This document shows positions 1 through 64,000 of a stretch of DNA of 64,000 nt, piece after piece. The notes beneath the pieces were generated by a model, which worked only from the letters and a program-made list of their open reading frames with translations, was not told the origin of the DNA and searched no databases. This DNA is from Methanosarcinales archaeon (GTDB taxonomy: Archaea > Halobacteriota > Methanosarcinia > Methanosarcinales > Methanocomedenaceae): NCBI GenBank assembly GCA_021108405.1, contig JAIOQW010000140.1:631-64630 (forward strand), read 5' to 3'. A program made the translations under genes and the position numbers. Numbering within the stretch: position 1 is the first letter of the stretch; the number at the start of each line of letters is the position of its first letter.

Positions 1-1281
1 CTAAGTAACCCGGCTGCAGAAAACATGGCTCAGATGTATCTCACCCCAATATATGTAAACACAACAATAAATGGTATAATTATTACAGGAAGAGTGCTGA
101 ATAACAAGACCTCTATAACACAACAAATTGACTCTATTCTTGGAGATACCACCACAGCCATATATCAAAAAGGATACAGTACATCAATCACAAGTAATAC
201 CCTTTCAAGTACGCAATTCCCAGTCGACATTGTACAGGATGTATCTCAGGATGAGATAGTGATCTCAGAAGTGCAGAGATCTTCAATTACATATGTTTAT
301 GCAGCTACTCCTATTACTAATTATAACGGGGATGTGATAGGAACACTGGTAATTGAAACTCCAAAATCAGCATTTACACAACCACTATCACAGTTCAATC
401 AAACAGTAATGTTCGCTGGTTTTGCAGGTCTACTTTTCGGACTTATTTTTATGGTGACCAGAGTGAAAGAAATAACACGGCCCCTTTTAGAGCTAAAAAA
501 AGCTACACAGATTGTAGCAGAGGGAAAAGGGTATGAGAAAATATCCAATCCAGGCACAGATGAAATAGGCGATGTAGCACGCTCCTTTAATGATATGGTA
601 GATTCACTTGAAGACCGGAACCTTATGGTTATGCAATCAACAGAAGACGTGATGGCTGCAAATGTCGATCTTAATGAATATAGAGCCGTACTTCAGGAAA
701 AGACCGCCATACTTGAAGCACAGCAGTACCGTATGGCTGCATATACTGATATACTCACTGTATTGAGCAGTACCGTTGATCTGAATACCATTCTCACTAA
801 AGGTCTGGATAGTATAATGACTTATTCAAAATCGCCAGCCGGTGCTGTTTATCTATATAATTCCGAAAAAAAGATCCTTTCACCTGCAATCACAAAAAAT
901 ACATTAAAAGAAGTATGCAAGTACGAATTTGCTCAGGGAGAGGGAATCCCGGGCCTTTGCGCCCTGAATAAAGAGAAAATGATAGTAACCGAACTTGACA
1001 AAGATACCATTTTCAGGATAGAAGCCGGACTGTGTGAGTTTACTCCGACTGCCATTCTCAGTATTCCATTGATATTTAGAGACACAGTACTTGGTGTCAT
1101 AGTAACCTGTCATACAGATGAAATAACTGATGATATTACTCAATTCATGCAGCAAACCGCCGATCAGCTTGCCGTATCTATTAATAATGCCCAATCATAC
1201 AGACAGATTGAACAAATGAGAGTACAAAGCAAAGATAACCATGCTAAACCTGGAATTACCTCAAAGGAAGTCCTTTTATGA
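1..1281 (+). CDS. Membrane sensor protein, 5'-partial at window edge (extracellular region, TM, HAMP, coiled coil, GAF; no kinase core)
   Basis: The frame is open from nt 1, with no stop before the ATG at 25. TM segment MFAGFAGLLFGLIFMV, then HAMP-like ITRPLLELKKATQIVAEG...DEIGDVARSFNDMVDSL. The GAF block is clearly paralogous to that of the next gene (SPAGAVYLY/SPLGAVYMF, IFRIEAGLCE/VFRMESGLCE, SIPLIFRDTVLGVIVTCHT/SIPMIFKDMLLGVIITCHT). The protein ends right after GAF with no H-box. Confidence 0.6.
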   Translation, partial: LSNPAAENMAQMYLTPIYVNTTINGIIITGRVLNNKTSITQQIDSILGDTTTAIYQKGYSTSITSNTLSSTQFPVDIVQDVSQDEIVISEVQRSSITYVYAATPITNYNGDVIGTLVIETPKSAFTQPLSQFNQTVMFAGFAGLLFGLIFMVTRVKEITRPLLELKKATQIVAEGKGYEKISNPGTDEIGDVARSFNDMVDSLEDRNLMVMQSTEDVMAANVDLNEYRAVLQEKTAILEAQQYRMAAYTDILTVLSSTVDLNTILTKGLDSIMTYSKSPAGAVYLYNSEKKILSPAITKNTLKEVCKYEFAQGEGIPGLCALNKEKMIVTELDKDTIFRIEAGLCEFTPTAILSIPLIFRDTVLGVIVTCHTDEITDDITQFMQQTADQLAVSINNAQSYRQIEQMRVQSKDNHAKPGITSKEVLL

Positions 1282-1315
1282 TTACTATACCATTAACACA
1301 GGGGAATGAGAACAA

Positions 1316-4300
1316 ATGAAGATAAGCATAAGGATTTTCATGGTGTTTTTCATTTTCATCTTGATATCAAGTATAGTTACTTTTTTTATCAGCAGTACAA
1401 CCTCAAAAAATATTACTGAAGAGCAGATATATAACAACCTGAATTCGAATGTGGAGTCAAGAACATTTCATATTAAGACCATTCTGGAAAATTATAAAGA
1501 AATTACCGAGACTATGGCAGTGGGAAATTCATTTAAAGATGCAGTGGACGAGAGCAAGGATTATACTCAACGGATAGAGCAGGTTAACAGACGGATAAAC
1601 AATACAATTCAAAAAAATAATGAAATCCTTGTTTTTGTTATACTGGATAAAAATGGCACAGTAATTGCTTCCAATATGGCAGTTGTCGGACGTGATGATA
1701 GTGCTAGTATTATGTTTTTGGAAGGAAAAGAACACACTTTTATAAATGATATCACTATCTGCAAGATATGTGGAGAACCTGTTATAGGTGTGTCATCTCC
1801 AATTGTTGTAAATGGTGAATTTGCAGGGGTTTGTTCGATATATTATTGGGCTACTGTAGAATTATATGATATCATTACAGGTACAACAGGTTTAAAGCAG
1901 ACAGGTGAGATATATCTTGTGAACAAAGACGGTTTTATGATATCTCCATCAAGGTTTGTAAATGATACTGTTCTTAAACAACAGATAAATATTGAACACG
2001 AATATGAACATTCTTTTAATTCAAATGAATTATTCGTAACTAAAAATTATCTTGATGAGAAGGTATTTAGAGTTCATACCCATATACTTGAAATGGAATG
2101 GTATGTGATCGCTGAAATGAGTGAAGAAGAAGCATTAGCACCTGTTGCACAGTTGAATAATGCTATATTTAGTTTCACATTCGCTCTTATTATAATTGGT
2201 CTGGTCATTTCTATTATTATATCAAGATCGATATCCAAACCTATTAATGACCTGAGTAAAGGAGTTCGTGAAATAAAAAGCGGTAACCTTGATTATCAAT
2301 TGAACATTACAACTGGCGATGAAATAGAATTGTTTGCAAATGAGTTCAATGATATGAGTGATAAATTGAAGAGATCATACTCAGGACTCGAATTAAAAGT
2401 AGAAGAAAGAACTAAAGAAATAACAGATGCTAACAATACGCTCAAGGCAGAAATTGAAAAACACACCGCAATAGAGAATAAACTTAAAAGCAAACAGGTA
2501 ATGGACGCGGCATATTCAAAGATACTTACAATTTCAAATAAAACCATAGATATTGATACACTTCTGGACCAGGGTCTTACAAATCTTATGAAATATACTG
2601 ATTCACCGCTGGGTGCAGTCTATATGTTTGATCCGCAGCGCAATATACTTGTACCAAAGATAACTAAAGGTACTATGAATTCAGTCTCTGATAGGGAATT
2701 TTTAATGGGGGACGGTATCCCGGGTGACGCGGCTCAAAGAAAAACTATGATCGTAGTAACAGATATTCCGGAAGATACCGTATTCAGGATGGAATCAGGA
2801 CTGTGTGAATCACTTCCGACAACCATTGTCAGCATACCAATGATCTTTAAGGATATGCTTTTAGGCGTTATAATAACATGTCATACAGGTAATATCACAC
2901 AGGATAAACTGGATTTTATACAGCGTGTTGTTGATCAGTTTGCAGTATCTGTTAATAATGCTAATTCATATACTCAAATGCAGGTAATGGCAGTTCAAAT
3001 GAAAAATCAGCGTGATGAGCTTGAGATACAATCAAATCAACTTGAAGCAGCTAATAAGACAAAGTCCGAATTCCTGGCAAATATGAGCCATGAGCTAAGA
3101 ACCCCGCTTAATTCTATAATAGGGTTCTCAGAAGTATTACATGATCAAACATTCGGACCTGTAAATGATAAGCAGTTGAAGTATATAAACAATGTACTGA
3201 TAAGTGGCAAGCACTTATTACAGCTTATCAATGATATACTTGATCTATCCAAGGTTGAAGCAGGAAAAGTGGAATTGATCTACGAAGATTTTGAGTTATT
3301 AAGAGCAATAGATGAAGTAAAGACATTGATAATATCGATTGCATCAAAGAAGAATATCTCTATAGAAATAAACATCGAACCGCAACTTACTACCTTACAT
3401 GCAGATATCGGTAAAATCAAACAAATACTGTTCAATCTCCTCAGCAATGCAATAAAATTCTCATCTGAACATTCAGTGGTAACAGTAGATGTAGTTCGTA
3501 TTGAAGATATGGCACAGATATCTGTCACTGATACAGGTATAGGGATATCAAAAGAAGACCAGAAAAAACTGTTTAAGACCTTTGTGCAGATAGATGCAGC
3601 TGCCTCCAGGCAATATGAAGGAACCGGACTGGGTCTGGCTCTTGTCAGGCAGTTTGCACAGTTGCATGGAGGTAGTGCATGGGTAGAAAGCGAATCTGGA
3701 AAAGGTAGTACCTTTATTTTTACCATACCTATTGCAGGTAAGAAGAATATAGAGGATACTGATAAAAATACCAAAAACGAAAATGAAACGAAAGATTCTG
3801 TAACAGTACATCAACCTAAGACTACCAGCACCATTGAAAAAATAAAGAACATCACCATGCCAGATATATTTTCACCTGAAGATGGTACTGGTGATGAGCC
3901 TTTGATCCTAGTAGTGGAAGATGATACGAACTCAAATGAACTGCTGACCAATACTCTTACAGGTGCCGGATACAGGACCATATCTGCTTATACAGGAACC
4001 CAGGCAGTGGCTATTGCACAGAAAATGCAGCCGTTTGCTATCACACTCGATATAATGCTGCCTGGTTTGGACGGATGGGATGTGATGAAATGTCTTAAAT
4101 CCGATCCATTAACAAGGAATATCCCTGTTATTGTTATCTCTATGATAGATGAGAAAGAGTGTGCTTATTCATACGGTATAACTGATTACTTTACCAAACC
4201 TGTTGATAAGGATATATTGTTATCCACACTGAACGATCTTACAAATGGTCTTAATATTGAATCACCAAAGGTACTTGTTGTAGATGATGAACCTGATGTA

Positions 4301-4639
4301 ATTGAATTAATAGCATCTATGATAGAACCGGCAGGCTATGGTATATCACGGGCATACAATGGGCAGGAAGGAATTGATAAAGCAATAAGTGAACATCCTG
4401 ATCTACTGATACTTGATCTTATGATGCCTGTTGTAAACGGATTTGATGTGATTAAAAAATTAAAAAATACTGATGATACAAAAAATATACCAATTATCAT
4501 CTGTACTGCAAAAGACCTGACAAAAGCCGAATTACAAATGCTTACGCAAAACGTGATATCAATAATGCAAAAGGGGATGTTTAATACAGATCAATTCCTG
4601 GATGAGATTAACAGAGTTACAAAAAGAAGGAGGAAATAA
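1316..4639 (+). CDS. Hybrid sensor histidine kinase (Cache-like, HAMP, GAF, HisKA, HATPase_c, two receiver domains)
   Basis: N-terminal TM, extracellular Cache-like region, second TM, HAMP (SKPINDLSKGVREIKSGNLDYQL), GAF, H-box SEFLANMSHELRTPLNSI. ATPase boxes LLSNAIKF, DTGIGI, GTGLGLA. Two REC domains (ILVVEDD...LDIMLPGLDGW; VLVVDDEPD...LDLMMPVVNGF). Confidence 0.9.
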   Translation: MKISIRIFMVFFIFILISSIVTFFISSTTSKNITEEQIYNNLNSNVESRTFHIKTILENYKEITETMAVGNSFKDAVDESKDYTQRIEQVNRRINNTIQKNNEILVFVILDKNGTVIASNMAVVGRDDSASIMFLEGKEHTFINDITICKICGEPVIGVSSPIVVNGEFAGVCSIYYWATVELYDIITGTTGLKQTGEIYLVNKDGFMISPSRFVNDTVLKQQINIEHEYEHSFNSNELFVTKNYLDEKVFRVHTHILEMEWYVIAEMSEEEALAPVAQLNNAIFSFTFALIIIGLVISIIISRSISKPINDLSKGVREIKSGNLDYQLNITTGDEIELFANEFNDMSDKLKRSYSGLELKVEERTKEITDANNTLKAEIEKHTAIENKLKSKQVMDAAYSKILTISNKTIDIDTLLDQGLTNLMKYTDSPLGAVYMFDPQRNILVPKITKGTMNSVSDREFLMGDGIPGDAAQRKTMIVVTDIPEDTVFRMESGLCESLPTTIVSIPMIFKDMLLGVIITCHTGNITQDKLDFIQRVVDQFAVSVNNANSYTQMQVMAVQMKNQRDELEIQSNQLEAANKTKSEFLANMSHELRTPLNSIIGFSEVLHDQTFGPVNDKQLKYINNVLISGKHLLQLINDILDLSKVEAGKVELIYEDFELLRAIDEVKTLIISIASKKNISIEINIEPQLTTLHADIGKIKQILFNLLSNAIKFSSEHSVVTVDVVRIEDMAQISVTDTGIGISKEDQKKLFKTFVQIDAAASRQYEGTGLGLALVRQFAQLHGGSAWVESESGKGSTFIFTIPIAGKKNIEDTDKNTKNENETKDSVTVHQPKTTSTIEKIKNITMPDIFSPEDGTGDEPLILVVEDDTNSNELLTNTLTGAGYRTISAYTGTQAVAIAQKMQPFAITLDIMLPGLDGWDVMKCLKSDPLTRNIPVIVISMIDEKECAYSYGITDYFTKPVDKDILLSTLNDLTNGLNIESPKVLVVDDEPDVIELIASMIEPAGYGISRAYNGQEGIDKAISEHPDLLILDLMMPVVNGFDVIKKLKNTDDTKNIPIIICTAKDLTKAELQMLTQNVISIMQKGMFNTDQFLDEINRVTKRRRK

Positions 4640-4644
4640 GGAAA

Positions 4645-5010
4645 ATGAAAAATATCCTTGTTGTTGAAGACAATCCATTGAATATGGAATTGGTCAGCGA
4701 CCTGTTAGAATCGTACGGATACCAAGTAACAGGTGCAATGGACGGAGAAGAAGCACTTGAGATCGTTAATGGATCTACATTTGACCTGATATTACTTGAC
4801 ATGCAGCTTCCGAAGATGGACGGGCTTGAAGTGCTTGAAAATCTAAAGAGCAATCCTGCAACTGCTAATATAACAGTTGTTGCACTAACAGCTCATGCTA
4901 TGAAGGGAGATGAGGTCAAGTATAAAGAAGCAGGATGCAGTGGATATATCCCAAAACCAGTAGAGGTGCATAAGTTAAAATCTTCAATTGAGCAATACGT
5001 AGGAGAATAA
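4645..5010 (+). CDS. Single-domain response regulator (CheY-like receiver)
   Basis: 121 aa with ILVVEDNPLN, LLDMQLPKMDG, TAHAMKGD and GYIPKP motifs. Starts 5 nt after the kinase stop. Confidence 0.9.
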   Translation: MKNILVVEDNPLNMELVSDLLESYGYQVTGAMDGEEALEIVNGSTFDLILLDMQLPKMDGLEVLENLKSNPATANITVVALTAHAMKGDEVKYKEAGCSGYIPKPVEVHKLKSSIEQYVGE

Positions 5011-5853
5011 ATGACCCAAGATGCTTTACCCAAAATACTTGTAGTAGATGATGAGCCGTTCAATGTAGAACTAATGGAGGCAATACTGGCTGCGCAGTAC
5101 GATGTTATATCTGCATATAGCGGAGAGGAAGCACTCGAAAAACTTGCAGTCGATCCACCTGATCTTATCCTGCTTGATATTATGATGCCACAGATGAACG
5201 GGTATGAGGCCTGCAAGATCATACGAGAGGATGAAAAAACTCAGTTCATTCCTGTTATAATGGTAACTGCATTAGCAGAACGAGATGATAGAATAAAAGG
5301 TATTGAAGCCGGAGCAGACGATTTTCTTACCAAACCTGTGAATAAGACAGAACTGGCTACAAGGGTCAGGTCATTAGTAAGGGTCAAACAACTGCATGAT
5401 AGCCTTGTAAATGAACGTGATAAGCTGAATATGCAAAATCATATACGCAGTATCCTTACTTCTATTATTCCGGTATTGCTTCAACCTCTTCCCGATGAGC
5501 ACAAAAAGATAGTGATCCACCAGATGACAGATATGGTTGAGAAGAATATAATGGAATTATACCAGTTTGAAAGCAGTGATCCTCAGCAGGTTGGAATTAT
5601 TTGTAGCAGTGTGATGAACCAGCTTGGTGGAGATTTCATTAGCGAGATAAGTGAAGATAATATATGCAGGATCACAGGCACTGTTTGCCCGTGGGGTGAT
5701 GATGAAGCGGCTGGAAATCCTATAATGTGCAATCTGACAAGAGGCATATTCACAAGGATCGGTAGCAGGGCTTTTAGTAATGCACAGGTGGAAGTGATTG
5801 GGACAATAGGGAATGGGGATGAAAAATGTGTGTTTGAAATAATGACAAACTGA
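5011..5853 (+). CDS. Response regulator with C-terminal Cys-containing output domain (V4R / methanogen-output-like)
   Basis: REC motifs ILVVDDEPFN, LLDIMMPQMNGYE, DFLTKP. The C-terminal ~150 aa ends CPWGDDE...CNLTRG...GNGDEKCVFEI, which resembles V4R-type small-molecule-binding output domains. Its start abuts the previous stop. Confidence 0.7.
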   Translation: MTQDALPKILVVDDEPFNVELMEAILAAQYDVISAYSGEEALEKLAVDPPDLILLDIMMPQMNGYEACKIIREDEKTQFIPVIMVTALAERDDRIKGIEAGADDFLTKPVNKTELATRVRSLVRVKQLHDSLVNERDKLNMQNHIRSILTSIIPVLLQPLPDEHKKIVIHQMTDMVEKNIMELYQFESSDPQQVGIICSSVMNQLGGDFISEISEDNICRITGTVCPWGDDEAAGNPIMCNLTRGIFTRIGSRAFSNAQVEVIGTIGNGDEKCVFEIMTN

Positions 5854-6054
5854 CTAATTAATTGGAATTGTGAATAACATTTAAGTTTGTGGTGACTGAA
5901 GAGTGTGAATGAAAATCAATAAAAAATAAGTATCCAGTTCAAATCTATAAACGATAAATTCCATGTATTTTATCGTTCATAAACGTTAACTTTAAACAAT
6001 ATACATTCAATAATACCATATATGGACACAAGAACCAAATAAACAAACCAAAAA

Positions 6055-6449
6055 AAATATACTGTGTAGATACCGGTATGATCAATGCAGTATCATTTCG
6101 TTTTTCACATAATACCGGACAGATATATGAAAATATAGTTTTTATTCAGTTGAAACGGTTGAACTATGAGATATATTACTGGCAGAACACAAAAGGTCAC
6201 GAAGTTGATTTTGTAATAAAAAAGGGATTAGAAGTAAGCCAGTTGATTCAGGTATGTTATGATATTTCCAATATCGATACACGATCTCGTGAAATAAATG
6301 GATTGGTTTTCGGACTTATTCATTTTAATCTTCCAAAAGGTACGATCATAACTTCAGATTATTTCCATCAAGAAACTATTGAAGGAAAAGATATACGATA
6401 TGTACCACTCTGGTACTGGCTTCTTGAAATAGAGAGTTCACTTGCTTAA
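6055..6449 (+). pseudogene. 3' fragment of a COG1373/DUF4143-type AAA ATPase gene (N-terminal ~270 aa missing)
   Basis: Only the C-terminal signature is present (KIYCVDTGMINA...ENIVFIQLKR...YYWQNTKGHEVDFVI). Homology starts upstream of the first ATG in an A-rich tract, and no P-loop region precedes it. Confidence 0.6.
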
Positions 6450-6531
6450 AAGTAACAGCCTCTTAAGTTTACACGGATTAAAATTCCTTAACCGATCATA
6501 AATGGATAAAAACGAGACTTTTTATAGTACA

Positions 6532-7167
6532 TTATGTTTTTTTTAAGGCATCTGCTATTCTTTCAGGAAGAGTATCGAGTTTTTCACTTATATCATCAAG
6601 TACACCTAATTTATTATCCATCCCACCTAGCTTATCATTCATTCCACCAAGCTTATCTTCTATTCTGTCAGGTGCACCCAATTTATCATTCATTCCACCA
6701 AGCTTATCATCCATTCTATCAAGTGCACCTAATTTATCATTCATTCCATCAAGCTTATCATCCATTCTATCAAGTGCACCTAATTTATCATTCATCCCAC
6801 TGAGTATATGAATAATCTCATGAAATAATGATGAATGTTCTGTTAATATCCCAATACCTTTATCGAACCGTTTCATATACTCCCGTATATCTTCAGTCGC
6901 AATCCTGCCGAAAGGAGATGGTAATGTAATATCTTCTTCGATCACTGTAGTTTCTATTGTAATATGCCTATGGGATGTTAGATCATTAATAAAACCTGAA
7001 ATAGATATTTCCGGGCCGCTTGCCATAATCTTGACAGAACCATCAATATCATTAAAAACAAATCCATCTAAACCATTAGCTCTTCCATAAGTTTCTACTA
7101 TATCCCTATATCCTACCATTTGAATATTATTTCTTATGGATAAAAAGATGTTTTTTATATTTGTCAT
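6532..7167 (-). CDS. Acylphosphatase-like domain protein with C-terminal DKLG-type tandem repeats
   Basis: The N-terminal ~90 aa (VGYRDIVETYGRANGLDGFVFNDIDGSVKIMASGP) is acylphosphatase-like. The C-terminal half is GMNDKLGALDRMDDKLD repeated, with a 17-aa period. Confidence 0.55.
   Translation of the reverse strand: MTNIKNIFLSIRNNIQMVGYRDIVETYGRANGLDGFVFNDIDGSVKIMASGPEISISGFINDLTSHRHITIETTVIEEDITLPSPFGRIATEDIREYMKRFDKGIGILTEHSSLFHEIIHILSGMNDKLGALDRMDDKLDGMNDKLGALDRMDDKLGGMNDKLGAPDRIEDKLGGMNDKLGGMDNKLGVLDDISEKLDTLPERIADALKKT
6598..6800 (-). repeat. In-frame tandem repeat: 51-bp (17-codon) unit, about 2.6 near-identical copies plus diverged units
   Basis: Units at 6669-6719 and 6720-6770 differ at a few positions. 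A third copy starts at 6771. More diverged 24-27 bp sub-units run from 6598 to 6668. Confidence 0.85.
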
Positions 7168-7428
7168 GTAATATTCATTTTATATTGTAAGTATATAGTT
7201 TTATTGTATACTTGCTAAGACTTTTTTTCTAAGCCATATTGCTATAACCTCTTGAAAATATTCAATGGGTAATAGGTGTTTCACCGGAAGGAGAATATGG
7301 CAAATTTTCAAGCAGCTATTTTGAAGTATTTCGACATCACCGTTTAAACTATGAAAGGTGCAACCAATGATTTAATTATTACAATTTAACTTTGTCAATA
7401 ATAACATTATCCAATCCGGTGCCCCAGG

Positions 7429-8130
7429 TTAACGCGAATGAAATGAGCGTTTACCACACATAACAATCAACTCATTAATACATGCCACCGCCACCGGCGT
7501 ACCCCCCCGTGTCCCTGTACAGGTAATAGATGGAATATCCAGTCCTCTCACTTTCTGTTTAGATTCGGCAGCGTTCACAAACCCGACAGGAACAGCTATT
7601 ATAAGAGCCGGTTTGATACCATATTCTACTATACGCGATATGGTAATAGCAGCAGAAGGTGCATTTCCTATAACCACAACAGCATCCTGAAGATCCTGGG
7701 CTGCGCTTAGAAATCCTGCCGATGTTCTGGTAATACCACAATCATGGGCAAGTTGTGTGGCACCACTGAGATCAAGTACACATTGTATCTTACAATCATG
7801 TCCTGTTTTGATAATACCTGTAAGCACCATCCTGATATCAGTAAACACAGGTATACCAGTAGATATTGCACGCAGTCCGGCTTCGATCGGATCATTACAA
7901 AACACTAACAGGTCTTTAAATGCCGGATCTCCGGTAGCCACCACACAGCGTTGCCGTATTTTATCCTCGGGACTGTTATCTCCGACGATCTTCCTGGCAA
8001 TTTCACGTCCTGCTTCGGCAATGGTCATAGCCTCAGGAGTTATAGCTCCGGGTTCACTGCATATGCGGACCAGTTCAGGGTCAATTTCTTTAGTATGATG
8101 TGCAGCCGCACTCAATAGATCAGTAGTCAT
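7429..8130 (-). CDS. cbiC: Cobalt-precorrin-8 methylmutase
   Basis: VVIGNAPSAAITISRIVE and overall CbiC/CobH-like sequence. It is the last gene of the cbi operon. The ORF opens at 8187, but the Met at 8130 leaves only an 11-nt overlap with cbiH. Confidence 0.8.
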   Translation of the reverse strand: MTTDLLSAAAHHTKEIDPELVRICSEPGAITPEAMTIAEAGREIARKIVGDNSPEDKIRQRCVVATGDPAFKDLLVFCNDPIEAGLRAISTGIPVFTDIRMVLTGIIKTGHDCKIQCVLDLSGATQLAHDCGITRTSAGFLSAAQDLQDAVVVIGNAPSAAITISRIVEYGIKPALIIAVPVGFVNAAESKQKVRGLDIPSITCTGTRGGTPVAVACINELIVMCGKRSFHSR

Positions 8131-8899
8131 ATTTCTTATGATACCCCCTTGGTGTGATGATCCTTGAACCCCATATCCCTGATTCACTATTGCCTATGAT
8201 TATTGTAGTTCTCATATCTACTTCATCATCATGGTCGAGAATATTTCCCAAAGTGGTCACAGTCACTGACTCACCTTCTGTGCGTAATGCATTTCTGACT
8301 ATTCCTACAGGCACGGTATCTACCCTGCTGCGGCGGATTATCTTTATGGCTTTTTGGAAATTAGTATTACGTTGCCTGCTTTTTGGGTTATAGATACCAA
8401 TGATCATATCTGCCTCTGCAGCAGCATGCAGGCGTTTCTCAATAACTTCCCATGGCGTGAGCAGGTCACTTAAGCTGATCACTGCAAAATCCGTAACAAC
8501 AGGAGCACCAAGCAGACTTGCTGCTGCACTTAAAGCTGTTATACCTGGTACGATCTCAATATCCACACTAAGATCAACCTGTCTTGCAACTTCCAGTACC
8601 AGACCTGCCATGCCATAGATATTCGAATCCCCGCCGCTGACCATTACTACCTTATTATCCACAGCAAGATCAATAGCCTTCTTAGCTCTTTCCACTTCAT
8701 GACCCATACTTGAGCGAAACACCTGTTGTGTAGATACCAGGTCTTTGATCTGGTCAAGATAAGTACCGTTACCGAGAATAATATCTGCTTCTTTGATCAC
8801 TGTATGCGCTCTTAAGGTCATGTGTTCCAAAGAACCGGGTCCGATCCCTACTACATAGAGTTTTCCATTAACGTGCGATGGCGATTGTGACATTATCAT
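8120..8899 (-). CDS. cbiH: Cobalt-factor III / cobalt-precorrin-3 C17-methyltransferase
   Basis: Tetrapyrrole methylase motifs LYVVGIGPGSLEHMTLRA and SGGDSNIYGMAGL. Operon context. Confidence 0.85.
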   Translation of the reverse strand: MIMSQSPSHVNGKLYVVGIGPGSLEHMTLRAHTVIKEADIILGNGTYLDQIKDLVSTQQVFRSSMGHEVERAKKAIDLAVDNKVVMVSGGDSNIYGMAGLVLEVARQVDLSVDIEIVPGITALSAAASLLGAPVVTDFAVISLSDLLTPWEVIEKRLHAAAEADMIIGIYNPKSRQRNTNFQKAIKIIRRSRVDTVPVGIVRNALRTEGESVTVTTLGNILDHDDEVDMRTTIIIGNSESGIWGSRIITPRGYHKKYDY

Positions 8900-9722
8900 A
8901 CACCCTTTTTTTCATAATTAGTTCATTTTCACGGCTCAGTGCCAGTGCAGCCGGTTCACTTACACCAATAAGTCCCAGTCCCAAAGCTGCTGATTCGGAT
9001 GGTGTTTCGATGGAATTGATCACCTCAGCAGGGACAAATACGATCTCTCCCTTCATTTCGGCAATAGCTTCAATGAGTCCGCTCTCATGCTGTTTGATAT
9101 CTGCAGAAGCAAACAGTTCCACATCAGTTAATTCCAGGCCGCACTCGTGAAGAGCTTGATAGACTGCATTTATTACACTACTTGAGGATATTGCGCGCCT
9201 GGTCCCTATACCTACAATAACCCCGCTTTTGTGATGAGGACCTGTTTTCTTTTTAAGAACTGATACATTACTGTTTATTATGACCACCTTTGGTCCGTGT
9301 ATCTCGATCACTGGCAGGTCTGAATTAAGAAGACAGGTATTTATTGCTCTGGTAGATTCCTTATTCACTATCTCACAGTCCAGTGCCTGTGCTATACCTT
9401 CAACGCAGGGGCGGCCCATAACTTCAGTAGCTGTGGTTATGACAGGGCATGCCCCGGTACCTGCAAGACGCTGTGCCAGATCATTGGCACCGTGGTGACC
9501 TCCGCATAAGGCAACTGCATAGTTTAATCCTGCATCCATTACCACTACTACCGGATCAGTCCATTTATCTTCCAGCAGCGGCCCCACTTCCCGAACAGCG
9601 ATCCCGCATGCCATAACCGCTATAATGGCCTGGTATTCTAAAAAAGCTGTTTTAAAAGCTTCTTTATCATAAGGGATAAGATCTGCATCCACACATGTCC
9701 GGATTTTAAGAGCTACATCCAA
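8868..9722 (-). CDS. cbiG: Cobalt-precorrin-5A hydrolase
   Basis: CbiG-like blocks (GIGTRRAISSSSVINAV; GVSEPAALA). It lies between cbiF and cbiH. TTG start. Confidence 0.75.
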   Translation of the reverse strand: MDVALKIRTCVDADLIPYDKEAFKTAFLEYQAIIAVMACGIAVREVGPLLEDKWTDPVVVVMDAGLNYAVALCGGHHGANDLAQRLAGTGACPVITTATEVMGRPCVEGIAQALDCEIVNKESTRAINTCLLNSDLPVIEIHGPKVVIINSNVSVLKKKTGPHHKSGVIVGIGTRRAISSSSVINAVYQALHECGLELTDVELFASADIKQHESGLIEAIAEMKGEIVFVPAEVINSIETPSESAALGLGLIGVSEPAALALSRENELIMKKRVYDNVTIAIAR

Positions 9723-9739
9723 GTTATGTTCCAGATAGA

Positions 9740-10525
9740 TTATTGCGGTGCGTATAAATGAGACCTCCTGTACTCTACCGGGTCTACTACTCCACCTATA
9801 AGTATCATAGCTGATTGTGTTAATCCAGCTTCTTTGACCTTATCTGCGATATCATTAACAGTTCCTATAATGATCTTCTGGTCCTCCCATGTAGCATGGT
9901 ATACTACGGCAACAGGTGTATCAGGCGGATATTCAACCCTTTGTATGATATGTTCTATCTTATCTGTTCCGAGGAATACCGCCATAGTCGCTCCATGTCT
10001 CGACAATGCTGCCAGGTCATCTTCTGCTAAGGTCTCACCTGCAGGCCGGGTAATGATCAGAGTCTCACTTACACCCTTTAATGTCAATTGAGTACCCAGG
10101 GCTGCTGCACTACCAAATAGGGAAGATACACCTGGTACTATTTTCACTTCCACTGCGTGTTTGTCAAGTTCATTGATCTGCTCAATAATAGCACCATACA
10201 ATGACGGATCACCACTATGCAATCTAACTACTTTTTTACCCTGGTTGAGCGCATCTACCATTACGCCGGTGATATCTTCCAGACGCATTCCGAAGCTGTT
10301 GATCTTCTTGGCTTTAATGTCCTGTAATAACACAGGATTTACCAGGGAGCCGGCATATACTACCAGATCAGCGCTCTCAATAAGCCTTTGTCCTTTTACT
10401 GTGATCAGTTCAGGGTCTCCAGGACCTGCACCTACGAAATATATTTTATTATTACTACCATTCCTCACATTTTTAACAATATTTGCATTATTTTCATTAC
10501 TATTATTCACGGCGCTTCCTCGCAA
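9740..10525 (-). CDS. cbiF: Cobalt-precorrin-4 C11-methyltransferase
   Basis: IYFVGAGPGDPELITVKG and HSGDPSLYGA motifs. Asn-rich N-terminal extension from a GTG start. Confidence 0.85.
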   Translation of the reverse strand: MRGSAVNNSNENNANIVKNVRNGSNNKIYFVGAGPGDPELITVKGQRLIESADLVVYAGSLVNPVLLQDIKAKKINSFGMRLEDITGVMVDALNQGKKVVRLHSGDPSLYGAIIEQINELDKHAVEVKIVPGVSSLFGSAAALGTQLTLKGVSETLIITRPAGETLAEDDLAALSRHGATMAVFLGTDKIEHIIQRVEYPPDTPVAVVYHATWEDQKIIIGTVNDIADKVKEAGLTQSAMILIGGVVDPVEYRRSHLYAPQ

Positions 10526-11120
10526 GTATTAGACTAAAATAGTCACCTTTATCAGGCATTTTTTCCTGGTCTTTAATGATCTCTTCAGTATCTGAGAATA
10601 ATCGCTGGGCAAGAATGAAATCCTCAAATCCTTTTTGGCGTAACGAGTTGATTATCTCCCGGGGCCGTCTGGCTTTTAATATGATCCTATCTGTGAGCGG
10701 ACTCCCATCACTGACCTCAAAGGAAGTATCCATCATAATGTCGGCTCTGGATGCAAAAGCAGTGATGGAACTGATGCCCGGAATGGTTGAAATGGAGATG
10801 TCGGGATGACGCTGCTGTATTATCCGGCGTAGGTGGGTAAAAGTACTGAAGAAGTTAGGGTCACCGATAAGACCGAAAGCAACCAGTCCGTCTCTTGCAG
10901 GACCGGCTACCATATCTGCATTTTTTTCCCAGTGGGATTGTAATACTGCCTGGTCTTTTGTCATAGGGAATTCAAGCATGTACGGCTGTGAATAAGGTTC
11001 TACCAGCTCTTGAGCCAGCCGGCCCGGGACAAAGACCTTGTTAGCTCGCTGTAATATATCAACTGCCTGTAATGTCAATAATCCAGGATCACCCGGACCG
11101 AGTCCAACACCAATTAACAT
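10503..11120 (-). CDS. cbiL: Cobalt-precorrin-2 C20-methyltransferase
   Basis: MLIGVGLGPGDPGLLTLQA and GDPNFFSTF, of CbiL/CobI type. Operon context. Confidence 0.8.
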   Translation of the reverse strand: MLIGVGLGPGDPGLLTLQAVDILQRANKVFVPGRLAQELVEPYSQPYMLEFPMTKDQAVLQSHWEKNADMVAGPARDGLVAFGLIGDPNFFSTFTHLRRIIQQRHPDISISTIPGISSITAFASRADIMMDTSFEVSDGSPLTDRIILKARRPREIINSLRQKGFEDFILAQRLFSDTEEIIKDQEKMPDKGDYFSLILARKRRE

Positions 11121-11121
11121 T

Positions 11122-11667
11122 TTATTTATCTCCTTTTGTATCTCCTGTGATGATGTATACAGGATTTATAGGTTTAAAAGCTATTTCACCTGCAAGTTCA
11201 TAACTGTTTGAGACCTGGACAAGTACAGCATCAACAAAGATATCCAGGTCCTGCATGAGATCTATAACAGTTGAGGCAGTTTGTATACGCACTACATTTA
11301 CTACTATCTTTCCATTTACTTTATTCACTAATGTCCGCAGCACAGACTCTATATTCCTGGTACCTCCTATAAATGCGCAATCAAGCTGCGGCAGTTCATC
11401 CAATATCGCGGGTGCTTCACCCCTGATCAATTTGATATTATTAATATTGGCATTTCTAATATTTTTTTGGGCTGCTGATATGGCCTCATAACGGGAATCA
11501 ACAGCATAAACGCACTTTGCAATCCTGGCAGTCATGATTGAAATATAAGCTGTGCCACTGCCAATATCTGTAAATACATCACCATGGGATATATTTAATT
11601 TAAAGAATGCCAGGGCTGCAATTTCCGGTTTGGTAGGTCCGCCTGATACAAGTTCCATATATATCAC
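11122..11667 (-). CDS. cbiT: Cobalt-precorrin-6B C15-methyltransferase (decarboxylating)
   Basis: GGPTKPEIAALAFFKL...DIGSGTA class I SAM-MTase of CbiT type. First gene of the operon. The Met at 11658 is an alternative start. Confidence 0.8.
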   Translation of the reverse strand: MIYMELVSGGPTKPEIAALAFFKLNISHGDVFTDIGSGTAYISIMTARIAKCVYAVDSRYEAISAAQKNIRNANINNIKLIRGEAPAILDELPQLDCAFIGGTRNIESVLRTLVNKVNGKIVVNVVRIQTASTVIDLMQDLDIFVDAVLVQVSNSYELAGEIAFKPINPVYIITGDTKGDK

Positions 11668-11761
11668 TTCTGCATATTAATGAACTATTCTCATAAAAAT
11701 GTTATGACAACACCAAATCATAATTTTTAAGTATTGAAGTTAGATTGATATCCTGACTAAT

Positions 11762-11953
11762 ATGATAGATTCGAATGGCAGGATAATCTCAATTGGAGAT
11801 AGAGTAAAATTATTGTGGAATTTTGATAATAAACATCATACCGGAAGGATTGTTGAGATTAACAAAGACAGAATTACTATCACTACTTCAGGTACCAGGA
11901 TGTCTACATCTGATCCATCAAGAATAACTAAGATACAAAAGTCACTCATATAA
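11762..11953 (+). CDS. Small hypothetical protein (63 aa)
   Basis: ORF only. Divergent from cbiT. No recognisable motif. Confidence 0.3.
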   Translation: MIDSNGRIISIGDRVKLLWNFDNKHHTGRIVEINKDRITITTSGTRMSTSDPSRITKIQKSLI

Positions 11954-12013
11954 CCCTCATACTTGGAAACTTTATTACACATTAAACCAATGTGTGAATG
12001 AAGTGAGCATGAT

Positions 12014-12457
12014 ATGAATACTGAAATAGGATGGGTAATGATAATACTCGGGTTCTGTTTTCTGGCAGCTGAGGCATTACACCCTGGATTCTTCATAGCT
12101 GTACCCGGTACGGTATTACTGGTGATGGGTGCAATATTTATTTTGCTTCCCGGTGTGTTTGAACAGTGGAGTCCTATTATCATGGTAGTCACGGCTATAG
12201 TGGCCAGTATCGGGACTATTATGATATATCGCAGGATTGCTCCCGGACAAAAACCATTTACTACCAGTATGGATACCCTGGCAGGTAAAAAGGGTATTGT
12301 AACCATCGATATCGACCCTGGTTCCATCTCAGGTAAAGTGAGAATCGATAATCAGATATGGAGTGCCACATCAGATACCTCAATTTTGACAGGGACAGCT
12401 ATCGAGGTAACAGAATCCGAAGGTGTCCATGTGAAGGTTGTTGAAATGGTTGAATAA
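12014..12457 (+). CDS. NfeD-family membrane protein
   Basis: Three N-terminal TM segments plus a C-terminal OB-like tail (GKVRIDNQIWSATS). It lies immediately upstream of an SPFH gene, which is the classic NfeD-stomatin pairing. Confidence 0.75.
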   Translation: MNTEIGWVMIILGFCFLAAEALHPGFFIAVPGTVLLVMGAIFILLPGVFEQWSPIIMVVTAIVASIGTIMIYRRIAPGQKPFTTSMDTLAGKKGIVTIDIDPGSISGKVRIDNQIWSATSDTSILTGTAIEVTESEGVHVKVVEMVE

Positions 12458-12470
12458 GGTTTATAAATAA

Positions 12471-12537
12471 GAACAAAATCCTCCCTCTGGTCGGATTTTC
12501 TTGAGTATATATCCCTATAGATTATATACTATAAAAA
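12471..12537 (+). repeat. Hairpin mosaic element, modules A-H
   Basis: GAACAAAATCCTCCCTCTGGTCGGATTTTCTTGA followed by AGTATATA-11 nt-TATATACT and an A-run. It starts 14 nt after the nfeD stop. Confidence 0.85.
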
Positions 12538-12594
12538 GACTTAATAAAGTTGAGTATTATTAATCATTATTAATTATTATAGGTAGGCGAGTAT

Positions 12595-13770
12595 ATGGAC
12601 ATGAATATAGGTTTTATAATAGCTTTAATTATTACAGTGGCACTGATATTGATCTTTATATCAGGTGTTACTATTATCCAGCCCTATGAACAGGGCCTCT
12701 GGATAGTGCTTGGGAAATATAAAAGACGGTTGAATCCTGGTTTTAACTGGATATATCCACTTATCAGTGAAGTTATCCGCCTGGATCTGAGGACACAGGT
12801 ACTGGATGTTCCAAGGCAGGAGGTCATTACTAAAGATAACAGTCCCACCAATGTGGATGCTATTGTTTATATCAGAGTGATCGATCCTGAGAAATCCTAT
12901 TTTGAAGTTGTCAACTATCATCTTGCCACAGTCAGCCTTGCCCAGACCACACTTAGATCCGTAGTAGGTGATATGGAATTAGATGAGATCCTGTACAACA
13001 GGGATCTTATTAATAATAGACTCAGGGATATCCTGGATGAAGCTACAGATGCCTGGGGTGTCAAAGTAGAAGCAGTAGAGATCAGGGAAGTGGACCCTGT
13101 TGAGGCTGTTAAGGCTGCTATGGAAGAGCAGACCTCGGCTGAGAGAAAGAGAAGAGCTGCTATTTTATTAGCAGACGGACAGAAAAAAGCAGCCATCCTG
13201 GAAGCTGAAGGATCAAAACAGGCACTGATCTTAAATGCCGAAGGTGTCAGGCAATCCAAGATCCTGGAATCCGAAGGTGAGCGTGTGTCCAAGATACTTG
13301 TGGCCCAGGGAGAGTCGCAGGGTCTAAGAGTACTCAGTCTTGGTGCTGTGCCATTAGATAAGAAAGCCATTTCCGTACTCAGTATGAACATGATGAAAAA
13401 GATGGCTGACGGCCAGGCTACCAAGATCATCTTCCCGATGGAGATATCCCGGATGCTTGATCAGGTAGGAGAATACCTCGGTGCATCTACTGTGGTCCCT
13501 GAAGTAGGTGAAGTAGTAGATATAGAGAAGATAGTAGGTAAGGCTGATGAGGTGCTGGGTAAGATACCTAATCCTGACGAACTTCGAAAGGAAGTAGAAA
13601 AGATCGAGAAAGCCATGATAAAAGAAACTGAGGAATCGCTGGCGGTCGATCCGATAAAAGAGAAAGGCGCCAAAGGCAGATCAGATATACATGTCTTTAA
13701 GGAAGATGAGGATAGTATTTCTTCCGAACCTCCTATGGAGAATAATTCCAGTGAAAAGGAAGAAAGTTAA
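12595..13770 (+). CDS. SPFH/Band 7 (stomatin/prohibitin-like) protein with acidic C-terminal tail
   Basis: N-terminal TM, SPFH core (TKDNSPTNVDAIVYIRV, LRSVVGDMELDEIL), and an Ala/Glu-rich coiled region. Confidence 0.9.
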   Translation: MDMNIGFIIALIITVALILIFISGVTIIQPYEQGLWIVLGKYKRRLNPGFNWIYPLISEVIRLDLRTQVLDVPRQEVITKDNSPTNVDAIVYIRVIDPEKSYFEVVNYHLATVSLAQTTLRSVVGDMELDEILYNRDLINNRLRDILDEATDAWGVKVEAVEIREVDPVEAVKAAMEEQTSAERKRRAAILLADGQKKAAILEAEGSKQALILNAEGVRQSKILESEGERVSKILVAQGESQGLRVLSLGAVPLDKKAISVLSMNMMKKMADGQATKIIFPMEISRMLDQVGEYLGASTVVPEVGEVVDIEKIVGKADEVLGKIPNPDELRKEVEKIEKAMIKETEESLAVDPIKEKGAKGRSDIHVFKEDEDSISSEPPMENNSSEKEES

Positions 13771-13782
13771 CCACAATCCTAA

Positions 13783-14214
13783 ATGACGGTTGTTATCCGT
13801 AGTGCTGGTAAGGCAGATATACCACAAATAAAAAAAGTCCTTACTCAGTATCTACTGGAGACCGAACTGGTAAAAAGTAATATTGATCTGTTCATTGTAG
13901 CAGAGTATAATAAAAAGATCATTGGGTGTGCATGCCTGGACAATAGTTCAGGTGTGCTGGAACTCAGATCAATTGCCGTACTGCCTGGGTGGAAGAATAA
14001 GGGTGTCGGACGAAGGCTGGTTAACACATTAAGATCAAGAGCCAGTGGCATGAGTGATAGATTATATGTACGAACAACAGCCAGTAGTTTTTTTAGCAAG
14101 ATGGGATTTATGGAACTAAATAATTCACAAAAACCCAAAATCTGGCAGGACTGTGCCTGCTGTGATAAGTTGAAAATATGTAAGCAAGTTTTGATGGTAC
14201 TTGAATTAAGGTGA
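13783..14214 (+). CDS. GNAT family N-acetyltransferase
   Basis: Acetyl-CoA motif A: LRSIAVLPGWKNKGVGRRLV. Confidence 0.75.
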   Translation: MTVVIRSAGKADIPQIKKVLTQYLLETELVKSNIDLFIVAEYNKKIIGCACLDNSSGVLELRSIAVLPGWKNKGVGRRLVNTLRSRASGMSDRLYVRTTASSFFSKMGFMELNNSQKPKIWQDCACCDKLKICKQVLMVLELR

Positions 14215-14215
14215 G

Positions 14216-14743
14216 ATGATGCTGACACTCGGATTAGTGAATACGTATGATAGAATAAAGGTCCTGGATGCGCATTATCGCTCTATTGCCAGGGCGGCAC
14301 CTATTGCATATAGTTTTGGGTTTGCACTGGCACTATTCGGTTTTCCTTTTAACATGAATGCTGGTGAACTCTGCAGGTATGCGGCAGATAAGACCACTAT
14401 AGGCGAGTCCGGACGATACCTGATAGAGATGTATGAGCATAACCGGTTCTTTGTGTTCGATATGCCTAAAAAAGGGTTCCAGCCCCAATTCGGTGAGCCT
14501 GTGGTGACCACATCCCACCCTGACCAAAAGAAGACGGTCACACCTGCGAAACTGGCTGATGAGATTAACAGGGGCGGGTCATATCTGTTGTTGGTAGGAC
14601 TGGGGCATAAGGGGCTGCCTGAAGAGATGTTTAAAAGAGCACAGTTACATCTGGATATTACAGGGATGGGAGTAGCGCTGGAAACCTGTACAGCTATTGG
14701 AGCTGTGCCTGCTGTGCTGGGTGTTATGGTAAAAAAGAGGTAA
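14216..14743 (+). CDS. Conserved archaeal protein, possibly SPOUT-like (DUF531-type)
   Basis: 175 aa. The C-terminal LLLVGLGHKGLPEEMF...HLDIT...ALETCTAIGAVPAVL resembles a SPOUT knot region. The assignment is tentative. Confidence 0.4.
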   Translation: MMLTLGLVNTYDRIKVLDAHYRSIARAAPIAYSFGFALALFGFPFNMNAGELCRYAADKTTIGESGRYLIEMYEHNRFFVFDMPKKGFQPQFGEPVVTTSHPDQKKTVTPAKLADEINRGGSYLLLVGLGHKGLPEEMFKRAQLHLDITGMGVALETCTAIGAVPAVLGVMVKKR

Positions 14744-14837
14744 TTGTTTAGCTCTATTTACTTGACAGGAAGAAGAAGAATAATCAGAATTTTGAAGCCG
14801 CAGAGTGAACTATGAACTTTGGTTCGTAGATAAAGGA

Positions 14838-14859
14838 GAACAAAATCCTCCTTCTGGTC
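14838..14859 (+). repeat. Left half of module A only
   Basis: GAACAAAATCCTCCTTCTGGTC matches the first 22 nt of module A. The sequence then diverges, with no GGATTTTCTTGA arm. Confidence 0.6.
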
Positions 14860-15702
14860 CTGGCCCTGTCGATGTATTCAGGATAGCTTCTGCCTGGCCC
14901 GGGACTTTTTTAATGAAATGCAGGGTAATTAATAGAATATTGACCTGTTGCCGTCTCTACAAGAATGGAAAAACCTGTACAAAGCAGCGCTTGGGTTCAA
15001 GGAACTGGCTTCTTGGAACTGGATGCACGACAGCGACATTTTCGGGGTTAAAGACCCGGTAAGCGGTGAAATAGGATACTACTGCATCATGGGCGCTGTA
15101 GGTGAGCACTATGCTCTTGGGCTATATTTAGGCTCACAGGGATTGTGTGGGCTATCGAGTATACTCCCCAGCCCGGATGTTCCCGATCGCTTCCATAGTC
15201 CATGCATCAAGTTCAATATTATGGCTAGCAGCCAATTTTCGCAGTTCTCCTGCTGCTATTTCCAGATATTCCTCATCGGTCTGGTCCCCCATCTCTTCAC
15301 GCTTATTCAATGACTCTTGTATAGAAAGGTGGGTAAACACTTTTTGTACCTCATAAGAATGCATCCTATGAGTCGATGTCAGGACAATACATTGGCACAG
15401 GGCCTCAATGCGGGGCGACTATATAGTAGGTGCGCTGTAAGCCTTACCCACATGGCTCACCATTTCCTCGGAAGACACCTGTGCCAGATGATACTTGGAT
15501 TCCAAACCACTTTAATCTGACGTTTTACTTCACTGATATGACTATAATCTGCCAGTCATATCCAGTCCGGGATTCTCCTCCATCCTTCAATGGCCATGGA
15601 TTTGGGATTTACCCGCTTAACCTTATACCACGATTCCCGGTATTTGATCAGATATCCTGGCTTAACATCCTTAGGAGCGATCTTCAAACCGAGCTAAACA
15701 AA
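14860..15702. other. Degraded region with broken ORFs on both strands
   Basis: The plus-strand ORF 14948-15145 looks protein-like (SLQEWKNLYKAALGFKELASWNWMHDSDIFGVKDPVSGEIGYYCIMGAVGEHYALGLYLG) and then degenerates. A protein-like minus-strand ORF runs 15152-15364, and further minus-frame fragments follow to 15700. Confidence 0.3.
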
Positions 15703-15772
15703 GAACAAAATCCTCCCTTCGGTCGGATTTTCTTGAGTATATTATCTTACAGATTATATACTATAAAAAAAA
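15703..15772 (+). repeat. Hairpin mosaic element, modules A-H
   Basis: GAACAAAATCCTCCCTTCGGTCGGATTTTCTTGA + AGTATAT...ATATACT + A9. Confidence 0.85.
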
Positions 15773-15858
15773 AGAAAGGAGAATTAATTTATTTTCTCCT
15801 CAATAACAAATATCCTACCGTTAATAATCCAGTCACTGTGATCAATAACCCAAATCCA

Positions 15859-16139
15859 GGTATCCACTTCAAATCAGAGGGAAAAAATGATAGCCACAGA
15901 TGAACGCAGATGAACACAGATACGAAAATGCCTGGAAAATATAGCTTCCACGACCCCATTAGCAAATCTGTGTTCATCTGTGGTTTCTCATCATTTTAAC
16001 GCAAAGGCGCAAAGGCACTAAGATGCAAAGATGCAAAGAGTGTTATTATTTTTCATTACATCTTTGCGTTTTCGTTATATTCTTGTAGTGAGACTATTCA
16101 CTTGCGAAATAGTATACCATACTTTTTGAAGTGGATACC
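15859..16139. mobile_element. MITE-like element with 15-bp perfect terminal inverted repeats
   Basis: GGTATCCACTTCAAA (15859-15873) and TTTGAAGTGGATACC (16125-16139). The interior has CAGATGAAC tandem units paired with ATCTGTGTTCATCTGTGG, plus a second GCAAAGATG/CATCTTTGC hairpin. I saw no target-site duplication. Confidence 0.45.
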
Positions 16140-16142
16140 ATA

Positions 16143-17057
16143 TTACCACGGATCTGATAATAGATCATCAACATATGGACTTTTTCCTGTCTTGACCATA
16201 TAGAGTCTTGTCCACCAGACCATCATCAGTGGCTGTATAGTAATAATAATTATCAGCTGACTGCCCAGGGACCATATCGTATTCAGCCCGATAAAACCTG
16301 TTAAAGCGAGTATCTGGCCAACAACAATGGAAATGGATCCTATGATAATATAGATAGTAGTGCTGATTAACCAGATAACTATAACACTCAGTTTATTATC
16401 CATAAAAAATTCATATCCTTTATAGATACCTTCCAGGGCACCTATCCTTTCAACTACTATAGCATACAGTACCATTGAAAGAAAAACTGATAATATAATC
16501 AAATAGATAACCCATATGAGCAGGCCCAGTATGAAAAGTATTATTCCCAAACCGAACTGTCCTGCTCCAGTGGTATCTATGTTATTCCCCATAAGAAGGC
16601 CACCAGGTACCAAGAATACTATCCCGGCAAGTATCATCAGAAGTATTAGTACATCTGCCAGGAACACATGTATAAAACTTTTATTCCCGGCACTGATCAT
16701 ATCCCCAATAGTAGTATCACCACGAGAGATTGCACTCTGGCACATCCCTATCGCACCTGCAGAAAAATAAGAACTTGCTAGCATTGTGATAATAACACAT
16801 AGTAGTGCTAAAATAGCTATAAAGACAAAATTTTCATTAGCAGATGATAAAATAACTTCTATTAGTTCCTCATTTGAAGTAGAGAGCATTTCATCAAATA
16901 TACTGATACCTAAAATTCCAACGAATACTATGACAATAACAAATACTTTGATAAGAAGCATTACTACATAATTAATGACCAGAGGAATGCAGATATTCAG
17001 ATTTTTAATCCAGGTATTGAATCCTTTGGTAATTATTTTCTCCAGCGTCTCAGTCAT
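16143..17057 (-). CDS. Polytopic membrane protein of unknown function
   Basis: 304 aa with 6 or more hydrophobic segments. No catalytic motif recognised. Confidence 0.6.
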   Translation of the reverse strand: MTETLEKIITKGFNTWIKNLNICIPLVINYVVMLLIKVFVIVIVFVGILGISIFDEMLSTSNEELIEVILSSANENFVFIAILALLCVIITMLASSYFSAGAIGMCQSAISRGDTTIGDMISAGNKSFIHVFLADVLILLMILAGIVFLVPGGLLMGNNIDTTGAGQFGLGIILFILGLLIWVIYLIILSVFLSMVLYAIVVERIGALEGIYKGYEFFMDNKLSVIVIWLISTTIYIIIGSISIVVGQILALTGFIGLNTIWSLGSQLIIIITIQPLMMVWWTRLYMVKTGKSPYVDDLLSDPW

Positions 17058-17116
17058 GGATAATAAATTACGATATCAGTATGAAAACTTTACGCTACAA
17101 ATTGGCCGGATATTAA

Positions 17117-18451
17117 TTATTTTGCCTTTCCAATTCTCTCAATAATCCTATTCTTTTTATCAACAGCTTCCCCGGCCGCACGCTCAACCCTATCACACAT
17201 ATCCTTAAAGTCCATTGGTTCGTCTTCACCTACTAATTTCTTTATAGGTGTATAAGCCGATTCCCTGAACCGTGGTGAAAAGTCATTCATAACCCCATCA
17301 ACTTCCAGTTGGGCTCCACTTCCTTTTTCTATTTGTCCGACGACATCTGCCGCAATATCTTTCGATCTAAGCACATCAAGAATACTATCAGCAGCACCGG
17401 CGGGTGCAATGATCAGTAATGCATCCAGGGAAACACCCAGATAATCAATCTTAAGCATTTCCAGCATGGTCATTACAGCAGGATTCACCAGTGGCCGGAG
17501 CTTATCTTCCTTAAATACCAGTTTTACTCCTGCAGTCCTGGATATCTCCTTTGCATCTCCGCGTATACCTCCGTTAGTAACATCGGTCATAGCATGTATG
17601 TGTTCCAGCAGTCCGGCATCTATTATAGCCTCACAGGCTTCAATGAATGTGATATTAACAGTCTCATCCACAACATCGTGCATATCATAATATAAAGCGG
17701 TTGTAGAAATTGTACCACCACCAGCACCCTGTGTCATAAGTACCAGGTCCCCTGGTTCTGCCTGTATCCGTGCAGAAACCAGTTGAGTGATCCCTACGGC
17801 ACCCACACATCCGGTCATCCGTTCTCCAATTACCATATCTCCTCCAATACGCAGTGTACTGCCCGTTATCAATGGTATACCCGTAAGTTCGGCTACTGTA
17901 GTGATCCCTGCTATGTGATCAAATATCTTCCCTACATCCCCATCATCAGCAACATGAATATCTGATAACATTGCAAGAGGTTTTGCCCCCATTACATAGA
18001 TATCGCGAAGTGCTGCTCTTGCAACATGGAACCCGGATAAAAAAGGATAATCACTTAAACGGCTGTGCATACCATCTACTGTCACCACCAGATACTCACC
18101 TTTACTGGCCCTGACAACACCCGAATCATCCAGATGTGAACTGTCCACTTCTGCCGTCGTCTTTCCAATCACATGGGCAATCTGTTCATGGGCAAAAAAA
18201 TCACCTGCTCCTCTGCTACCTACCCCGAACTGGCCCATAGTAATACCTGATTGTATTGGTATGAGAATATCTTTATTCAGTTGTAAAGTAGCCTGTGATT
18301 CAACCATAACTGCATGAGCCAGCTCATTTGCATGGTCCTTACTAATATTATTACCTTTAATTTCAAGTATACGCTGTGATAGACGCTCTTCTATCTTGTC
18401 CGGACTTTCACCTGAAAATAAAGCACGTTTTGCATAACCTTCGATATCCAT
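17117..18451 (-). CDS. AIR synthase-related (PurM/HypE/SelD-fold) protein
   Basis: 444 aa with PurM-like N and C domains (DGMHSRLSDYP, GAKPLAMLSDIHVADDGD, MTDVTNGGIRGD). Confidence 0.75.
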   Translation of the reverse strand: MDIEGYAKRALFSGESPDKIEERLSQRILEIKGNNISKDHANELAHAVMVESQATLQLNKDILIPIQSGITMGQFGVGSRGAGDFFAHEQIAHVIGKTTAEVDSSHLDDSGVVRASKGEYLVVTVDGMHSRLSDYPFLSGFHVARAALRDIYVMGAKPLAMLSDIHVADDGDVGKIFDHIAGITTVAELTGIPLITGSTLRIGGDMVIGERMTGCVGAVGITQLVSARIQAEPGDLVLMTQGAGGGTISTTALYYDMHDVVDETVNITFIEACEAIIDAGLLEHIHAMTDVTNGGIRGDAKEISRTAGVKLVFKEDKLRPLVNPAVMTMLEMLKIDYLGVSLDALLIIAPAGAADSILDVLRSKDIAADVVGQIEKGSGAQLEVDGVMNDFSPRFRESAYTPIKKLVGEDEPMDFKDMCDRVERAAGEAVDKKNRIIERIGKAK

Positions 18452-18497
18452 GAAAAAACAGGATGTTCAATGTTAATATTAATGTTTTGGTATGATA

Positions 18498-19472
18498 TTA
18501 CCATACAAAGGCAACATTCCTCATTTCATGGGTTCTTGAAAGATCTTGCAGGATTACCATTACTTCGTCTCTAGTAATATCCACAGCTTTACGGCTCATA
18601 TAGACCACCTGTTTAACTTCAACCTGGCCGGTCCAATTCAGGAGCCGTACAATGCGCAATACGGTATTCTTCTGCCTCTCACGCTCTCTGGTCTGATACG
18701 TGCGTATAGAACGTAAAAAATCTATTTTCCGAAACTCGGGCCAGTACGGGGCACAAAAATATGCAGCACATTCATTTCCACTTGCCTGCCACGGCAGGAA
18801 ATTGGATATCCTCTCATCACCGCCAGTCCTGATGATAAGGTCAACATCAGGTACGGAAAACGTAGAAGACGGGTATAGGTGTGAAGAGATGGTTTTTTCG
18901 TTAATGTCAGATAACATAAGTTCTCCTGAATAGATCTTAGTAGCAATTATTCTTGCAGTGTCCACGATCTCCTGGCGCCCTCCATAAGCTAATGCAATAT
19001 TCAGGTAGAAATTATCATAATTTTTTGTTATGTATTCAGTCTGTTTTGCTATTTTCTGCAGACCAGTTGGAAGTAGATCAGTATTGCCCAGTATTCTAAC
19101 CTTCATCCTCCGCTTGTGAGTACGCTCATCATTGATTATCTCTTCCAGTTTGATCCCTATAAGATCAAATAAATTTTTCTTTTCATTGTATGAACGGCTC
19201 AGGTTCTCAGTAGAAAAAGCATAAATAGTCAACTGCTTAACGCCCAGTTCATAGGATAGATCAAGTATCCGTTGTGTGGTATCCGCTCCCCTGATATGTC
19301 CCTGATACATACTCATACCAAGTCTTTTGGCATATCTGCGATTACCATCCATGATAATAGCGACATGTCCTGGTATCTTGAATTCCTTAATTTCATGAGT
19401 TAGGACTCGCTCATATCCTGAATACAGGATATCATTAATCATTTTTCTGAATGAGGCACTAAGGCTACCCAT
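18498..19472 (-). CDS. uppS: cis-prenyltransferase (undecaprenyl/di-trans,poly-cis-polyprenyl diphosphate synthase) with ~60-aa C-terminal extension
   Basis: HVAIIMDGNRRYAK, TIYAFSTENLSR, RTGGDERISNFLPWQ. Confidence 0.9.
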   Translation of the reverse strand: MGSLSASFRKMINDILYSGYERVLTHEIKEFKIPGHVAIIMDGNRRYAKRLGMSMYQGHIRGADTTQRILDLSYELGVKQLTIYAFSTENLSRSYNEKKNLFDLIGIKLEEIINDERTHKRRMKVRILGNTDLLPTGLQKIAKQTEYITKNYDNFYLNIALAYGGRQEIVDTARIIATKIYSGELMLSDINEKTISSHLYPSSTFSVPDVDLIIRTGGDERISNFLPWQASGNECAAYFCAPYWPEFRKIDFLRSIRTYQTRERERQKNTVLRIVRLLNWTGQVEVKQVVYMSRKAVDITRDEVMVILQDLSRTHEMRNVAFVW

Positions 19473-19890
19473 ATCCCTATTTATATCTTTAAATGTACAT
19501 ATACTTTGTTAATATATAGGAATGTATATGCTTCCCCTGACTTTTAAGGATCGCGTGTGATGATGATATTTTTTTCAATAGTACAATAGAAATATTTATA
19601 TACTTTGGAAGTCATTAATATATAAGTGTGGAGACGCTTCTTATATCATTTCTTCTCGTCTCCTCACCACATCCCCTTTTCAAAATACCGCAAAAGTTTT
19701 ACTTTTAGGGCAATCTGTAATAGGAGGATTTATTTCTTTAAGGATATCATTAAGTCTTTATGAATCTTTAGATAAATTTATTATACTAAATGGATTCAAC
19801 TACAGTTGAATTAACAAGGAGATTTCAGTTATGAATGATAAATTAAGTGAAAGTTACGGTATAGAGATAATATCTCCAAGGACTTGAAAA

Positions 19891-20772
19891 ATGGTAATAT
19901 ATCTATTATGGACTGCTCTGGTATTCTTTGTTGTTGCATCTTTTCTCCCGCAACAATACAAACTACAACGATTGCCAATCGGTGCTATCGGGTGGGTTGT
20001 GTTTGCCGGACATTTGGGGCTTGAACCAATACATTACTTAGAAGAAAGTGATTTCACAATGATACTACTGATGTTGTTTGCAGCATTCTTATGTATCATT
20101 GTAGCACATCTGATGTTCATTACCTATCTACAAGCAAAGAAAGGTAACACAACTAAAGATTTAGTCAACAGAGAAAATGACTTGCTTATTCTTACAAAAA
20201 TAACTGCTTTAGGTTGTCTGTTCTATTTCCCATTTGCACAGATACCATCATTGAACCATCTGATCATATCCACAGTTGCCTCCCATACGGTCTGGCTTTC
20301 AAATCTAGTGGGTTTTCCTGTAGAGAGGATCGACTGGAATCTAATGACACTGGAAGGATATAGAATAGAGATCATACTGGCCTGTACTGCTATTGAGAGT
20401 ATTGCGCTTTTTATTGGGATCATCCTGGGCACACGGGCTGAATTAAAAAGAATAATCATGGCACTAATGGCATCGGTTCCTGTTATTTATATTCTCAATC
20501 TTATAAGAAATACCTTTGTAGTAGGAGCTTTTGGTTACCAGTGGTTTGGAACAGGTCCGATGATCATAAATATATTCGGTAAGGAATTTTATTTACATGA
20601 TTCAGCAAGTTTCTTTTTATCACACCATATTATTGCCAAGATCGGTTCCGGGATAGCTCTGTTTTTTATTGCTTACGCCGTACTAATTCTACTTCCCGAA
20701 GTGCTATATCTTATTGATAGTCTATGGTTGGAAATAAAAAAGGATATAAACCGTATTTTGCGAGGTGATTGA
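19891..20772 (+). CDS. artA: Archaeosortase (exosortase/archaeosortase family, ArtA-like)
   Basis: Polytopic, 293 aa. Cys motif EIILACTAIESIALF, Arg motif LNLIRNTF, downstream His (SHHIIAKIGSG). Adjacent to psd and pssA. Confidence 0.75.
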   Translation: MVIYLLWTALVFFVVASFLPQQYKLQRLPIGAIGWVVFAGHLGLEPIHYLEESDFTMILLMLFAAFLCIIVAHLMFITYLQAKKGNTTKDLVNRENDLLILTKITALGCLFYFPFAQIPSLNHLIISTVASHTVWLSNLVGFPVERIDWNLMTLEGYRIEIILACTAIESIALFIGIILGTRAELKRIIMALMASVPVIYILNLIRNTFVVGAFGYQWFGTGPMIINIFGKEFYLHDSASFFLSHHIIAKIGSGIALFFIAYAVLILLPEVLYLIDSLWLEIKKDINRILRGD

Positions 20773-21419
20773 TAATCCTTGCCCGAAACACCGACACAGT
20801 AGTAATAGGATTGTTCTTAATTTCAATTGTCCTGGCAATAATAGGGATATTTCTTAATTCTAAGCTGCTGGTATATGAATCGGTTATTTTCATTATCCTG
20901 GATATATTCTTTATCTGGTTTTTCAGGGATCCTGAGCGTATTCCTCAAGGATCCGAGGATGACATTATATCACCAGCCGATGGTAAAGTAATAGAAATCA
21001 GAGGAAAAACCGTATGCATTTTCATGAATATGCATCATGTACATGTCAACAGGGTCCCTATTGCCGGTAAGATCATCCGGATGAATCATAAAAATGGCGG
21101 GTATTTGCCAGCTTTTTTCAAAGACTCTAATAGAAATGAACGAAATACTATTTATATCGAATCAAAATACGGTACTGTCAAGGTAGTACAGATAGCAGGT
21201 ACAATAACCAGAAGGATAGATACTTATTTTAATGTAGGGGATAAAGTAGTTAGAGGAGAGCGCATTGGTATGATCAGATTTGGAAGTCGTGTAGATATCA
21301 CACCTCCCGAAGGGTACATATTGAGTGTTAACAAAGGAGATTCAGTAAAAGCAGCTATTTCTATCATCGCAAGAAGAAATTCTACTAAAGAAGATCATAA
21401 TAGCAGTGCAGGTGTATGA
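20769..21419 (+). CDS. psd: Archaetidylserine/phosphatidylserine decarboxylase proenzyme
   Basis: ISPADGKV, HVNRVPIAGK, and the self-cleavage region IRFGSRVDI. 4-nt overlap with artA. Confidence 0.85.
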   Translation: MIILARNTDTVVIGLFLISIVLAIIGIFLNSKLLVYESVIFIILDIFFIWFFRDPERIPQGSEDDIISPADGKVIEIRGKTVCIFMNMHHVHVNRVPIAGKIIRMNHKNGGYLPAFFKDSNRNERNTIYIESKYGTVKVVQIAGTITRRIDTYFNVGDKVVRGERIGMIRFGSRVDITPPEGYILSVNKGDSVKAAISIIARRNSTKEDHNSSAGV

Positions 21420-22101
21420 ATTGAGTGAGACTATTTTTCAGCTTATTAAACTACCTGATTTAGTGACCCTGATAAATGCACTGCTTGGTTTTTCTGCAAT
21501 TCTAATGGTGATCCAGTCTCCATCCAATGTCAATCATGCCTCTATCCTTATCTTATTAGCTGTAATGAGTGATGGATTAGACGGTCTGGTCGCCAGATCA
21601 ATGGAATCAGGTAAGCTTGGGGAATCTCTTGATTCACTGGCTGATACAATATCTTTTGGAGTAGCTCCATGTGCCATGGTATATGCCATACTGGCACCTC
21701 AGTTCCATTATTATGCCTGTTTTGTTGGAGGGGTATTTTTAGCATGTAGTATACTCAGACTGGCAAGGTTCAGTGCAATACCTGTAAAAAAAGGATTTAT
21801 GGGTATTCCGATAACAACTTCCGGTCTGATCGTAGTTCTATATATACTGGCCTTCTATGATGAAAGTTCTCCACTTTATTCCATTGTTCTATTAGGTATC
21901 ATGTTTGTCCTGGCTATGTTAATGATCAGCAATATACCATATCCGAAGATACAGGATACCAGGATTCTTGGTTTGGTTGCTTTTTTAATAATTGTGATTA
22001 TGCTGTTATTCTATCTGGACTATCAAGCCGGACTTGATATAATTGCTAAAGCTTGCTTTGTATTGATGGGATTATATGTCTTTAGTCCATTTTTCAAGTA
22101 A
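21406..22101 (+). CDS. pssA: CDP-alcohol phosphatidyltransferase (archaetidylserine synthase)
   Basis: DGLDGLVARSMESGKLGESLDSLADTISFGVAP matches D-G-x2-A-R-x8-G-x3-D-x3-D. Confidence 0.85.
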   Translation: MQVYELSETIFQLIKLPDLVTLINALLGFSAILMVIQSPSNVNHASILILLAVMSDGLDGLVARSMESGKLGESLDSLADTISFGVAPCAMVYAILAPQFHYYACFVGGVFLACSILRLARFSAIPVKKGFMGIPITTSGLIVVLYILAFYDESSPLYSIVLLGIMFVLAMLMISNIPYPKIQDTRILGLVAFLIIVIMLLFYLDYQAGLDIIAKACFVLMGLYVFSPFFK

Positions 22102-22124
22102 CTGCTCACTTCGTTCGCAGTTAC
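22098..22124 (-). repeat. Hairpin GTAACTGC-[TCACTTCGTTC]-GCAGTTAC carrying the conserved 11-nt loop in reverse orientation
   Basis: 8-bp perfect stem. The loop is the reverse complement of GAACGAAGTGA. It overlaps the pssA stop codon and sits at the truncation point of the next gene. Confidence 0.8.
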
Positions 22125-22708
22125 TTAAGGCTATCAAGCAGAAATACGATTTACCGGATAACTTTATTCTTTCTGTTGCAAAACCATTCCAGGGTGATAG
22201 ATTGTTACCAAGGAAAAACATTGATAATATCGTGAGATCATTCCTTGCATTTGAGGATAATTCAAAAACATTAAAACTCGTATTAGCAGATAATCGCTGT
22301 TATGAGTATATCACAGAGGTATTTGGGAAAGAATTGGCAAATGATCCTAGATTTGTCTATCCTGGTTGGATTTCTCATGAAGATATGCCCTATATATATA
22401 GTCTTGCAAAATTACTTATGATGCCATCATACTCTGAAAGTTTCGGTCTTCCATTGGTGGAAGCAATGGCATGTGGCTGTCCCGTAATCACTTCAACAAC
22501 AAGTTGTTGTCCTGAAATTGTAGGGGATGCAGCTATTGTTGTTGACCCTACTGATGTTAAGGGGCTGACCTTTGCTATAAGTAGTATATTAACTGATCAA
22601 GAACTTTCCAAAAGATTCACTGAAAAAGGAATAAAAAAAGCAAGTGAATATAGCTGGTCTAATAGTGCTAAAAAAGTAATAAGAATTTTCGGCACTGTCC
22701 TGGAATAG
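22124..22708 (+). pseudogene. 5'-truncated GT4-family glycosyltransferase (C-terminal Rossmann domain only)
   Basis: The E-x7-E region ESFGLPLVEAMACGCPVI and the typical GT4 C-terminus are present. The N-terminal ~170-aa domain is absent, and the reading frame runs straight out of pssA and the hairpin. Confidence 0.6.
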
Positions 22709-22972
22709 GCCGCATAATTTATATTTTATAATATCCATTTTACTTTTGTGATATTAAATGGCTAGACCTAGTGTTATATCAATTCTCAAGTGTCGGGTAA
22801 AGTCGAGATAATTTTATCCTGGCATCCTCAGTTGTAAATTGCCAATTAACTTCCGCATTTTTGTTGTTTCTGAATTTTAGTTTAGAAAGCCAATTTTCAA
22901 TTGGGTATCCATCTTCAAGTAAGTTTATGAATTCTTTTAGAATATTTGATCTTTTAGTGTCGTAATGTACCT

Positions 22973-23209
22973 TTTTTATAGTATATCAAATATAACTTGA
23001 TATATCGAAAATGCTTCGCATTTTCTAATCCTCCATTCCTCCAGAATGTCGGTCAATAAAATCCGAGCGGTAGCGAGGATTTTGTTCCAGTATATATTTC
23101 ATAAAAATATATCTCAAGTAAATGCGAACGAAGTGAGCATTTTTTTGTAGTATATCAAGTATAACTTGATGTACTCAAGAAAATCCGAGCGGTAGCGAGG
23201 ATTTTGTTC
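22973..23209 (-). repeat. Two adjacent mosaic elements in reverse orientation (F-Eshort-B-A, then extra hairpins-Elong-F-A)
   Basis: TAGTATATCAAATATAACTTGATATA; GAAAATGC-TTC-GCATTTTC; CTCCATTCCTCCAGAATGTCGG; AAAATCCGAGCGGTAGCGAGGATTTTGTTC occurs twice (ending at 23087 and 23209). Confidence 0.85.
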
Positions 23210-23319
23210 CAATAAAAGTAAAAGAAGGTTGAAGATACGGGATATACATATTCACCAGCATCAAGGCAAGCATTGATATCAATTCAAAGATTTTTTTCGC
23301 TTTTTCCAGGGGTTAATAC

Positions 23320-25104
23320 TTGAATTTCATCACCCGGATCAGTGAGATCATACGAGAACTAAACCTGAAGCATGTTCAGCGTTGGGCTGTTCTCAGCACT
23401 ATCGTTGGCGTGGTAAGTGGACTGGTTGCAATTGTTTTCTACAGCGGCCTATTTTATTCCACGTATTATATTTTAGGAGGTATAGGTGGTTACTATTCTG
23501 TAACACCTGCAGGTGATGTGGACCTGCTTACTGCGCCACCAGCCCACCCCAGTCGTATCCTTTTAATTATCCTTCCGGCTCTGGGAGGACTTGTTGCAGG
23601 ATATTTAGTATACCGTTTTGCTCCCGAGGCTGAAGGGCACGGGACTGATTCAGTAATAGAATCGTATCACCACAAACGGGGTATCATACGGGACCGTGTA
23701 CCCTTTATTAAAGCCATTACTACCATGATAACAATAGGTTCAGGTGGCAGTGCAGGTAGGGAAGGACCCATAGCCCACATTTCCGCAGGATTCGGGTCTA
23801 TTCTTGCAAACAAACTCAAACTGAATGACAGGGACAGACGCATGCTTGTTATTTGCGGTATGGCAGCTGGTATAGGCTGTATATTCAAGGCACCTCTTGG
23901 TGGCGCTATTTTTGCTATAGAAGTGCTATACAGGCAGGGTTCCGAATCAGAAGGAATAGTTCCTGCCTTTATTTCATCCACTATTGCATATTCCATATTC
24001 TGTACAGTATTCAACTGGGATCCTTTGTTCAGCATGCCTGATTACCAGTTCACCCATCCGATCGGACTTTTCTTTTATGCACTACTTGGAATCGCTTGTG
24101 CAGCTATAGGCATCCTGTACATCCATATTTTCTATGGATTAAGGAATAGTTTCAGTAAACTTGCCATACCCAGGCATATCAAACCTGCTATTGGCGGTTT
24201 AATGCTCGGTATTATGGCATTCTTTATACCGCAAAGTCTGGGTGTAGGATACGGACTGATACAGCAGGCAATAAATCAAGAACTGGCACTTACAGCAGGA
24301 CTGATGCTGGTGTTGATATTTGCTAAAATATTGGCTACTTCATTCACCATTAGCAGCGGAGGAAGTGGTGGTGTATTTGGCCCGACTCTGGTGATCGGTG
24401 CTATGCTTGGTGGATTCTTAGGTCTAACTTTTCATATTCTATTTCCTACCATTGTTACCGAATATGCAACTTTTGTCTTAGTAGGAATGGCAGCACTGCT
24501 GGCATGTGTGGCAAAAACACCACTCGCAGCTATAATAATGGTATCCGAACTTACCGGTAACTATCACCTGCTGCCGCCATTAATGCTGGCTTCGACACTG
24601 GCCTTTGTGATATCCGGAAAATGGACTATATATGAAAAGCAGGTACAAACCAGGATGGATTCCCCTGCCCACCGCAGAGAAATGACCATAGATGTCCTGG
24701 AATTGATCCAGGTTAAGGATGCAATGAGCACAAATATTATCACAGTGGACCCGGCAACACAAGTTCCGACAATACTTAACCTTGTTCATAAATACGGACA
24801 TGTCGGATATCCGGTACTTGATAATATGGAACTGGTAGGTGTAGTAACTTTTGAGGATGCAGAAAAAATCGCTTTTGATGAAAGGGAAAATATACTGGTT
24901 GAAGATATTATGACCACTTCAGTAGTAGTGACCTATGAAGATGAGAGCCTGGAAGATGCATTAAAGAAACTACTGGATAACGGGATAGGGCGATTGCCTG
25001 TAGTGGACAGGCAGGACCCGAAAAAATTATTAGGACTGCTAACAAAGTTTGATATTATCAGGATACATGCCCAGTTGAGTTCAAAGTTGTGCAGAATACC
25101 TTAA
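23320..25104 (+). CDS. ClC-family voltage-gated chloride channel/antiporter with two C-terminal CBS domains
   Basis: GSGGSAGREGP, GGAIFAIE, GVFGPTL selectivity motifs, with a CBS pair at the C-terminus. TTG start. Confidence 0.9.
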   Translation: MNFITRISEIIRELNLKHVQRWAVLSTIVGVVSGLVAIVFYSGLFYSTYYILGGIGGYYSVTPAGDVDLLTAPPAHPSRILLIILPALGGLVAGYLVYRFAPEAEGHGTDSVIESYHHKRGIIRDRVPFIKAITTMITIGSGGSAGREGPIAHISAGFGSILANKLKLNDRDRRMLVICGMAAGIGCIFKAPLGGAIFAIEVLYRQGSESEGIVPAFISSTIAYSIFCTVFNWDPLFSMPDYQFTHPIGLFFYALLGIACAAIGILYIHIFYGLRNSFSKLAIPRHIKPAIGGLMLGIMAFFIPQSLGVGYGLIQQAINQELALTAGLMLVLIFAKILATSFTISSGGSGGVFGPTLVIGAMLGGFLGLTFHILFPTIVTEYATFVLVGMAALLACVAKTPLAAIIMVSELTGNYHLLPPLMLASTLAFVISGKWTIYEKQVQTRMDSPAHRREMTIDVLELIQVKDAMSTNIITVDPATQVPTILNLVHKYGHVGYPVLDNMELVGVVTFEDAEKIAFDERENILVEDIMTTSVVVTYEDESLEDALKKLLDNGIGRLPVVDRQDPKKLLGLLTKFDIIRIHAQLSSKLCRIP

Positions 25105-25151
25105 GAGAATATTAACTTCGTTCACAGTTTCTAAGTTTGTAGAAAATAGTG

Positions 25152-25550
25152 TTACCTAACCTTACTGATGATATCGCTGGCACTAAGTATTCCAACTGGA
25201 CGATATGAAGCACCAACACCTGGCTCTGAAAGGACAAGCAGTCTATGGATACCTTTTTCCTTCATTATTTCAACCGTTTCCTTTAATGATGTAGAGGGTT
25301 TGACTGACTGAACAGTATAGTTCATGATGTCCTCAACAGTAGTATCCATCAAGGATTCATCCAGAATGATCTTTAACATATCCATTTCAGCGATCATACC
25401 CATAACTTCACCGTTCTCATCAATAACCGCTATACCAGAAACATTCTGTCTAGCCATTATCTTAGCTACTTCTATGACAGGATAATTTATTGGTACAGAG
25501 ATAACACCTCTTGTCATAACGTCTTTTACAGTCAATTCACTCAATGTCAT
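25152..25550 (-). CDS. CBS-pair domain protein
   Basis: 132 aa with two CBS repeats (VKDVMTRGVISV...; VEDIMNYTVQSV...). Confidence 0.85.
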   Translation of the reverse strand: MTLSELTVKDVMTRGVISVPINYPVIEVAKIMARQNVSGIAVIDENGEVMGMIAEMDMLKIILDESLMDTTVEDIMNYTVQSVKPSTSLKETVEIMKEKGIHRLLVLSEPGVGASYRPVGILSASDIISKVR

Positions 25551-25709
25551 ATTTAATTCGCTTCCAATGAATAAAATATGAATTAGTAGGATAAAAAGCT
25601 ATTTGATTTATTTACATATATTCAATGATGAAAATAATTATCAGGTATGTACAGGTATCTAAATACATAAGTAATATCAAAACCTTTCAACAAATTCAGG
25701 TGGTCTTTA

Positions 25710-26513
25710 ATGCAGACAAATAACTTCAAGTCAGGAAATATTGGTAAATCGGTACGCTTAGAGCGGATCTTCAACAGGGAGACGGGGAATGCTATAATTA
25801 TTCCAATGGATCATGGCGTAGGTGCAGGACCGATCAAAGGACTAATAGATCTATCAAAAATGGTAAATAAAGTGGCACAGGGCGGTGCCAATGCTGTTCT
25901 AGGTCACATGGGCCTTCCGAAATATGGTCATCGTGGCTATGGAAGGGATGTAGGTTTGATCATACATCTTTCAGCATCCACGTCTTTAGGTCCTGATCCC
26001 AACCATAAGGTACTGGTAACCAGTGTGGCAGAAGCTATCAAAGTAGGAGCTGATTGTGTATCGGTACATATAAATGTAGGTGCAAAGGATGAAGCTGAGA
26101 TGTTGATGGGGTTGGGTGCTACTGCAAGAATATGTGATGAGTGGGGCATGCCCCTACTGGCAATGATGTATCCCAGGGGCAGGACAGTCAAATCAGAACA
26201 TGATGTGGAATATGTTAAACATGCAGCCCGTATAGGAGCTGAACTGGGTGCTGATATTATCAAGACCAACTATACAGGAGATCCGGATTCATTCAAAGAA
26301 GTGGTAATGGGGTGTCCTGTACCGGTAGTAGTTGCCGGAGGGCCAAAGATGGATACTCAGCACGACCTGCTTGAAATGGTATATGATTCCATCCACTCAG
26401 GCGGCAAAGGTGTAGCAATAGGGAGAAACGTGTTCCAGGCTGATGATCCTACTGCACTTGTTGCTAAAATCTTCAAGATAGTACATCAGGGGTTAACAGT
26501 TGATGAAGTATGA
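25710..26513 (+). CDS. aroA': 2-amino-3,7-dideoxy-D-threo-hept-6-ulosonate synthase / class I aldolase (DhnA family)
   Basis: 267 aa. [23 protein letters not shown]. This is the archaeal alternative shikimate-entry enzyme family. Confidence 0.75.
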
Positions 26514-27424
26514 CCCAGCCGGAACTATCTATTGAACTTACCGGACTTGGGATGAAAAACCCTGTAATTTTAGCGGCAGGAATACTTGGCACAACCGGAG
26601 CATCGCTAAAACGAATTGCAGGGTCAGGTGTCGGTGCAGTAATTACCAAGTCCATAGGTACCATACCAGAGAAAGGACATCCTAATCCAAGCCTGGTCGC
26701 ACTTGAGTGCGGGCTATTGAATGCTATGGGACTGCCTAACCCATCCTATAAAGAATTTAATGATGAATTAGCGACTGCTAAAGAAGGAGACGTACCTGTA
26801 ATAGTCAGTATCTTCGGCAGCCATCCGGATGAGTTTAGTGAAATAATAGAAGGACTTGAAGGTGCAGATGCTTTTGAGCTGAACCTGAGCTGTCCGCATT
26901 CGCAACAGTACGGTGCTGCAGTAGGTACTGATCCCGTACTGGTAGAAAAGATCACAAAAGCTGCTAAAACTACTGCCAGTGTACCTATATGGGTTAAACT
27001 TACTCCGAATGTCACAGATATTGTTACAATAGGCGAAGCCGCATCCAGAGGCGGTGCAGATGCTGTGGTTGCTATTAATACGATCAGGAGTATGGCTATA
27101 GATATTCACAGTGGTTATCCAATACTTGGTAATCTGTACGGTGGTCTCTCGGGTGCTGCCATACGCCCTGTTGCTGTGAAATGTGTCTATGACCTGTACA
27201 GAGCACTGGATATTCCTGTAATAGGTGTTGGTGGGGTAAGTAAGTGGGAGGACGCAGTTGAGATGATGATGGCAGGTGCCTCTGCCGTGCAGATAGGTTC
27301 TGCCATATATGACAATTTTACCATTTTTAGTGAAATAAGTGAAGCGCTTTTCACATTTCTCAAATCACGGGATTTAAACCTGGGGGATATCATCGGAATT
27401 GCGCATAAGAAGGTGAAACAGTGA
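26510..27424 (+). CDS. pyrD: Dihydroorotate dehydrogenase 1B, catalytic subunit
   Basis: [29 protein letters not shown]. 4-nt overlaps on both sides. Confidence 0.9.
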
Positions 27425-28191
27425 AACCGGTAAATGCTGTCATAAAGGAGGTTATTAAAGAGACTCCGACAATCACTACCCTTATATTTGATATTAAACC
27501 TGATGCTATACCAGGTCAGTTCGTCATGGTATGGATAAGGGGTGTGGATGAGGTCCCTATGGCACTATCGCATCCGAACAGTATAACTGTGCAAAGAGTA
27601 GGAGATGCTTCCGAAACACTGTCTAATATGAAACCAGGTGATAGTATTGGGTTAAGAGGTCCGTTTGGGAATGGTTTTGAATTGACAGGACAGCGAATAA
27701 TGATCATTGCGGGTGGTGTGGGTGCTGCACCTCTATTGCCCCTGGCACATCAACTACGATTAAGAGACGCAAAAATATCAATATTATTAGGGGCTAAAAC
27801 ATCAAAAGAACTGCTATTTGAAGAGCAATTCAGCAGATCAGGTGAATTAAAGGCTGCTACTGATGATGGAAGTAAAGGGTATCACGGGGTTATTACCGGT
27901 CTGATGGATAAGTACGATCTGAACAGTTTTGATATGTTCTATGTTTGCGGCCCTGAGATGATGATGCGGGCAGTACTGGACATGCTGCATGTGAACGGTC
28001 TTGAAAATAGGTCACAGTTCAGTCTCCACAGGTATTTCAAGTGCGGAATCGGAGTTTGTGGGTCATGCACTATTGACCCGTGGGGGCTTCGTGTCTGTAA
28101 GGACGGACCTGTGTTTTATGGAGATATTCTCCTCAATAGTGAACTTGGAAAATATCATAGGGATGTAACCGGAAAAAAGATAATGTTTTAA
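27421..28191 (+). CDS. pyrK: Dihydroorotate dehydrogenase electron-transfer subunit
   Basis: FAD/NAD-binding fold plus a C-terminal 2Fe-2S Cys cluster (CGIGVCGSCTID...C). Confidence 0.9.
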   Translation: MKPVNAVIKEVIKETPTITTLIFDIKPDAIPGQFVMVWIRGVDEVPMALSHPNSITVQRVGDASETLSNMKPGDSIGLRGPFGNGFELTGQRIMIIAGGVGAAPLLPLAHQLRLRDAKISILLGAKTSKELLFEEQFSRSGELKAATDDGSKGYHGVITGLMDKYDLNSFDMFYVCGPEMMMRAVLDMLHVNGLENRSQFSLHRYFKCGIGVCGSCTIDPWGLRVCKDGPVFYGDILLNSELGKYHRDVTGKKIMF

Positions 28192-28218
28192 GTAATTCGG
28201 TACATCTACGAGGATAAT

Positions 28219-28965
28219 ATGCTAGGTAGATTCAAATACCAGGATGAGATATTTACCGGTACGATACTGGATGATAGAGTAGTGGTGGATAAGACTCTAT
28301 ATTGTGATACGTTCTCTATTGATGAGTTACAGGTATTGCCACCCTCAACTCCAAGTAAGATCATCTGCGTGGGATTGAACTATGTAGACCATGCCAGGGA
28401 ACTGAATATGACTATGCCTGATCACCCTATATTGTTCTTAAAACCTAATTCGAGCGTGATCGGGGATGGTGATAGGATCATATATCCGAATGAAGTGGAA
28501 CAGGTGGACTATGAAGCAGAACTGGCAGTGGTAATAGGTAAACGATGCAGGAACGTTCCTTCTGATAGGGCCATGGATGTGGTACTTGGATATACCTGTT
28601 TTAATGATGTTACGGCCCGTGATATCCAGAAGCTCGACACTCAGTGGACCAGAGCAAAGAGCTATGATACCTTTGCACCATTTGGCCCGTATATAGCCCA
28701 ACCTTCTGATATTGATATCTCAGATTTGTTTATCCGTACCAGAGTGAACGGAAAAGTCAAACAGGATTCCAATATCAATAAAATGATCTTTGGTGTTCCT
28801 GTTCTTATTGAGTTTATTTCTCATGTTATGACACTTGAAAAAGGTGATATTATAGCTACCGGAACCCCACCAGGTGTAGGCGAGATGCTGCCTGGTGATA
28901 CGGTTGAAATTGAGATTGAAGGCATTGGTATTTTGAAGAACCAGGTCATCAGGGATAGTCTTTAA
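28219..28965 (+). CDS. Fumarylacetoacetate hydrolase family protein
   Basis: KIICVGLNYVDHA, VDYEAELAVVIGK, GDIIATGTPPGVG. Confidence 0.85.
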   Translation: MLGRFKYQDEIFTGTILDDRVVVDKTLYCDTFSIDELQVLPPSTPSKIICVGLNYVDHARELNMTMPDHPILFLKPNSSVIGDGDRIIYPNEVEQVDYEAELAVVIGKRCRNVPSDRAMDVVLGYTCFNDVTARDIQKLDTQWTRAKSYDTFAPFGPYIAQPSDIDISDLFIRTRVNGKVKQDSNINKMIFGVPVLIEFISHVMTLEKGDIIATGTPPGVGEMLPGDTVEIEIEGIGILKNQVIRDSL

Positions 28966-30143
28966 TTCCGGATATCGGTTTCATCCTGCCCGTCATCTGC
29001 TTTTGGTAATTCTTCTCTTTCTACTATTTCATCAGTTTCTTCTTCTTCTTCTTCTTCTTCAGTTTCTTTTTCATTTGGCAAATCCAACTGCGTTTTTGAT
29101 TCAATTTCAACAAATGTCCTGTAGAATGCCAGTAAAAAACCGTATGCTGCTGGGCCTATAATAATTCCCATAGGACCTATCACAAATAAAGCTGTTGAGA
29201 AGGCTAACAGGGTTATGATCGGGTGTATCTGTCCGCTCGTCATCATAAGCTTTGGTCGAATAACATTTCCCGGAATTATATCCATGAACACCTGGCCATA
29301 AATTACAATGATTACAGCTATCTGCCATTCACCTGTCACGAGGTAATATAATGCTATGGGTACGTAGACTGTTGCAGGTCCTACGATAGGCAGTAAAGAA
29401 AAGATTGCAATGATACTGCCCCACATGACAGGATAAGGTACTCCTATTAAAAAAAAACCAATGGCACCTATAAAACCTCCAAGTAGACATACAAATAAAA
29501 ATACGTGAAACAGACTGTGATAAATATTATCAAGATTGAACAGGAACTTATTTACGGTTACTATTCTGTTGGCAGGTATTAATTCAGTATAATTCTTCAG
29601 GATTTTATCACTATCAGCAAGCAGATAAAATGAGAGAAAAACCATTATTGCACATTTCATTGTAATAATTCCGATATTGGATGCGAAATTCATTAGACCG
29701 GTGGTAACAATATCAACTACGAACCAGACAACTGATATAATAAGATTGGATAGGTCCTCACCCAGATCTTCCTGGTTGAAATATGGAATTAACGATTCAA
29801 TAAGATCATAACATGGTTCCATTAATGCATTTATACTTTCTTCGATAGTAGCTAAATCCAATCCGCTTAATTCAGTAAAAAGAACTCGAAGGATATTTAT
29901 GAAAACAGTAACAAAAAGCAGTACTACAATAGCAAGAGTTAAAAATGCCGAAATATTCCGGTTTTTAATCTTTGTGATCTTTCTCAGGGTCTTATCAAGC
30001 GGGTATAATATGTAAGCAAAGAATAAACTTAATATGATCACATCTACAAACACCCATGTAAGATGAGATACAATAAGAATTGCAGTAAGGGCAACAATGC
30101 CTGAAATTAGTATGAAAGCAGGTTGGTTGATATTTCTGGCCAT
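28962..30143 (-). CDS. AI-2E (PerM/YhhT) family transporter with poly-Glu C-terminal tail
   Basis: 8 TM-type profile typical of AI-2E. The tail is ETEEEEEEEETDE. Confidence 0.75.
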   Translation of the reverse strand: MARNINQPAFILISGIVALTAILIVSHLTWVFVDVIILSLFFAYILYPLDKTLRKITKIKNRNISAFLTLAIVVLLFVTVFINILRVLFTELSGLDLATIEESINALMEPCYDLIESLIPYFNQEDLGEDLSNLIISVVWFVVDIVTTGLMNFASNIGIITMKCAIMVFLSFYLLADSDKILKNYTELIPANRIVTVNKFLFNLDNIYHSLFHVFLFVCLLGGFIGAIGFFLIGVPYPVMWGSIIAIFSLLPIVGPATVYVPIALYYLVTGEWQIAVIIVIYGQVFMDIIPGNVIRPKLMMTSGQIHPIITLLAFSTALFVIGPMGIIIGPAAYGFLLAFYRTFVEIESKTQLDLPNEKETEEEEEEEETDEIVEREELPKADDGQDETDIRN

Positions 30144-30396
30144 TGTGACTATATTTAATTACAGAAATAAAAACTTTGTTATTGACCCTATTGCAACAGC
30201 CATTTCCATAATGACTTATAATGTATTTTCATACCAGCTTATTATTAGTATCACTACTCAGGAAACAAAAGGTAAGCACCGGAAAATTTTCTGGGAAGTA
30301 AGAATTATTGCTGGTTTCTTAAAAGGATTAATTACCACCGGTTTGAGGAGAAGGAGGGGCCGTAAGGCCTCTTCTTTACTCTACTCCAACTGTAAA

Positions 30397-30615
30397 TTAC
30401 TGTTCCATCTGTTGTAAGGCCTCTTCGATATCCACACCTTTAACTGTAGTCCTTTTAGCATGATTAGCCAGACGAATAGCTCTGGCAGCAATATCAATGC
30501 CATATTCTTCCAGATGCTTTGCCAGTGCTTCACTGCCGCTGGCACTAACTCTTTCGGCTCCGGCTGCCCTGATCAGACGCTCTATCGGTGCTGTTGGAAT
30601 TATCTTATCTTTCAT
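30397..30615 (-). CDS. Archaeal histone (HMf family)
   Basis: 72 aa. IPTAPIERLIRAAGAERVS...AARAIRLANHAKRTTVKGVDIEEAL is a histone fold. Confidence 0.9.
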   Translation of the reverse strand: MKDKIIPTAPIERLIRAAGAERVSASGSEALAKHLEEYGIDIAARAIRLANHAKRTTVKGVDIEEALQQMEQ

Positions 30616-30704
30616 TGCTATATCCTCCTTACTTATAATTTCAATAAAACTCTTAATTCTCTTATAGTTTTATAATTGAATCTATTTAAAACTTATGAAT
30701 AAAA

Positions 30705-30762
30705 AACACAATCCTCCATTCAGTCGGATTTTACTGAGTATATCAAGTTATACCTGATATAT
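30705..30762 (+). repeat. Hairpin mosaic element, diverged A plus F
   Basis: AACACAATCCTCCATTCAGTCGGATTTTACTGA + GTATATCAAGTTATACCTGATATA. It lies between the ubiA-type gene and the histone gene. Confidence 0.7.
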
Positions 30763-30787
30763 TAAAATAAAGGTATAATCATAGCAA

Positions 30788-31672
30788 TTATACTATTGTA
30801 CCCACAACAAACCCCAGCAAAGCTAAAAACATAGCCATCTTAAGTAGTTTGGATGATTTTTTTGCATTATCTTTAAGCAGCAGCTCATTAATAGATATTA
30901 AGAATAATATATCCGCCCCGAAGATCATGATAAGGTAGGATTCACCAAAGGCATTATGCAAATTAATAACAAAAGGGAGCGGACTTAACATCACAGCAGT
31001 TAATCCTATTACGGCTGCTGCCCTTTTCGCCTTATCCTCGCCAATTTTAATTGGAAGTGTCGTAGCTCCTGCTTTGAGGTCACCTTCCATATCCTGGATG
31101 TCTTTCACTATCTCTCTTGCCAGAGTAGCCAGACCTGCCAGAAGGAATAATATCATAACAGACATGATACCAGTACCTTCGAATATCTCAAGTGCACCTC
31201 CGAAAAGAAAAGTAGAACCGCCCAGATAACCCACTGCAATATTACCTATCAGTACTGTCTGCTTTAAAATGTATGCATATAAAAACAACAGGATAGAGTT
31301 GAATATTGCAATGAATAAACAAGCAGGTCCAAGCCAATATGAAAGTATAATGCCTGTGCAAAATAAGATCAATGCAATGATGAAAGCCGCTGTCTGGCTC
31401 ATCCTGCCTGATGGTATAGGACGACGGGGACGGTTCACACGGTCGATCTCAAGATCAAAATAGTCATTTATTGCATTACCAGCTCCGGTTATAAAAAATA
31501 CTACAAGAAAAACTATAAAAGGTTCATGCATTATATGAACCTGTACCGTCTCAGGCAGTGCCAGATAGGCTATTAAAGTTCCAGCTACGGCCGCAGATCC
31601 GGCCATAGCACAATTGGCCCATCTGATCAGTTCAAATACTGTAGAAATTGATTGCAATGGATTTCGCATCAA
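30788..31672 (-). CDS. UbiA-family prenyltransferase, digeranylgeranylglyceryl phosphate synthase-like
   Basis: [24 protein letters not shown] and a second Asp-rich motif (DIQDMEGD). 8-9 TM. Confidence 0.8.
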
Positions 31673-32595
31673 TCACCCCTTCCACTCTCAAGCATACGGT
31701 CTAATGACTTCTTAGCCTGCTCGCGTATGGATTCGGGAATAGTTACCACATACCTGTTCTCCTCAAGTGCGGTTATAATGTTTGAAAGACTGTTCATCTT
31801 CATGCTCGGACATACAGCACATGATGATGCAGGATAAAATTCTTTATCAGGGTTTTCTTTTTTAAGTCTATGCAGCATACCTATTTCAGTACCAATAATA
31901 AATTTACTGCTCTTTGAGCGTTTAATGTGAGTGACCATTCCTCCTGTACTAAAAACATTATCTGCAAGATCGATCACTTCAGGCCTACATTCCGGGTGAA
32001 CGATTGTTTCAGCATCAGGATACGTATTTTTTAACAGCATAATATCTTCAGGCAGTATCATATGATGTGTGGGGCAGTAACCATCCCAGGGTATGATCTT
32101 TTTATTCGTATAACGGGCTGTGTACAGTGCCAGGTTCCTGTCCGGTACAAAGATCACTTCATTTTCATCAAGACTATTCACTACCTGCACGGCATTAGCA
32201 GATGTACAGCAGATATCAGAATGTGCTTTTACCTGTGCACTGGTGTTTACATATGCTACAACTACAGCATCGGGATATTCCTTTTTCTTAATTATTAACT
32301 CTTCAGGTGTGATCATGGCTGCCATTGGGCATTCAGATAAGATCTCAGGTATCAACACTGTCTTTTGCGGACTGAGAATAGCAGCACTTTGTGCCATAAA
32401 ATCCACTCCGCAAAATACGATCACATCAGCCTCATGCTCAGCAGCCTGCTGGCTTAAACCAAGACTATCACCTGTAAAATCAGCAATGTCCTGAACCTCA
32501 CCACGCTGATAATTATGAGTAAGGATCACTGCATTACGCTCTTCTTTTAATTCATTGATACGCGCAATAAGTTTTTCTTTGTCCTGAAGAATCAT
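31669..32595 (-). CDS. nadA: Quinolinate synthase
   Basis: 308 aa. [27 protein letters not shown], and Cys ligands of the 4Fe-4S cluster. Confidence 0.9.
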
Positions 32596-32670
32596 CCGAA
32601 TTCCCTGCCAGATTAATATTAGTATTTGTATTTGTGTTTCTCATTTATTATTATGGAATAAAACACTTTC

Positions 32671-33354
32671 CTAAACTGTCTTTTTTACACGCCATTTAAG
32701 CAGTACACCGTCATCTATTTTCTCAATTGAGATCAATTCAAGTCCGGATGCTTGCTTACGGCGTGAAAAACCAATTCCATCAACCAGTGTAGGAGCTTGT
32801 TCACCACCCAGTATTACTGCACCTATGTAGGTGTAGATCTCATCCACAAGCCCTTGAGAGACCAGTGAACAATTTAGAGTTGCACCACCTTCGGCCATTA
32901 GTGTATGAATACCTTTTTGGTGTAGGGATGACATCAATATATTCAAATCTACCTGTACATTACCTGCTGTGATTATAGTAGCCTTTTTCTTAAGTTCTTC
33001 AATTTGCTGTATGGGAGCTTGCTCACATACAGCTATTATTCGCTCTGCATCCCCTTTTATAAAGATATCAGATTCAATGGGTGTTCTGGCCATACTGTCT
33101 ACTACTATCCTGATAGGGTTCTCATATCCGTACTTCTCTTTGTATGCACGTCTGAGATTGCTTGATTTGATAGTTAGACTGGGATCATCAGCCAGTACTG
33201 TGCCGATACCTACCATCACGGCATCGGCACCGGCACGTAAACGGTCTACTCTTGCAAAATCATTATCTCCTGATATCCTTACCTGTTTTCTTAGATTGGT
33301 TGAGATCTTACCATCTGCCGACATGGCAGCGTTAATGAAAGTAAATGGACGCAT
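32671..33354 (-). CDS. 2,5-diamino-6-ribosylamino-4(3H)-pyrimidinone 5'-phosphate reductase (RibD C-terminal type)
   Basis: MRPFTFINAAMSADGKIS, VMVGIGTVLADDPSLT, LMAEGGATLN. Confidence 0.8.
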   Translation of the reverse strand: MRPFTFINAAMSADGKISTNLRKQVRISGDNDFARVDRLRAGADAVMVGIGTVLADDPSLTIKSSNLRRAYKEKYGYENPIRIVVDSMARTPIESDIFIKGDAERIIAVCEQAPIQQIEELKKKATIITAGNVQVDLNILMSSLHQKGIHTLMAEGGATLNCSLVSQGLVDEIYTYIGAVILGGEQAPTLVDGIGFSRRKQASGLELISIEKIDDGVLLKWRVKKTV

Positions 33355-33400
33355 TTGCTCCTTGAATTGCTCTTTAAGTATATATTATTGACTGTGAGGA

Positions 33401-33435
33401 GAACAAAATCCTCCCTCCGGTCGGATTTTCTTGAC
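33401..33435 (+). repeat. Module A alone, directly upstream of the IS91-like transposase gene
   Basis: GAACAAAATCCTCCCTCCGGTCGGATTTTCTTGA. Next comes a CATTTTCT/AGAAAATG hairpin (about 33455-33488) whose arms match the module E stem. Confidence 0.85.
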
Positions 33436-33495
33436 GTATAGGAATTTATAAACACATTTTCTTATCCTGCTACTGAAATAGAAAATGTTGAAAGA

Positions 33496-34365
33496 ATGAG
33501 GTTTTGTAGAAAGCCTCAAAATGGATATAAAGTATATAAGTGTCCGAAATGTGAAACAAAGAAGTACGTATCTTTCACTTGTAAGACTCGTCTATGTACA
33601 TCATGTGGAACAAAATCGGCTAATGAATTTGCAGATAAAATTTATCATAGACTTCTAAGAGTCCCACACAGGCATGTTGTTTTTACTATTCCTGACAGGT
33701 TAAGGGAGACTTTCAAGATTTCTGATCATCAGAAAATTCTCTTTGAGGCAGCAAAAGTAACAATGGGAGATATGATCCAGTTTTCAAATAAAAAAAGCAA
33801 GAGAAAAATAAAGTTGAAAATTGGCATGATTCAGTTTCTGCAAACATTTGGTGCAGATATGAAATATAATCATCATATTCATAGCATTGTTACTGAAGGT
33901 GGTTTTGATAGAAATGGGAACTGGATTCATGTACATTTTATACACTATAAAGGATGGAGGAAAAAGTGGCAATATGAATTACTGACAAGGCTGAAAAAAG
34001 AAATGCCAAGATGCAAAGAGACAAATAAGTTCATAGACTTGCAATTTAAAAAATATCCAAATGGATTTGTAATTTACGGTAAAAGAAGATTTGAAAAAAG
34101 AGATGGGTGGAATATGGCAAGGTATATTGGTAGATATGTTAAGCATCCACCAATAGCCGAATCAAGAATAAAAGCCTATGATGGAAAACATGTAATATTC
34201 TGGTATAAAGACACTGAAACCAAAAGGAAGATAACTGTAACAATGGATAAAATTGAGTTTGTGCGATTACTGCTAAGTCACATACCAGTAAAATATTTTA
34301 GAACTGTTAGGTACTATGGTGTCTATTCAAGAAGAGGATACAAGCATAGAAATGGTTGTACTTAA
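33496..34365 (+). CDS. IS91-family-like rolling-circle (HUH, Y2) transposase, probably C-terminally truncated or frameshifted
   Basis: Zn-binding N-terminus CPKCETKKYVSFTCKTRLCTSCG. VPHRHVVFTIPDRLR. HUH motif NHHIHSIVTEGGF. RYIGRYVKHPPIAESRI. Tyrosine motif RTVRYYGVYSRR. An open +1 frame continues to about 34470. Confidence 0.75.
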   Translation: MRFCRKPQNGYKVYKCPKCETKKYVSFTCKTRLCTSCGTKSANEFADKIYHRLLRVPHRHVVFTIPDRLRETFKISDHQKILFEAAKVTMGDMIQFSNKKSKRKIKLKIGMIQFLQTFGADMKYNHHIHSIVTEGGFDRNGNWIHVHFIHYKGWRKKWQYELLTRLKKEMPRCKETNKFIDLQFKKYPNGFVIYGKRRFEKRDGWNMARYIGRYVKHPPIAESRIKAYDGKHVIFWYKDTETKRKITVTMDKIEFVRLLLSHIPVKYFRTVRYYGVYSRRGYKHRNGCT

Positions 34366-34532
34366 AGCCGCTGAAAGTGGAATTGGTAGAGATCAAACTT
34401 TAAGTGATATTGAATATTTGAAATTTAGGGGATATGTCTATGAGCCTAAAACAGGAGAAATTAGATATGCATTATAAGCGGTAGCCGAAGCGTATATGCT
34501 GTGTTAGACGATAATGCGAACGAATGGGCATA

Positions 34533-35111
34533 TTAATCACTTTTTTCCGATTTCGGTATTCCTATCCATCTTGGTGTCCTTTTCATATATTCTTTGTAAT
34601 CCTTTCCATACCTTTTAAGACAATATTGTTCTTCAGCAGGTGCAAATATCAAGTGAAAAATTCCCATTATTACTGTAAGCATTAGAAACACCCATGAAAC
34701 ACTGGCTATGGCAATGCTTAAAAATATCAAAGTTTGTGCAACATAATAGGGATGCCTTGAGTAACGGTAGGGTCCTTTGGTGAAAGGTTTACCAATTGGA
34801 GTAGTCCGAACAAAAAAAGTAGCTGATAGGGAAATAACAAATGCTATTAGGAAGATTATTAAACCTATGAAAAACCATACTTTTCCTAATTGCAATGGCA
34901 GAAAGATGGAATAGATAATTCCAGCAACCATAATAGCCGTAGAAATGACATTAAGTAATTTTTCATGCTTAATAGGAACAGAAACATTCAGTCTTTTTGA
35001 TGTTGCTTTACCTTTACCTACTAAAATCGATATAATCGGAGGGAGAAGAAAACAGACCATAAAAATCCAGGCATTCCATAAACCTATCTCAAAAGCTGGT
35101 GTAATCGACAT
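34533..35111 (-). CDS. Isoprenylcysteine carboxyl methyltransferase (ICMT/PEMT)-family membrane methyltransferase
   Basis: TKGPYRYSRHPYYVAQTLIFLSIA...APAEEQYCLKRYGKDYKEYMKRTPRWIP. 5 TM. Confidence 0.7.
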   Translation of the reverse strand: MSITPAFEIGLWNAWIFMVCFLLPPIISILVGKGKATSKRLNVSVPIKHEKLLNVISTAIMVAGIIYSIFLPLQLGKVWFFIGLIIFLIAFVISLSATFFVRTTPIGKPFTKGPYRYSRHPYYVAQTLIFLSIAIASVSWVFLMLTVIMGIFHLIFAPAEEQYCLKRYGKDYKEYMKRTPRWIGIPKSEKSD

Positions 35112-35309
35112 TTTCTCCTCATCCTTTTACTTTCATATTTTGCCCCGAAGTCACGGACCTCGGAATGGAAATTCCGAGGCATCAAGGTTGATGCTTGATA
35201 TTTAAGCACTCTTTCAGTTTGTTGGGATTCAGAATCCTTTTTAGGCGCAATTTAAAAAATAATCAATCGCTGCTTGCCATCGATTTTTGAATCGAATTTC
35301 TCTACGTTA

Positions 35310-36206
35310 TTAAACATTCACATTCAAGCTTAAGCTCTCCAGAAAGACCATCACCCATGGGATCATATTAATCATATAGTGGGCGCCCACGGCATGCTCC
35401 CAGTCACGCTTAGCGAAAATGACCGCCATCGGCAAGCCGTACAGCAATCCAGTTATCAGAATCCTGTCTAGCAGTGTTCCATCGTGACCCAAGCCGAAGA
35501 TGATCGCACTGAAGAGTACCGCAGAAACGACGGCTACGGCAGGACTTTTATTGAAGGCAGGCCGCAGCATAAAATAGACCAGACTGACAAGGAACAGCCT
35601 GAACATCGCTTCTTCCGTTATGGCTGAAAACCAGGGAAGCGAAAAGGGCATCCAAACGCGGGTCACCCAGGTAAGCCCAATACCCGGTGAACCGCTGGCG
35701 GCATTGAACAGGCCCAGCGGAACAAACAGCAGACACCCCCAGAGAAAACTCCCCAGAGCTTTTCCATATCGCCCCGCATGTAACTGACTTTCACCCAAGC
35801 CGGTGCGTTTGAGCAGTAGCCCACCAGCAATAAACATAGGCGGTGCAAATACGAGAAGTATAACGAAAGCAGATTTTCCAACGAAGCTGTTGTCCCAGAA
35901 TGGGAGACCTCCTAAAAAGGCGATGACGGCAATCACGAGGCCAACAACCGCCGGGCGTAAACGAATATCCCGACGCCAAACCAGGAGGGTCCATATTGTC
36001 GAAATCATCATTAGAAACAGAATGTCCCCACCACCGTCGGAGAAGGTGGCTAAGGCTAGCAGTAATACTATTGCTAGAACTGGAATCAATTGTCCGATTT
36101 TCCAGCGTTGCAGCAGAAGTGGACGAAGATCCGGTAGTTGTTTCACGGAAGACCCCGTGTGGACGAGATACCAAAGAAGGATTGCAACGTATGCACCATG
36201 AAGCAC
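35310..36206 (-). CDS. CPBP-family (CAAX protease / Abi) intramembrane glutamic protease; GC-rich foreign gene
   Basis: EExxxR motif SAITEEAMFRLFLV and FxxxH motif FSAIIFGLGH. The local GC content is visibly above 50% against about 40% in the flanks, which also produces many shadow ORFs. Confidence 0.8.
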   Translation of the reverse strand: MLHGAYVAILLWYLVHTGSSVKQLPDLRPLLLQRWKIGQLIPVLAIVLLLALATFSDGGGDILFLMMISTIWTLLVWRRDIRLRPAVVGLVIAVIAFLGGLPFWDNSFVGKSAFVILLVFAPPMFIAGGLLLKRTGLGESQLHAGRYGKALGSFLWGCLLFVPLGLFNAASGSPGIGLTWVTRVWMPFSLPWFSAITEEAMFRLFLVSLVYFMLRPAFNKSPAVAVVSAVLFSAIIFGLGHDGTLLDRILITGLLYGLPMAVIFAKRDWEHAVGAHYMINMIPWVMVFLESLSLNVNV

Positions 36207-36643
36207 GTTGAGCTCGACGCTGAATCGGCCCGTACTTCAAACGCCATTGGACAGTATGACGACGAGGGCGACCGTTGTCAGGAGCCACATAGTCATCAAT
36301 GCAAGACGACCTAAATCCTGACTAGTCCTTCCATTTCGTGTTTTTTTGAGTATATTTGGAAGAGCCATATTAATGAATTTTTATTGTTATTAGTATGCAC
36401 CTGTATCCTCATCCACCAGCCCATGATTTGCATTAGGATAAAAATATGGGTGAATTCTTAATCCTTATTTCAGTGTGGTTTGTGTTGATTTATGATGGTT
36501 AAGATATATAACATTGAGATCATCAAATTATCTCCCAAAATCTCTCAATCTAATTAACTTATATTTATCCTCTGGATGTGCGCCTGATTTTCTATTTTCA
36601 AAAAGATGTTTTTGCTTCTATCTACTCTGAGGAGCATGATTTT

Positions 36644-37018
36644 CTATTTTGCAGTCACTATACTATACGGACTTAAGTCCAAGGCCTGTTTATAAACCTC
36701 AGCTTTTAGATTTTCTATCTTGTCCGGCAATATAATTTTCAACAACTTCCCAGCCACTTCGAACACTTCCATAATAACAACTTTGTGCCCGGAGACTTTG
36801 CTTACATCTTTCTTTAAGTTTAAGGAAATTTGTAATATCCTACTACTCCTTCTTTTAATTCTCTTTGTAATAAAGTTTATGGAATAATTTAGAAGAAATT
36901 GAATAAATAGATGTACATGATCTAGATTATTTGCCATATTAATAATCTCAATATTCAAAACCAAGTTAGCAAAGACAGTGCTAATATCATGTTTACTCTC
37001 AACAACAATTTTATAACC
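36644..37018 (-). pseudogene. Decayed IS200/IS605-type TnpA (Y1 HUH transposase) gene
   Basis: YKIVVESKH (cf. YHIVW), HUH motif DHVHLFI, KRRSSRIL (cf. KGxSSR), AEVYKQ (cf. YIxxQ). An in-frame TAG lies 2 codons upstream of the YKIVV block, no proper start exists, and the middle is diverged. Confidence 0.55.
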
Positions 37019-37043
37019 CTATATATTATATAATAATAAACCC

Positions 37044-37340
37044 AAAATGCTTCGCATATTCTTAACCAAAGCTACAAAGGAGCCAAAGAGAACAAAATCC
37101 TTCCTTCGGTCGGATTTTCTTGACCGACATTCCGGAGGAATGGAGGATTAGAAAATGTGAACGAAGTGAGCATTTTCGATATATCAAGTTATACTTGATA
37201 TACTATAAGAAAACACGAAGTGTTTTTACCCTCCATTCCCACGAAATGTCGGGTGATCATATCGAAGATTCTACGAATCTTCTAATCTTCGGCTCTTTTC
37301 GAGTCTCAGATAAGCAAATCCGAACGAAGTGAGGATTTGC
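37044..37340. repeat. Largest mosaic array: Eshort, A-B-Elong-F forward, then G hairpin, B, C and D-like reversed, and a terminal GCAAATCC-[GAACGAAGTGA]-GGATTTGC hairpin
   Basis: Read directly. A starts at 37090. GAAAATGT-GAACGAAGTGA-GCATTTTC spans 37151-37177. F spans about 37178-37208. AAAACAC-GAA-GTGTTTT. GAAGATTC-TAC-GAATCTTC. The final hairpin spans 37314-37340. The array ends 22 nt before the ferredoxin start. Confidence 0.85.
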
Positions 37341-37362
37341 TTAACGTAAAAACTCTTGTAAG

Positions 37363-37926
37363 GTGAATGATTTGCGCAAGAAACTAACAGTGATACCAGA
37401 GAGATGTTCAGGATGCAGAGTATGTGAACTGGTGTGTGCAATAGCTCATACCGGTGTGAATAATCCGAAGAAAGCCAGAATAAAGATAATCTCACTTTAC
37501 CCGCATCCGGTCATTAAGATGCCTATTGTCTGCGAACAGTGTAAAAAACCAAAATGTAGGGATGTATGTCCTACGGATGCTATTGTAGTCAATGATGGTG
37601 TGGTTACTATACTGGAAGATAAATGTATCTCATGTCATGCCTGTATAAGTGCATGTCCAACCGGTGCTATTTTTACACATGAGGATATAGATACACCCTT
37701 TAAATGTGATCTGTGCGGCGGTGATCCGGAATGTGCCAGGGCCTGCCCTAAAAAAGCTATCCTGTATATCCCTGAACATACACTTGGCCAGTCTCAACGC
37801 TTAAAAACAGCACTGCAATATGCTCATATGCAGGAAGTTGAATATTATGAGAAAGGTGTAAAGAAGAAACTCAGATATGCAGAAGTCGAGACCGGTGGTA
37901 CCAGAGGTGATAACAATGAAAATTAA
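37363..37926 (+). CDS. Poly-ferredoxin-like 4Fe-4S protein (AOR partner)
   Basis: Four Cys clusters: CSGCRVCELVC, CEQCKKPKCRDVCP, CISCHACISACP, CDLCGGDPECARACP. Confidence 0.85.
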   Translation: MNDLRKKLTVIPERCSGCRVCELVCAIAHTGVNNPKKARIKIISLYPHPVIKMPIVCEQCKKPKCRDVCPTDAIVVNDGVVTILEDKCISCHACISACPTGAIFTHEDIDTPFKCDLCGGDPECARACPKKAILYIPEHTLGQSQRLKTALQYAHMQEVEYYEKGVKKKLRYAEVETGGTRGDNNEN

Positions 37927-39799
37927 GGGCGGATATCATAACAGGATCCTACATGTTGATCTGACACAATGTAAAACCAGTGTGGAACAGGTAAATAGTG
38001 AATTTGCATTAAAATATGTAGGCGGACGGGGCTGGGGTGCACGCCTGGTATGGGAGCATATGAAAGATGATTGTGACCCATTAGGTCCTGATAATATCAT
38101 AGTAATAGCTCCCGGACCACTATCAGGGTTATATCTGCCGGCATCAGGCAAGACATCTATTTGTTCCATAAGCCCGACTACAGGTATCTACGGGGACAGT
38201 AATATAGGAGGTATGATCGGCGTGGAACTGCGCCAGGCCGGATTTGATGCTATAGTGATCCACGGCAGGTCATCCGAGATGTCCTATCTGTGGATAGATG
38301 ATGACGATATCCAGCTTATAAGTGCTGCCAAATACCAGGGTATGGGTAGTATTGAAACAGAACATCAACTCAGGGAAGATATTGGCGATGAGACTGTTAA
38401 AGTAGCTTCCATCGGTCCGGCCGGTGAAAAAATGGTGAAAATGGCCTGTATCAGTGCAGATTGGGGACGAAATGCCGGCCGTACAGGAATGGGAGCCGTC
38501 CTGGGTTCAAAGAATTTGAAAGCTATTGCTATTCGCGGTTCTAAGGACATCCCTGTAGCCGACCTGCCACGTTTGGTTAAGATCAGTGATCAGGCATATA
38601 AAACATTATCAGAACATAACCTGTTCGAATTTTGGCAGCGTCAGGGCCTGATGAGTGTTATAGATTATGCTAATACTGTTGGCATCCTGCCTACCCGTAA
38701 TTTCAAGGATACATATTTCGATGAAGCAGAAAAGATCAATGGCGATGTCATGGAACTTGATTATAAGATAGGTGATACAGCCTGTTTCGGATGTCCGATG
38801 GCATGCGGTAATGTTAATTTAGTAAAGGATGGTAAGTATGCAGGTACAGTGATAGAAGGTCCTGAATATGAGACTGCTGCTATGCTGGGATCCAACCTTG
38901 GTATCAGTGACTTTGATGCTATACTGCGGGGTAATTACCTGTGTGATGAGTATGGAATAGATACGATCACAACAGGCAGTCTAATTGGAGTAATGATCGA
39001 AGGATATGAAAAGGGACTGGTAAGCCTGGATGATGTTGACGGCATGGCTTTGCAATGGGGTGATGACGATAATATCATGGATCTGATACGCAAGATAGCA
39101 TTCAGGGAAGGTGTTGGTGATACACTGGCCGACGGCGCATATGGTGTTATCAAACGCTGGCCCCAGTTAATACCCATTGTTTCGCATGTCAAAGGACTGG
39201 ACCAGTCAGCCTATGATGCCCGTGTGGCTATTACCATGGCATTGGGATACGGAACATCGGATATAGGAGCCCACCATGCAAGGGCATGGCCTGTTGCCAA
39301 GGAATTGGAAATGGGAGAAAAGTGGGACCTCCAGGAAAAGGCAGATCTTGTTATTTATCACCAGACAGTTAGACCACTATTTGATATGCTGGGCGTATGC
39401 AGGCTGCCCTGGATAGAACTAGGATTTGATGAAAATACTTATGCTGAGTTCTATAGTGCAGCAACTGGAATCGAATTCACGTTAAAGGAACTGTTAAAGC
39501 TCAGTAACAATATATATAATCTGACCCGTGCCATCAATATCAGACTTGGTATGACACGCTCAGATGATAAACCTCCTCAGAGGGTATTCAATGACCCTAT
39601 CAAGACAGGACCACATGCCGGAAAGGCTTTAAGCAGGGAAGAATACGAGAATATACTGGATATATACTACCAGCAGCGAGGTTGGGATAATGATGGTATA
39701 CCTACTGATGAGACCTTAATAGCAAGCGATCTTGAAGATGTGATCAAGTATATGGAACCTAAACGAAAATCTAATGAGGCTGTAAAGACCCGGAAGTGA
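37916..39799 (+). CDS. aor: Tungsten-type aldehyde:ferredoxin oxidoreductase
   Basis: MKIKGGYHNRILHVDL start, GGRGWGARL, GPEYET, and the CxxC region DTACFGCPMAC. The track ORF starts at 37877, but the ATG at 37916 fits the family N-terminus. Confidence 0.9.
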   Translation: MKIKGGYHNRILHVDLTQCKTSVEQVNSEFALKYVGGRGWGARLVWEHMKDDCDPLGPDNIIVIAPGPLSGLYLPASGKTSICSISPTTGIYGDSNIGGMIGVELRQAGFDAIVIHGRSSEMSYLWIDDDDIQLISAAKYQGMGSIETEHQLREDIGDETVKVASIGPAGEKMVKMACISADWGRNAGRTGMGAVLGSKNLKAIAIRGSKDIPVADLPRLVKISDQAYKTLSEHNLFEFWQRQGLMSVIDYANTVGILPTRNFKDTYFDEAEKINGDVMELDYKIGDTACFGCPMACGNVNLVKDGKYAGTVIEGPEYETAAMLGSNLGISDFDAILRGNYLCDEYGIDTITTGSLIGVMIEGYEKGLVSLDDVDGMALQWGDDDNIMDLIRKIAFREGVGDTLADGAYGVIKRWPQLIPIVSHVKGLDQSAYDARVAITMALGYGTSDIGAHHARAWPVAKELEMGEKWDLQEKADLVIYHQTVRPLFDMLGVCRLPWIELGFDENTYAEFYSAATGIEFTLKELLKLSNNIYNLTRAINIRLGMTRSDDKPPQRVFNDPIKTGPHAGKALSREEYENILDIYYQQRGWDNDGIPTDETLIASDLEDVIKYMEPKRKSNEAVKTRK

Positions 39800-39804
39800 T
39801 ATGA

Positions 39805-40614
39805 ATGAAAGATAAGACAATAGGATTTATTGGTACTGGGATGATGGGGGAGGCACTGATAAAAGGAATTACTAAAGCAGGTCTGGTGGAACGATCCAAA
39901 ATTTGTGCCTCTGATATTGATAAAAAAAAACTTGACCTCATGCATGAGGAGCTGGGTATTGCTGTCTCCACAGATAACAGAGTAGTTCTGGAGCAGGCTG
40001 ATACCATTATTCTGGCGATCAAGCCACAGATCATCCGTCATGTTTTGCAGGGGATCAGGGATTCAGTTTCTAAAAAGCATTTGTTTATTTCCATTGCTGC
40101 CGGGGTGAGCACTGGTAATCTGGCAGATGATCTGCCCGATGGTACACGAATTGTACGTGTCATGCCTAATATCTGTGCTACGGTAGGTGAAGCTGCTTCT
40201 GCCATTTGTCCTGGTAGTGCGGCTGATGATTCGGATGTGGAAACTGCCAGGTGGATATTAAATGCAGTAGGCAGGACTGTGGTAGTGGAGGAACATCTGA
40301 TGGATGCTGTTACTGGATTATCCGGCAGCGGGCCTGCATTTGTTTCTGTGGTCATCAGGGCACTTGCGGACGGAGGTGTCCACCAGGGGCTGGATAGAGC
40401 CACGGCCCGGACACTGGCTGCACAGACTGTACTGGGTACAGCAAGGATGGTACTGGACCTTGGATTGCATCCCGCCGAATTGAGGGATATGGTAAGCTCA
40501 CCTGCCGGAACAACTATACACGGGATAGAGGCATTGGAGAAAGGGCAGGTAAGAGCAGGTATAATGAGTGCGGTGATAGCAGCTTCCATGAGGTCAAACG
40601 AGCTGGGTAAATAA
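39805..40614 (+). CDS. proC: Pyrroline-5-carboxylate reductase
   Basis: IGFIGTGMMGEAL, ILAIKPQ, VRVMPN, GSGPAF, SPAGTT. Confidence 0.9.
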   Translation: MKDKTIGFIGTGMMGEALIKGITKAGLVERSKICASDIDKKKLDLMHEELGIAVSTDNRVVLEQADTIILAIKPQIIRHVLQGIRDSVSKKHLFISIAAGVSTGNLADDLPDGTRIVRVMPNICATVGEAASAICPGSAADDSDVETARWILNAVGRTVVVEEHLMDAVTGLSGSGPAFVSVVIRALADGGVHQGLDRATARTLAAQTVLGTARMVLDLGLHPAELRDMVSSPAGTTIHGIEALEKGQVRAGIMSAVIAASMRSNELGK

Positions 40615-40624
40615 TGAGGGTATT

Positions 40625-41212
40625 ATGTCTGTCGACGGTGCTAACCTGATCCTGCAGAAAAAACCGGCCTTAGCGTTGCTTGCTATTAACAGGGAAGAAG
40701 AAACCTATGCGTCCCTGATATCAAGGGAGATCGGATCTACTTTTGCACATACTGCAAATATTCTTGGTAAACTTGAAAGTGAAGGGCTGGTGCGGTTTGA
40801 GACAAGTGGTAATGATAACCGTGTAAAGAGTGTTGGTCTGACATCCAGAGGTAAAGCTACGGCTGTGCTGGTAGAGAAAATTGTTGCTGTTATGGATGAT
40901 ACTAAAACCGACAGTAAAAGAAAAACAATAGGCAAGAAGAAAGGCAAGCCAAAAAAGGATGTTAAAGGATTTGCCCAAAAGCTTGGAGTGATCAATAACA
41001 ATATCGAATTGGTCAAAAAGGAGGAACTGGGTAGCAAGAAGAGCATTTCCCAGGAGGATTTTGTACGCATTGGGCAGCGGCTCGGACCTTATCGCAGGGA
41101 GTTAAGGAAGATTATTAAGACGGGTAAGAAAGTAGAAATGAAACAAGCTGCAATATTGGATAAGAAGATAGATGATGTTCTTGGGGAAAGGGAGAGGCTA
41201 AGGGGACAGTAA
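40625..41212 (+). CDS. Winged-helix DNA-binding protein with Lys-rich C-terminal half
   Basis: ETYASLISREIGSTFAHTANILGKLESEGLVRFE is a MarR/ArsR-like wHTH. The rest is basic and low complexity. Confidence 0.5.
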   Translation: MSVDGANLILQKKPALALLAINREEETYASLISREIGSTFAHTANILGKLESEGLVRFETSGNDNRVKSVGLTSRGKATAVLVEKIVAVMDDTKTDSKRKTIGKKKGKPKKDVKGFAQKLGVINNNIELVKKEELGSKKSISQEDFVRIGQRLGPYRRELRKIIKTGKKVEMKQAAILDKKIDDVLGERERLRGQ

Positions 41213-41281
41213 GAAATATCTTAAGTGAACTACTCCCAGCTATTGCAAAAATTTTAAATCGTATATTTCGAATTGTTCACC

Positions 41282-42235
41282 TTATTCATTTGTCCAGTCG
41301 TTCATATCAAGTTTTATAGCGATTTTAACCTTTTCAGAAATACTTATGTTCTCAATATCTATCTTATCTAAGGCTTGCAGTCTTTTCTTTAACCCACATT
41401 GATTAGCATTTTGGATACTTAACCCTGGTCGGGCATTCAGTTCAAGCACAAGCGGTCCGACTTTGTTATCGATAGCTATGTCAACACCAAGATATCCGAG
41501 TCCTACTGCACAAAATGATTTAGTAGCCATTGTAAGAATATCATCCCAGAAAGGTATCTCAACCCCGACCAGAGAAGATCCCGTATCCGGGTGTGAATAT
41601 ACAGATCGGTCCTTACAGATTGCATGGACTGTCTTTCCTTCTGATATTTTAATTCCTGCCCCCAATGCTCCTTTATGGAGATTTGCTTTACCAGAAGACT
41701 CTTTTGTAGGTAATCGAACCATTGCCATTACTGGTATACCTTTATATACTATGATCCTGACATCAGGTACTCCCTCAAAAGAGACTTTCTCAAGAGATGA
41801 ATGAGATATAATTAAAGACTCTAAAAAGACCGTACTTGGGCTACCATCAATAGAATATACACCTTCAAGTATTTCCAGACAATGTTTTTGGATCTCTTTG
41901 AGAGTTATTAACTTACCGTTTGCCATTACCCAGTTATCTTCTACTCTACCCTTGATCACTACTATGCCTCTTCCACCTGCACCTACTGAAGGTTTTATTA
42001 CAAATTTGTCTGTTGTTAGTGATTTATCAAGATTTTTAAGTTCATGCACTTCCTTAAAAACACTATACACTTCAGAAAACGGAATGTTAAAATCCTTAAG
42101 AAGGTCTTTTGTCACGAGTTTATCATCTACTAAATTGAGCAATTTTCTCGGGTTTTTCGGGAAGATGAAACTAATGTTACGTTCATTTATTCCGATTATT
42201 TCCCTTTTATTACTGAATAATCCATATATGATCAT
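41282..42235 (-). CDS. Alpha-L-glutamate ligase-related ATP-grasp protein (RimK-related)
   Basis: GINERNISFIFPKNPRKLLNLVDDKLVTKDLL, FEGVPDVRIIVYKGIPVMAMVRLPTKESSGKANLHKGALGAGI, LGYLGVDIAID...PLVLELNARPGLSIQ. Confidence 0.8.
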   Translation of the reverse strand: MIIYGLFSNKREIIGINERNISFIFPKNPRKLLNLVDDKLVTKDLLKDFNIPFSEVYSVFKEVHELKNLDKSLTTDKFVIKPSVGAGGRGIVVIKGRVEDNWVMANGKLITLKEIQKHCLEILEGVYSIDGSPSTVFLESLIISHSSLEKVSFEGVPDVRIIVYKGIPVMAMVRLPTKESSGKANLHKGALGAGIKISEGKTVHAICKDRSVYSHPDTGSSLVGVEIPFWDDILTMATKSFCAVGLGYLGVDIAIDNKVGPLVLELNARPGLSIQNANQCGLKKRLQALDKIDIENISISEKVKIAIKLDMNDWTNE

Positions 42236-42239
42236 ACAT

Positions 42240-42866
42240 TTAACCTTTCATAACCCTGGAAAACCTGAAATACTCCACCATACGCAACCCTTTCCATCTT
42301 CCAAGAAGTATATTAAACCCTACAACCAGAAAGAGGATTTCCGGATGGGTCATAACAACTGCCTGAAGAGTGGGTTGGGAAATCACCAAAAAACAAATAA
42401 GTGAAACAAATAGTGTACCTAAACTGATTTTAAGAGCATCCCGAATTCCCTTCTCTACTGTAGTTTTCATAAAGTTCTCTATAATGATGGACATTATTAT
42501 TAATGGAAAAACAGTAATTGTCGCAAGTGATTGGTTGCCTGTTTTAATTCCGATTGTTATTAAAGCTGCTATTATTATACAGCACAATGTCAGCAATACA
42601 GCCAGTCTGGGTACCAACATGAGATTCAGGCGTTCAATATATTTTCGTACGAAAACACCTGTTATCAATAAAACGCCGAACAGGATCAAGCCTATAATCA
42701 AGCCGGAACTTAGAAAAGCTATTGACATTATAGCAGGTCCGAAAACACCATATGTTTGTAATCCGATAACATTTCTAAAAATAGCCACAATTGTAGCTGC
42801 AAACGGTAAAATAAGAATAAGTTTTAGAGTTTCAAGTGGAATATTTGATTCTGATACTTTTATCAT
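42240..42866 (-). CDS. Multi-TM protein, likely the 7TM module that partners RimK-related ATP-grasp ligases
   Basis: 208 aa with 6-7 hydrophobic helices. It lies 4 nt upstream of the ATP-grasp gene on the same strand. The family assignment comes from context and topology only. Confidence 0.5.
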   Translation of the reverse strand: MIKVSESNIPLETLKLILILPFAATIVAIFRNVIGLQTYGVFGPAIMSIAFLSSGLIIGLILFGVLLITGVFVRKYIERLNLMLVPRLAVLLTLCCIIIAALITIGIKTGNQSLATITVFPLIIMSIIIENFMKTTVEKGIRDALKISLGTLFVSLICFLVISQPTLQAVVMTHPEILFLVVGFNILLGRWKGLRMVEYFRFSRVMKG

Positions 42867-42919
42867 TGTATCGACTTTTACTTTTTCATAGTTATGAATA
42901 GTCTCCAGGTCTTCATCAT

Positions 42920-43705
42920 CTACTGTTGAAAATTTAATATTTTTTTATCCAGTATTTCTGTGACAGGGTTCTTCTGTATGGAAGATGTAAGTATTGCATC
43001 CCATACAAGATCAGAATCTTTTAAATCTGTTATAATAAGGTATTCCGGAGAAGCTGCCTTTTGTAAGATTAAGGCATGCTGCTTTAACACTTTTTCTCCT
43101 ATATCACTTGAAATGATTATTTTTTTATCATTCAATGAACCATATGAAGTTACATAGTCTATTATAACATTCAATCCTGTTATATCTTTTGAGAATATTA
43201 CAATATATTCAATATCTATAGTATCATCCGGAAACGTACCCGGGAAATATTTTGAGTCATAATCAATTCTTTTTTCAAGTACTGGTATCCCAACTGCTGT
43301 GGCATAATTTCCCATTAGTCTTACAAGATTATATTTAACCGAGTTATCATAAATTATCAGCATAGAGCTCATATTAGATTCTTCTGTGCTCTCTGGTTTA
43401 TTATCATCTATATCGCTATCTGATCCGGTGTCATCATCTTCATCACTGTCTACATCATCTGCTTCGCTATCTGATTCACTGTCATCATCTACACCGCTAT
43501 CTGTATCATCATCGTCATCCACATCGCTGTCTGACTCACTGTTATCATCTACATCACTGTCTGGTTCATCGTTGTCATCTCCATCACTATCTGACTCTGC
43601 TTGAGATATTTCTAGGTTTGTTAACGCTAGCAACCCACCAGTCAGAAGAATTGTGATAATCACTAATATGACCCTTATTCTCATATGTTCTAATTCCTTT
43701 TCCAT
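42920..43705 (-). CDS. Signal-anchored protein with ~70-aa Asp/Ser-rich repeat region and C-terminal globular domain
   Basis: N-terminal TM VILVIITILLTGGLLAL, six DSDxDDxxxx-type decamers, then about 150 aa of ordinary sequence. It is the first gene of the three-gene minus-strand cluster. Confidence 0.6.
   Translation of the reverse strand: MEKELEHMRIRVILVIITILLTGGLLALTNLEISQAESDSDGDDNDEPDSDVDDNSESDSDVDDDDDTDSGVDDDSESDSEADDVDSDEDDDTGSDSDIDDNKPESTEESNMSSMLIIYDNSVKYNLVRLMGNYATAVGIPVLEKRIDYDSKYFPGTFPDDTIDIEYIVIFSKDITGLNVIIDYVTSYGSLNDKKIIISSDIGEKVLKQHALILQKAASPEYLIITDLKDSDLVWDAILTSSIQKNPVTEILDKKILNFQQ
43390..43600 (-). repeat. In-frame ~30-bp periodic repeat encoding DSD(V/G/I)DD decamers
   Basis: The protein reads DSDGDDNDEP DSDVDDNSES DSDVDDDDDT DSGVDDDSES DSEADDV... 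DSDIDDNKPE. The shadow ORF on the opposite strand is correspondingly repetitive. Confidence 0.8.
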
Positions 43706-43711
43706 TATTTT

Positions 43712-43876
43712 TAGTATATCAAGTATAACTTGATATATCGAAAATGCTCACTCTGTTCACATTTTCTAATCTTCAGCTCTTTTATGAGCCTCGCTCGAAG
43801 ATTCTATGAATCTTCTAATCCTCCATTCCTCTGGAATGTCGGTCAAGAAAATCCTCCAGACGGGTAGATTTTGTTC
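43712..43876 (-). repeat. Full-length mosaic element in reverse orientation (F-E-D-C-B-A on the plus strand)
   Basis: TAGTATATCAAGTATAACTTGATATA; GAAAATGC-TCACTCTGTTC-ACATTTTC; D-like; GAAGATTC-TAT-GAATCTTC; CTCCATTCCTCTGGAATGTCGG; diverged A ending GATTTTGTTC. Confidence 0.85.
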
Positions 43877-44022
43877 TTATCTAACTTTCTTCACTTTGTT
43901 GTGACTTATTTATCATTATTTATACATTTCGGCTTACACAGTATCTTCAAATAACTTTTTGATATTTCTTCAATCAGCATCAATTTGCGTTTCCTACACG
44001 CTCCTTAAGTCGTTGCAGTCAT

Positions 44023-44041
44023 TCAACTCCGCAGGAGTTGA
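44023..44041. repeat. Isolated triloop hairpin TCAACTCC-GCA-GGAGTTGA
   Basis: 8-bp perfect stem and 3-nt loop, the same design as modules B, C and E. Confidence 0.6.
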
Positions 44042-44106
44042 TTCGATATTAGAATATATACAGCTGATAATTGCTTTTTTATACATATAATGAGTATTTA
44101 TAAGAA

Positions 44107-44619
44107 ATGATCAATCCCAGATCTCGAAGATATAATATTACAGCATATACAATGATTCTTCTAGCAGTGGTACTGTGGGATACATCTCTTGTAGTGGCTC
44201 CTTATTTTGCATATGTTGGCGGAATATACCAGAGCATATCAGATATTATTTATTTTAATTTCCATTTTTTATGTCATCAAATGCCTGAGCGCTCTTTGTT
44301 TATTTTAGGGAACAAAATGCCTGTATGTCTACGTTGTGCTGGTATTTATTTTGGATTTCTGATAGGAACTATCGCATACCCCTTTATCAGGGGCCTTGAA
44401 ACACGAGATATTCCCCATAAGTGGATATTAATTATAGCATTGTTGCCAGTTGGTATTGACGGCCTTACACAGCTTGTGGGACTCAGACAGAGTACTAACG
44501 ACCTGAGAGTAGTTACAGGTACGATCTTGGGTGTGCTATCTGCCTTTTTTATTGTGCCTGCATTTCTTCAGGTGTATGATGAAATGTGTAATTTTTTAAG
44601 AAAAAAATTAAATGACTGA
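44107..44619 (+). CDS. DUF2085-family membrane protein
   Basis: CHQMPERSLFILGNKMPVCLRCAGIYFG signature. 4-5 TM. Confidence 0.7.
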   Translation: MINPRSRRYNITAYTMILLAVVLWDTSLVVAPYFAYVGGIYQSISDIIYFNFHFLCHQMPERSLFILGNKMPVCLRCAGIYFGFLIGTIAYPFIRGLETRDIPHKWILIIALLPVGIDGLTQLVGLRQSTNDLRVVTGTILGVLSAFFIVPAFLQVYDEMCNFLRKKLND

Positions 44620-44700
44620 TCCACACTATTTATATATAAAAAGAGGAATTGATACTAATTTTTCCAAAAAGTATATAAGGAGAGTAACAGTTTATTATCA

Positions 44701-44762
44701 TAGTATATATTCCATAAGATTATATACTTAAGAAAATTCGAGCGTTAGCTAGGATTTTGTTC
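44701..44762 (-). repeat. Mosaic element H-A in reverse orientation
   Basis: TAGTATATATTCCATAAGATTATATACT + TAAGAAAATTCGAGCGTTAGCTAGGATTTTGTTC. Confidence 0.8.
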
Positions 44763-44795
44763 TTCAGATTATCTAATATCTTTAGGAGTATTTTT

Positions 44796-45236
44796 ATGGT
44801 TGATTTTAATAAATTGCAAAAACCTGTTTTAATTTCAGGAATTCCGGCTGGATTAATTTCAGTGATCCCATTTATACATTGTCTATGCTGCGTGTGGCTG
44901 ATACTGTTTGGTTTTCTATCAGCATATTTATTTAAAAAAGATACAGGAACTCTGGAAATCGAAGACGGTGTAATATCCGGAGCTCTAACTGGTTTAGTAG
45001 CATTTGTTATTATGATGATTTTATCTATAATCTTTATATTTTTTAAAGTTGGAATATCCCCTCTAATGGGAGAAGATATGGCAATGCAAGGTATTATGTC
45101 AGGTTTTTCTTTATTATTTATATTATTCACAGGGTTAATACAAATCATCGTATTTCCGATTTTCGGAGCAATTGGCGGAATAATTGGAGCTGTATTGTTG
45201 AAAGATAAAGAACTGAGTGAACAAAATCCTCGCTAA
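44796..45236 (+). CDS. Small polytopic membrane protein of unknown function
   Basis: 4 TM segments. The ATG at 44796 is preferred because the track start at 44757 lies inside the repeat. The last five codons and the stop (EQNPR*) are encoded by module A. Confidence 0.5.
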   Translation: MVDFNKLQKPVLISGIPAGLISVIPFIHCLCCVWLILFGFLSAYLFKKDTGTLEIEDGVISGALTGLVAFVIMMILSIIFIFFKVGISPLMGEDMAMQGIMSGFSLLFILFTGLIQIIVFPIFGAIGGIIGAVLLKDKELSEQNPR

Positions 45237-45502
45237 CGCTCGGATTTTCTTGACTGAAGCTCCGAAGGAGCTGAAGATTAGAAGATTCGTAGAATCTTCA
45301 CCTGAGGCTCTTAAAAGAGCCTAAGATTAGAAAATGTGAACGGAGTGAGCATTTTCGATATATCGAGTTATACCTGATAGAGGCTGTCCAACAATCCAAA
45401 ATCGGAAGAAAAAGAAAGGCAAATAGGGCTGTTAATCCAAAAACAAGTGAAATTTTTGATACCAAAAGCAATTGTGGGACAGCCTCGATATACTATAAAA
45501 AA
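45219..45502 (+). repeat. Full-length mosaic element A-B'-C-D-E-F, with F interrupted by a 107-bp insertion
   Basis: GAACAAAATCCTCGCTAACGCTCGGATTTTCTTGA; GAAGCTCC-GAA-GGAGCT; GAAGATTC-GTA-GAATCTTC; GGCTCTT-AA-AAGAGCC; GAAAATGT-GAACGGAGTGA-GCATTTTC; split F. Confidence 0.9.
45380..45486. mobile_element. Nested 107-bp TIR element inserted in module F, flanked by a GATA direct duplication
   Basis: 10-bp perfect TIRs GAGGCTGTCC / GGACAGCCTC. GATA occurs at 45376-45379 and again at 45487-45490, while intact F copies have a single GATA (ACTTGATATACT). Confidence 0.6.
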
Positions 45503-45611
45503 TTCCCATAAAGTATAAATGTTCGGAAATAATGATCAATGCATTATCTTTATAAAGGGTTACCAGTAAAAAGGTAACCACATAATATTATAATTATTCG
45601 GTGCATCAATC

Positions 45612-46676
45612 ATGTCAAATATTTCCATTAAAACGATAAATAAAAGTCATATAGATGAAGTTGATTTTGATAATCTAGGTTTTGGCGAGGTCTTTTCTGA
45701 TCATATGTTCAGTATGGATTATGAGAACGGGGAATGGATAAACCCGAGGATCGAACCATATGGAAATATTGAATTCGAACCTGCTATGTGCACACTTCAC
45801 TATGCTCAATCAGTCTTTGAAGGTCTGAAAGCCTTCCATGTTAATGATGGGAGTATTAATCTTTTCAGGCCCGAGATGAACCTTGAAAGGATGAACAGAT
45901 CCAACGACAGGATGTGCATTCCGCGTATAGATATTGATATGTTCTTTGATGCTATGACCACTCTCATCAAACTGGAGCGCAACTGGATACCTGATAAAAA
46001 AGGATATTCATTATATATACGGCCCTTTGTTTTCGGGACTGAGAATTTCCTTGGTGTGCATCCTTCAAACACATATCGTTTTATGATCATACTCTCACCG
46101 GTCGGTGCATACTACAAAGAAGGTTTCAATCCTGTTAGTCTGTTAGTACCTGAAGAATATGTCAGGGCTGTTAAAGGCGGAGTTGGTGAGGCAAAAACTT
46201 CAGGTAACTATGCTGCCAGTCTGCTGCCTGCCGAGATAGCACAGAAAAGGGGGTATACCCAGGTATTATGGCTTGATGGTGTAGAGCATAAATATATTGA
46301 TGAAGTAGGTACCATGAATATCTTCTTTGTTATTGATGATGAACTGGTAACACCACCACTGGAAGGTTCAATTTTAGGCGGTATAACCAGGGATTCTACC
46401 ATTCACCTGGCAAGAGACTGGGGTATGAAAGTATATGAGCGGCGCATTTCTATTGATGAGATCATTGAGAGATCAAAAGAGGATAGACTCAAAGGGGCCT
46501 TTGGTACTGGTACTGCAGCTGTCATATCCCCGGTAGGTGAGATCCGGTATAAGGATATTACGCTAAATATAAATGACGGGGAGATAGGTCCTATCGCCAG
46601 AAGATTGTATGATGAGATCACTGGTATACAGTACGGAGAAAAACCTGATAGATACGGGTGGATATACAAGATATAA
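45612..46676 (+). CDS. ilvE: Branched-chain amino acid aminotransferase
   Basis: 354 aa, class IV aminotransferase (YAQSVFEGLKAF, VGEAKTSGNYAASL, GTMNIFFV, GITRDS). Confidence 0.9.
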   Translation: MSNISIKTINKSHIDEVDFDNLGFGEVFSDHMFSMDYENGEWINPRIEPYGNIEFEPAMCTLHYAQSVFEGLKAFHVNDGSINLFRPEMNLERMNRSNDRMCIPRIDIDMFFDAMTTLIKLERNWIPDKKGYSLYIRPFVFGTENFLGVHPSNTYRFMIILSPVGAYYKEGFNPVSLLVPEEYVRAVKGGVGEAKTSGNYAASLLPAEIAQKRGYTQVLWLDGVEHKYIDEVGTMNIFFVIDDELVTPPLEGSILGGITRDSTIHLARDWGMKVYERRISIDEIIERSKEDRLKGAFGTGTAAVISPVGEIRYKDITLNINDGEIGPIARRLYDEITGIQYGEKPDRYGWIYKI

Positions 46677-46835
46677 AAATAAAATCCTCGCTAGCGCTCG
46701 GATTTTATTGACCGACATTCCAGAGAAATGGAGGATTAGAAGATTCGTAGAATCTTCGCCAGAGGCTCTTAAAAGAGCCGAAGAGTAGAAAATGTGAACG
46801 GAGTGAGCATTTTCGATATAGTTGTACTTAATACT
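46676..46835 (+). repeat. Full-length mosaic element A-B-C-D-E-(degenerate F)
   Basis: It starts at the ilvE stop codon and ends at the HNH gene ATG. Modules are as in 45219, except that B (CATTCC-AGA-GAAATG) replaces B'. Confidence 0.9.
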
Positions 46836-47264
46836 ATGAAAAAGACTAATATTAAAAGGACCATACAGTACCGCCGTAAGATCCAGCTTCTTACACAGTT
46901 GTTCAATAAAAGAAAAACTGAGCTATCAGCGGGATATCAGGGGTATCACGAACTTAAAGGGTTTGTGGATGAGTGTGAGCACTGGGGCATAATGGACCGC
47001 GGCCAGGAAAAGGCACTGGATGAGTGGATAGATTTTCTTAACCGCTGGCCTTTTGCAGGAGGAACAACGAAGAGTGCTTTAACACCATACCAGCGAAATA
47101 AGGCGATGGGGAAGCAACAGTTTATATGTACTATGTGCGGCAGGCCTGCAGAAGAGGTGCATCATATAATCCCAAGATCAAAGGGCGGTCGGAATACTTC
47201 TGGTAATCTTACTATATTGTGCAGGGAGTGTCATGAAAAAATTCATAAAAAAAAGAAAAAGTAG
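46836..47264 (+). CDS. Stand-alone HNH endonuclease
   Basis: CTMCGRPAEEVHHIIPRSKGGRNTSGNLTILCRECHEKIH. I did not recognise the N-terminal ~90 aa. The track start at 46794 lies inside the repeat, so the ATG at 46836 is preferred. Confidence 0.75.
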   Translation: MKKTNIKRTIQYRRKIQLLTQLFNKRKTELSAGYQGYHELKGFVDECEHWGIMDRGQEKALDEWIDFLNRWPFAGGTTKSALTPYQRNKAMGKQQFICTMCGRPAEEVHHIIPRSKGGRNTSGNLTILCRECHEKIHKKKKK

Positions 47265-47293
47265 GGATTTTAATTTAATAAATCCCTATTTTT
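47246..47293. terminator. Candidate bidirectional terminator between convergent genes
   Basis: GGGATTT-9 nt-AAATCCC hairpin (47264-47286), with an A-run on the left and TATTTTT on the right. It lies between the HNH stop (47264) and the cytochrome stop (47302). Confidence 0.45.
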
Positions 47294-47301
47294 AAAGTTA
47301 T

Positions 47302-48387
47302 CTAACCTCTGATTAATAGTTCCATTTCCGACATTGGTATTACACTCATTACGGCTTTATTGCTCAATACAGAATCATCACCGAGGGTCTTCTTAACATA
47401 TATGTCATAGTTGCCTGGTGATTCCGACACATTGAATGTAATCTCATTATCAGATACAGTCGTAGGAATTATTTCTTTATCACCGACAAGTACTGTAACA
47501 TCCGGAGATGCATCATCCTGGGCGCTGGTGAAATCGATACCTATGATTGTAGCAATATTACCTTCCTCAACTGGGTTAGTAATATTATAAATAGTGGGAG
47601 CGATTAGATCTCCACCGGGTGAATCACCCAATATAGATAATGCAGACGTTAGAGCATTTGTACTTGATGCAACACCATAGAGGTCATACCATCCGTGGCA
47701 TCCCCAGCAATCCCAATTACTACCAATATGGCCGTATCCATCCATACCTTCGGTATTATTATAGTCGTACTGGATAATGTGGAGTGACCTAACACCATGA
47801 CAGTCTTCGCATTTTCTTATATCCAGCATTCCACCATCTCCAGAGTGACAGAGGTTACAATCAAGACCTGTTCCATGGTGAGTAGCTTGATTTGAGTGAA
47901 TATTATCTCCACCTGGTTCATGGCAAGCTTCACAACCACCGATCTTTAATGAACCGGATTGATTATTGAAACTTGTACTAGGAGTTACTAATGATGGTTC
48001 ATACGTTGGGATTGCATGTCCGTCATTATAATCATCAATGATACTACCGTGACAATCAGTACATATTCTATCAATTGCAGCCTGAGTTACGTGATGAGGT
48101 GAGCTGTGGTGACATGCCAGACAGTCCCTGGTAAATTCGAGACCCTGATCATTAATATCATGACATTGCGTACATGTATAACCTTCTCCAATTAACAAAT
48201 GGTGTCTGTCTACAAGGCCGGAACTATGACATTCTCTACATTCAGGTTCTGTAAATTCACCAAATGCAGTATCAGGCAGCCCAACATTTTGATCTACCGG
48301 TGGTGGTGGAATATCAGCAAAAGCTATACTGATGACCATCAACATAGCTACAACACTTGTAAAATAGACTAGTCTACTATATTTCAA
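47302..48387 (-). CDS. Octaheme c-type cytochrome with N-terminal signal/anchor and C-terminal IPT/TIG-like domain
   Basis: Eight CxxCH motifs: CRECH, CTQCH, CLACH, CTDCH, CEACH, CNLCH, CEDCH, CWGCH. The N-terminus is hydrophobic. The C-terminal ~100 aa looks like a beta-sandwich. Confidence 0.9.
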   Translation of the reverse strand: MKYSRLVYFTSVVAMLMVISIAFADIPPPPVDQNVGLPDTAFGEFTEPECRECHSSGLVDRHHLLIGEGYTCTQCHDINDQGLEFTRDCLACHHSSPHHVTQAAIDRICTDCHGSIIDDYNDGHAIPTYEPSLVTPSTSFNNQSGSLKIGGCEACHEPGGDNIHSNQATHHGTGLDCNLCHSGDGGMLDIRKCEDCHGVRSLHIIQYDYNNTEGMDGYGHIGSNWDCWGCHGWYDLYGVASSTNALTSALSILGDSPGGDLIAPTIYNITNPVEEGNIATIIGIDFTSAQDDASPDVTVLVGDKEIIPTTVSDNEITFNVSESPGNYDIYVKKTLGDDSVLSNKAVMSVIPMSEMELLIRG

Positions 48388-48464
48388 ATTTTTGCCTCCA
48401 TATTTTTTTCATATTGTTTCTCTTTAAGAATCTTTAGTATTAAAGGTTTTCGATATTTTTTTTA

Positions 48465-50288
48465 TTATTTATTTCTGTAGTTAATTGTGATAAAAAACAC
48501 TATTAAACTTAATATCAGACAGAAACTCGGAATACCTTCCTGACTCTGTGTAGATGTATGTTCCGGTGTCTCTTCAATTGTTTGTTGTGGTGTTTGTTCT
48601 ACCATGCCTTCTCCACCAGCCTCGTCTGCAGCTACCTGCTTACCAGTAACTGCAAATGAAGCAAAACCAGCGGTATTGGATGTAAAGTATAGTTTATCAT
48701 CATCCTTGGTTGTCAGAGTAGTAGTAAGCTCTTCCCAGCTTCCACTATTGTACCGGTTCATGACAATAGTCGTTTCGTCAATATCATTCTCAGTGACCCA
48801 TGATTTTTCTACATAGAATTCTATTATGGGATCATCCATGTTCTGTGAAGTAGCCCATCCTTTATTCCCAAGCCAGATATTCAGGTTTTTATAAATATAA
48901 TCAGGTGGGACAGTATCAACAAGTGTTGAAGTATTCTTAAGTATCTCCACTTTTGCTGCAACTGTTCCTGAATTGGTCAGACCGGTGAAATTAATATATC
49001 GAATTATATTTCCTTCTGAATTAAAAGAATAACTTACTTTAGTATTCTTGTTAACAGATTCTCTTTGTATTTCTTTGATATCAATATTTTGAAATGCTTC
49101 ACCGGAGCTGCCTCCGCCACCACCGCTACCGCCACTGCCACCACCGTTATTGCTGTTATCAATCTGTATCTCATCATTATTTATAACTGTTATTTGATAG
49201 AAGTTCGTATAATTCGATGTAGTCGCAGTTACGTTAATTACATTATTACCAGATACTAATGAGACTAACATTGAATATTTCCAGAGTGGACTTTCACCCT
49301 GAACAGTAGCATTCTCTCCATTAACTGTTACTGTTGGAGTTGAATTTGTCCTCACCCAACCTGTAACATTAATGGGACTTGTATCTACAGTTTTATTATC
49401 CTCATGGGAAGTGATATTGATAGAAATGGGTATTGACTCTAGAATTTTAACGCCCACTTTGTCGCTAATTGTATTACCTGAAGTATCATTAGCATAGATG
49501 ATATAGTCCCACTCTCCCAGAGTCGTGGAATCTATCGGGACCTGGATATCCTCACCGCTTTGATAATTTGTAGGAGGTTGAATAAGAGTACTGTTTATTG
49601 TGTTATTCTTATATACCCAATATTTATTTTCATTACCAGGACTAGCAGTTATAGTCCATGTTATATTCTTTTTGACTTCCTTTTCTATTTCAATATCACG
49701 TGGATGAGTAATTTCCAGTAACGCGGTACTGGATGATACGTTTTCAGATTCGATAGTAAAGTTTAATACCCATATGTCTGACCCGTTTTCAGCATCATCA
49801 TAAATTATATTATCATAAGTGTCAGTTCTGATCATTTGAATATTATCAACACAGAACCCTTCTCCAAATTCCGAATCATATGTCCTGTAAATAAAACCAA
49901 TATATTTTGTCCCGATTTTTTTTGTCAAATCCACCGGCAATTCTCGTGACCAATCTTGTTTATTTCCAGTATATTCCAGTGAAGGCAATGAAAATAAACT
50001 CTTCATGTCATCAGACCAGAAAAAATGAGCGTGATCACCCGGCCCAATATCATATTTAGTAGAATAAAATAATTTTACTGAGGTGCAGTCCTGCCAATCT
50101 ACTTCTGTATACATAATATTCCAAATATTAGTTCCAGTCCCTGAGTAATAATAATGGTTCAATTCATCCGGATCATCATCTCCGGCTACTGGTGAAATAA
50201 ATAACCCGGCCAATAGGCAGATCATTAGAAATATAGATCCAATTCTTTTTTTCAATTCATTACCTCCTGATTTCCACAAATATATCAA
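48465..50288 (-). CDS. Large secreted surface protein with Gly/Ser linker, PGF-pre-PGF domain and PGF-CTERM-like anchor (PSF variant)
   Basis: Signal peptide. NNGGGSGGSGGGGGSSGE linker. PGF-pre-PGF-like block (YKNLNIWLGNKGW...IEFYVEKSWVTENDID...NRYNSGSWEELTT...GFASFAVTG). Thr/Gln/Glu linker, then GIPSFCLILSLIVFFITINYRNK. Confidence 0.75.
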   Translation of the reverse strand: MIYLWKSGGNELKKRIGSIFLMICLLAGLFISPVAGDDDPDELNHYYYSGTGTNIWNIMYTEVDWQDCTSVKLFYSTKYDIGPGDHAHFFWSDDMKSLFSLPSLEYTGNKQDWSRELPVDLTKKIGTKYIGFIYRTYDSEFGEGFCVDNIQMIRTDTYDNIIYDDAENGSDIWVLNFTIESENVSSSTALLEITHPRDIEIEKEVKKNITWTITASPGNENKYWVYKNNTINSTLIQPPTNYQSGEDIQVPIDSTTLGEWDYIIYANDTSGNTISDKVGVKILESIPISINITSHEDNKTVDTSPINVTGWVRTNSTPTVTVNGENATVQGESPLWKYSMLVSLVSGNNVINVTATTSNYTNFYQITVINNDEIQIDNSNNGGGSGGSGGGGGSSGEAFQNIDIKEIQRESVNKNTKVSYSFNSEGNIIRYINFTGLTNSGTVAAKVEILKNTSTLVDTVPPDYIYKNLNIWLGNKGWATSQNMDDPIIEFYVEKSWVTENDIDETTIVMNRYNSGSWEELTTTLTTKDDDKLYFTSNTAGFASFAVTGKQVAADEAGGEGMVEQTPQQTIEETPEHTSTQSQEGIPSFCLILSLIVFFITINYRNK

Positions 50289-50367
50289 TTGAGTGGTCTA
50301 ATTTATTGTTTTTTTATTTTAAGTTATCCTAATTATTTTTTTATAGAATTTCCAATTCCTGCAATAA

Positions 50368-50429
50368 GAACCAAATCCTCCTTCCGGTCGGATTTTCTTA
50401 AGTATATCAAGTTATACTTAATATACTAT
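50368..50429 (+). repeat. Hairpin mosaic element A-F
   Basis: GAACCAAATCCTCCTTCCGGTCGGATTTTCTTAA + GTATATCAAGTTATACTTAATATACT. Confidence 0.8.
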
Positions 50430-50576
50430 TAATTATATGTGCTGTAAACTATTTATAATTTACGGATAAATATAAACAATTAAATAATAAAAATGTTATA
50501 TATATGTGCATGTTATTATACCCAATAAAACTGATAGAAATAATTATATTTCTTCAAATTAAATAACAAATTCATT

Positions 50577-50978
50577 ATGAAGTATATTAACATTGCCGTA
50601 TTCATCATTCTAATTTTTATCACCACATCAGGATGTATTGGAGAGAAAAATATAATAAAATCCAATATAGTAATTATTACCGAGGAAAAAAATCCAATCA
50701 TTGAAGATATCAAGGTTACTACTGAAAAAGTAAGTAAAATTGAAGATTATAGTCAGGTAACCCCTCATTTTCCAGGTGTGAATATGCAATGCATCTGCAA
50801 TATGATGCCGATAGATTACTGGAGGTCAGTAGATTACCATGGTGCAGGTGAGTATGAGATAATATCAGAACTTAATAATATTCCACAAAAAGGCGAAAGA
50901 GTAGACGTGATCATTACAGTTGTAGATATAAATGGTGACCAGTTAACAAAAGAGACCAAGGCCATAATATGGGAATAA
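50577..50978 (+). CDS. Putative lipoprotein (133 aa)
   Basis: Signal-like N-terminus ending in the lipobox-like ITTSGC. No other motif. Confidence 0.45.
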   Translation: MKYINIAVFIILIFITTSGCIGEKNIIKSNIVIITEEKNPIIEDIKVTTEKVSKIEDYSQVTPHFPGVNMQCICNMMPIDYWRSVDYHGAGEYEIISELNNIPQKGERVDVIITVVDINGDQLTKETKAIIWE

Positions 50979-51065
50979 GTTAATCTGCGTAATCATCGAT
51001 ACGTATTTAAGCCGTAAAGATATTTAGGTCGTATTAATATTATACCATTCATATATACTGGAGGA

Positions 51066-51461
51066 ATGGACCAGATGAAAGAGCAGACAGAAGTCCGTAC
51101 ACTAAAAGAAGGAAGATATGTTATAATTGACGATGAACCATGTGTCATAAAATCACTATCCCATTCAAAACCTGGAAAACACGGTAGTGCCAAAGCTAGA
51201 GTTGACGCAATCGGTATATTTGATAATCAAAAGCGATCCATCATATCACCTGTAACCCAGAAGATCTATGTTCCACTCGTAGAAAGGAAGAACGGGCAGG
51301 TTTTATCCATATCAAACAATAACGCCCAGATAATGGATATGAGTGATTATTCTACTATAGAGCTCCCTATACCGGATGAATATAAGAATGTAGTTGAAGT
51401 AGGAAAAGACATCCAGTACTTAGTGGCTATGGGCAAGATGAAACTGGATATGCGTGTCTAA
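51066..51461 (+). CDS. eif5a: Translation initiation factor 5A
   Basis: TLKEGRYVIIDDEPCVI...SKPGKHGSAKARV, containing the hypusine-site KPGKHG. Confidence 0.9.
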   Translation: MDQMKEQTEVRTLKEGRYVIIDDEPCVIKSLSHSKPGKHGSAKARVDAIGIFDNQKRSIISPVTQKIYVPLVERKNGQVLSISNNNAQIMDMSDYSTIELPIPDEYKNVVEVGKDIQYLVAMGKMKLDMRV

Positions 51462-51482
51462 TATTTATTAGAATTATTTTTT

Positions 51483-51545
51483 GTAGTATATCAAGTATAA
51501 CTTGATATACTCAAGAAAATCCGAGCGTTAGCGAGGATTTTGTTC
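51483..51545 (-). repeat. Mosaic element F-A in reverse orientation
   Basis: GTAGTATATCAAGTATAACTTGATATACT + CAAGAAAATCCGAGCGTTAGCGAGGATTTTGTTC. It ends 11 nt before the speB start. Confidence 0.85.
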
Positions 51546-51556
51546 TCAGGATAAAT

Positions 51557-52441
51557 ATGTCTGACAATTTCTTTTTTGCAGATGCTGATTCCAGTTATGA
51601 GGATGCTATTTTCATAATATTCGGTGCACCTTTTGACTATACTTCTACATATAGGAAGGGAAGTCGGTTAGCTCCTGATATTATCAGGGAAGTATCATAT
51701 AGTTTTGAGACCTACAATCCTTTTTTTAATGTGGACCTGTGTAATGTTCCAATGCATGATGCAGGAAATATTGAGATAAGTAATAACTGTACTATTGAGC
51801 AGGCTATAACAGTCGTAGGTAATATGGTCCGTAAGGTTATTGCTCAGGGTAAGATACCGATAATGCTGGGTGGTGAACATTCCCTCACACTTCCATGTAT
51901 AAGAGAAACAAAACTCAGATATCATGACCTTGGTGCAGTAGTACTGGATGCACATCTTGATCTGCTAAATGATTATTCAGGTGAAAGAAACAGTCATGCA
52001 TGTATAAGCCGCCGTATTATTGAGGATGTTACCGATGAGTATGTCTCAATCGGGATACGAAGCGGGAGCCGGGATGAATATTCAACAGCAAAGACTAAGA
52101 ATATAATTTATTATACAGCCGATCAAATATATGATATGGGCTGTGATAATGTCCATACTGAGCTGAGCAGATACTTAAATACCCGGCATTTGTATCTATC
52201 CCTTGATATGGATGTCCTGGATCCTTCTTTTGCTCCTGCACTGGGAACACCTGAACCTTTCGGTCTTACCGACCGTCAGGTACTTTCGTTTATTCGAAAG
52301 CTTGCTCCACGAACAGTAGGTTTTGATGTGGTTGAGATCGCCCCTCAATATGATAGCGGTAATACGGCACTGCTGGGTGCAAAATTTATCAGGGAATTTA
52401 TTGCAGCGGTTTGGGCATATAAAGAACAAAATCCTCGCTAA
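51557..52441 (+). CDS. speB: Agmatinase (arginase family)
   Basis: GGEHSLT, DAHLDL, SLDMDVLDP. The last codons and stop (EQNPR*) come from module A. Confidence 0.9.
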   Translation: MSDNFFFADADSSYEDAIFIIFGAPFDYTSTYRKGSRLAPDIIREVSYSFETYNPFFNVDLCNVPMHDAGNIEISNNCTIEQAITVVGNMVRKVIAQGKIPIMLGGEHSLTLPCIRETKLRYHDLGAVVLDAHLDLLNDYSGERNSHACISRRIIEDVTDEYVSIGIRSGSRDEYSTAKTKNIIYYTADQIYDMGCDNVHTELSRYLNTRHLYLSLDMDVLDPSFAPALGTPEPFGLTDRQVLSFIRKLAPRTVGFDVVEIAPQYDSGNTALLGAKFIREFIAAVWAYKEQNPR

Positions 52442-52455
52442 CACTCTGATTTGAA
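52424..52455 (+). repeat. Module A with degenerate right arm
   Basis: GAACAAAATCCTCGCTAACACTCTGATTTGAAC. The left arm and loop are intact and the right arm is mutated. Confidence 0.65.
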
Positions 52456-52582
52456 CTGGATATTAATATACTTTACTTTTAGTAATATTTAAGTATATAC
52501 TTGACTATCATACCTTTAAAATATTTTCGAGGCGATACATATCAATTTACGATTTCTTGGCGGCTGCAATGAAGTAGGGCGT

Positions 52583-53776
52583 ATGGCAATACTTGTAGAT
52601 GACGGGATCCTGCTTGATTATGGTATGAAACCATCTGATCCGCCACAATATCCAGTTGGAGGTCTACGTCCGGATTCAGTAGTTATATCTCATGGTCATC
52701 TTGACCACTGTGGCATAGTAGCCAATCTTATGGATATCAAGCCGGATATGTTCATGACACCGGTAACCAGGGATATGGCTGTGCTCCTGGCCAGGGATAC
52801 CATTAAGATCGCCGAAGCAAAAGGACATGTACTTCCCTTTATTTATGAAGATATCAGGGATTTTGAACTTAATTCTAATACGGTAAATTATGGCGTTGAT
52901 TTTGACCTTTCCGGATATAAAGGGAGATTGTATGATGCCGGTCATATTCCTGGTTCTGCTTCTATTTTTCTTGAAAATGAAAGTAACAGTCTGGTCTTCA
53001 CCGGAGATATTAATGATCAGGATACACATCTGATTAAGTCGATGCAGACTCTGCCTACTGCTGATATTGCCATAATAGAAAGCACTTATTTCGGGTCGGA
53101 TCATAATCCGAGAGATAAACTTGAAGAAGGCCTGATTGCATCTATTGAGAAAACTGTAGACTGCGGAGGATGGGCATTGATCCCTGCCTTTGCTATCGGA
53201 CGTACCCAGGAAGTGCTTATGATCCTGGAAAAACACGGCATACAAGCCTGGGTGGATGGTATGGGAGTTGATGTCTGCAATATATTAAGATCAAACCCGG
53301 CTTATTTGAAAGATCCCGGGCTTTTTAAAAAAGCTTTTGGATATGCCAGCATAGTTAATTCAAGGGAAAGATATAAAGTAATGGATGAACCCTGTGCTAT
53401 CGTGACCACTGCAGGTATGTTGAACGGCGGTCCTGCGCTATACTATCTAAGTAAAATATATAATGATCCGTTATCCACGATATTGCTGACCGGCTATCAA
53501 GTAGAGGGTACTAATGGAAGAAAAGTAATAGAAAAAGGGTATTATGAAGATAGAGGAAAAGTAATGCATCTTAAGGCAAAATCCGAACTTTATGATCTAT
53601 CTGCCCATTGTGGGGATAAAGGATTAAAAAAAATAGTACAACAGCAAGTAGATGGCGGATGTGAAAATGTGATATGTGTGCATGGTGATAATACAGATGG
53701 TTTTGCCTCATGGATCAACGAGAACCTGGGAGTTAATGCAATATCACCTTCTAACGGTGACAATATCTATATTTGA
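52583..53776 (+). CDS. MBL-fold beta-CASP ribonuclease (COG1236 / aCPSF2-like)
   Basis: VISHGHLDHCG, DAGHIPGS, IESTYFG, and a C-terminal HGD motif. The conserved N-terminal strand LRFLGGCNEVGR lies upstream of the first ATG (see findings). Confidence 0.8.
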   Translation: MAILVDDGILLDYGMKPSDPPQYPVGGLRPDSVVISHGHLDHCGIVANLMDIKPDMFMTPVTRDMAVLLARDTIKIAEAKGHVLPFIYEDIRDFELNSNTVNYGVDFDLSGYKGRLYDAGHIPGSASIFLENESNSLVFTGDINDQDTHLIKSMQTLPTADIAIIESTYFGSDHNPRDKLEEGLIASIEKTVDCGGWALIPAFAIGRTQEVLMILEKHGIQAWVDGMGVDVCNILRSNPAYLKDPGLFKKAFGYASIVNSRERYKVMDEPCAIVTTAGMLNGGPALYYLSKIYNDPLSTILLTGYQVEGTNGRKVIEKGYYEDRGKVMHLKAKSELYDLSAHCGDKGLKKIVQQQVDGGCENVICVHGDNTDGFASWINENLGVNAISPSNGDNIYI

Positions 53777-53789
53777 TTTATTTGATAAT

Positions 53790-54329
53790 ATGATAGAAAT
53801 TGTAATATTAAGGCTCGGGCATCGTCTACAACGTGACCAGCGGGTTACTACCCATGTAGGATTAACAGCCAGGGCACTGGGTGCCAGTACAATGCTGCTG
53901 GCTTCTGATGATAAAGGTATTGTACAAAGTATCAATGAAGTAAGCCGGCAGTGGGGAGGTAACTTCAGTGCAAGGACCGTAACATCATGGAAACAGGAGA
54001 TCCGTAACTGGAAAGATAAAGGAGGTAAGGTTGTACACCTTACTATGTATGGTATCAACCTCCCTGATGTCATTGATGAGATATCTGGTATCGAACCGTT
54101 AATGATAGTAGTAGGGGCACAAAAAGTTCCACCAGAAATATATCATATGGCTGATTGGAATGTAGCTATAGGTAGTCAACCACATTCTGAGATCGCAGCA
54201 TTAGCAGTATTTCTTGACAGGTTGCATACTTCAAGGAATAATGACCCGTTGGCTTTGGAATTTCCGGGAGGAAATTTGAAGATATTTTCAAGTGAACGGG
54301 GAAAAATCGTTAAAGAAAAAAATATATAA
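53790..54329 (+). CDS. tRNA (cytidine56-2'-O)-methyltransferase
   Basis: MIEIVILRLGHRLQRDQRVTTHVGLTARALGA is the aTrm56 SPOUT signature. The ATG at 53790 is preferred over the overlapping track start at 53676. Confidence 0.85.
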   Translation: MIEIVILRLGHRLQRDQRVTTHVGLTARALGASTMLLASDDKGIVQSINEVSRQWGGNFSARTVTSWKQEIRNWKDKGGKVVHLTMYGINLPDVIDEISGIEPLMIVVGAQKVPPEIYHMADWNVAIGSQPHSEIAALAVFLDRLHTSRNNDPLALEFPGGNLKIFSSERGKIVKEKNI

Positions 54330-54400
54330 TTATTAAATCCGACCGAATTTTCAACGGAACACCGAAAAATACAAATAACCGGAGATACAAGATAATCTTT

Positions 54401-55804
54401 ATGAAGCGGTTTATTAACAGAACGACCGAACTTTCGTTCCTTGAAAGAAAATATAACGCGCCCGGATCCCAATTCGTGGTCATCTACGGGAGGAGAAGAG
54501 TTGGAAAAACCGAATTGATAAAACAGTTTTGCAGCAACAAAACCGCTCTTTATCTGCTCGCAGACAAAAGGGGAACACTACTGAATCTGGAAAGATTCGC
54601 TGAAAAAGCAGCAGACCATTTCGGGGACATGCCCCCGCGTGCGAAAGACTTCTATGATCTTTTTAACTACATCACACGACACATCGATCCGAAAAAGAGT
54701 ATCGTTGTAATCGATGAGTTTTCATCCTTGATAGAACGGGATGAAACAATACCTTCCATATTCCAGGTCATCTGGGATGAATATTTAAAAGACAACGAGA
54801 TCATGTTGATTCTTTGCGGGTCAACAATCTCTATGATGGTCGAAGGCGTGCTTTCACAAAAGTCACCCCTATACGGAAGGCGAACAGGTCAATGGGAACT
54901 TGATCCTTTAAAAGCGCCTAACATAATGGAATTCCACGCAGGAATCGACGCCGAGAAGGCAGTGGAACTTTACAGCATATTCGGTGGAGTTCCGCTTTAT
55001 ATTCTAGAGTTTGATCCGAAAAAAGACGTGTTTGAGAATATCAGGGATCATATCCTGACCAGAGGAGAGATACTGTATGAAGAGGCTGAGATACTCCTGA
55101 AAGAAGAGTTAAAGGAATACTATCTGTACATCGCAATCTTTGAGGGGATTGCGAAAGGTAAAAATCGCATCGTTGAGATATCCGACTATTCTAAGATACC
55201 ATCGAAAGATATGCCGAAATATATGGGCACTCTGATGAAACTGGGACTTATTGGGAAGGAATATCCTGTAACCACAATCAAGAAGAGCAAAAAGACGAGA
55301 TACTTCATTAAGGATGGTTTTTTCAGGTTCTATTTCAGGTATGTTCATCCAAATAAAACAGAAATCGAATCAGGGAATTCTGACAAGGTGATACAGACGA
55401 TAAAGAATGATTTTGGATCGTTTGTTGGAACTGGGTTTGAAAATATCGCCGGAGATATGATTACACAACCCAAAAATCTGACAAAATTGCCTTTCATATT
55501 TAACAGGATAGGGAGACAGTGGGGAAAGATCCGGGATGCGCCAAAAGGTAGAAATACGTATGAGATTGATATTGTTGCCTTAAACGATGATACAAAAGAG
55601 ATCCTGTTTATCGAATGCAAGTGGAAGAGCCTGTCGCATGGGCAGGCAGAGACGGTTCTTAATGATCTTGTGGAAAAATCACACTATGTCAACTGGAATA
55701 ATGAAACGAGAATGGAGTACTTTGGAATTATCTCAAAGAGGATTGAAAAGAAGGATGAGTTGAAGAAAAGGGGTTTTGTTGTCTTTGACCTTGATGATTT
55801 TTAG
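54401..55804 (+). CDS. Archaeal ATPase (PF01637-type) with DUF234 C-terminal domain
   Basis: FINRTTELSFLERKY...FVVIYGRRRVGKTELI (Walker A), VVIDEF (Walker B), and a C-terminal nuclease-like EIDIVAL...FIECKW. Confidence 0.8.
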   Translation: MKRFINRTTELSFLERKYNAPGSQFVVIYGRRRVGKTELIKQFCSNKTALYLLADKRGTLLNLERFAEKAADHFGDMPPRAKDFYDLFNYITRHIDPKKSIVVIDEFSSLIERDETIPSIFQVIWDEYLKDNEIMLILCGSTISMMVEGVLSQKSPLYGRRTGQWELDPLKAPNIMEFHAGIDAEKAVELYSIFGGVPLYILEFDPKKDVFENIRDHILTRGEILYEEAEILLKEELKEYYLYIAIFEGIAKGKNRIVEISDYSKIPSKDMPKYMGTLMKLGLIGKEYPVTTIKKSKKTRYFIKDGFFRFYFRYVHPNKTEIESGNSDKVIQTIKNDFGSFVGTGFENIAGDMITQPKNLTKLPFIFNRIGRQWGKIRDAPKGRNTYEIDIVALNDDTKEILFIECKWKSLSHGQAETVLNDLVEKSHYVNWNNETRMEYFGIISKRIEKKDELKKRGFVVFDLDDF

Positions 55805-55892
55805 ATTCTCAATTTAATATTAGTTCACCTTTCGAAAACTCATGATACCCCCTGCCCAAAGTATTATTAACCTTGAAACATAGGTAACTAAT

Positions 55893-56087
55893 ATGGAAAC
55901 AAAAATCGAACATAATAAAGTGTGGCTCTACAAAGATGAATACGAAGATATGCTTGAATACATTGATCGATTGAAAGAAACAATAAACATTCTTTCTGAT
56001 ACTGATAATCTAATAGCAGTTAAAAAAGCTCTTACGAGAATCAAGTCTGGCAATTATCTCACGAAAGAAGATATGGTATTTGATTGA
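55893..56087 (+). CDS. Putative antitoxin of the RelE module
   Basis: 64 aa. 4-nt overlap (ATGA) with the downstream RelE-like gene. Confidence 0.55.
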   Translation: METKIEHNKVWLYKDEYEDMLEYIDRLKETINILSDTDNLIAVKKALTRIKSGNYLTKEDMVFD

Positions 56088-56341
56088 TGTATACTCTGCT
56101 ATTTGATAAAGAATTTAAAGTAGAACTTAAAAAACTCGGTAAACCTGAAAGGGATAGAATATTAAAGAAAGTCTTTCAACTTGAAAAATATCCTGAATTG
56201 GGAAAACATCTGATCGGTATCGATCTTTGGAGTCTTAGAATTGGAAAATATCGTGTATTGTACACAATCAAAGAAAACAAACTTCAAGTTCTTGTTCTGA
56301 CAGTTAGTCATCGAAGAAAAGCATATAAAAACATAGTTTGA
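56084..56341 (+). CDS. relE: RelE/ParE-family type II toxin
   Basis: 85 aa. LRIGKYRVLYTIKENKLQVLVLTVSHRRKAY. Confidence 0.85.
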   Translation: MMYTLLFDKEFKVELKKLGKPERDRILKKVFQLEKYPELGKHLIGIDLWSLRIGKYRVLYTIKENKLQVLVLTVSHRRKAYKNIV

Positions 56342-56361
56342 TTTTCAACTATAAAACTAAA

Positions 56362-56425
56362 GAACAAAATCCTCCCTCTGGTCGGATTTTCTTGACTATA
56401 TATTCTTATAGATTATAATCTACAA
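56362..56425 (+). repeat. Hairpin mosaic element A-H
   Basis: GAACAAAATCCTCCCTCTGGTCGGATTTTCTTGA + CTATATATTCTTATAGATTATAAT. The H part overlaps the stop and last codons of the convergent larE-like gene. Confidence 0.8.
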
Positions 56426-57203
56426 AAACAATATTCGCATACCCCAATTTTTTAAAATACTCAACAATACATTCCTTATTCTTCATAATTACATCCATAT
56501 CCTCATTCATAAATTCAATGTGGGCAGAATCCACATGGTCGCGTATTCTACACTGCTTGATACCCATACAATAAAGATAATCCTCAGCCATCTCCACCCG
56601 CTTAAGATCAGTTAATGTGATCATCCTTCCATATGGGAATCTTGTAAGCAAGCATGTTTGTTGAGGCTTATCCCATACAGACAATCCGAAGCTCCGTGCT
56701 ATCTGACGTATTTCGTGCTTGGTAATATCCATATCAATAAAAGGAGTTTTTATTCCATTTTCCAGGATCGCTTTATAACCAGGCCTGTGTTCATTAAGTT
56801 CTGAAGCATTTGTTCCATCAGCTACTGCCTTAAGTCCGGATTCTGCAGCTAACATGTTCAACTTGCCATATAGAAAGCTCTTGCAGTAATAACACCTACC
56901 TTTTGGGTTTTGTGTAAATCCAGGTTCCTGTAGTATATCAAATGGAATTATGATGTGTCTGATACCTATAGATCGTATAGTCTTTTTAGCACTCTTAAGC
57001 TCACGTTCTGATAGTATGGGACTGTTGGCTGTTACGGCTACAGCTTTATTTCCCAGTGCTTTATATGCCAGAGCTGCTAACGTACTGCTGTCCACACCGC
57101 CACTAAAGGCTACAAGCACGCCATTAAAACATCTTAAATTATCTACTATTTTTTCAATTTTATCCTGTAAATAGATAAAATCGTGGTCCGGTATTTCATC
57201 CAT
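56406..57203 (-). CDS. PP-loop ATP pyrophosphatase, LarE-like (TIGR00268-type)
   Basis: VLVAFSGGVDSSTLAALA PP-loop. 265 aa. Conserved Cys (CYYCK). Confidence 0.8.
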   Translation of the reverse strand: MDEIPDHDFIYLQDKIEKIVDNLRCFNGVLVAFSGGVDSSTLAALAYKALGNKAVAVTANSPILSERELKSAKKTIRSIGIRHIIIPFDILQEPGFTQNPKGRCYYCKSFLYGKLNMLAAESGLKAVADGTNASELNEHRPGYKAILENGIKTPFIDMDITKHEIRQIARSFGLSVWDKPQQTCLLTRFPYGRMITLTDLKRVEMAEDYLYCMGIKQCRIRDHVDSAHIEFMNEDMDVIMKNKECIVEYFKKLGYANIVFVDYNL

Positions 57204-57282
57204 TTGATAGTATTGTAGTCTATCTATATAGTAAGGCTTTTGCTTGTGTATAACTTATAATACTGACTATGGAGGTAAAATA

Positions 57283-57432
57283 ATGGAAATGGAACTTAAG
57301 ATCGACGGAGAAGAAATATCAGTGAACCATTTTGTAGAAAAGATATTTGCCGGTATTGTAGGTGGAGCAGCACAGTGCCTGGATGATGTTGAAGAGGACT
57401 GGAAAGAATTGAAGCTAATAATAACTCGCTAA
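57283..57432 (+). CDS. Small hypothetical protein (49 aa)
   Basis: ATG preceded by GGAGGT. No recognisable motif. Confidence 0.3.
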   Translation: MEMELKIDGEEISVNHFVEKIFAGIVGGAAQCLDDVEEDWKELKLIITR

Positions 57433-57438
57433 AGCTTA

Positions 57439-58116
57439 TTAACTCTTCATATTACTTAGATCCAATTTACCTGTAGAAGTATCAAGACCTATTCCGGTGG
57501 ACCGCAGGTATTCGACAGCATGGCCGCGCCCGTGAATCAGCAATTCGACCAGATCATCGGGTTCATCCATATCAGTACTGACAAAAAATGAATCATATAC
57601 TGCTATACTCAGGTCTGCTTCATTAGCAATCCTTAGATGGTCAAGGAAACTTGTCCCATAATAATCTACATGAAATGTATCAGGGTTGTGTATAGACAGT
57701 ACATTAGTACCTCCTCCAGAACCAGGAGCAATCACTATATCGCCTGGCAGTTCAGTTAGTTCCATGATCTGTTTTTCTGTGACAAGGGGCATATCAGCCA
57801 TAATAATAAATATATCTTGCACCGTGTTACTGGCTGCTTTGATTAGATATTCGTTCAATGCTTCATTTAAGCCTTTTTCAATTAACAATATATTAACATT
57901 GGATGGGAATTTCGTATTCATAGCACACGAGATGGATGAATTAATAACTTCAATAAGGTCAAACTTTTTTGTTTTTTCAACTGCAGCTATTACATCATAT
58001 AGCATTGCAAGGGCAAATTCCTGTCTCTGGGTCTTAGAAAGTATCCCGGATAAACGTGATTTTGCATTTTCCTGTTTAAATGGTATTACTGCTCTCATTT
58101 TTTTCAAATCCTGCAA
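57439..58116 (-). CDS. cofC: 2-phospho-L-lactate guanylyltransferase (F420 biosynthesis)
   Basis: MRAVIPFKQENAKSRLSGILSKTQRQEFALAMLYDVIAA, MADMPLV, GGTN. Confidence 0.8.
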   Translation of the reverse strand: MQDLKKMRAVIPFKQENAKSRLSGILSKTQRQEFALAMLYDVIAAVEKTKKFDLIEVINSSISCAMNTKFPSNVNILLIEKGLNEALNEYLIKAASNTVQDIFIIMADMPLVTEKQIMELTELPGDIVIAPGSGGGTNVLSIHNPDTFHVDYYGTSFLDHLRIANEADLSIAVYDSFFVSTDMDEPDDLVELLIHGRGHAVEYLRSTGIGLDTSTGKLDLSNMKS

Positions 58117-58200
58117 TTAAGTATATACTTTTTTTACGTTTAAAAACGCAGGAAATGATAAATTTTCCGTTTTAAGTTTCATCCTGTACTGGAAATATAA

Positions 58201-58617
58201 CTAAAAATCAGCAGCAACTTCTTGAATATTAATTTCTTCCTCGTTATGTATCAATAAATGCTTACGTGCCTCAAATTCCGGTAATATTTCAAAATTCTCT
58301 ACCAGTTCATCATAAATATCATGTTTTGAACTAACAATAACCACATGAGCAGGTGGGTGTATCTTTGTTAGTTTCCCTATGGCTACACTGGGAACCGTAT
58401 TTAAAGAAACAACTGCCGCAGAGCTACATTTGTTTTTTAATGGTCGGTTGATCACCTTGCCAAGTATCTCGTCCGCATAATCAGGCGACATAGATTTTGG
58501 CGGACCGGCAAATACCATTCTACCATATCTTCTTAGATCCAATAAAGTAGTATGCACTTTAAGACTGGTATCTGCACGTATTACTGCAAATGATTTCATT
58601 TTTTTATTCCACACCAC
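58201..58617 (-). CDS. Conserved hypothetical protein (138 aa)
   Basis: ORF with ordinary composition. Family not recognised. Confidence 0.4.
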   Translation of the reverse strand: MVWNKKMKSFAVIRADTSLKVHTTLLDLRRYGRMVFAGPPKSMSPDYADEILGKVINRPLKNKCSSAAVVSLNTVPSVAIGKLTKIHPPAHVVIVSSKHDIYDELVENFEILPEFEARKHLLIHNEEEINIQEVAADF

Positions 58618-58683
58618 AGATAACGTAACGTCTATCGACTATAAATAAATACCTATAATGTTCTTTACAGGTTATGTAATTTC

Positions 58684-59661
58684 TTAATTTTTTTGGACTT
58701 TTTCAAAAATAAATGTAATCAAATCCACGAAATCATCCATTGCCTCAATTTCATTCTTTTCTACCAATACAGTATTATCCACACACTCGGATTTACAGGG
58801 CCCATTGACTATGAACATTGAATGCGTTTTCGCCACATCAGAAATACTGCTCATCAACTTTGCCCTTTTTACCATAGCACCTGAATAATTGCTAAAACCA
58901 GTAAGAATAGTGGGTATAGGATCATTATTTTTACTATTATTTTGAGTGTGTTCAAATGAAACAGCACTGAACGGAGCCTGTGAAACAGGGATAACATCAA
59001 GTCCCAGACCTGATAAAATAGACCTTATACTGGTCCCGGGTTCTGTTTCACATGAAGATATCTCAGTTTTCATTTTACGTTTTTCAATATTGATAAAATC
59101 AATTGCCTGGGCAAATGCGTGATTAAATAATTCTTCAAGATGCATTACTATATCAACTGACATATCCATACCCTCTTCCTCATATTTGGATACAGTTCGT
59201 CTGGAAACTCCAAGTTCAGTAGCAAGAGCACCTATTGATAAATCTGAACTCAATCGCATATCACGTAACAGACTACCATCTATACTGACATATAGCCCGC
59301 CTGGGGCAGCATATATTAGCGGAGGCAGGTTCTCCATAAAATAATCATATAATGTTTCTATATTAATGGAAGGAACACCGTATCTATAATAAACTACAGT
59401 TGATTCCAGAGGATGGTCCCTGGTCTTTTCACCTACCACCAACGGAACACCGGCAAGATATTTAGATAAACATATCATTTCCCTGGCAGTTTCTTCCTTG
59501 AGTCCGTCAATATTAGAAAGTACCTTGATCAGAAGAAATATGTCCTCGAGTCTGGCAGCTATATCAAAACTCCTGGGTCTGATATTACACCGCGCAGATA
59601 TATTGAACCCGCTGTGTTCAAGATGTTCTACAACCTGGTTTATCAATATCTCTTTATTCAT
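58684..59661 (-). CDS. Archaeal putative HTH-type (XRE-like) transcriptional regulator, ~320-aa family
   Basis: Central HTH LSIGALATELGVSRRTVSKYEEEG. Length and layout match the methanogen family of putative HTH-type regulators. Confidence 0.7.
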   Translation of the reverse strand: MNKEILINQVVEHLEHSGFNISARCNIRPRSFDIAARLEDIFLLIKVLSNIDGLKEETAREMICLSKYLAGVPLVVGEKTRDHPLESTVVYYRYGVPSINIETLYDYFMENLPPLIYAAPGGLYVSIDGSLLRDMRLSSDLSIGALATELGVSRRTVSKYEEEGMDMSVDIVMHLEELFNHAFAQAIDFINIEKRKMKTEISSCETEPGTSIRSILSGLGLDVIPVSQAPFSAVSFEHTQNNSKNNDPIPTILTGFSNYSGAMVKRAKLMSSISDVAKTHSMFIVNGPCKSECVDNTVLVEKNEIEAMDDFVDLITFIFEKVQKN

Positions 59662-59842
59662 TATATATAATCAGGTATTTAATTGTATATAAATAGGATG
59701 TTAATTGGTGATCGTTGTAATTCAAATTATCCAAGGTTATACAAGTATAAGTACTGCAAAATATTATTAAGCAAGGTTTATTGTATTACACTAATAATAT
59801 ACACTAAGACAACAGAAAAGTTGAGATTAAAGGTGGACCAAA

Positions 59843-60739
59843 ATGGAACTTGAAGGATTACGACATGGAACTGAATTATTAAAACGCGGATTTGCCAGTA
59901 TGCAAAAAGGTGGTGTTGTTATGGATGTCACAACTTCGGATGAGGCACATATTGCAGAAGATGCCGGTGCTGTAGCGGTCATGGCCCTGCATATGGTTCC
60001 TGCTGATATCAGAAAGATCGGTGGTGTGGCACGTATGGCTGACCCACAAATTATTTCGCAGATCATTGATGCTGTTACCATACCGGTTATGGCTAAGGCA
60101 CGTATCGGCCATTTTGTAGAAGCTGATATACTACAATCATTGGGTGTAGACCTGGTAGATGAATCTGAAGTGTTGACCCCTGCAGATGAGAAATATCATA
60201 TTGATAAAAGGAACTTTACCATTCCTTTCATATGCGGAGCCAGGGATCTGGGTGAAGCTCTACGTAGAATTCATGAAGGAGCGGCCATGATACGTACCAA
60301 AGGGGAAGCAGGTACAGGTGATATACGCGAAGCTGTCAGACATATCCGTGTGATCAATGAACAGATAGGTAAGCTTAAAGGGATGAATATACAAGAGATG
60401 GAAAGAGTGGCAAGAGAGATTGAAGCACCTATAGAATTAGTTATAGAGACAGGAGAACGCCAGCGTCTTCCCGTAGTAAACTTTGCTGCCGGCGGGGTTG
60501 CTACACCCGCAGATGCTGCCCTGATGATGAGACTGGGTGCAGATGGTGTTTTTGTAGGTAGCGGTATATTCAAAGCAGAGAATCCGTCCACTATGGCAAG
60601 TGCTATTGTGGATGCAGTCAACAATTTCGATGATGCTAAGGTGCTGGGTGAGATATCCAAGGGTCTGGGAGAACAGATGAAAGGTATAAGCATTGATACC
60701 ATCCCGAAAGAGGAGATATTACAGACCCGAGGATGGTAA
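59843..60739 (+). CDS. pdxS: Pyridoxal 5'-phosphate synthase, lyase subunit
   Basis: [48 protein letters not shown]. Confidence 0.95.
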
Positions 60740-60885
60740 ATAAAATCCTCGCTAGCGCTCGGATTTTCTTGACTGAAGCTTCGAAGAAGCTGAAGATTAG
60801 AAGATTCGTAGAATCTTCGTCTGACATTCCGGAGGAATGGAGGATTAGATAATGTGAACGGGGTGAGCATTTTCGATGTATCAAG
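60740..60885 (+). repeat. Full-length mosaic element A-B'-C-B-E-(degenerate F)
   Basis: It starts 1 nt after the pdxS stop. B' here is GAAGCTTC-GAA-GAAGCT, a compensated variant. The E loop is GAACGGGGTGA. Confidence 0.9.
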
Positions 60886-60891
60886 ATATTT

Positions 60892-62355
60892 ATGAATACA
60901 GAACATCAGGAATGGGCTGAAAAATACCGCCCGAAAAACCTACAGGAAATAGCAGGGCATAATAAAATAGTACAGGACCTGCTTATATGGGCCCGGGAAT
61001 GGGATAAAGGGAGTCCAAAAGATAAAGCATTGATACTGCATGGAAAACCCGGTGTAGGTAAGACATCTTTCGTACATGCTCTGGCATACCAGATGGAATG
61101 GGATAAAATAGAGCTCAATGCATCTGATCAGAGGACTGCAAGCATTATAAAGAAAGTAGCAGGTTCTGCCAGTAAGATGGGAACCTTTAGCGGTATTTCA
61201 GGTAAGCGTCTGGTAATACTGGATGAAGCCGATAATCTACATGGTAATTACGACCGTGGTGGCGCCAGGGCCATTATCCAGGTCATTAAGCGAACGTCCC
61301 AACCTATCATCCTGATCGCTAATGAGTTCTATAATGTAGAGCCGGCATTACGCCTGTCCTGCAAAGCCATACAGTTCAAAGCACTAAGAAGTTCATCAAT
61401 TGTATCAGTATTAAAGAACATTTGTATAAAGGAAGATGTGAAGGTAAGTAAGGATGTCCTGGATACAATAGCCAGTAGTGCTAACGGGGATTTACGAAGT
61501 GCAATTAATGACCTGCAGGCTATGTCAATTGGAAAAAGTGAACTTACCATAGATGATATTACTACAGGTTCCAGGGATATAAGAGAAACAATATTTAAGG
61601 CAATGAATAAAATATTTAGAGGGACTGATATACGATCTGCACAAGAAGCTGCCTGGAAGATAGATGAGAGTCCCGAGAACCTGATAAACTGGGTAGATGA
61701 AAACCTTCCTATAGCATATAAAAAAGATACGGACTTAGCAGCCGGATATACCATGCTGTCCAGAGCTGACCTGTTCCTGGGTAGGGTACGGCGCAGACAG
61801 AATTATAGACTCTGGCGTTATGCCAGTCTTTTCATGACCGGGGGTATAGCGGCTGTTAAAACGCAAAGTTATTCGGGTTTTATCAATTTCAAGTCTCCCC
61901 AGTACTGGAGAAAACTTGGACAGACCAGGACAAAACGCAACATAAGGGATTCAACAGCCAGTAAGATCGGGGTGTTATGTCATGTATCAAAGAAAAATGC
62001 CAGGGCCGATCTTATATGGTTCTTTAAAGGCATGATGAAAAGTAAACAACATTCAACAGTATTATCAGTGGAACTAGATTTAAATCCTGATGAGATCGCA
62101 TTTTTACTGGATACAAAGCCAACCACCAAAAAAGTAAAGCAAATCTATGATGCAGCTCAGGAGATGATCACAGAAAAGCTGGAGCATGACATTGAAGTAT
62201 TCGGTGGATTTGGTTATAATGATGATAACCTGCAGAACAAGAAAATTGAGGAAGAGGTAGAGGTAATAGAGCAGGTTATAGAACAGGTTACAGATGAGCA
62301 AGAAGTGCATAACGAGACTGAAAAAGGAAGGCAGAAATCTCTGTTTGATTTCTAA
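60892..62355 (+). CDS. rfcL: Replication factor C large subunit
   Basis: WAEKYRPKNLQEIAGH, HGKPGVGKTS, LDEADNL, and an acidic C-terminal tail ending in the PCNA-interaction-like QKSLFDF. Confidence 0.9.
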   Translation: MNTEHQEWAEKYRPKNLQEIAGHNKIVQDLLIWAREWDKGSPKDKALILHGKPGVGKTSFVHALAYQMEWDKIELNASDQRTASIIKKVAGSASKMGTFSGISGKRLVILDEADNLHGNYDRGGARAIIQVIKRTSQPIILIANEFYNVEPALRLSCKAIQFKALRSSSIVSVLKNICIKEDVKVSKDVLDTIASSANGDLRSAINDLQAMSIGKSELTIDDITTGSRDIRETIFKAMNKIFRGTDIRSAQEAAWKIDESPENLINWVDENLPIAYKKDTDLAAGYTMLSRADLFLGRVRRRQNYRLWRYASLFMTGGIAAVKTQSYSGFINFKSPQYWRKLGQTRTKRNIRDSTASKIGVLCHVSKKNARADLIWFFKGMMKSKQHSTVLSVELDLNPDEIAFLLDTKPTTKKVKQIYDAAQEMITEKLEHDIEVFGGFGYNDDNLQNKKIEEEVEVIEQVIEQVTDEQEVHNETEKGRQKSLFDF

Positions 62356-62363
62356 GAGGTGAT

Positions 62364-62981
62364 CTGATAGCCGGGAAATTAATAGCACTTGAAGGTATTG
62401 ACGGTTCAGGCAAATCCACGATCATTACCATGTTAGAACAACATTTTCGAAATGATCCTGATGTGGTATTTACCAGGGAGCCTACTACGGGATGGATAGG
62501 GGATGTTGTTAATCAGGCAATCGGTTCCAGGACAGATCCTATGGCAGAATTATTCCTGTTCATTGCAGACCATGCAGACCATCTTAGCAGTCTTATAAAA
62601 CCGGCGCTTGACGACAATAAGATGGTAATCTCTGATCGTTATTCTGACAGCAGGTATGCGTATCAGGGTGTTACCCTGCAGGGAATTATCAAATCCCCTC
62701 TTGAATGGGTGATAGAACTTCATAAAGACTGGACCATTATACCTAACCTTACTATATTGCTTGATATCAACCCAGCAGTAAGTATTGCCAGGGTGGATAG
62801 TCGAAGCAAGCAAACTAAGTTTGAAAAGATCGATTTTTTGCAACAGGTACGGGATAATTATTTAAAACTTGTGGATATGGAACCTGATCGGTTTTTAGTT
62901 GTGGATGCACAGCAGCCAATCAAAAAGGTTAAAGAGATCATATTAGCTGCAGTAGTAGAAAATTTCAGATATCCCTTATAA
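62364..62981 (+). CDS. tmk: Thymidylate kinase
   Basis: The P-loop LEGIDGSGKST lies at 62388-62420, upstream of the first ATG (62430). DRY motif SDRYSDSRYAYQG. The 5' end is uncertain: no in-frame ATG, GTG or TTG lies between the TGA at 62346 and 62430. Confidence 0.8.
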   Translation: MIAGKLIALEGIDGSGKSTIITMLEQHFRNDPDVVFTREPTTGWIGDVVNQAIGSRTDPMAELFLFIADHADHLSSLIKPALDDNKMVISDRYSDSRYAYQGVTLQGIIKSPLEWVIELHKDWTIIPNLTILLDINPAVSIARVDSRSKQTKFEKIDFLQQVRDNYLKLVDMEPDRFLVVDAQQPIKKVKEIILAAVVENFRYPL

Positions 62982-63708
62982 AAGTGATATATCCGGTATG
63001 CCCCACTCTTGTAGTAGAAGGACGCGTTCCCTTTTGACTAAAAGACATCTCTCGTTGTGTAAACTCAAAAGTAACTACATCCTTGAATCCTGCATCATTA
63101 ACACCCAACCTCGTTTCCCTGGTCTGTTCTATAAATGGTGAGAACACTACACAGTAGCCACCGGGATTTAATACATTCCTGACATAAGGGATAACCTCTG
63201 CAACATGATGCATATCCAGTGTGACAAGATCAAATTTCTCATTCAATATCATGATCTCCTGTATTATATCACCAGAGCGGACTTCGACATTCTCAAGACC
63301 GGCAAGGTCTATATTTGACCTGGCAACTTGAGCGAACGTTTCCTGTATCTCATAGGTTATTACTTTTTTTGCAATAAGTCCAAGATAAATAGCAAGGATA
63401 CCTGAACCCGTACCAGCATCCAGTACAGTATCATTTTTATTCAGACCAGTATAAGAAATGATCATACCAATATCTTTAGGACTCATCGGCGCACCGGTCC
63501 TTTTCAGATAATGATACAGATCTGGTGCTCTGGGACGCTGTACCTTAAACTCATGACCCAGGTGGGAACTGATCACATCTCCCCATTGCATATCAAGCAG
63601 TCTATGAAGTTCAAAAACACCCACATCCGTATGTAAATTCTCATTTTTGACCCTGACAAAAAAAACCTTATCATCACGCTTTAACAGTACCGGTTCACCT
63701 GGTTTCAA
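62965..63708 (-). CDS. trmI: tRNA (adenine-N1)-methyltransferase (TrmI/Gcd14 family)
   Basis: VLDAGTGSGILAIYL and DLVTLDM, with an N-terminal beta domain. TTG start. Confidence 0.85.
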   Translation of the reverse strand: MKPGEPVLLKRDDKVFFVRVKNENLHTDVGVFELHRLLDMQWGDVISSHLGHEFKVQRPRAPDLYHYLKRTGAPMSPKDIGMIISYTGLNKNDTVLDAGTGSGILAIYLGLIAKKVITYEIQETFAQVARSNIDLAGLENVEVRSGDIIQEIMILNEKFDLVTLDMHHVAEVIPYVRNVLNPGGYCVVFSPFIEQTRETRLGVNDAGFKDVVTFEFTQREMSFSQKGTRPSTTRVGHTGYITFIRDI

Positions 63709-64000
63709 AGAATATCACGCACCAGGGGGATGATCTGGGATATGTGATCTATAACTACGTCAGATTCACGGCTCAATCTTTTGGGTCTGACATTTCGCGA
63801 CTGGACTGTCAGTACTGCAAGATCGGCTTCTCTAAATGCCATTACATCATTAATCGCATCACCCACCATAACAACCTTTTCACATGCTCGTTTCAGGTTC
63901 TTGATGATCTCGCTTTTACACTGTGGTGTTGATTGACCGAAAGTATGCCCTTTCTTAACACCGATACTCTGCGCAATGAACTCTACATCTTCCTGTTTAT
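63705..64000 (-). CDS. HAD-superfamily hydrolase (soluble P-type-ATPase-like), 5'-partial at window edge
   Basis: My translation of the minus strand gives ...KSEIIKNLKRACEKVVMVGDAINDVMAFREADLAVLTVQ...VVIDHISQIIPLVRDIL*, which is HAD motif IV (GDxxND). Stop at 63705-63707, with a 4-nt overlap with the trmI start. Confidence 0.5.
   Translation of the reverse strand, partial: KQEDVEFIAQSIGVKKGHTFGQSTPQCKSEIIKNLKRACEKVVMVGDAINDVMAFREADLAVLTVQSRNVRPKRLSRESDVVIDHISQIIPLVRDIL

Follow-up and report, generated by a model that had tools for sequence, protein, structure and literature searches.

The acidic exported protein and the seven-transmembrane (7TM) protein that are encoded side by side in the archaeal DNA analyzed here are, judging from comparison with their relatives, the two halves of one ancestral gene, and this is the main new result of our analysis. 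The DNA is a stretch of 64,000 nucleotides (hereafter the window) from an archaeon recorded as belonging to the Methanosarcinales, and its archaeal origin, though not this narrower placement, is borne out by genes for an RFC large subunit, a DGGGP synthase and a PGF-pre-PGF protein. An earlier note on this sequence had described a three-gene cluster, and we recovered all three ORFs on the minus strand with identical boundaries, i.e., 41282..42235 for an RloC-type ATP-grasp ligase resembling alpha-L-glutamate ligases (317 aa), 42240..42866 for the 7TM protein (208 aa), and 42920..43705 for the acidic protein (261 aa). Only 4 nt separate the stop codon of the 7TM gene from the start codon of the ligase gene (TAA-atgt-ATG).

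In seven relatives, the signal peptide, acidic tract, a domain of ~150 aa, linker and 7TM domain follow each other in a single uninterrupted protein of 500–605 aa (P0012, P0013, P0014, L038, L039, L040, and L043); in the window and in the related locus L001, the ectodomain and the 7TM part are encoded by separate ORFs. The frame breaks at a run of seven adenines (A7; 42940..42946, minus strand, T7 on the plus strand), where the addition of one A yields a 481-aa ORF that has no internal stop and is collinear with the fused homologues. The run is shared by four independent assemblies (window/ERZ26872896, SRR15668623, JGI 3300024173, and SRR7181950). The putative ancestral inter-domain linker (KNIKFSTVDDEDLETIHNYEKVKVDT; 42867..42944, minus strand) still has no stop in the 7TM frame ahead of the 7TM ATG; the current annotation divides it between the 3′ end of the acidic gene and a 53-nt spacer. 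It aligns without gaps to the linkers of the fused proteins P0012 and P0013 and also to positions 274–300 of an HMM for bacterial RloB, and it is 93.8% identical to its counterpart in L001, compared with 79.7% and 60.7% for the flanking intergenic DNA. Both halves are under purifying selection, with a dN/dS of 0.12 for the 7TM part and of 0.29 for the ~150-aa domain, the latter against 0.22–0.32 in fused lineages. The separate 208-aa 7TM gene described in the earlier note is not the ancestral archaeal state and appears instead to be a lineage-specific split of a fused gene at A7. Loss of one base from an A8 run in the linker would have produced this split, leaving a 254-aa exported acidic protein and a 208-aa 7TM protein that would both still function, with the 7TM gene remaining tightly coupled to that for the ligase. 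A second, independent split is found a few residues upstream in the linker of L004, L005, and L006, which stem from three samples and have an in-frame TGA followed four codons later by an ATG. The third interruption, a TGA in the middle of the ~150-aa domain in L003, occurs on one contig from one sample only. On the LGVF01 contigs, frameshifts strike the ligase gene as well and therefore look like assembly errors.

The assignment of the 317-aa protein to the alpha-L-glutamate-ligase-related family, proposed earlier, holds: it scores 321.9 bits with TIGR02291, for which the curated NCBIfam cutoff is 314.2, and this model is classified as 'hypoth_equivalog', glutamate-ligase activity being implied by the family name only. 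PF14397 matches with 1e-75, and an HMM built from 23 bacterial RloC sequences gives 399 bits. Among the 80 columns that are at least 95% conserved in these 23 sequences, 75 are identical in the archaeal ligase, including the G-rich loop K81-P82-x2-G85-x2-G88-x-G90, D158-x-R160, and E265-x-N267-x-R269-P270-G271. The protein is an orthologue of bacterial RloC, and it evolves with a dN/dS of 0.14 relative to the orthologue in L037. A PF14402-type 7TM gene is located directly 5′ of the ligase gene in all archaeal loci with downstream sequence and in the 23 bacterial loci. With RimK, the poly-alpha-L-glutamate ligase for ribosomal protein S6 that is paired with the retropepsin-like trimming protease RimB, the window ligase shares the ATP-grasp fold and the RimK-type C-terminal motifs (PF08443, 1.1e-8), but it reaches only 50.1 bits with the RimK family model TIGR00768, well under the cutoff of 143.4; moreover, RimK has no membrane partner and the window has no protease. 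The sole match in a sequence search of the PDB was an irrelevant protein of the biotin-carboxylase type (E ~ 1e-3).

The 208-aa protein corresponds to the C-terminal half of RloB. It matches PF14402 (7TM_transglut) with 7.8e-45 over profile positions 46–246 of 248 and aligns to positions 307–507 of the 508-position NCBIfam RloB model NF052267, reaching 133.4 bits where the cutoff, set for the whole protein, is 900 bits; the bacterial RloB HMM gives 175 bits for the 7TM part (positions 274–510). The AF2 model, which is of moderate confidence since it was computed from a shallow alignment of 10 sequences, has seven TM helices and a K/R-rich C-terminal helix (pLDDT 70) with the conserved basic sequence GRWKGLRxxEYFRF. 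In the model and on inspection of the sequence, the C-terminus and the K/R-rich loops share one side, as would be expected for an N-out/C-in topology. A structural search of the PDB with this model returned no significant neighbor (best E = 0.55), such that a transporter role is without support from the fold. Self-glutamylation of the 7TM C-terminus in the manner of RimK and S6 was also considered and rejected: S6 ends with Glu-Glu, whereas the 7TM protein of the window ends with …MKG, and the further tails (…IKG, …MED, and variable bacterial ones) are neither Glu-terminated nor conserved.

In the acidic protein, a hydrophobic N-terminus is followed by the tract (residues 37–110) and the C-terminal domain. 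The first ATG of the ORF has no counterpart in L001, a relative with 88% identity, so translation likely begins at the second one, at position 43684, for a product of 254 aa; the database gene call (P0001) is likewise 254 aa long. What had been read as a signal anchor looks like a signal peptide (43598..43684, minus strand, from the second ATG onward; MRIRVILVIITILLTGGLLALTNLEISQA↓E), and the −3/−1 rule makes a cleavable Sec signal peptide probable, with SQA↓ES here and AHA↓DS in relatives, where the AxA-type site (AHA↓D) is canonical. The polyanionic Asp/Ser/Glu tract (43376..43597, minus strand) is encoded by imperfect 30/60-nt tandem repeats, and an 85-residue stretch containing it consists of 49% D+E and 25% S+T and carries a net charge of −41. 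All members of the archaeal clade have such a tract (61–211 aa, net charge −17 to −83); its length differs between the window and L001, and the 23 bacterial RloB sequences lack it.

The remainder of the protein, a predicted extracytoplasmic alpha/beta domain of ~145 aa that we term domain X (42947..43375, minus strand; residues ~111–253 of the 261-aa ORF), has no match in Pfam or NCBIfam. An exhaustive HMMER search over 1.84 billion proteins yielded eight matches, three of which are fused to PF14402; word-index protein searches had returned only two and five proteins, and the fused homologues surfaced only in the exhaustive search. The AF2 model of domain X (pLDDT 71.8, pTM 0.72), again of moderate confidence and from a shallow alignment, has a beta-alpha-beta layout, and Foldseek found only weak matches in the PDB (flavodoxin-like, PRTase, and receiver). 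Homology to the inactive transglutaminase domain of bacterial RloB, which the earlier note had entertained, is not borne out. PF14400 does not match the 261-aa protein at E ≤ 1 (the RloB of L008, as a positive control, gave 2.4e-41) nor the fused homologues at E ≤ 0.1, in which the custom RloB HMM covers the 7TM part only; hhalign assigned a probability of 0.24% to the comparison of domain X with the N-terminal region of RloB; neither a transglutaminase nor a papain-like fold occurs among the top 50 listed Foldseek matches; and the predicted fold is a flavodoxin-like alpha/beta fold. Three roles had been suggested for the acidic protein, namely ligase substrate, cation-binding partner, and counterpart of the inactive transglutaminase module. 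The first is topologically awkward because the tract would be exported while the ligase is cytoplasmic. The last is the best fit, in that position agrees, the domain being fused N-terminally to the 7TM part in relatives, although homology does not.

In Pseudomonas aeruginosa, rloABC encodes a secreted retropepsin (RloA), an inactive transglutaminase-7TM protein (RloB), and an ATP-grasp protein (RloC) (Lormand et al., mBio 2025, PMC12239564). The system serves hypo-osmotic tolerance and envelope homeostasis, phenotypes described for P. aeruginosa only (PMC12239564). Poly-Glu chains of 8 or more residues are cut by RloA, the defects of the triple rloA mutant and the lethality of losing periplasmic RloA are suppressed once rloB or rloC is lost, and genetically RloB and RloC act upstream of the periplasmic poly-Glu protease (PMC12239564). 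The earlier description of the function of the bacterial system as still unknown is thus outdated. The system is thought to derive from the logic of RimK-RimB (PMC12239564), with which it has in common that a glutamate ligase is paired with a poly-Glu protease. The neighborhood reported earlier for the bacterial family, with an inactive-transglutaminase/7TM protein and a small protease gene, was found in the order A-B-C in 23 of 29 bacterial loci; canonical bacterial RloB combines PF14400 and PF14402 in one protein. The archaeal loci resemble rloABC in the family of the 7TM protein, in a ligase that is 40–48% identical to bacterial RloC, in the tightly coupled order B then C, and in an apparent ancestral layout with an N-terminal export signal, an ectodomain, and a 7TM part in one protein. 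They differ in that RloA is lacking, that the PF14400 domain is replaced by a polyanionic tract and an unrelated alpha/beta domain, and that in the lineage of the window the B gene is split in two. The archaeal host, in addition, has neither peptidoglycan nor an outer membrane, so that the bacterial phenotypes (cell-wall antibiotics, cell shape) are not directly transferable. The absence of the protease gene, already noted, was confirmed with an HMM of 23 bacterial RloA sequences, for which the best match in the six-frame translation of the 64-kb window and in loci L001–L007 had E = 2.5; nothing was found at E ≤ 1e-3 in loci L037–L047, and no other protease family is represented among the neighbors examined in the window, L001, L003, L004, L039, and L040.

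Bacteria also have minimal pairs of a short 7TM protein and an ATPgrasp_ST ligase, of which P0011 (237 aa) and its neighbor are an example. As in the archaeal module, the 7TM protein lacks the transglutaminase domain, its gene is immediately followed by that for the ligase, and rloA is not found next to them. The P0011 pair differs by an additional N-terminal TM helix, by the lack of a separate ectodomain gene, by a sequence identity of only 34%, by its bacterial origin, and by a methyltransferase/ATP-grasp fusion gene following it that is missing from the archaeal loci. This pair shows that the 7TM-plus-ligase core can stand alone. The same contig also carries genes for a sigma-54 activator and LpxD.

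The three-gene arrangement is conserved in a second organism, as our survey of relatives confirmed. The archaeal ligases form one clade that is nested among bacterial RloCs, its members being 67–93% identical to each other and 40–48% identical to bacterial sequences; all 29 species-representative genomes that matched are non-archaeal, and the genes flanking the module vary between lineages (window, L001, L003, L004, L039, and L040). From an unrooted NJ tree and one pattern-based genome scan, it appears that a narrow group of euryarchaea, uncultured and probably marine, took up the rloBC module from bacteria in a single event.

The explanation that we favor, and which we hold to be probable though far from certain, is that the locus is an archaeal derivative of bacterial rloBC in which the ectodomain was replaced, RloA is absent, the RloB gene was split, and the ligase is coupled to events across the membrane. 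The bacterial module consists of a 7TM membrane protein and a cytoplasmic RimK-like ATP-grasp ligase, and in the archaeal clade the extracytoplasmic inactive-transglutaminase domain of RloB would have given way to a signal peptide, an Asp/Glu/Ser/Thr tract, and an unrelated ~150-aa alpha/beta domain. The ligase would act on the cytoplasmic side of the 7TM protein, where the conserved, basic C-terminal helix is its probable docking site, and would use ATP to form alpha-peptide bonds, by analogy most likely glutamyl ones. The 7TM protein would couple the ligase to the outer face of the membrane by exporting or presenting the product, and the acidic ectodomain would act on that face. Family membership, conservation, the relation of fused to split forms, the lack of RloA, and non-homology to the transglutaminase domain are established by the analysis, and we infer the mechanistic steps from the genetics of P. 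aeruginosa and from topology; the substrate and the direction of coupling are guesses because no RloC or RloB has a known biochemical activity, and the role ascribed to the acidic tract is likewise conjectural.

Coupling might also run in the opposite direction. The 7TM protein could sense an external ligand or cation through its exchangeable ectodomain and accordingly switch the cytoplasmic ligase on or off; the ligase would then modify a cytoplasmic target, as RimK does with S6, and nothing would be exported. Ectodomains that are swapped or lost (transglutaminase in bacteria, domain X here, none in bacterial P0011) next to a conserved 7TM part and ligase would equally be anticipated for a receptor that exchanges its sensor domains, the cytoplasmic loops and the invariant basic C-terminal helix could well serve for docking or signalling, a search with the 7TM model gave no transporter-like fold, and a polyanionic tract would make a good divalent-cation sensor. 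Against this stands the finding that the protease antagonizing RloB and RloC in P. aeruginosa is periplasmic and specific for poly-Glu (PMC12239564), according to which the product of the cytoplasmic ligase apparently reaches the periplasm. The TM helices also contain conserved Pro, Gly, and Glu residues (P47, P70, P147, E156, and E164 in A2/A3 alignment numbering) that are more typical of transporters, which is a weak argument against the receptor model. Overall, we regard it as possible but rather unlikely. Far less credence is due to the notion that a horizontally acquired rloBC is decaying, with frameshift and in-frame stops as inactivating lesions of an incipient pseudogene. Three kinds of interruption in about five lineages (the A7 frameshift, the linker TGA in L004–L006, and the TGA within domain X in L003) and the missing partner protease could be taken that way, yet dN/dS is 0.12–0.29 for all three parts and not raised in the split lineage relative to intact ones, both well-supported splits lie in the linker between the domains and yield ORFs that are complete and have start codons, the highly conserved ligase positions are retained, and neither the single mid-domain TGA nor the apparent assembly errors of LGVF01 add weight, making this very improbable. 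Least likely of all is mere adjacency, in which the acidic protein, secreted or at the surface, would have nothing to do with the 7TM/ligase pair beside it and would be, for instance, an adhesin or a spacer protein associated with the S-layer. It has no family assignment, its weak matches to SD-repeat regions of staphylococcal adhesins are driven by composition only, and acidic Ser/Asp/Thr-rich spacers are common in archaeal surface proteins, which would suit such a reading; nevertheless, at least seven relatives carry domain X and the 7TM domain on one polypeptide, no other architecture emerged from the exhaustive HMMER search, and the ligase gene always comes next after the gene for domain X. 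The fusions effectively refute a chance neighborhood.

A different question is whether the gene has been split at all or is recoded, the two ORFs still being expressed at least in part as one RloB-like fusion because ribosomes slip by −1, or an A is added during transcription, at A7, such that the locus would yield both a short secreted acidic protein and a full-length membrane protein. One extra A or a −1 shift gives a perfect 481-aa fusion with the junction peptide …ILDKKNIKFSTVDDEDLE…, and in the two lineages available no stop interrupts the 7TM frame of the linker 5′ of the 7TM ATG. The linker still looks like those of fused proteins, and its frame contains no ATG, GTG, or TTG upstream of 42866. 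Within the 53-nt spacer, the window and L001 differ at four positions (two synonymous and two conservative when read in the 7TM frame), compared with 14 differences in 69 nt of downstream intergenic DNA and a gene dS of 0.13–0.23; the conservation argument for recoding thus amounts to four substitutions between two sequences. Sulfolobus fucA1 is a documented archaeal case of −1 frameshifting on an A-run, at A-AAA-AAT (PMC1616953). Like the window, S. solfataricus fucA1 comprises two ORFs that require a −1 shift on an A-run to give a full-length product and has intact single-ORF homologues elsewhere. Unlike fucA1, where frameshifting is programmed, the window has a downstream ORF with its own ATG, which would give the N-terminal peptide MIKVSESNIPLETLK, and a shift there is only hypothetical. 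Its heptamer is out of register, the zero frame reading U-AAA-AAA-A instead of the canonical X-XXY-YYZ; in GAU-AAA-AAA-AUA, re-pairing would be perfect in the A-site and the P-site would face UAA. The gene contains an identical 12-mer, GATAAAAAAATA, 180 nt further upstream (A7 at 43120–43126), where it is necessarily read in frame as D-K-K-I, and no stimulatory RNA structure was found 3′ of A7 (MFE −11.3 kcal/mol, z = −0.46 vs. shuffles). Seven adenines are short for efficient transcriptional slippage, and the length of the run is unfavorable in this respect too. In the L004 lineage, moreover, the same split is brought about by a stop codon and a nearby ATG, suggesting that separate polypeptides work. 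Taken together, recoding strikes us as unlikely, somewhat more so than the receptor model, and fission as the better reading.

The archaeal clade constitutes a natural experiment: strong constraint maintains the 7TM-plus-ligase core, no protease accompanies it, and a different domain bearing a genome-encoded polyanion stands in for the transglutaminase-like part. Two lineages indicate that separating the ectodomain from the membrane part does not relax constraint, so the minimal conserved unit would comprise the ligase and the 7TM domain including its basic C-terminal helix, the ectodomain being modular. The outer face of the system would be tied to polyanions in a second, independent way, and the module would represent a clear instance of a bacterial envelope-stress system having been passed horizontally to archaea as well as a testable candidate for gene fission or recoding at a homopolymer. 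A bolder and doubtful combination, less plausible still than recoding as such, is that a gene recoded by slippage at A7 supplies both a free, secreted polyanionic ectodomain and a full-length RloB-like membrane protein and that the genome-encoded outer Asp/Glu/Ser polyanion takes the place of the poly-glutamate that bacteria make enzymatically. This would explain why RloA is dispensable in the archaeal clade and would make the presentation of a tethered polyanion beyond the membrane the core function of Rlo systems.

In the 64-kb window, scans for Rfam families and tRNAs gave zero matches. The G+C content of the module (0.30–0.39) is lower than that of its flanks (0.41–0.51). Directly upstream of the start of the acidic gene lies, within an A/T-rich stretch, a perfect 10-bp inverted repeat (tatatcaagt-tat-acttgatata; 43715..43737, minus strand), the arms of which are kept in L001 where the surrounding intergenic DNA is only 61% identical, and which may be a candidate operator overlapping the promoter.

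The three consecutive minus-strand open reading frames lie exactly where the earlier note had placed them. The 317-aa ATP-grasp ligase (41282-42235) exceeds the curated cutoff of NCBIfam TIGR02291, 'alpha-L-glutamate ligase-like protein' (321.9 vs 314.2 bits), matches Pfam PF14397 at 1e-75 and begins with an ATG located 4 nt after the stop codon of the 208-aa 7TM protein (42240-42866). The latter matches PF14402, described as '7 transmembrane helices usually fused to an inactive transglutaminase', at 7.8e-45 and covers positions 307-507 of the 508 positions of NCBIfam NF052267, 'osmotic stress tolerance membrane protein RloB'. The 261-aa acidic protein (42920-43705) is without a genuine family match. 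The window is archaeal DNA and encodes the RFC large subunit (640 bits, cutoff 442), digeranylgeranylglyceryl-phosphate synthase (321.6, cutoff 296) and a PGF-pre-PGF protein.

In P. aeruginosa, a single operon encodes the secreted retropepsin-like protease RloA, the inactive-transglutaminase-7TM protein RloB and the ATP-grasp protein RloC (Lormand et al., mBio 2025, PMC12239564). Hypo-osmotic tolerance, biofilm formation, resistance to cell-wall antibiotics and normal cell shape jointly require three RloA paralogues, and the defects of the triple protease mutant are suppressed by deletion of rloB or rloC (PMC12239564). RloA cuts runs of at least eight glutamates, and the authors regard a polyglutamylated protein or a poly-Glu peptide, not a genome-encoded sequence, as its probable physiological substrate (PMC12239564). 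The description of the system as one of unknown function thus still holds for the biochemistry of RloB and RloC, but no longer for its phenotypes and genetic logic (PMC12239564). When species-representative genomes were searched with the window ligase, 29 loci were retrieved, all of them bacterial (36-49% identity) and none archaeal. At 23 of these, a gene for 140-270 aa is followed by one for 495-545 aa and one for 300-360 aa, and the B protein from one canonical locus contains PF14400 (residues 24-184) and PF14402 (260-505), which independently confirms the canonical bacterial A-B-C arrangement. Compared with rloABC, the window lacks rloA, its ectodomain is swapped and its B gene is split. 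The proposal of a rearranged archaeal version of a peptide-ligase system holds in part and in this sharpened form, and the cluster is an rloBC-type module in archaea, a kind already known, rather than a new system.

The sequence comparisons identify the acidic protein and the 7TM protein as two halves of one gene. Four database homologues of the 208-aa protein (P0004-P0007, 72-76% identical) are longer, and their N-terminal extensions consist of the C-terminal domain of the acidic protein, termed domain X, followed by a linker of ~25 residues. When 1.84 billion representative proteins were searched exhaustively with HMMER, domain X was matched in only eight. Three of these are uninterrupted (605, 520 and 544 aa) and run from a signal peptide through an acidic tract, then domain X and the linker, to PF14402. 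The domain X profile retrieved 11 further loci from metagenomes, some on contigs already known, and four of these (L038, L039, L040 and L043) contain uninterrupted ORFs of 504-536 aa; the ligase gene lies directly 3' of the fused gene wherever the metagenome contig reaches that far. In total, ~35 loci were collected. In the window, the two ORFs occupy different reading frames. Upstream of the 7TM ATG, the frame stays open over 26 codons that encode KNIKFSTVDDEDLETIHNYEKVKVDT, which aligns without gaps with the linkers of the fused proteins, and both frames meet at a run of seven A residues (A7; 42940-42946, minus strand). Insertion of one A at this site yields a 481-aa ORF without internal stop that is collinear with the homologues P0012 and P0013, with …ILDKKNIKFSTVDDEDLE… as the predicted junction peptide. 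For the split products, an N-terminal peptide MIKVSESNIPLETLK of the 7TM protein and a C-terminal peptide …ILDKKILNFQQ of the acidic protein are predicted. The A7 recurs in four independent assemblies from two lineages, whose domain X sequences are 88% identical, and is therefore not an assembly error; the assemblies from the source samples ENA ERZ26872896, SRR15668623 and JGI 3300024173 are among them.

Several features hint at a linker that is still translated, with recoding at A7 joining the two ORFs. The 80 nt from 42867 to 42946 are 93.8% identical to the relative L001 and thus resemble coding sequence (92.5-94.4%) rather than the flanking intergenic DNA (79.7% and 60.7%). Read in the 7TM frame, two of the four substitutions in the 53-nt spacer are synonymous and the other two conservative. 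No alternative start codon is present upstream in this frame, and Sulfolobus fucA1 provides a precedent for archaeal -1 frameshifting on an A-run (PMC1616953). These conservation statistics, however, depend on just four substitutions, the heptamer is outside the canonical register and no downstream RNA structure was found (z = -0.46). Moreover, an identical 12-mer, GATAAAAAAATA, occurs 180 nt upstream in the same gene (minus strand, starting at 43129, with its A7 at 43120-43126), where it is part of domain X and has to be translated in frame, giving D-K-K-I. This upstream A7 serves as an internal control for any claim of slippage at 42940-42946. Recoding is therefore considered unlikely, and plain fission is the more likely explanation.

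Between the window and L001/L037, domain X has a dN/dS of 0.29, the 7TM domain one of 0.12 and the ligase one of 0.14, and values among intact fused-gene lineages are 0.22-0.32 for domain X and 0.10-0.16 for the 7TM domain. Constraint on the detached ectodomain thus equals that on attached ones. An independent break occurs in the same linker, a few residues upstream of that in the window, in a second lineage known from three loci and three samples (L004, L005 and L006), where an in-frame TGA (L004 1286-1288) replaces the linker Met and an ATG follows four codons further on. Both breaks lie at the domain boundary, are independent of each other and leave complete ORFs, which speaks for tolerated gene fission and against decay. 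At L003, an in-frame TGA (2805-2807) replaces an Arg AGA codon in the middle of domain X on one contig only. Readthrough, tolerated fission and inactivation are all candidate readings of the TGAs in L003 and L004-L006. Contigs L042, L043 and L044 from the GenBank metagenome LGVF01 exhibit frameshifts even within the conserved ligase gene (e.g., L043 2955-3459) that look like assembly errors, and interruptions confined to these contigs should therefore not be counted as biological.

Domain X is no transglutaminase. PF14400 did not match the 261-aa protein or its fused homologues, and alignment to an HMM built from 23 bacterial RloB proteins starts only at position ~250. Profile-profile comparison with the N-terminal region of RloB gave a probability of 0.24%. 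An AlphaFold2 model from a six-sequence alignment (pLDDT 71.8, pTM 0.72) predicts a beta-alpha-beta three-layer domain, the best PDB matches of which are generic and weak, namely flavodoxin-like proteins, phosphoribosyltransferases and receiver domains (E >= 3.5e-3, TM <= 0.52). Domain X thus occupies the place of the transglutaminase module, to which it is not homologous.

In the 261-aa protein, a hydrophobic N-terminus is followed by the acidic tract (residues 37-110) and the C-terminal domain of ~150 aa. An 85-residue stretch including the tract contains 49% D+E and 25% S+T, with a net charge of -41, and the tract itself is encoded by imperfect 30/60-nt tandem repeats. Such a tract is present in every archaeal member (61-211 aa, 28-49% D+E, net charge -17 to -83) and in none of the 23 bacterial RloB proteins, which have at most 11 D/E residues per 40-residue window. 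The tracts of L040 (~6790-6840), L043, L044 and L046 (P0013 residues ~85-105) carry a partial copy of the first-strand motif of domain X (…VSIPLIYDNSVSGEDTD… vs …SILLIHDSSVSGEDV…), a pattern that suggests growth by duplication including the N-terminal edge of domain X. The N-termini of the archaeal clade look like cleavable signal peptides, with AHA|DSD in most members and SQA|ESD in the window; L001 lacks the first ATG, so the acidic protein probably starts at 43684 and comprises 254 aa. If the predicted signal peptide is cleaved, the ectodomain of the split lineages would be a free exported protein. The suggestion that the acidic protein is a substrate of the ligase is topologically disfavoured, because the tract is predicted to be exported and the ligase is cytoplasmic.

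With an HMM of 23 bacterial RloA proteins, no RloA was detected in the 64-kb window or in any related locus, all translated in six frames, in agreement with the earlier note, and no other protease gene is a conserved neighbour of the module. A bacterial contig of 11.6 kb (ENA ERZ1426844, source of P0011) encodes a 237-aa 7TM protein without ectodomain directly followed by a 297-aa ATPgrasp_ST ligase and then a 642-aa fusion of a methyltransferase and a D-Ala-D-Ala-ligase-type ATP-grasp protein, with no rloA adjacent to the 7TM/ligase pair. The 7TM domain and the ligase thus make up the minimal unit. Ligase identities are 67-93% among archaea, 40-48% between archaea and bacteria and 39-99% among bacteria, and an unrooted NJ tree places the archaeal ligases in a single clade nested among the bacterial ones. 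The G+C content of the module is 0.30-0.39 vs 0.41-0.51 in its flanks, and the flanking genes differ from lineage to lineage. This fits, without proving it, a single acquisition from bacteria followed by replacement of the ectodomain.

Of 80 positions with at least 95% conservation in bacterial RloC, the ligase keeps 75, and 7TM positions invariant in archaea and bacteria include P47, R57, G61, G66, P70, P147, E156, R227 and F228 (alignment numbering). The AlphaFold2 model of linker plus 7TM domain (pLDDT 70, pTM 0.63) comprises seven TM helices, a linker helix of low confidence and a C-terminal helix, and the bundle has no counterpart among solved structures (best E = 0.55). The K/R-rich segments RKYIERLNLMLVPR, KTTVEKGIRDALK and the tail GRWKGLRMVEYFRFSRVMKG are all on one side, an arrangement that fits an N-out/C-in topology with the ectodomain outside. 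Bacteria need their periplasmic poly-Glu protease only if they have RloB and RloC, so export or presentation would be the simplest model: the cytoplasmic ligase would act at the 7TM protein to form a product with alpha linkages, probably glutamyl ones, and the 7TM protein would export this product or present it on the outer face. In the archaeal variant, this face would carry a genome-encoded polyanion and a different globular domain, with no dedicated trimming enzyme. Its chief competitor is an outside-in receptor model, with an exchangeable ectodomain that would sense some cue and a 7TM protein that would regulate the ligase; both models account equally well for the modularity of the ectodomain.

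Just upstream of the acidic-protein start, an A/T-rich segment contains a perfect 10-bp inverted repeat (43715-43737; tatatcaagt / acttgatata, 3-nt loop). Its arms are kept in L001, the remaining intergenic region being ~61% identical, and the repeat is a possible operator. The conserved convergent neighbour is a gene for a MarR-like wHTH protein (40625-41212). Neither tRNA genes nor Rfam families at gathering threshold were found in the window (1-64000). Further away, a run of anaerobic cobalamin-biosynthesis genes (7429-12327, minus strand) encodes cobalt-precorrin-8 methylmutase, CbiG, CbiF and CbiL, and an IS91-family transposase gene (33496-34365, plus strand; NF033538, 238 bits, cutoff 125) is present in this archaeal contig. 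A gene for a multihaem c-type cytochrome with a TIG/IPT domain (47302-48387) adjoins that for a 607-aa PGF-pre-PGF surface protein (48465-50288), both on the minus strand, a pairing typical of Methanosarcinales/ANME-type archaea capable of extracellular electron transfer. Between the cytochrome gene and a branched-chain aminotransferase-like ORF lies a small stand-alone HNH endonuclease gene (46794-47264, plus strand; PF01844, 2.6e-13).

Follow-up and report, generated by a model that had tools for sequence, protein, structure and literature searches.

We found that the short hairpins repeated across a 64,000-nucleotide stretch of Methanosarcinales DNA, analysed whole and called the window here, probably belong to miniature, non-autonomous transposable elements, a family from one ANME-2/Methanosarcinales lineage that would need the hairpins for propagation. 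The stems are most likely kept for a rolling-circle transposase that requires single-stranded DNA structures, and not for work as RNA. The basic unit is 61-62 nt long and consists of a hairpin, module A, and a palindrome, module F. In longer copies, a cargo of additional hairpin modules (B, B', C, D and E), variable in make-up, lies between F and A. Counting copies, fragments and orphan hairpins together, the window holds ~20 element-related loci.

Boundaries and target of the basic unit

Read 5' to 3' on the best-folding strand, the unit adjoins a T-run target and runs through the F palindrome (AGTATATCAAGTATAACTTGATATACT), CAAG and the A hairpin (AAAATCC GA NN loop NN GA GGATTTT) to GTTC(T), where it ends. 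Three independent pairs of filled and empty sites (window 51485-51546 against the empty site in L076/L060, L028 against L061, and L046 against L058) show that this unit is mobile and that its boundaries are exact: 61-62 nt stand beside a T-run, with no target duplication and a boundary ambiguity of at most 1 nt. In 54 copies, the flank at the F end reads A (87%), T (65%), R, A (89%), AAAA, which is a T-run on the other strand. Since the empty sites show the T-run too, it belongs to the target DNA. The conserved flank occurs at this end only, in the 54 copies as in the empty sites, and it is a T-run ending in NT, not CTTG or GTTC. The termini, AGAAC... and ...ATATACT, are not mutual inverted repeats, and with no duplication either the unit is not a TIR-type MITE; a true TIR MITE, nested at 45380-45486, provides the contrast.

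The polarity assigned to the unit depends on the insertion boundaries and on slight loop asymmetries, since F is almost a palindrome and A has both tetranucleotides at its sides. Read in the opposite orientation, the unit could be a junction between a right end and a left end; this alternative polarity was set aside because the three insertion boundaries place F and A plus GTTC at the unit's two ends. In 917 kb of unrelated loci no module copies were present, except for one A-module match in L076, a close relative of the window's DNA, and viral contigs scanned for F and for A yielded nothing. Literature searches on MITEs in ANME/Methanosarcinales and on IS91 in archaea turned up no description of this mini-element family.

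Hairpin modules in the window

The composite that begins at 45218 (+ strand) displays most of the modules. Its module A (45218-45254) comprises TGAAC, the hairpin AAAATCC TC GC TAAC GC TC GGATTTT (45223-45248) and CTTGAC. On the opposite strand the hairpin reads GA GCGTTAGC GA, so that tandem G·A mismatches enclose a GCGNNAGC mini-hairpin core. The ORF at 44757-45236 has the loop TAA (45234-45236) as its stop codon. Still on the + strand, there follow slot X with a B' variant (45255-45281: TGA, the hairpin AGCTCC GAA GGAGCT at 45258-45272 and the linker GAAGATTAG), the module C hairpin (45282-45298: AAGATTC GTA GAATCTT), slot X with module D (45303-45330: TGA, the hairpin GGCTCT TAAA AGAGCC and the linker TAAGATTAG) and module E (45331-45355: AAAATGT GA AC GGA GT GA GCATTTT, with a T·G pair inside), which has the architecture of A in inverted polarity. 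The F palindrome (ATATCGAGTTATACCTGATA...GATATACT, 45360-45494) is interrupted by the nested MITE, which is 107 nt long, and the A-run target extends from 45495 on.

Other composites differ in their cargo. On the + strand, A-B'-C-B-E-degenerate F at 60738-60885 starts directly after the stop codon of a SOR/SNZ-family ORF (59843-60739), with its B' hairpin AGCTTC GAA GAAGCT at 60777-60791, and A-B-C-D-E-F(degenerate) at 46677-46835 lies at the 3' end of an aminotransferase gene. The site orthologous to the latter carries A-D-C-D-E-F in one close relative (L051) and a truncated version in another (L050); module content changes fast at this one orthologous site. Two composites abut at 37089-37345 (+): A-B-E-F at 37089-37204, then an inverted partial composite ending in a hybrid hairpin, AAATCC GA AC GAA GT GA GGATTT (37313-37338). 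On the - strand lie the composites at 43713-43877 (+ strand order F-E-D(variant)-C-B-A(diverged)) and 22980-23088 (+ strand order F, short E, B in a CATTCT variant, A), whose short E is AAAATGCTTCGCATTTT, the complement of GCGAAGC. At 23113-23210 (-), an E-type hairpin (TAAATGC GA AC GAA GT GA GCATTT) and its T-run are followed by a simple F-A element at 23149-23210.

The simple element at 51485-51546 (-, 62 nt; F then A on the + strand) lies between ...TTATTTTTTGT and CAGGATAAATATG. Further simple elements were located at 12470-12530 and 15702-15762 (both + and of the CC..GG class), 44702-44763 (-, with an AAAATTC wobble in A), 50367-50427 (+, slightly decayed), 56361-56421 (+, an F2 variant) and 30703-30763 (+, decayed, with ACAATCC and an inner A·A pair). 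A CC..GG copy of module A at 33400-33436 (+) continues into CTTGA and then directly into an IS91-family left end. Only a truncated A fragment is present at 14837-14859 (+). At 52423-52452 (+), a decayed A-only remnant is fused to the 3' end of an arginase-family gene (51557-52441), the stop codon of which is the loop TAA of the remnant; this insertion is common to L076 and L060 and absent from relatives at ~65% identity. Two orphan hairpins share the architecture, one with another stem (7427-7455, +: AACGC GA AT GAA AT GA GCGTT) and one with a 9-bp stem (22097-22125, -: AGTAACTGC GA AC GAA GT GA GCAGTTACT). The elements are intergenic and tight against gene ends, several of them starting within a few nucleotides of a stop codon, and many copies have decayed or been truncated in place (14837, 30703, 43866, 52423).

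With up to 2 mismatches allowed, the module A pattern AAAATCC N11-12 GGATTTT was matched 9 times in the window, where the expectation from shuffles was 0.62, and the stem/GA/2 bp/loop/2 bp/GA/stem architecture occurred 20 times, against a mean of 1.3 and a maximum of 4 in 30 Markov shuffles. The flanks of module A are exactly GAAC and CTTG, and the A and E hairpins both form an A-tract, hairpin and T4 on either strand. The stems in the slot differ and yet are fully complementary (B, CATTCC/GGAATG; B', AGCTTC/GAAGCT; D, GGCTCT/AGAGCC), while the inner helices of A and E are CC/GG, GC/GC, AC/GT or AT/AT. The majority form of module E has a T·G pair, with T-A and C-G as variants. K-turn, bulge-helix-bulge and box C/D motifs were considered for the GA...GA architecture and rejected on inspection, which found no 3-nt bulge and no C/D boxes.

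An earlier, sequence-only reading of this DNA had described a compensated pair in B' and two classes of module A. The paired change is real: B' is GAAGCTCCGAAGGAGCTGAAG at 45258-45272 and GAAGCTTCGAAGAAGCTGAAG at 60777-60791, a C-G pair having become T-A, but the second copy had been placed 3 nt off, at 60780-60794. Both inner helices of module A are present, GC..GC at 23058, 23180, 45223, 46681, 51516 and 60742 and CC..GG at 12475, 15707, 33405, 37094 and 56366, but a third class, AC..GT, occurs at 37317 and in all E modules, so the count of two had to be raised. The copy at 44733, read as a wobble, indeed pairs AAAATTC with GGATTTT through a T·G wobble on the + strand; it carries a second change, GCTAGG, as well.

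On the stable (GA) strand, the hairpins combine tandem G·A mismatches with GNA or GCGNNAGC mini-hairpin loops, the loops being GAA, GTA, GGA or GCGTTAGC. Folded as DNA, the GA strand was more stable than its complement (-6.1 vs -4.6, -6.4 vs -4.9 and -4.3 vs -3.6 kcal/mol). GCGNAGC and GCGNNAGC have been described as extraordinarily stable DNA mini-hairpins (PMC13037366; PMC3201870). The GA-strand core of the GC class of A is GCGTTAGC, GCGCTAGC, GCGGTAGC or GCGTAGC, the short E contains GCGAAGC, and the loops of other modules, C-GAA-G, C-GGA-G and C-GTA-G, resemble d(GNA) triloops (PMC13037366, PMC3201870). Those motifs are biophysical ones and not genetic elements, whereas here they lie within a longer stem whose internal loop is a tandem G·A. 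In the cargo modules (B, B', C, D and E) the stable GNA-loop strand is opposite to that of A.

Covariation and damage in the stems

The variation in the stems had been taken as structure-preserving, and this stood between multi-copy subfamilies, where pair counts exceeded those of shuffled and slid controls. Across the A/E hairpin superfamily, in which the rows compared are related subfamilies and the outer-stem variation of A is under-sampled because most A copies were retrieved by a pattern fixing the outer arms, standard pairs made up 94.9% (81.7% in shuffles), both sides had changed at 7 of 9 pairs and the covariation score was 0.344 (0.116 in shuffles). For the B/B'/D slot, again with related subfamilies as rows, the corresponding values were 96.0% (74.2%), 5 of 6 pairs and 0.772 (0.343); this alignment was made with MAFFT using an N pad in the 3-nt loops, which kept the loop gap out of the stem. 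Neither score was reached by any of 500 shuffles, and the slid controls were at most 54% paired, all of them below the observed covariation.

Within subfamilies, the same claim failed. There we counted ~35 one-sided changes (wobble or mismatch) against 2 compensated doubles, so individual copies show no visible maintenance of their stems in place. Variation inside a subfamily was mostly one-sided and compensation lay almost wholly between multi-copy subfamilies; the AGCTCC/GGAGCT variant itself is a single copy among ~15 B' copies. All 7 module-A variants found in at least two copies were intact, whereas 15 of 21 singletons were damaged (Fisher p = 0.0014). It is thus in propagation that the covariation signal lies: copies appear to go on multiplying only if their hairpins are intact. 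The view that the hairpins are not merely copied sequence needs splitting accordingly: they are conserved as structures, but the sequences are copied. Where RNA and single-stranded DNA had both been offered as the selected form, the latter fits better than functional RNA, given the decay in singletons, the mobility of the DNA and the occurrence of both orientations relative to neighbouring genes. One-sided G·T and C·A changes were about equally frequent on both strands, apart from the fixed T·G in E, which makes strand inference from wobble asymmetry uninformative.

Relation to IS91-family transposons and alternative readings

An IS91-family insertion sequence remnant occupies 33434-34365 (+), its left end ACGTATAGGAATTTATAAACAC starting at 33434. 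The ORF at 33496-34365 encodes a truncated Y2 HUH transposase of 289 aa (466-468 aa in full-length homologues) and matches Zn_Tnp_IS91 (4.8e-18) and Y2_Tnp (3.5e-35). The insertion sequences of full-length relatives are bounded by ACGTATAGGAAAGTATAAAC... and ...GCCCC-loop-GGGGCTTTCTTGA, with a T-run ending in NA as the target flank of the left end. In a MAFFT alignment, this left end and its T-run are similar to the F end and T-run of the mini-elements (TTTTTTTAACGTATAGGAAAGTATAAAC vs TTTTTTGTAGTATATCAA-GTATAAC). At the other end, GTTC stands at the insertion boundary immediately after the A hairpin, the palindrome-plus-GTTC layout of terIS in IS801 and IS1294, where one imperfect subterminal palindrome lies by the cleavage site (PMC13181058). 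The right ends of insertion sequence and mini-element have this layout and TTTCTTGA in common and differ in hairpin sequence. In every insertion sequence copy retrieved, the hairpin is GCCCC/GGGGC with CTTGA after it, where the mini-elements have AAAATCC/GGATTTT and then GTTC, so the likeness of the right ends is one of layout more than of sequence. An autonomous element with ends identical to those of the mini-elements was not found among the full-length copies examined, which came from other genomes, nor were further Y2 transposase copies found among the loci first collected.

IS91-family elements do not duplicate their target, which is a tetranucleotide, CTTG or GTTC, beside oriIS (PMC13181058), and IS801 gives rise to miniature derivatives (PMC3189936). 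Like them, the mini-elements have a conserved flank at one end only, two ends that would differ in function, a single imperfect palindrome adjoining GTTC at the other end, a family transposase encoded in the window and in relatives, and, around the hairpin, GAAC and CTTG, the IS91-family tetranucleotides (PMC13181058, PMC3189936). Unlike IS91, IS801 and IS1294, they reside in an archaeal host, are built on a unit of only 61-62 nt, are dense in the window, have a T-run and not CTTG or GTTC as that flank and target, have an AT-rich hairpin with tandem G·A mismatches in place of a GC-rich stem-loop, and carry modular hairpin cargo. The archaeal insertion sequence has its transposase gene directed away from the target-flanked end and towards the hairpin; for IS91, our reading of Fig. 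1 of PMC13181058 points to the reverse direction. The gene direction of the archaeal insertion sequence recalls Helitrons, in which the transposase gene likewise runs in sense from the 5' end towards the hairpin. In Helitrons a 3' hairpin serves as terminator (PMC4778049). Non-autonomous Helitrons share a subterminal 3' hairpin a few nucleotides before a short conserved terminus, insertion at A/T-rich sites with no target duplication, and the precedence of structure over sequence, as tested in Helraiser by exchange of the hairpin stem sequence (PMC4778049). They differ in that the enzyme here has IS91-type domains only and no helicase domain, and in that the mini-elements do not end in TC...CTRR and are far smaller.

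Our account of which enzyme acts, of how the hairpin works as single-stranded DNA and of where the cargo modules come from is inferred. An IS91-family Y2 HUH transposase, acting in trans, would nick one strand at the F end by the T-run, and rolling-circle replication would displace the nicked strand. The A hairpin would fold in the displaced strand, stabilised by the tandem G·A mismatches and the GNA/GCGNNAGC loop, and would mark the site of termination and cleavage just past GTTC, after which the excised strand would enter another T-run with no duplication of the target. The autonomous partner predicted by this model is a Y2 transposase gene bounded by a T-run followed by AGTATATC... and by ...A hairpin-GTTC. 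If only copies with intact hairpins multiply, successful subfamilies would differ by compensated pairs and inserted copies would decay one-sidedly. The model leaves the opposite stable strand of the cargo modules unexplained.

Selection of the hairpins for an RNA function, be it as small RNAs or as stem-loops in UTRs that stabilise or resemble terminators, is unlikely; on that reading mobility would only spread useful cassettes, as has been proposed for bacterial REP/BIME and BOX elements. The placement tight against gene ends is in keeping with such a role, but T-run targeting accounts for it. The A-tract/hairpin/T4 form on both strands of A and E, the greater stability of the GA strand over its complement when folded as RNA (-10.8 vs -6.7, -12.0 vs -7.4 and -8.6 vs -4.0 kcal/mol) and a folding z of about -4.5 for whole composites on both strands also speak for RNA, as does the majority T·G in E, which is a wobble on one strand only and, with its T-A and C-G variants, forms a classical path of RNA covariation. 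However, the stable strands of A and E lie on opposite DNA strands of one element, and neighbouring genes are of mixed orientation (13 co-directional and 17 opposite on the A side, 24 and 13 on the F side, in approximate, ORF-based counts). The in-place decay of many copies and the excess of one-sided damage within subfamilies tell against an RNA role as well. Scans gave it no support: Rfam 15 had 0 matches at the gathering score in the whole window and, at E<=10 in 45190-45520, nothing better than weak matches well short of gathering scores (best E = 0.049, Histone3), and a bacterial consensus terminator/promoter scan of 43500-47000 flagged no module. A tRNA scan found none. The module stems are AT-rich and followed by T4 only, whereas a bacterial intrinsic terminator has a GC-rich stem and a T-run.

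That the mobiliser is a Y1 HUH transposase rather than a Y2 enzyme, the elements being IS200/IS605-type (PATE-like) derivatives or REP/REPIN-like, appears improbable. The lack of target duplication, the one-sided conserved flank, subterminal hairpins that differ between the ends and a conserved asymmetry in an imperfect palindrome would all suit such an enzyme, and a Y1_Tnp fragment (36644-36964) lies beside composite elements. Yet the flanks of this fragment and of its homologues (a small, distant sample at 53-58% identity) contain no A-like or F-like sequence, the F end and T-run align with the left end of the Y2 insertion sequence, the tetranucleotides around A are of the IS91 family, and the GTAG-type head of REPs is absent. 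Bacterial mosaics do offer a parallel, since BIME/REP elements of E. coli and BOX elements of Streptococcus pneumoniae are also intergenic strings of short hairpin modules, variable in number and order, at gene ends. REPs require a GTAG head and RAYT enzymes of the Y1 type. BOX is not known to have a transposase, and neither BIME/REP nor BOX is known to resemble the mini-elements in sequence. In the REP system, an HUH enzyme recognises the imperfect palindrome as single-stranded DNA (PMC3479197). We give very little credence to a further reading, in which the compensated pairs are a mutational by-product of intrastrand template switching or repair in quasi-palindromes that copies one arm onto the other. 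In its favour, the copy that L060 carries at the 3' end of the arginase-family gene has turned into a long perfect palindrome (GAACAAAATCCTCGCTA...TAGCGAGGATTTTGTTC), no single-mismatch intermediates occur among the ~15 B' copies, and module content changes rapidly at one orthologous site. Arm-to-arm copying cannot be pervasive, however, because no correction of the non-complementary GA/GA (TC/TC) loop is seen in the intact consensus forms of A (66 copies) and E (25 copies), mismatches on one side are frequent and persist, and T·G is the majority state in E. It may be the source of single events such as AGCTCC/GGAGCT.

On the reading we prefer, transposition by a rolling-circle enzyme, these elements are possibly, at a little under an even chance, the first miniature rolling-circle (IS91/Helitron-like) transposons recognised in Archaea, with a unit of 61 nt, a termination hairpin of mini-hairpin/tandem G·A type, accreted and reshuffling cargo, and an ability to rewrite gene ends. 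Strong covariation can come from selection on propagation as DNA and not from RNA function, and covariation alone should not be taken as evidence of structured RNA. The natural series of compensated and damaged hairpins is a test set for how Y2 HUH enzymes read termination signals. This abundant repeat family also breaks up ANME-2 assemblies and leads to mis-binning, with contigs that bear elements assigned to Anaerolineales and Desulfobacterales MAGs. ANME-2 archaea are uncultured, ecologically important methane oxidisers. If our reading is true, IS91-type rolling-circle transposition and its miniature derivatives would extend to Archaea, and in these organisms the elements would rewrite gene ends by providing stop codons, C-terminal residues and possibly RNA structures at the 3' end.

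Modules and mobility of the repeat

We compared the window with loci from other contigs and genomes (L-numbers). In one orientation, the repeat runs (A)GAAC, module A, CTTGA, optional modules, module E, CGAT, module F and an A-run. Module A reads AAAATCC-TC-NN-loop-NN-TC-GGATTTT, E reads AAAATGT-GA-AC-GGA-GT-GA-GCATTTT, and F reads TATATCAAGT-TAT-ACTTGATATACT. Between A and E, an optional slot X holds B (CATTCC/GGAATG), B' (AGCTTC/GAAGCT) or D (GGCTCT/AGAGCC), followed by the linker GA(A/G)GATTAG and, 3' of it, an optional module C (AAGATTC-GTA-GAATCTT). On its complementary strand A has the architecture stem/GA/2 bp/loop/2 bp/GA/stem, identical to that of E on the first strand, which makes A and E relatives with inverted polarity. 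This architecture occurred 20 times in the window versus 1.3 times in shuffles, with stems that vary by copy (AATCC/GGATT, AATGY/GCATT, AACGC/GCGTT, AACTGC/GCAGTT), and AAAATCC-N11/12-GGATTTT gave 9 window matches (≤2 mismatches) versus 0.62 expected. At the 3' end of an aminotransferase gene, module content varied among close relatives (A-B-C-D-E-F, A-D-C-D-E-F or a truncated form). One composite in L010 (~4440-4640, - strand) carries the B'-C pair in 3-4 tandem copies with a 48-nt period, and a hairpin resembling short E, AAAATGCTTCGCATATT, occupies 37044-37060 near an IS200-like Y1 fragment.

The elements are mobile DNA. We made three comparisons of filled and empty sites between relatives 90-96% identical over aligned flanks: the window (...TTATTTTTTGT [62 nt] CAGGATAAATATG) against L076 and L060 (...TTATTTTTTGTCAGGATAAATATG), L028 against L061, and L046 against L058. 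All agreed on an inserted unit of 61-62 nt, AGAAC...ATATACT, consisting of A, a 6-nt spacer and F, inserted without target duplication and with a boundary ambiguity of 1 nt. The A-run 3' of F (54 copies), a T-run on the opposite strand, is target DNA.

Some insertions lie at gene ends. Three lineages carry the same old A insertion where the arginase-family gene 51557-52441 ends, and this gene and the DUF5518 protein gene 44757-45236 enter module A in the same frame. Read-through spans 52424-52441 and 45219-45236, respectively, and both proteins end ...(K)EQNPR* at the loop TAA; the element has replaced the original C-termini and stop codons of both. At the arginase-family gene end in L060 (1409-1455), the A copy is now a long perfect palindrome, GAACAAAATCCTCGCTA...TAGCGAGGATTTTGTTC, which could have originated by arm-to-arm copying or as two inverted half-copies. 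A small HNH endonuclease gene (46794-47264), kept at the same position in L050 and L051, lies immediately downstream of composite 46677-46835, its likely ATG within the F-end/target junction (ACTATGAAAAAG).

A second, unrelated repeat family comprises true TIR MITEs with termini GAGRCTGTC... (GAGGCTGTCCAACAAT / ATTGTGGGACAGCCTC in the window; GAGACTGTCGGAAAAG / CTTTTCCGACAATCTC elsewhere). The window copy at 45380-45486 is nested in a module F with GATA on each side; another site is filled in L051 (1457-1640) and empty in L050 (9880), with AGTAT duplicated. Further copies occur at L056 (~8340-8445) and, downstream of the insertion sequence described below, in L141/L142. In-frame tandem repeats lie within - strand ORFs at 6564-6809 and 43404-43600, with periods of 51/30/21 nt in one ORF and 30 nt in the other. 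GAT/GAC/AGT codons abound on the - strand of the 30-nt-period repeat, suggesting that ORF 42920-43705 encodes an acidic repeat protein.

Pairing between and within subfamilies

The sequence-only reading had argued from compensatory substitutions that the hairpins are selected as structures. The double change it described in B' was confirmed: AGCTCC-GAA-GGAGCT at 45258-45272 faces AGCTTC-GAA-GAAGCT in a second copy, turning a C-G pair into T-A, although that copy lies at 60777-60791, 3 nt upstream of where it had been placed. Module A also showed both inner-helix classes described (GC...GC and CC...GG), and copy 44733 the T·G wobble. We found a third type, AC..GT, throughout the E modules and in the copy at 37317.

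We then counted pairs in alignments whose rows are related subfamilies, so that cells are not independent events. Among 46 distinct A/E-type hairpins, most A copies having been captured by a pattern with fixed outer arms, standard pairs filled 94.9% of cells versus 81.7% when shuffled (0/500 shuffles as high). Both sides had changed at 7/9 pairs, the covariation score was 0.344 versus 0.116, and slid controls reached at most 54% paired. For slot X (21 distinct sequences), 96.0% were paired versus 74.2% in shuffles, the score was 0.772 versus 0.343, and both sides had changed at 5/6 pairs. B' is distinguished from D by three of the six pairs, every one compensated, and the AGCTCC/GGAGCT variant is intermediate between them.

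Within subfamilies, the predicted excess of compensated over stem-disrupting variants was reversed. One-sided changes were counted in E (about 13-16), in the A inner helix and slot X (about 8 each), in C (about 5) and in the outer stems of window A copies (4). They stand against only two compensated doubles, the window B' variant and an inner A-T pair of A in L031. The structural reading is thus partly supported: stems covary between subfamilies, and upkeep of stems copy by copy is not visible. All 7 A variants present in at least two copies were intact, whereas 15 of 21 singletons were damaged (Fisher p = 0.0014), indicating that intact stems track the ability to multiply rather than per-locus upkeep. 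Loop variants found in several copies were, on the GA strand (the strand on which A reads GA), GAA (24), AGA (6), GTTA (6) and GCTA (3).

Hosts and a probable IS91-family link

Window genes include aldehyde:ferredoxin oxidoreductase and the replication factor C large subunit, and relatives of window proteins are labeled Methanosarcinales, ANME-2 cluster or Candidatus Methanocomedens. Scanning a genome collection with 11-12 interior bases left free, we found the element in several ANME-2/Methanosarcinales MAGs, foremost HR1; a few bacterial matches arose by chance. Perfect copies also occurred on L016, L026, L032, L038, L042 and L045 (JAIWAT01, 'Anaerolineales bacterium SFP3_US_05_5') and L024 (MAXM01, 'Desulfobacterales bacterium C00003106'). 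These contigs are probably mis-binned ANME-2 DNA; L016 and the window have one gene in common, 68% identical. No copies appeared in 917 kb of other loci except one in L076, a close relative, nor in two scans of viral contigs, and we found no account of this family in the literature consulted. Different GC-rich hairpin repeats (e.g. GGAGCCCGAAGGGCTGCATACGTGTGCAGCCCGCTACTGGC), again with a C-GAA-G loop, lie upstream of the aminotransferase gene in L054 (9530-9640) and L058 (9500-9640), whose hosts are ANME-2 relatives without the A-F family.

ORF 33496-34365, within an insertion sequence (IS) remnant at 33434-34365, codes for a truncated Y2 HUH transposase of the IS91 family, 289 aa long against 466-468 aa in full-length relatives. 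Full-length IS copies (~1.5 kb) were found on L140-L156 and L160, contigs of Methanosarcinales and Methanoperedens, one contig being exactly the IS and nothing more. Their left end, ACGTATAGGAAAGTATAAAC..., always preceded by a T-run, can be aligned with the F end and T-run of the mini-element; the right end, ...GCCCC-loop-GGGGCTTTCTTGA, resembles that of the mini-element in layout (a hairpin, then a T-run, then CTTG or GTTC). In the window, the IS left end follows the CTTGA of an A copy without a gap. No autonomous copy with ends identical to those of the mini-elements was found.

Several published features of the IS91 family fit the mini-elements. Family members lack target duplication, have a CTTG or GTTC target tetranucleotide beside the origin end, oriIS, and a termination end, terIS, with a single imperfect palindrome beside the cleavage site (GTTC in IS801 and IS1294), and transpose through single-stranded circles (PMC13181058). 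Miniature IS801 derivatives start at GAAC (PMC3189936), and the termination signal of Helitrons is a 3' hairpin (PMC4778049). The targets differ: CTTG or GTTC for the IS91 family, a T-run for the mini-elements.

Strand preference and competing readings

The GA strand forms GNA or GNNA loops; the GC-class core is GCGNNAGC, and short E includes GCGAAGC, a DNA mini-hairpin motif (PMC13037366, PMC3201870). Whether treated as DNA or as RNA, this strand gives a more stable fold than its complement, so folding also agrees with hairpins that function as RNA. Yet the copies point either way with respect to adjacent genes, the stable strands of A and E are opposite, many copies have decayed, and no RNA family matched at its gathering score; we consider this reading unlikely, although some loci may have a secondary role as RNA. 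A Y1-type transposase as partner is suggested by the IS200-like fragment at 36644-36964 (-; Pfam Y1_Tnp 8e-07), which adjoins composite hairpin elements, but the flanks of its homologues contained no A or F sequence, leaving this partnership quite improbable. That the compensation is purely mutational, through arm-to-arm copying, seems very improbable to us.

On the GA strand of A, the order is T-run / F / A / GTTC, and under an IS91 model this would be the displaced strand. The optional modules have a polarity opposite to that of A, which the model does not account for. The best explanation, which we hold to be probable, is that the repeat is a miniature rolling-circle element of the IS91 type and that it would need its hairpins, as single-stranded DNA structures, in order to propagate.
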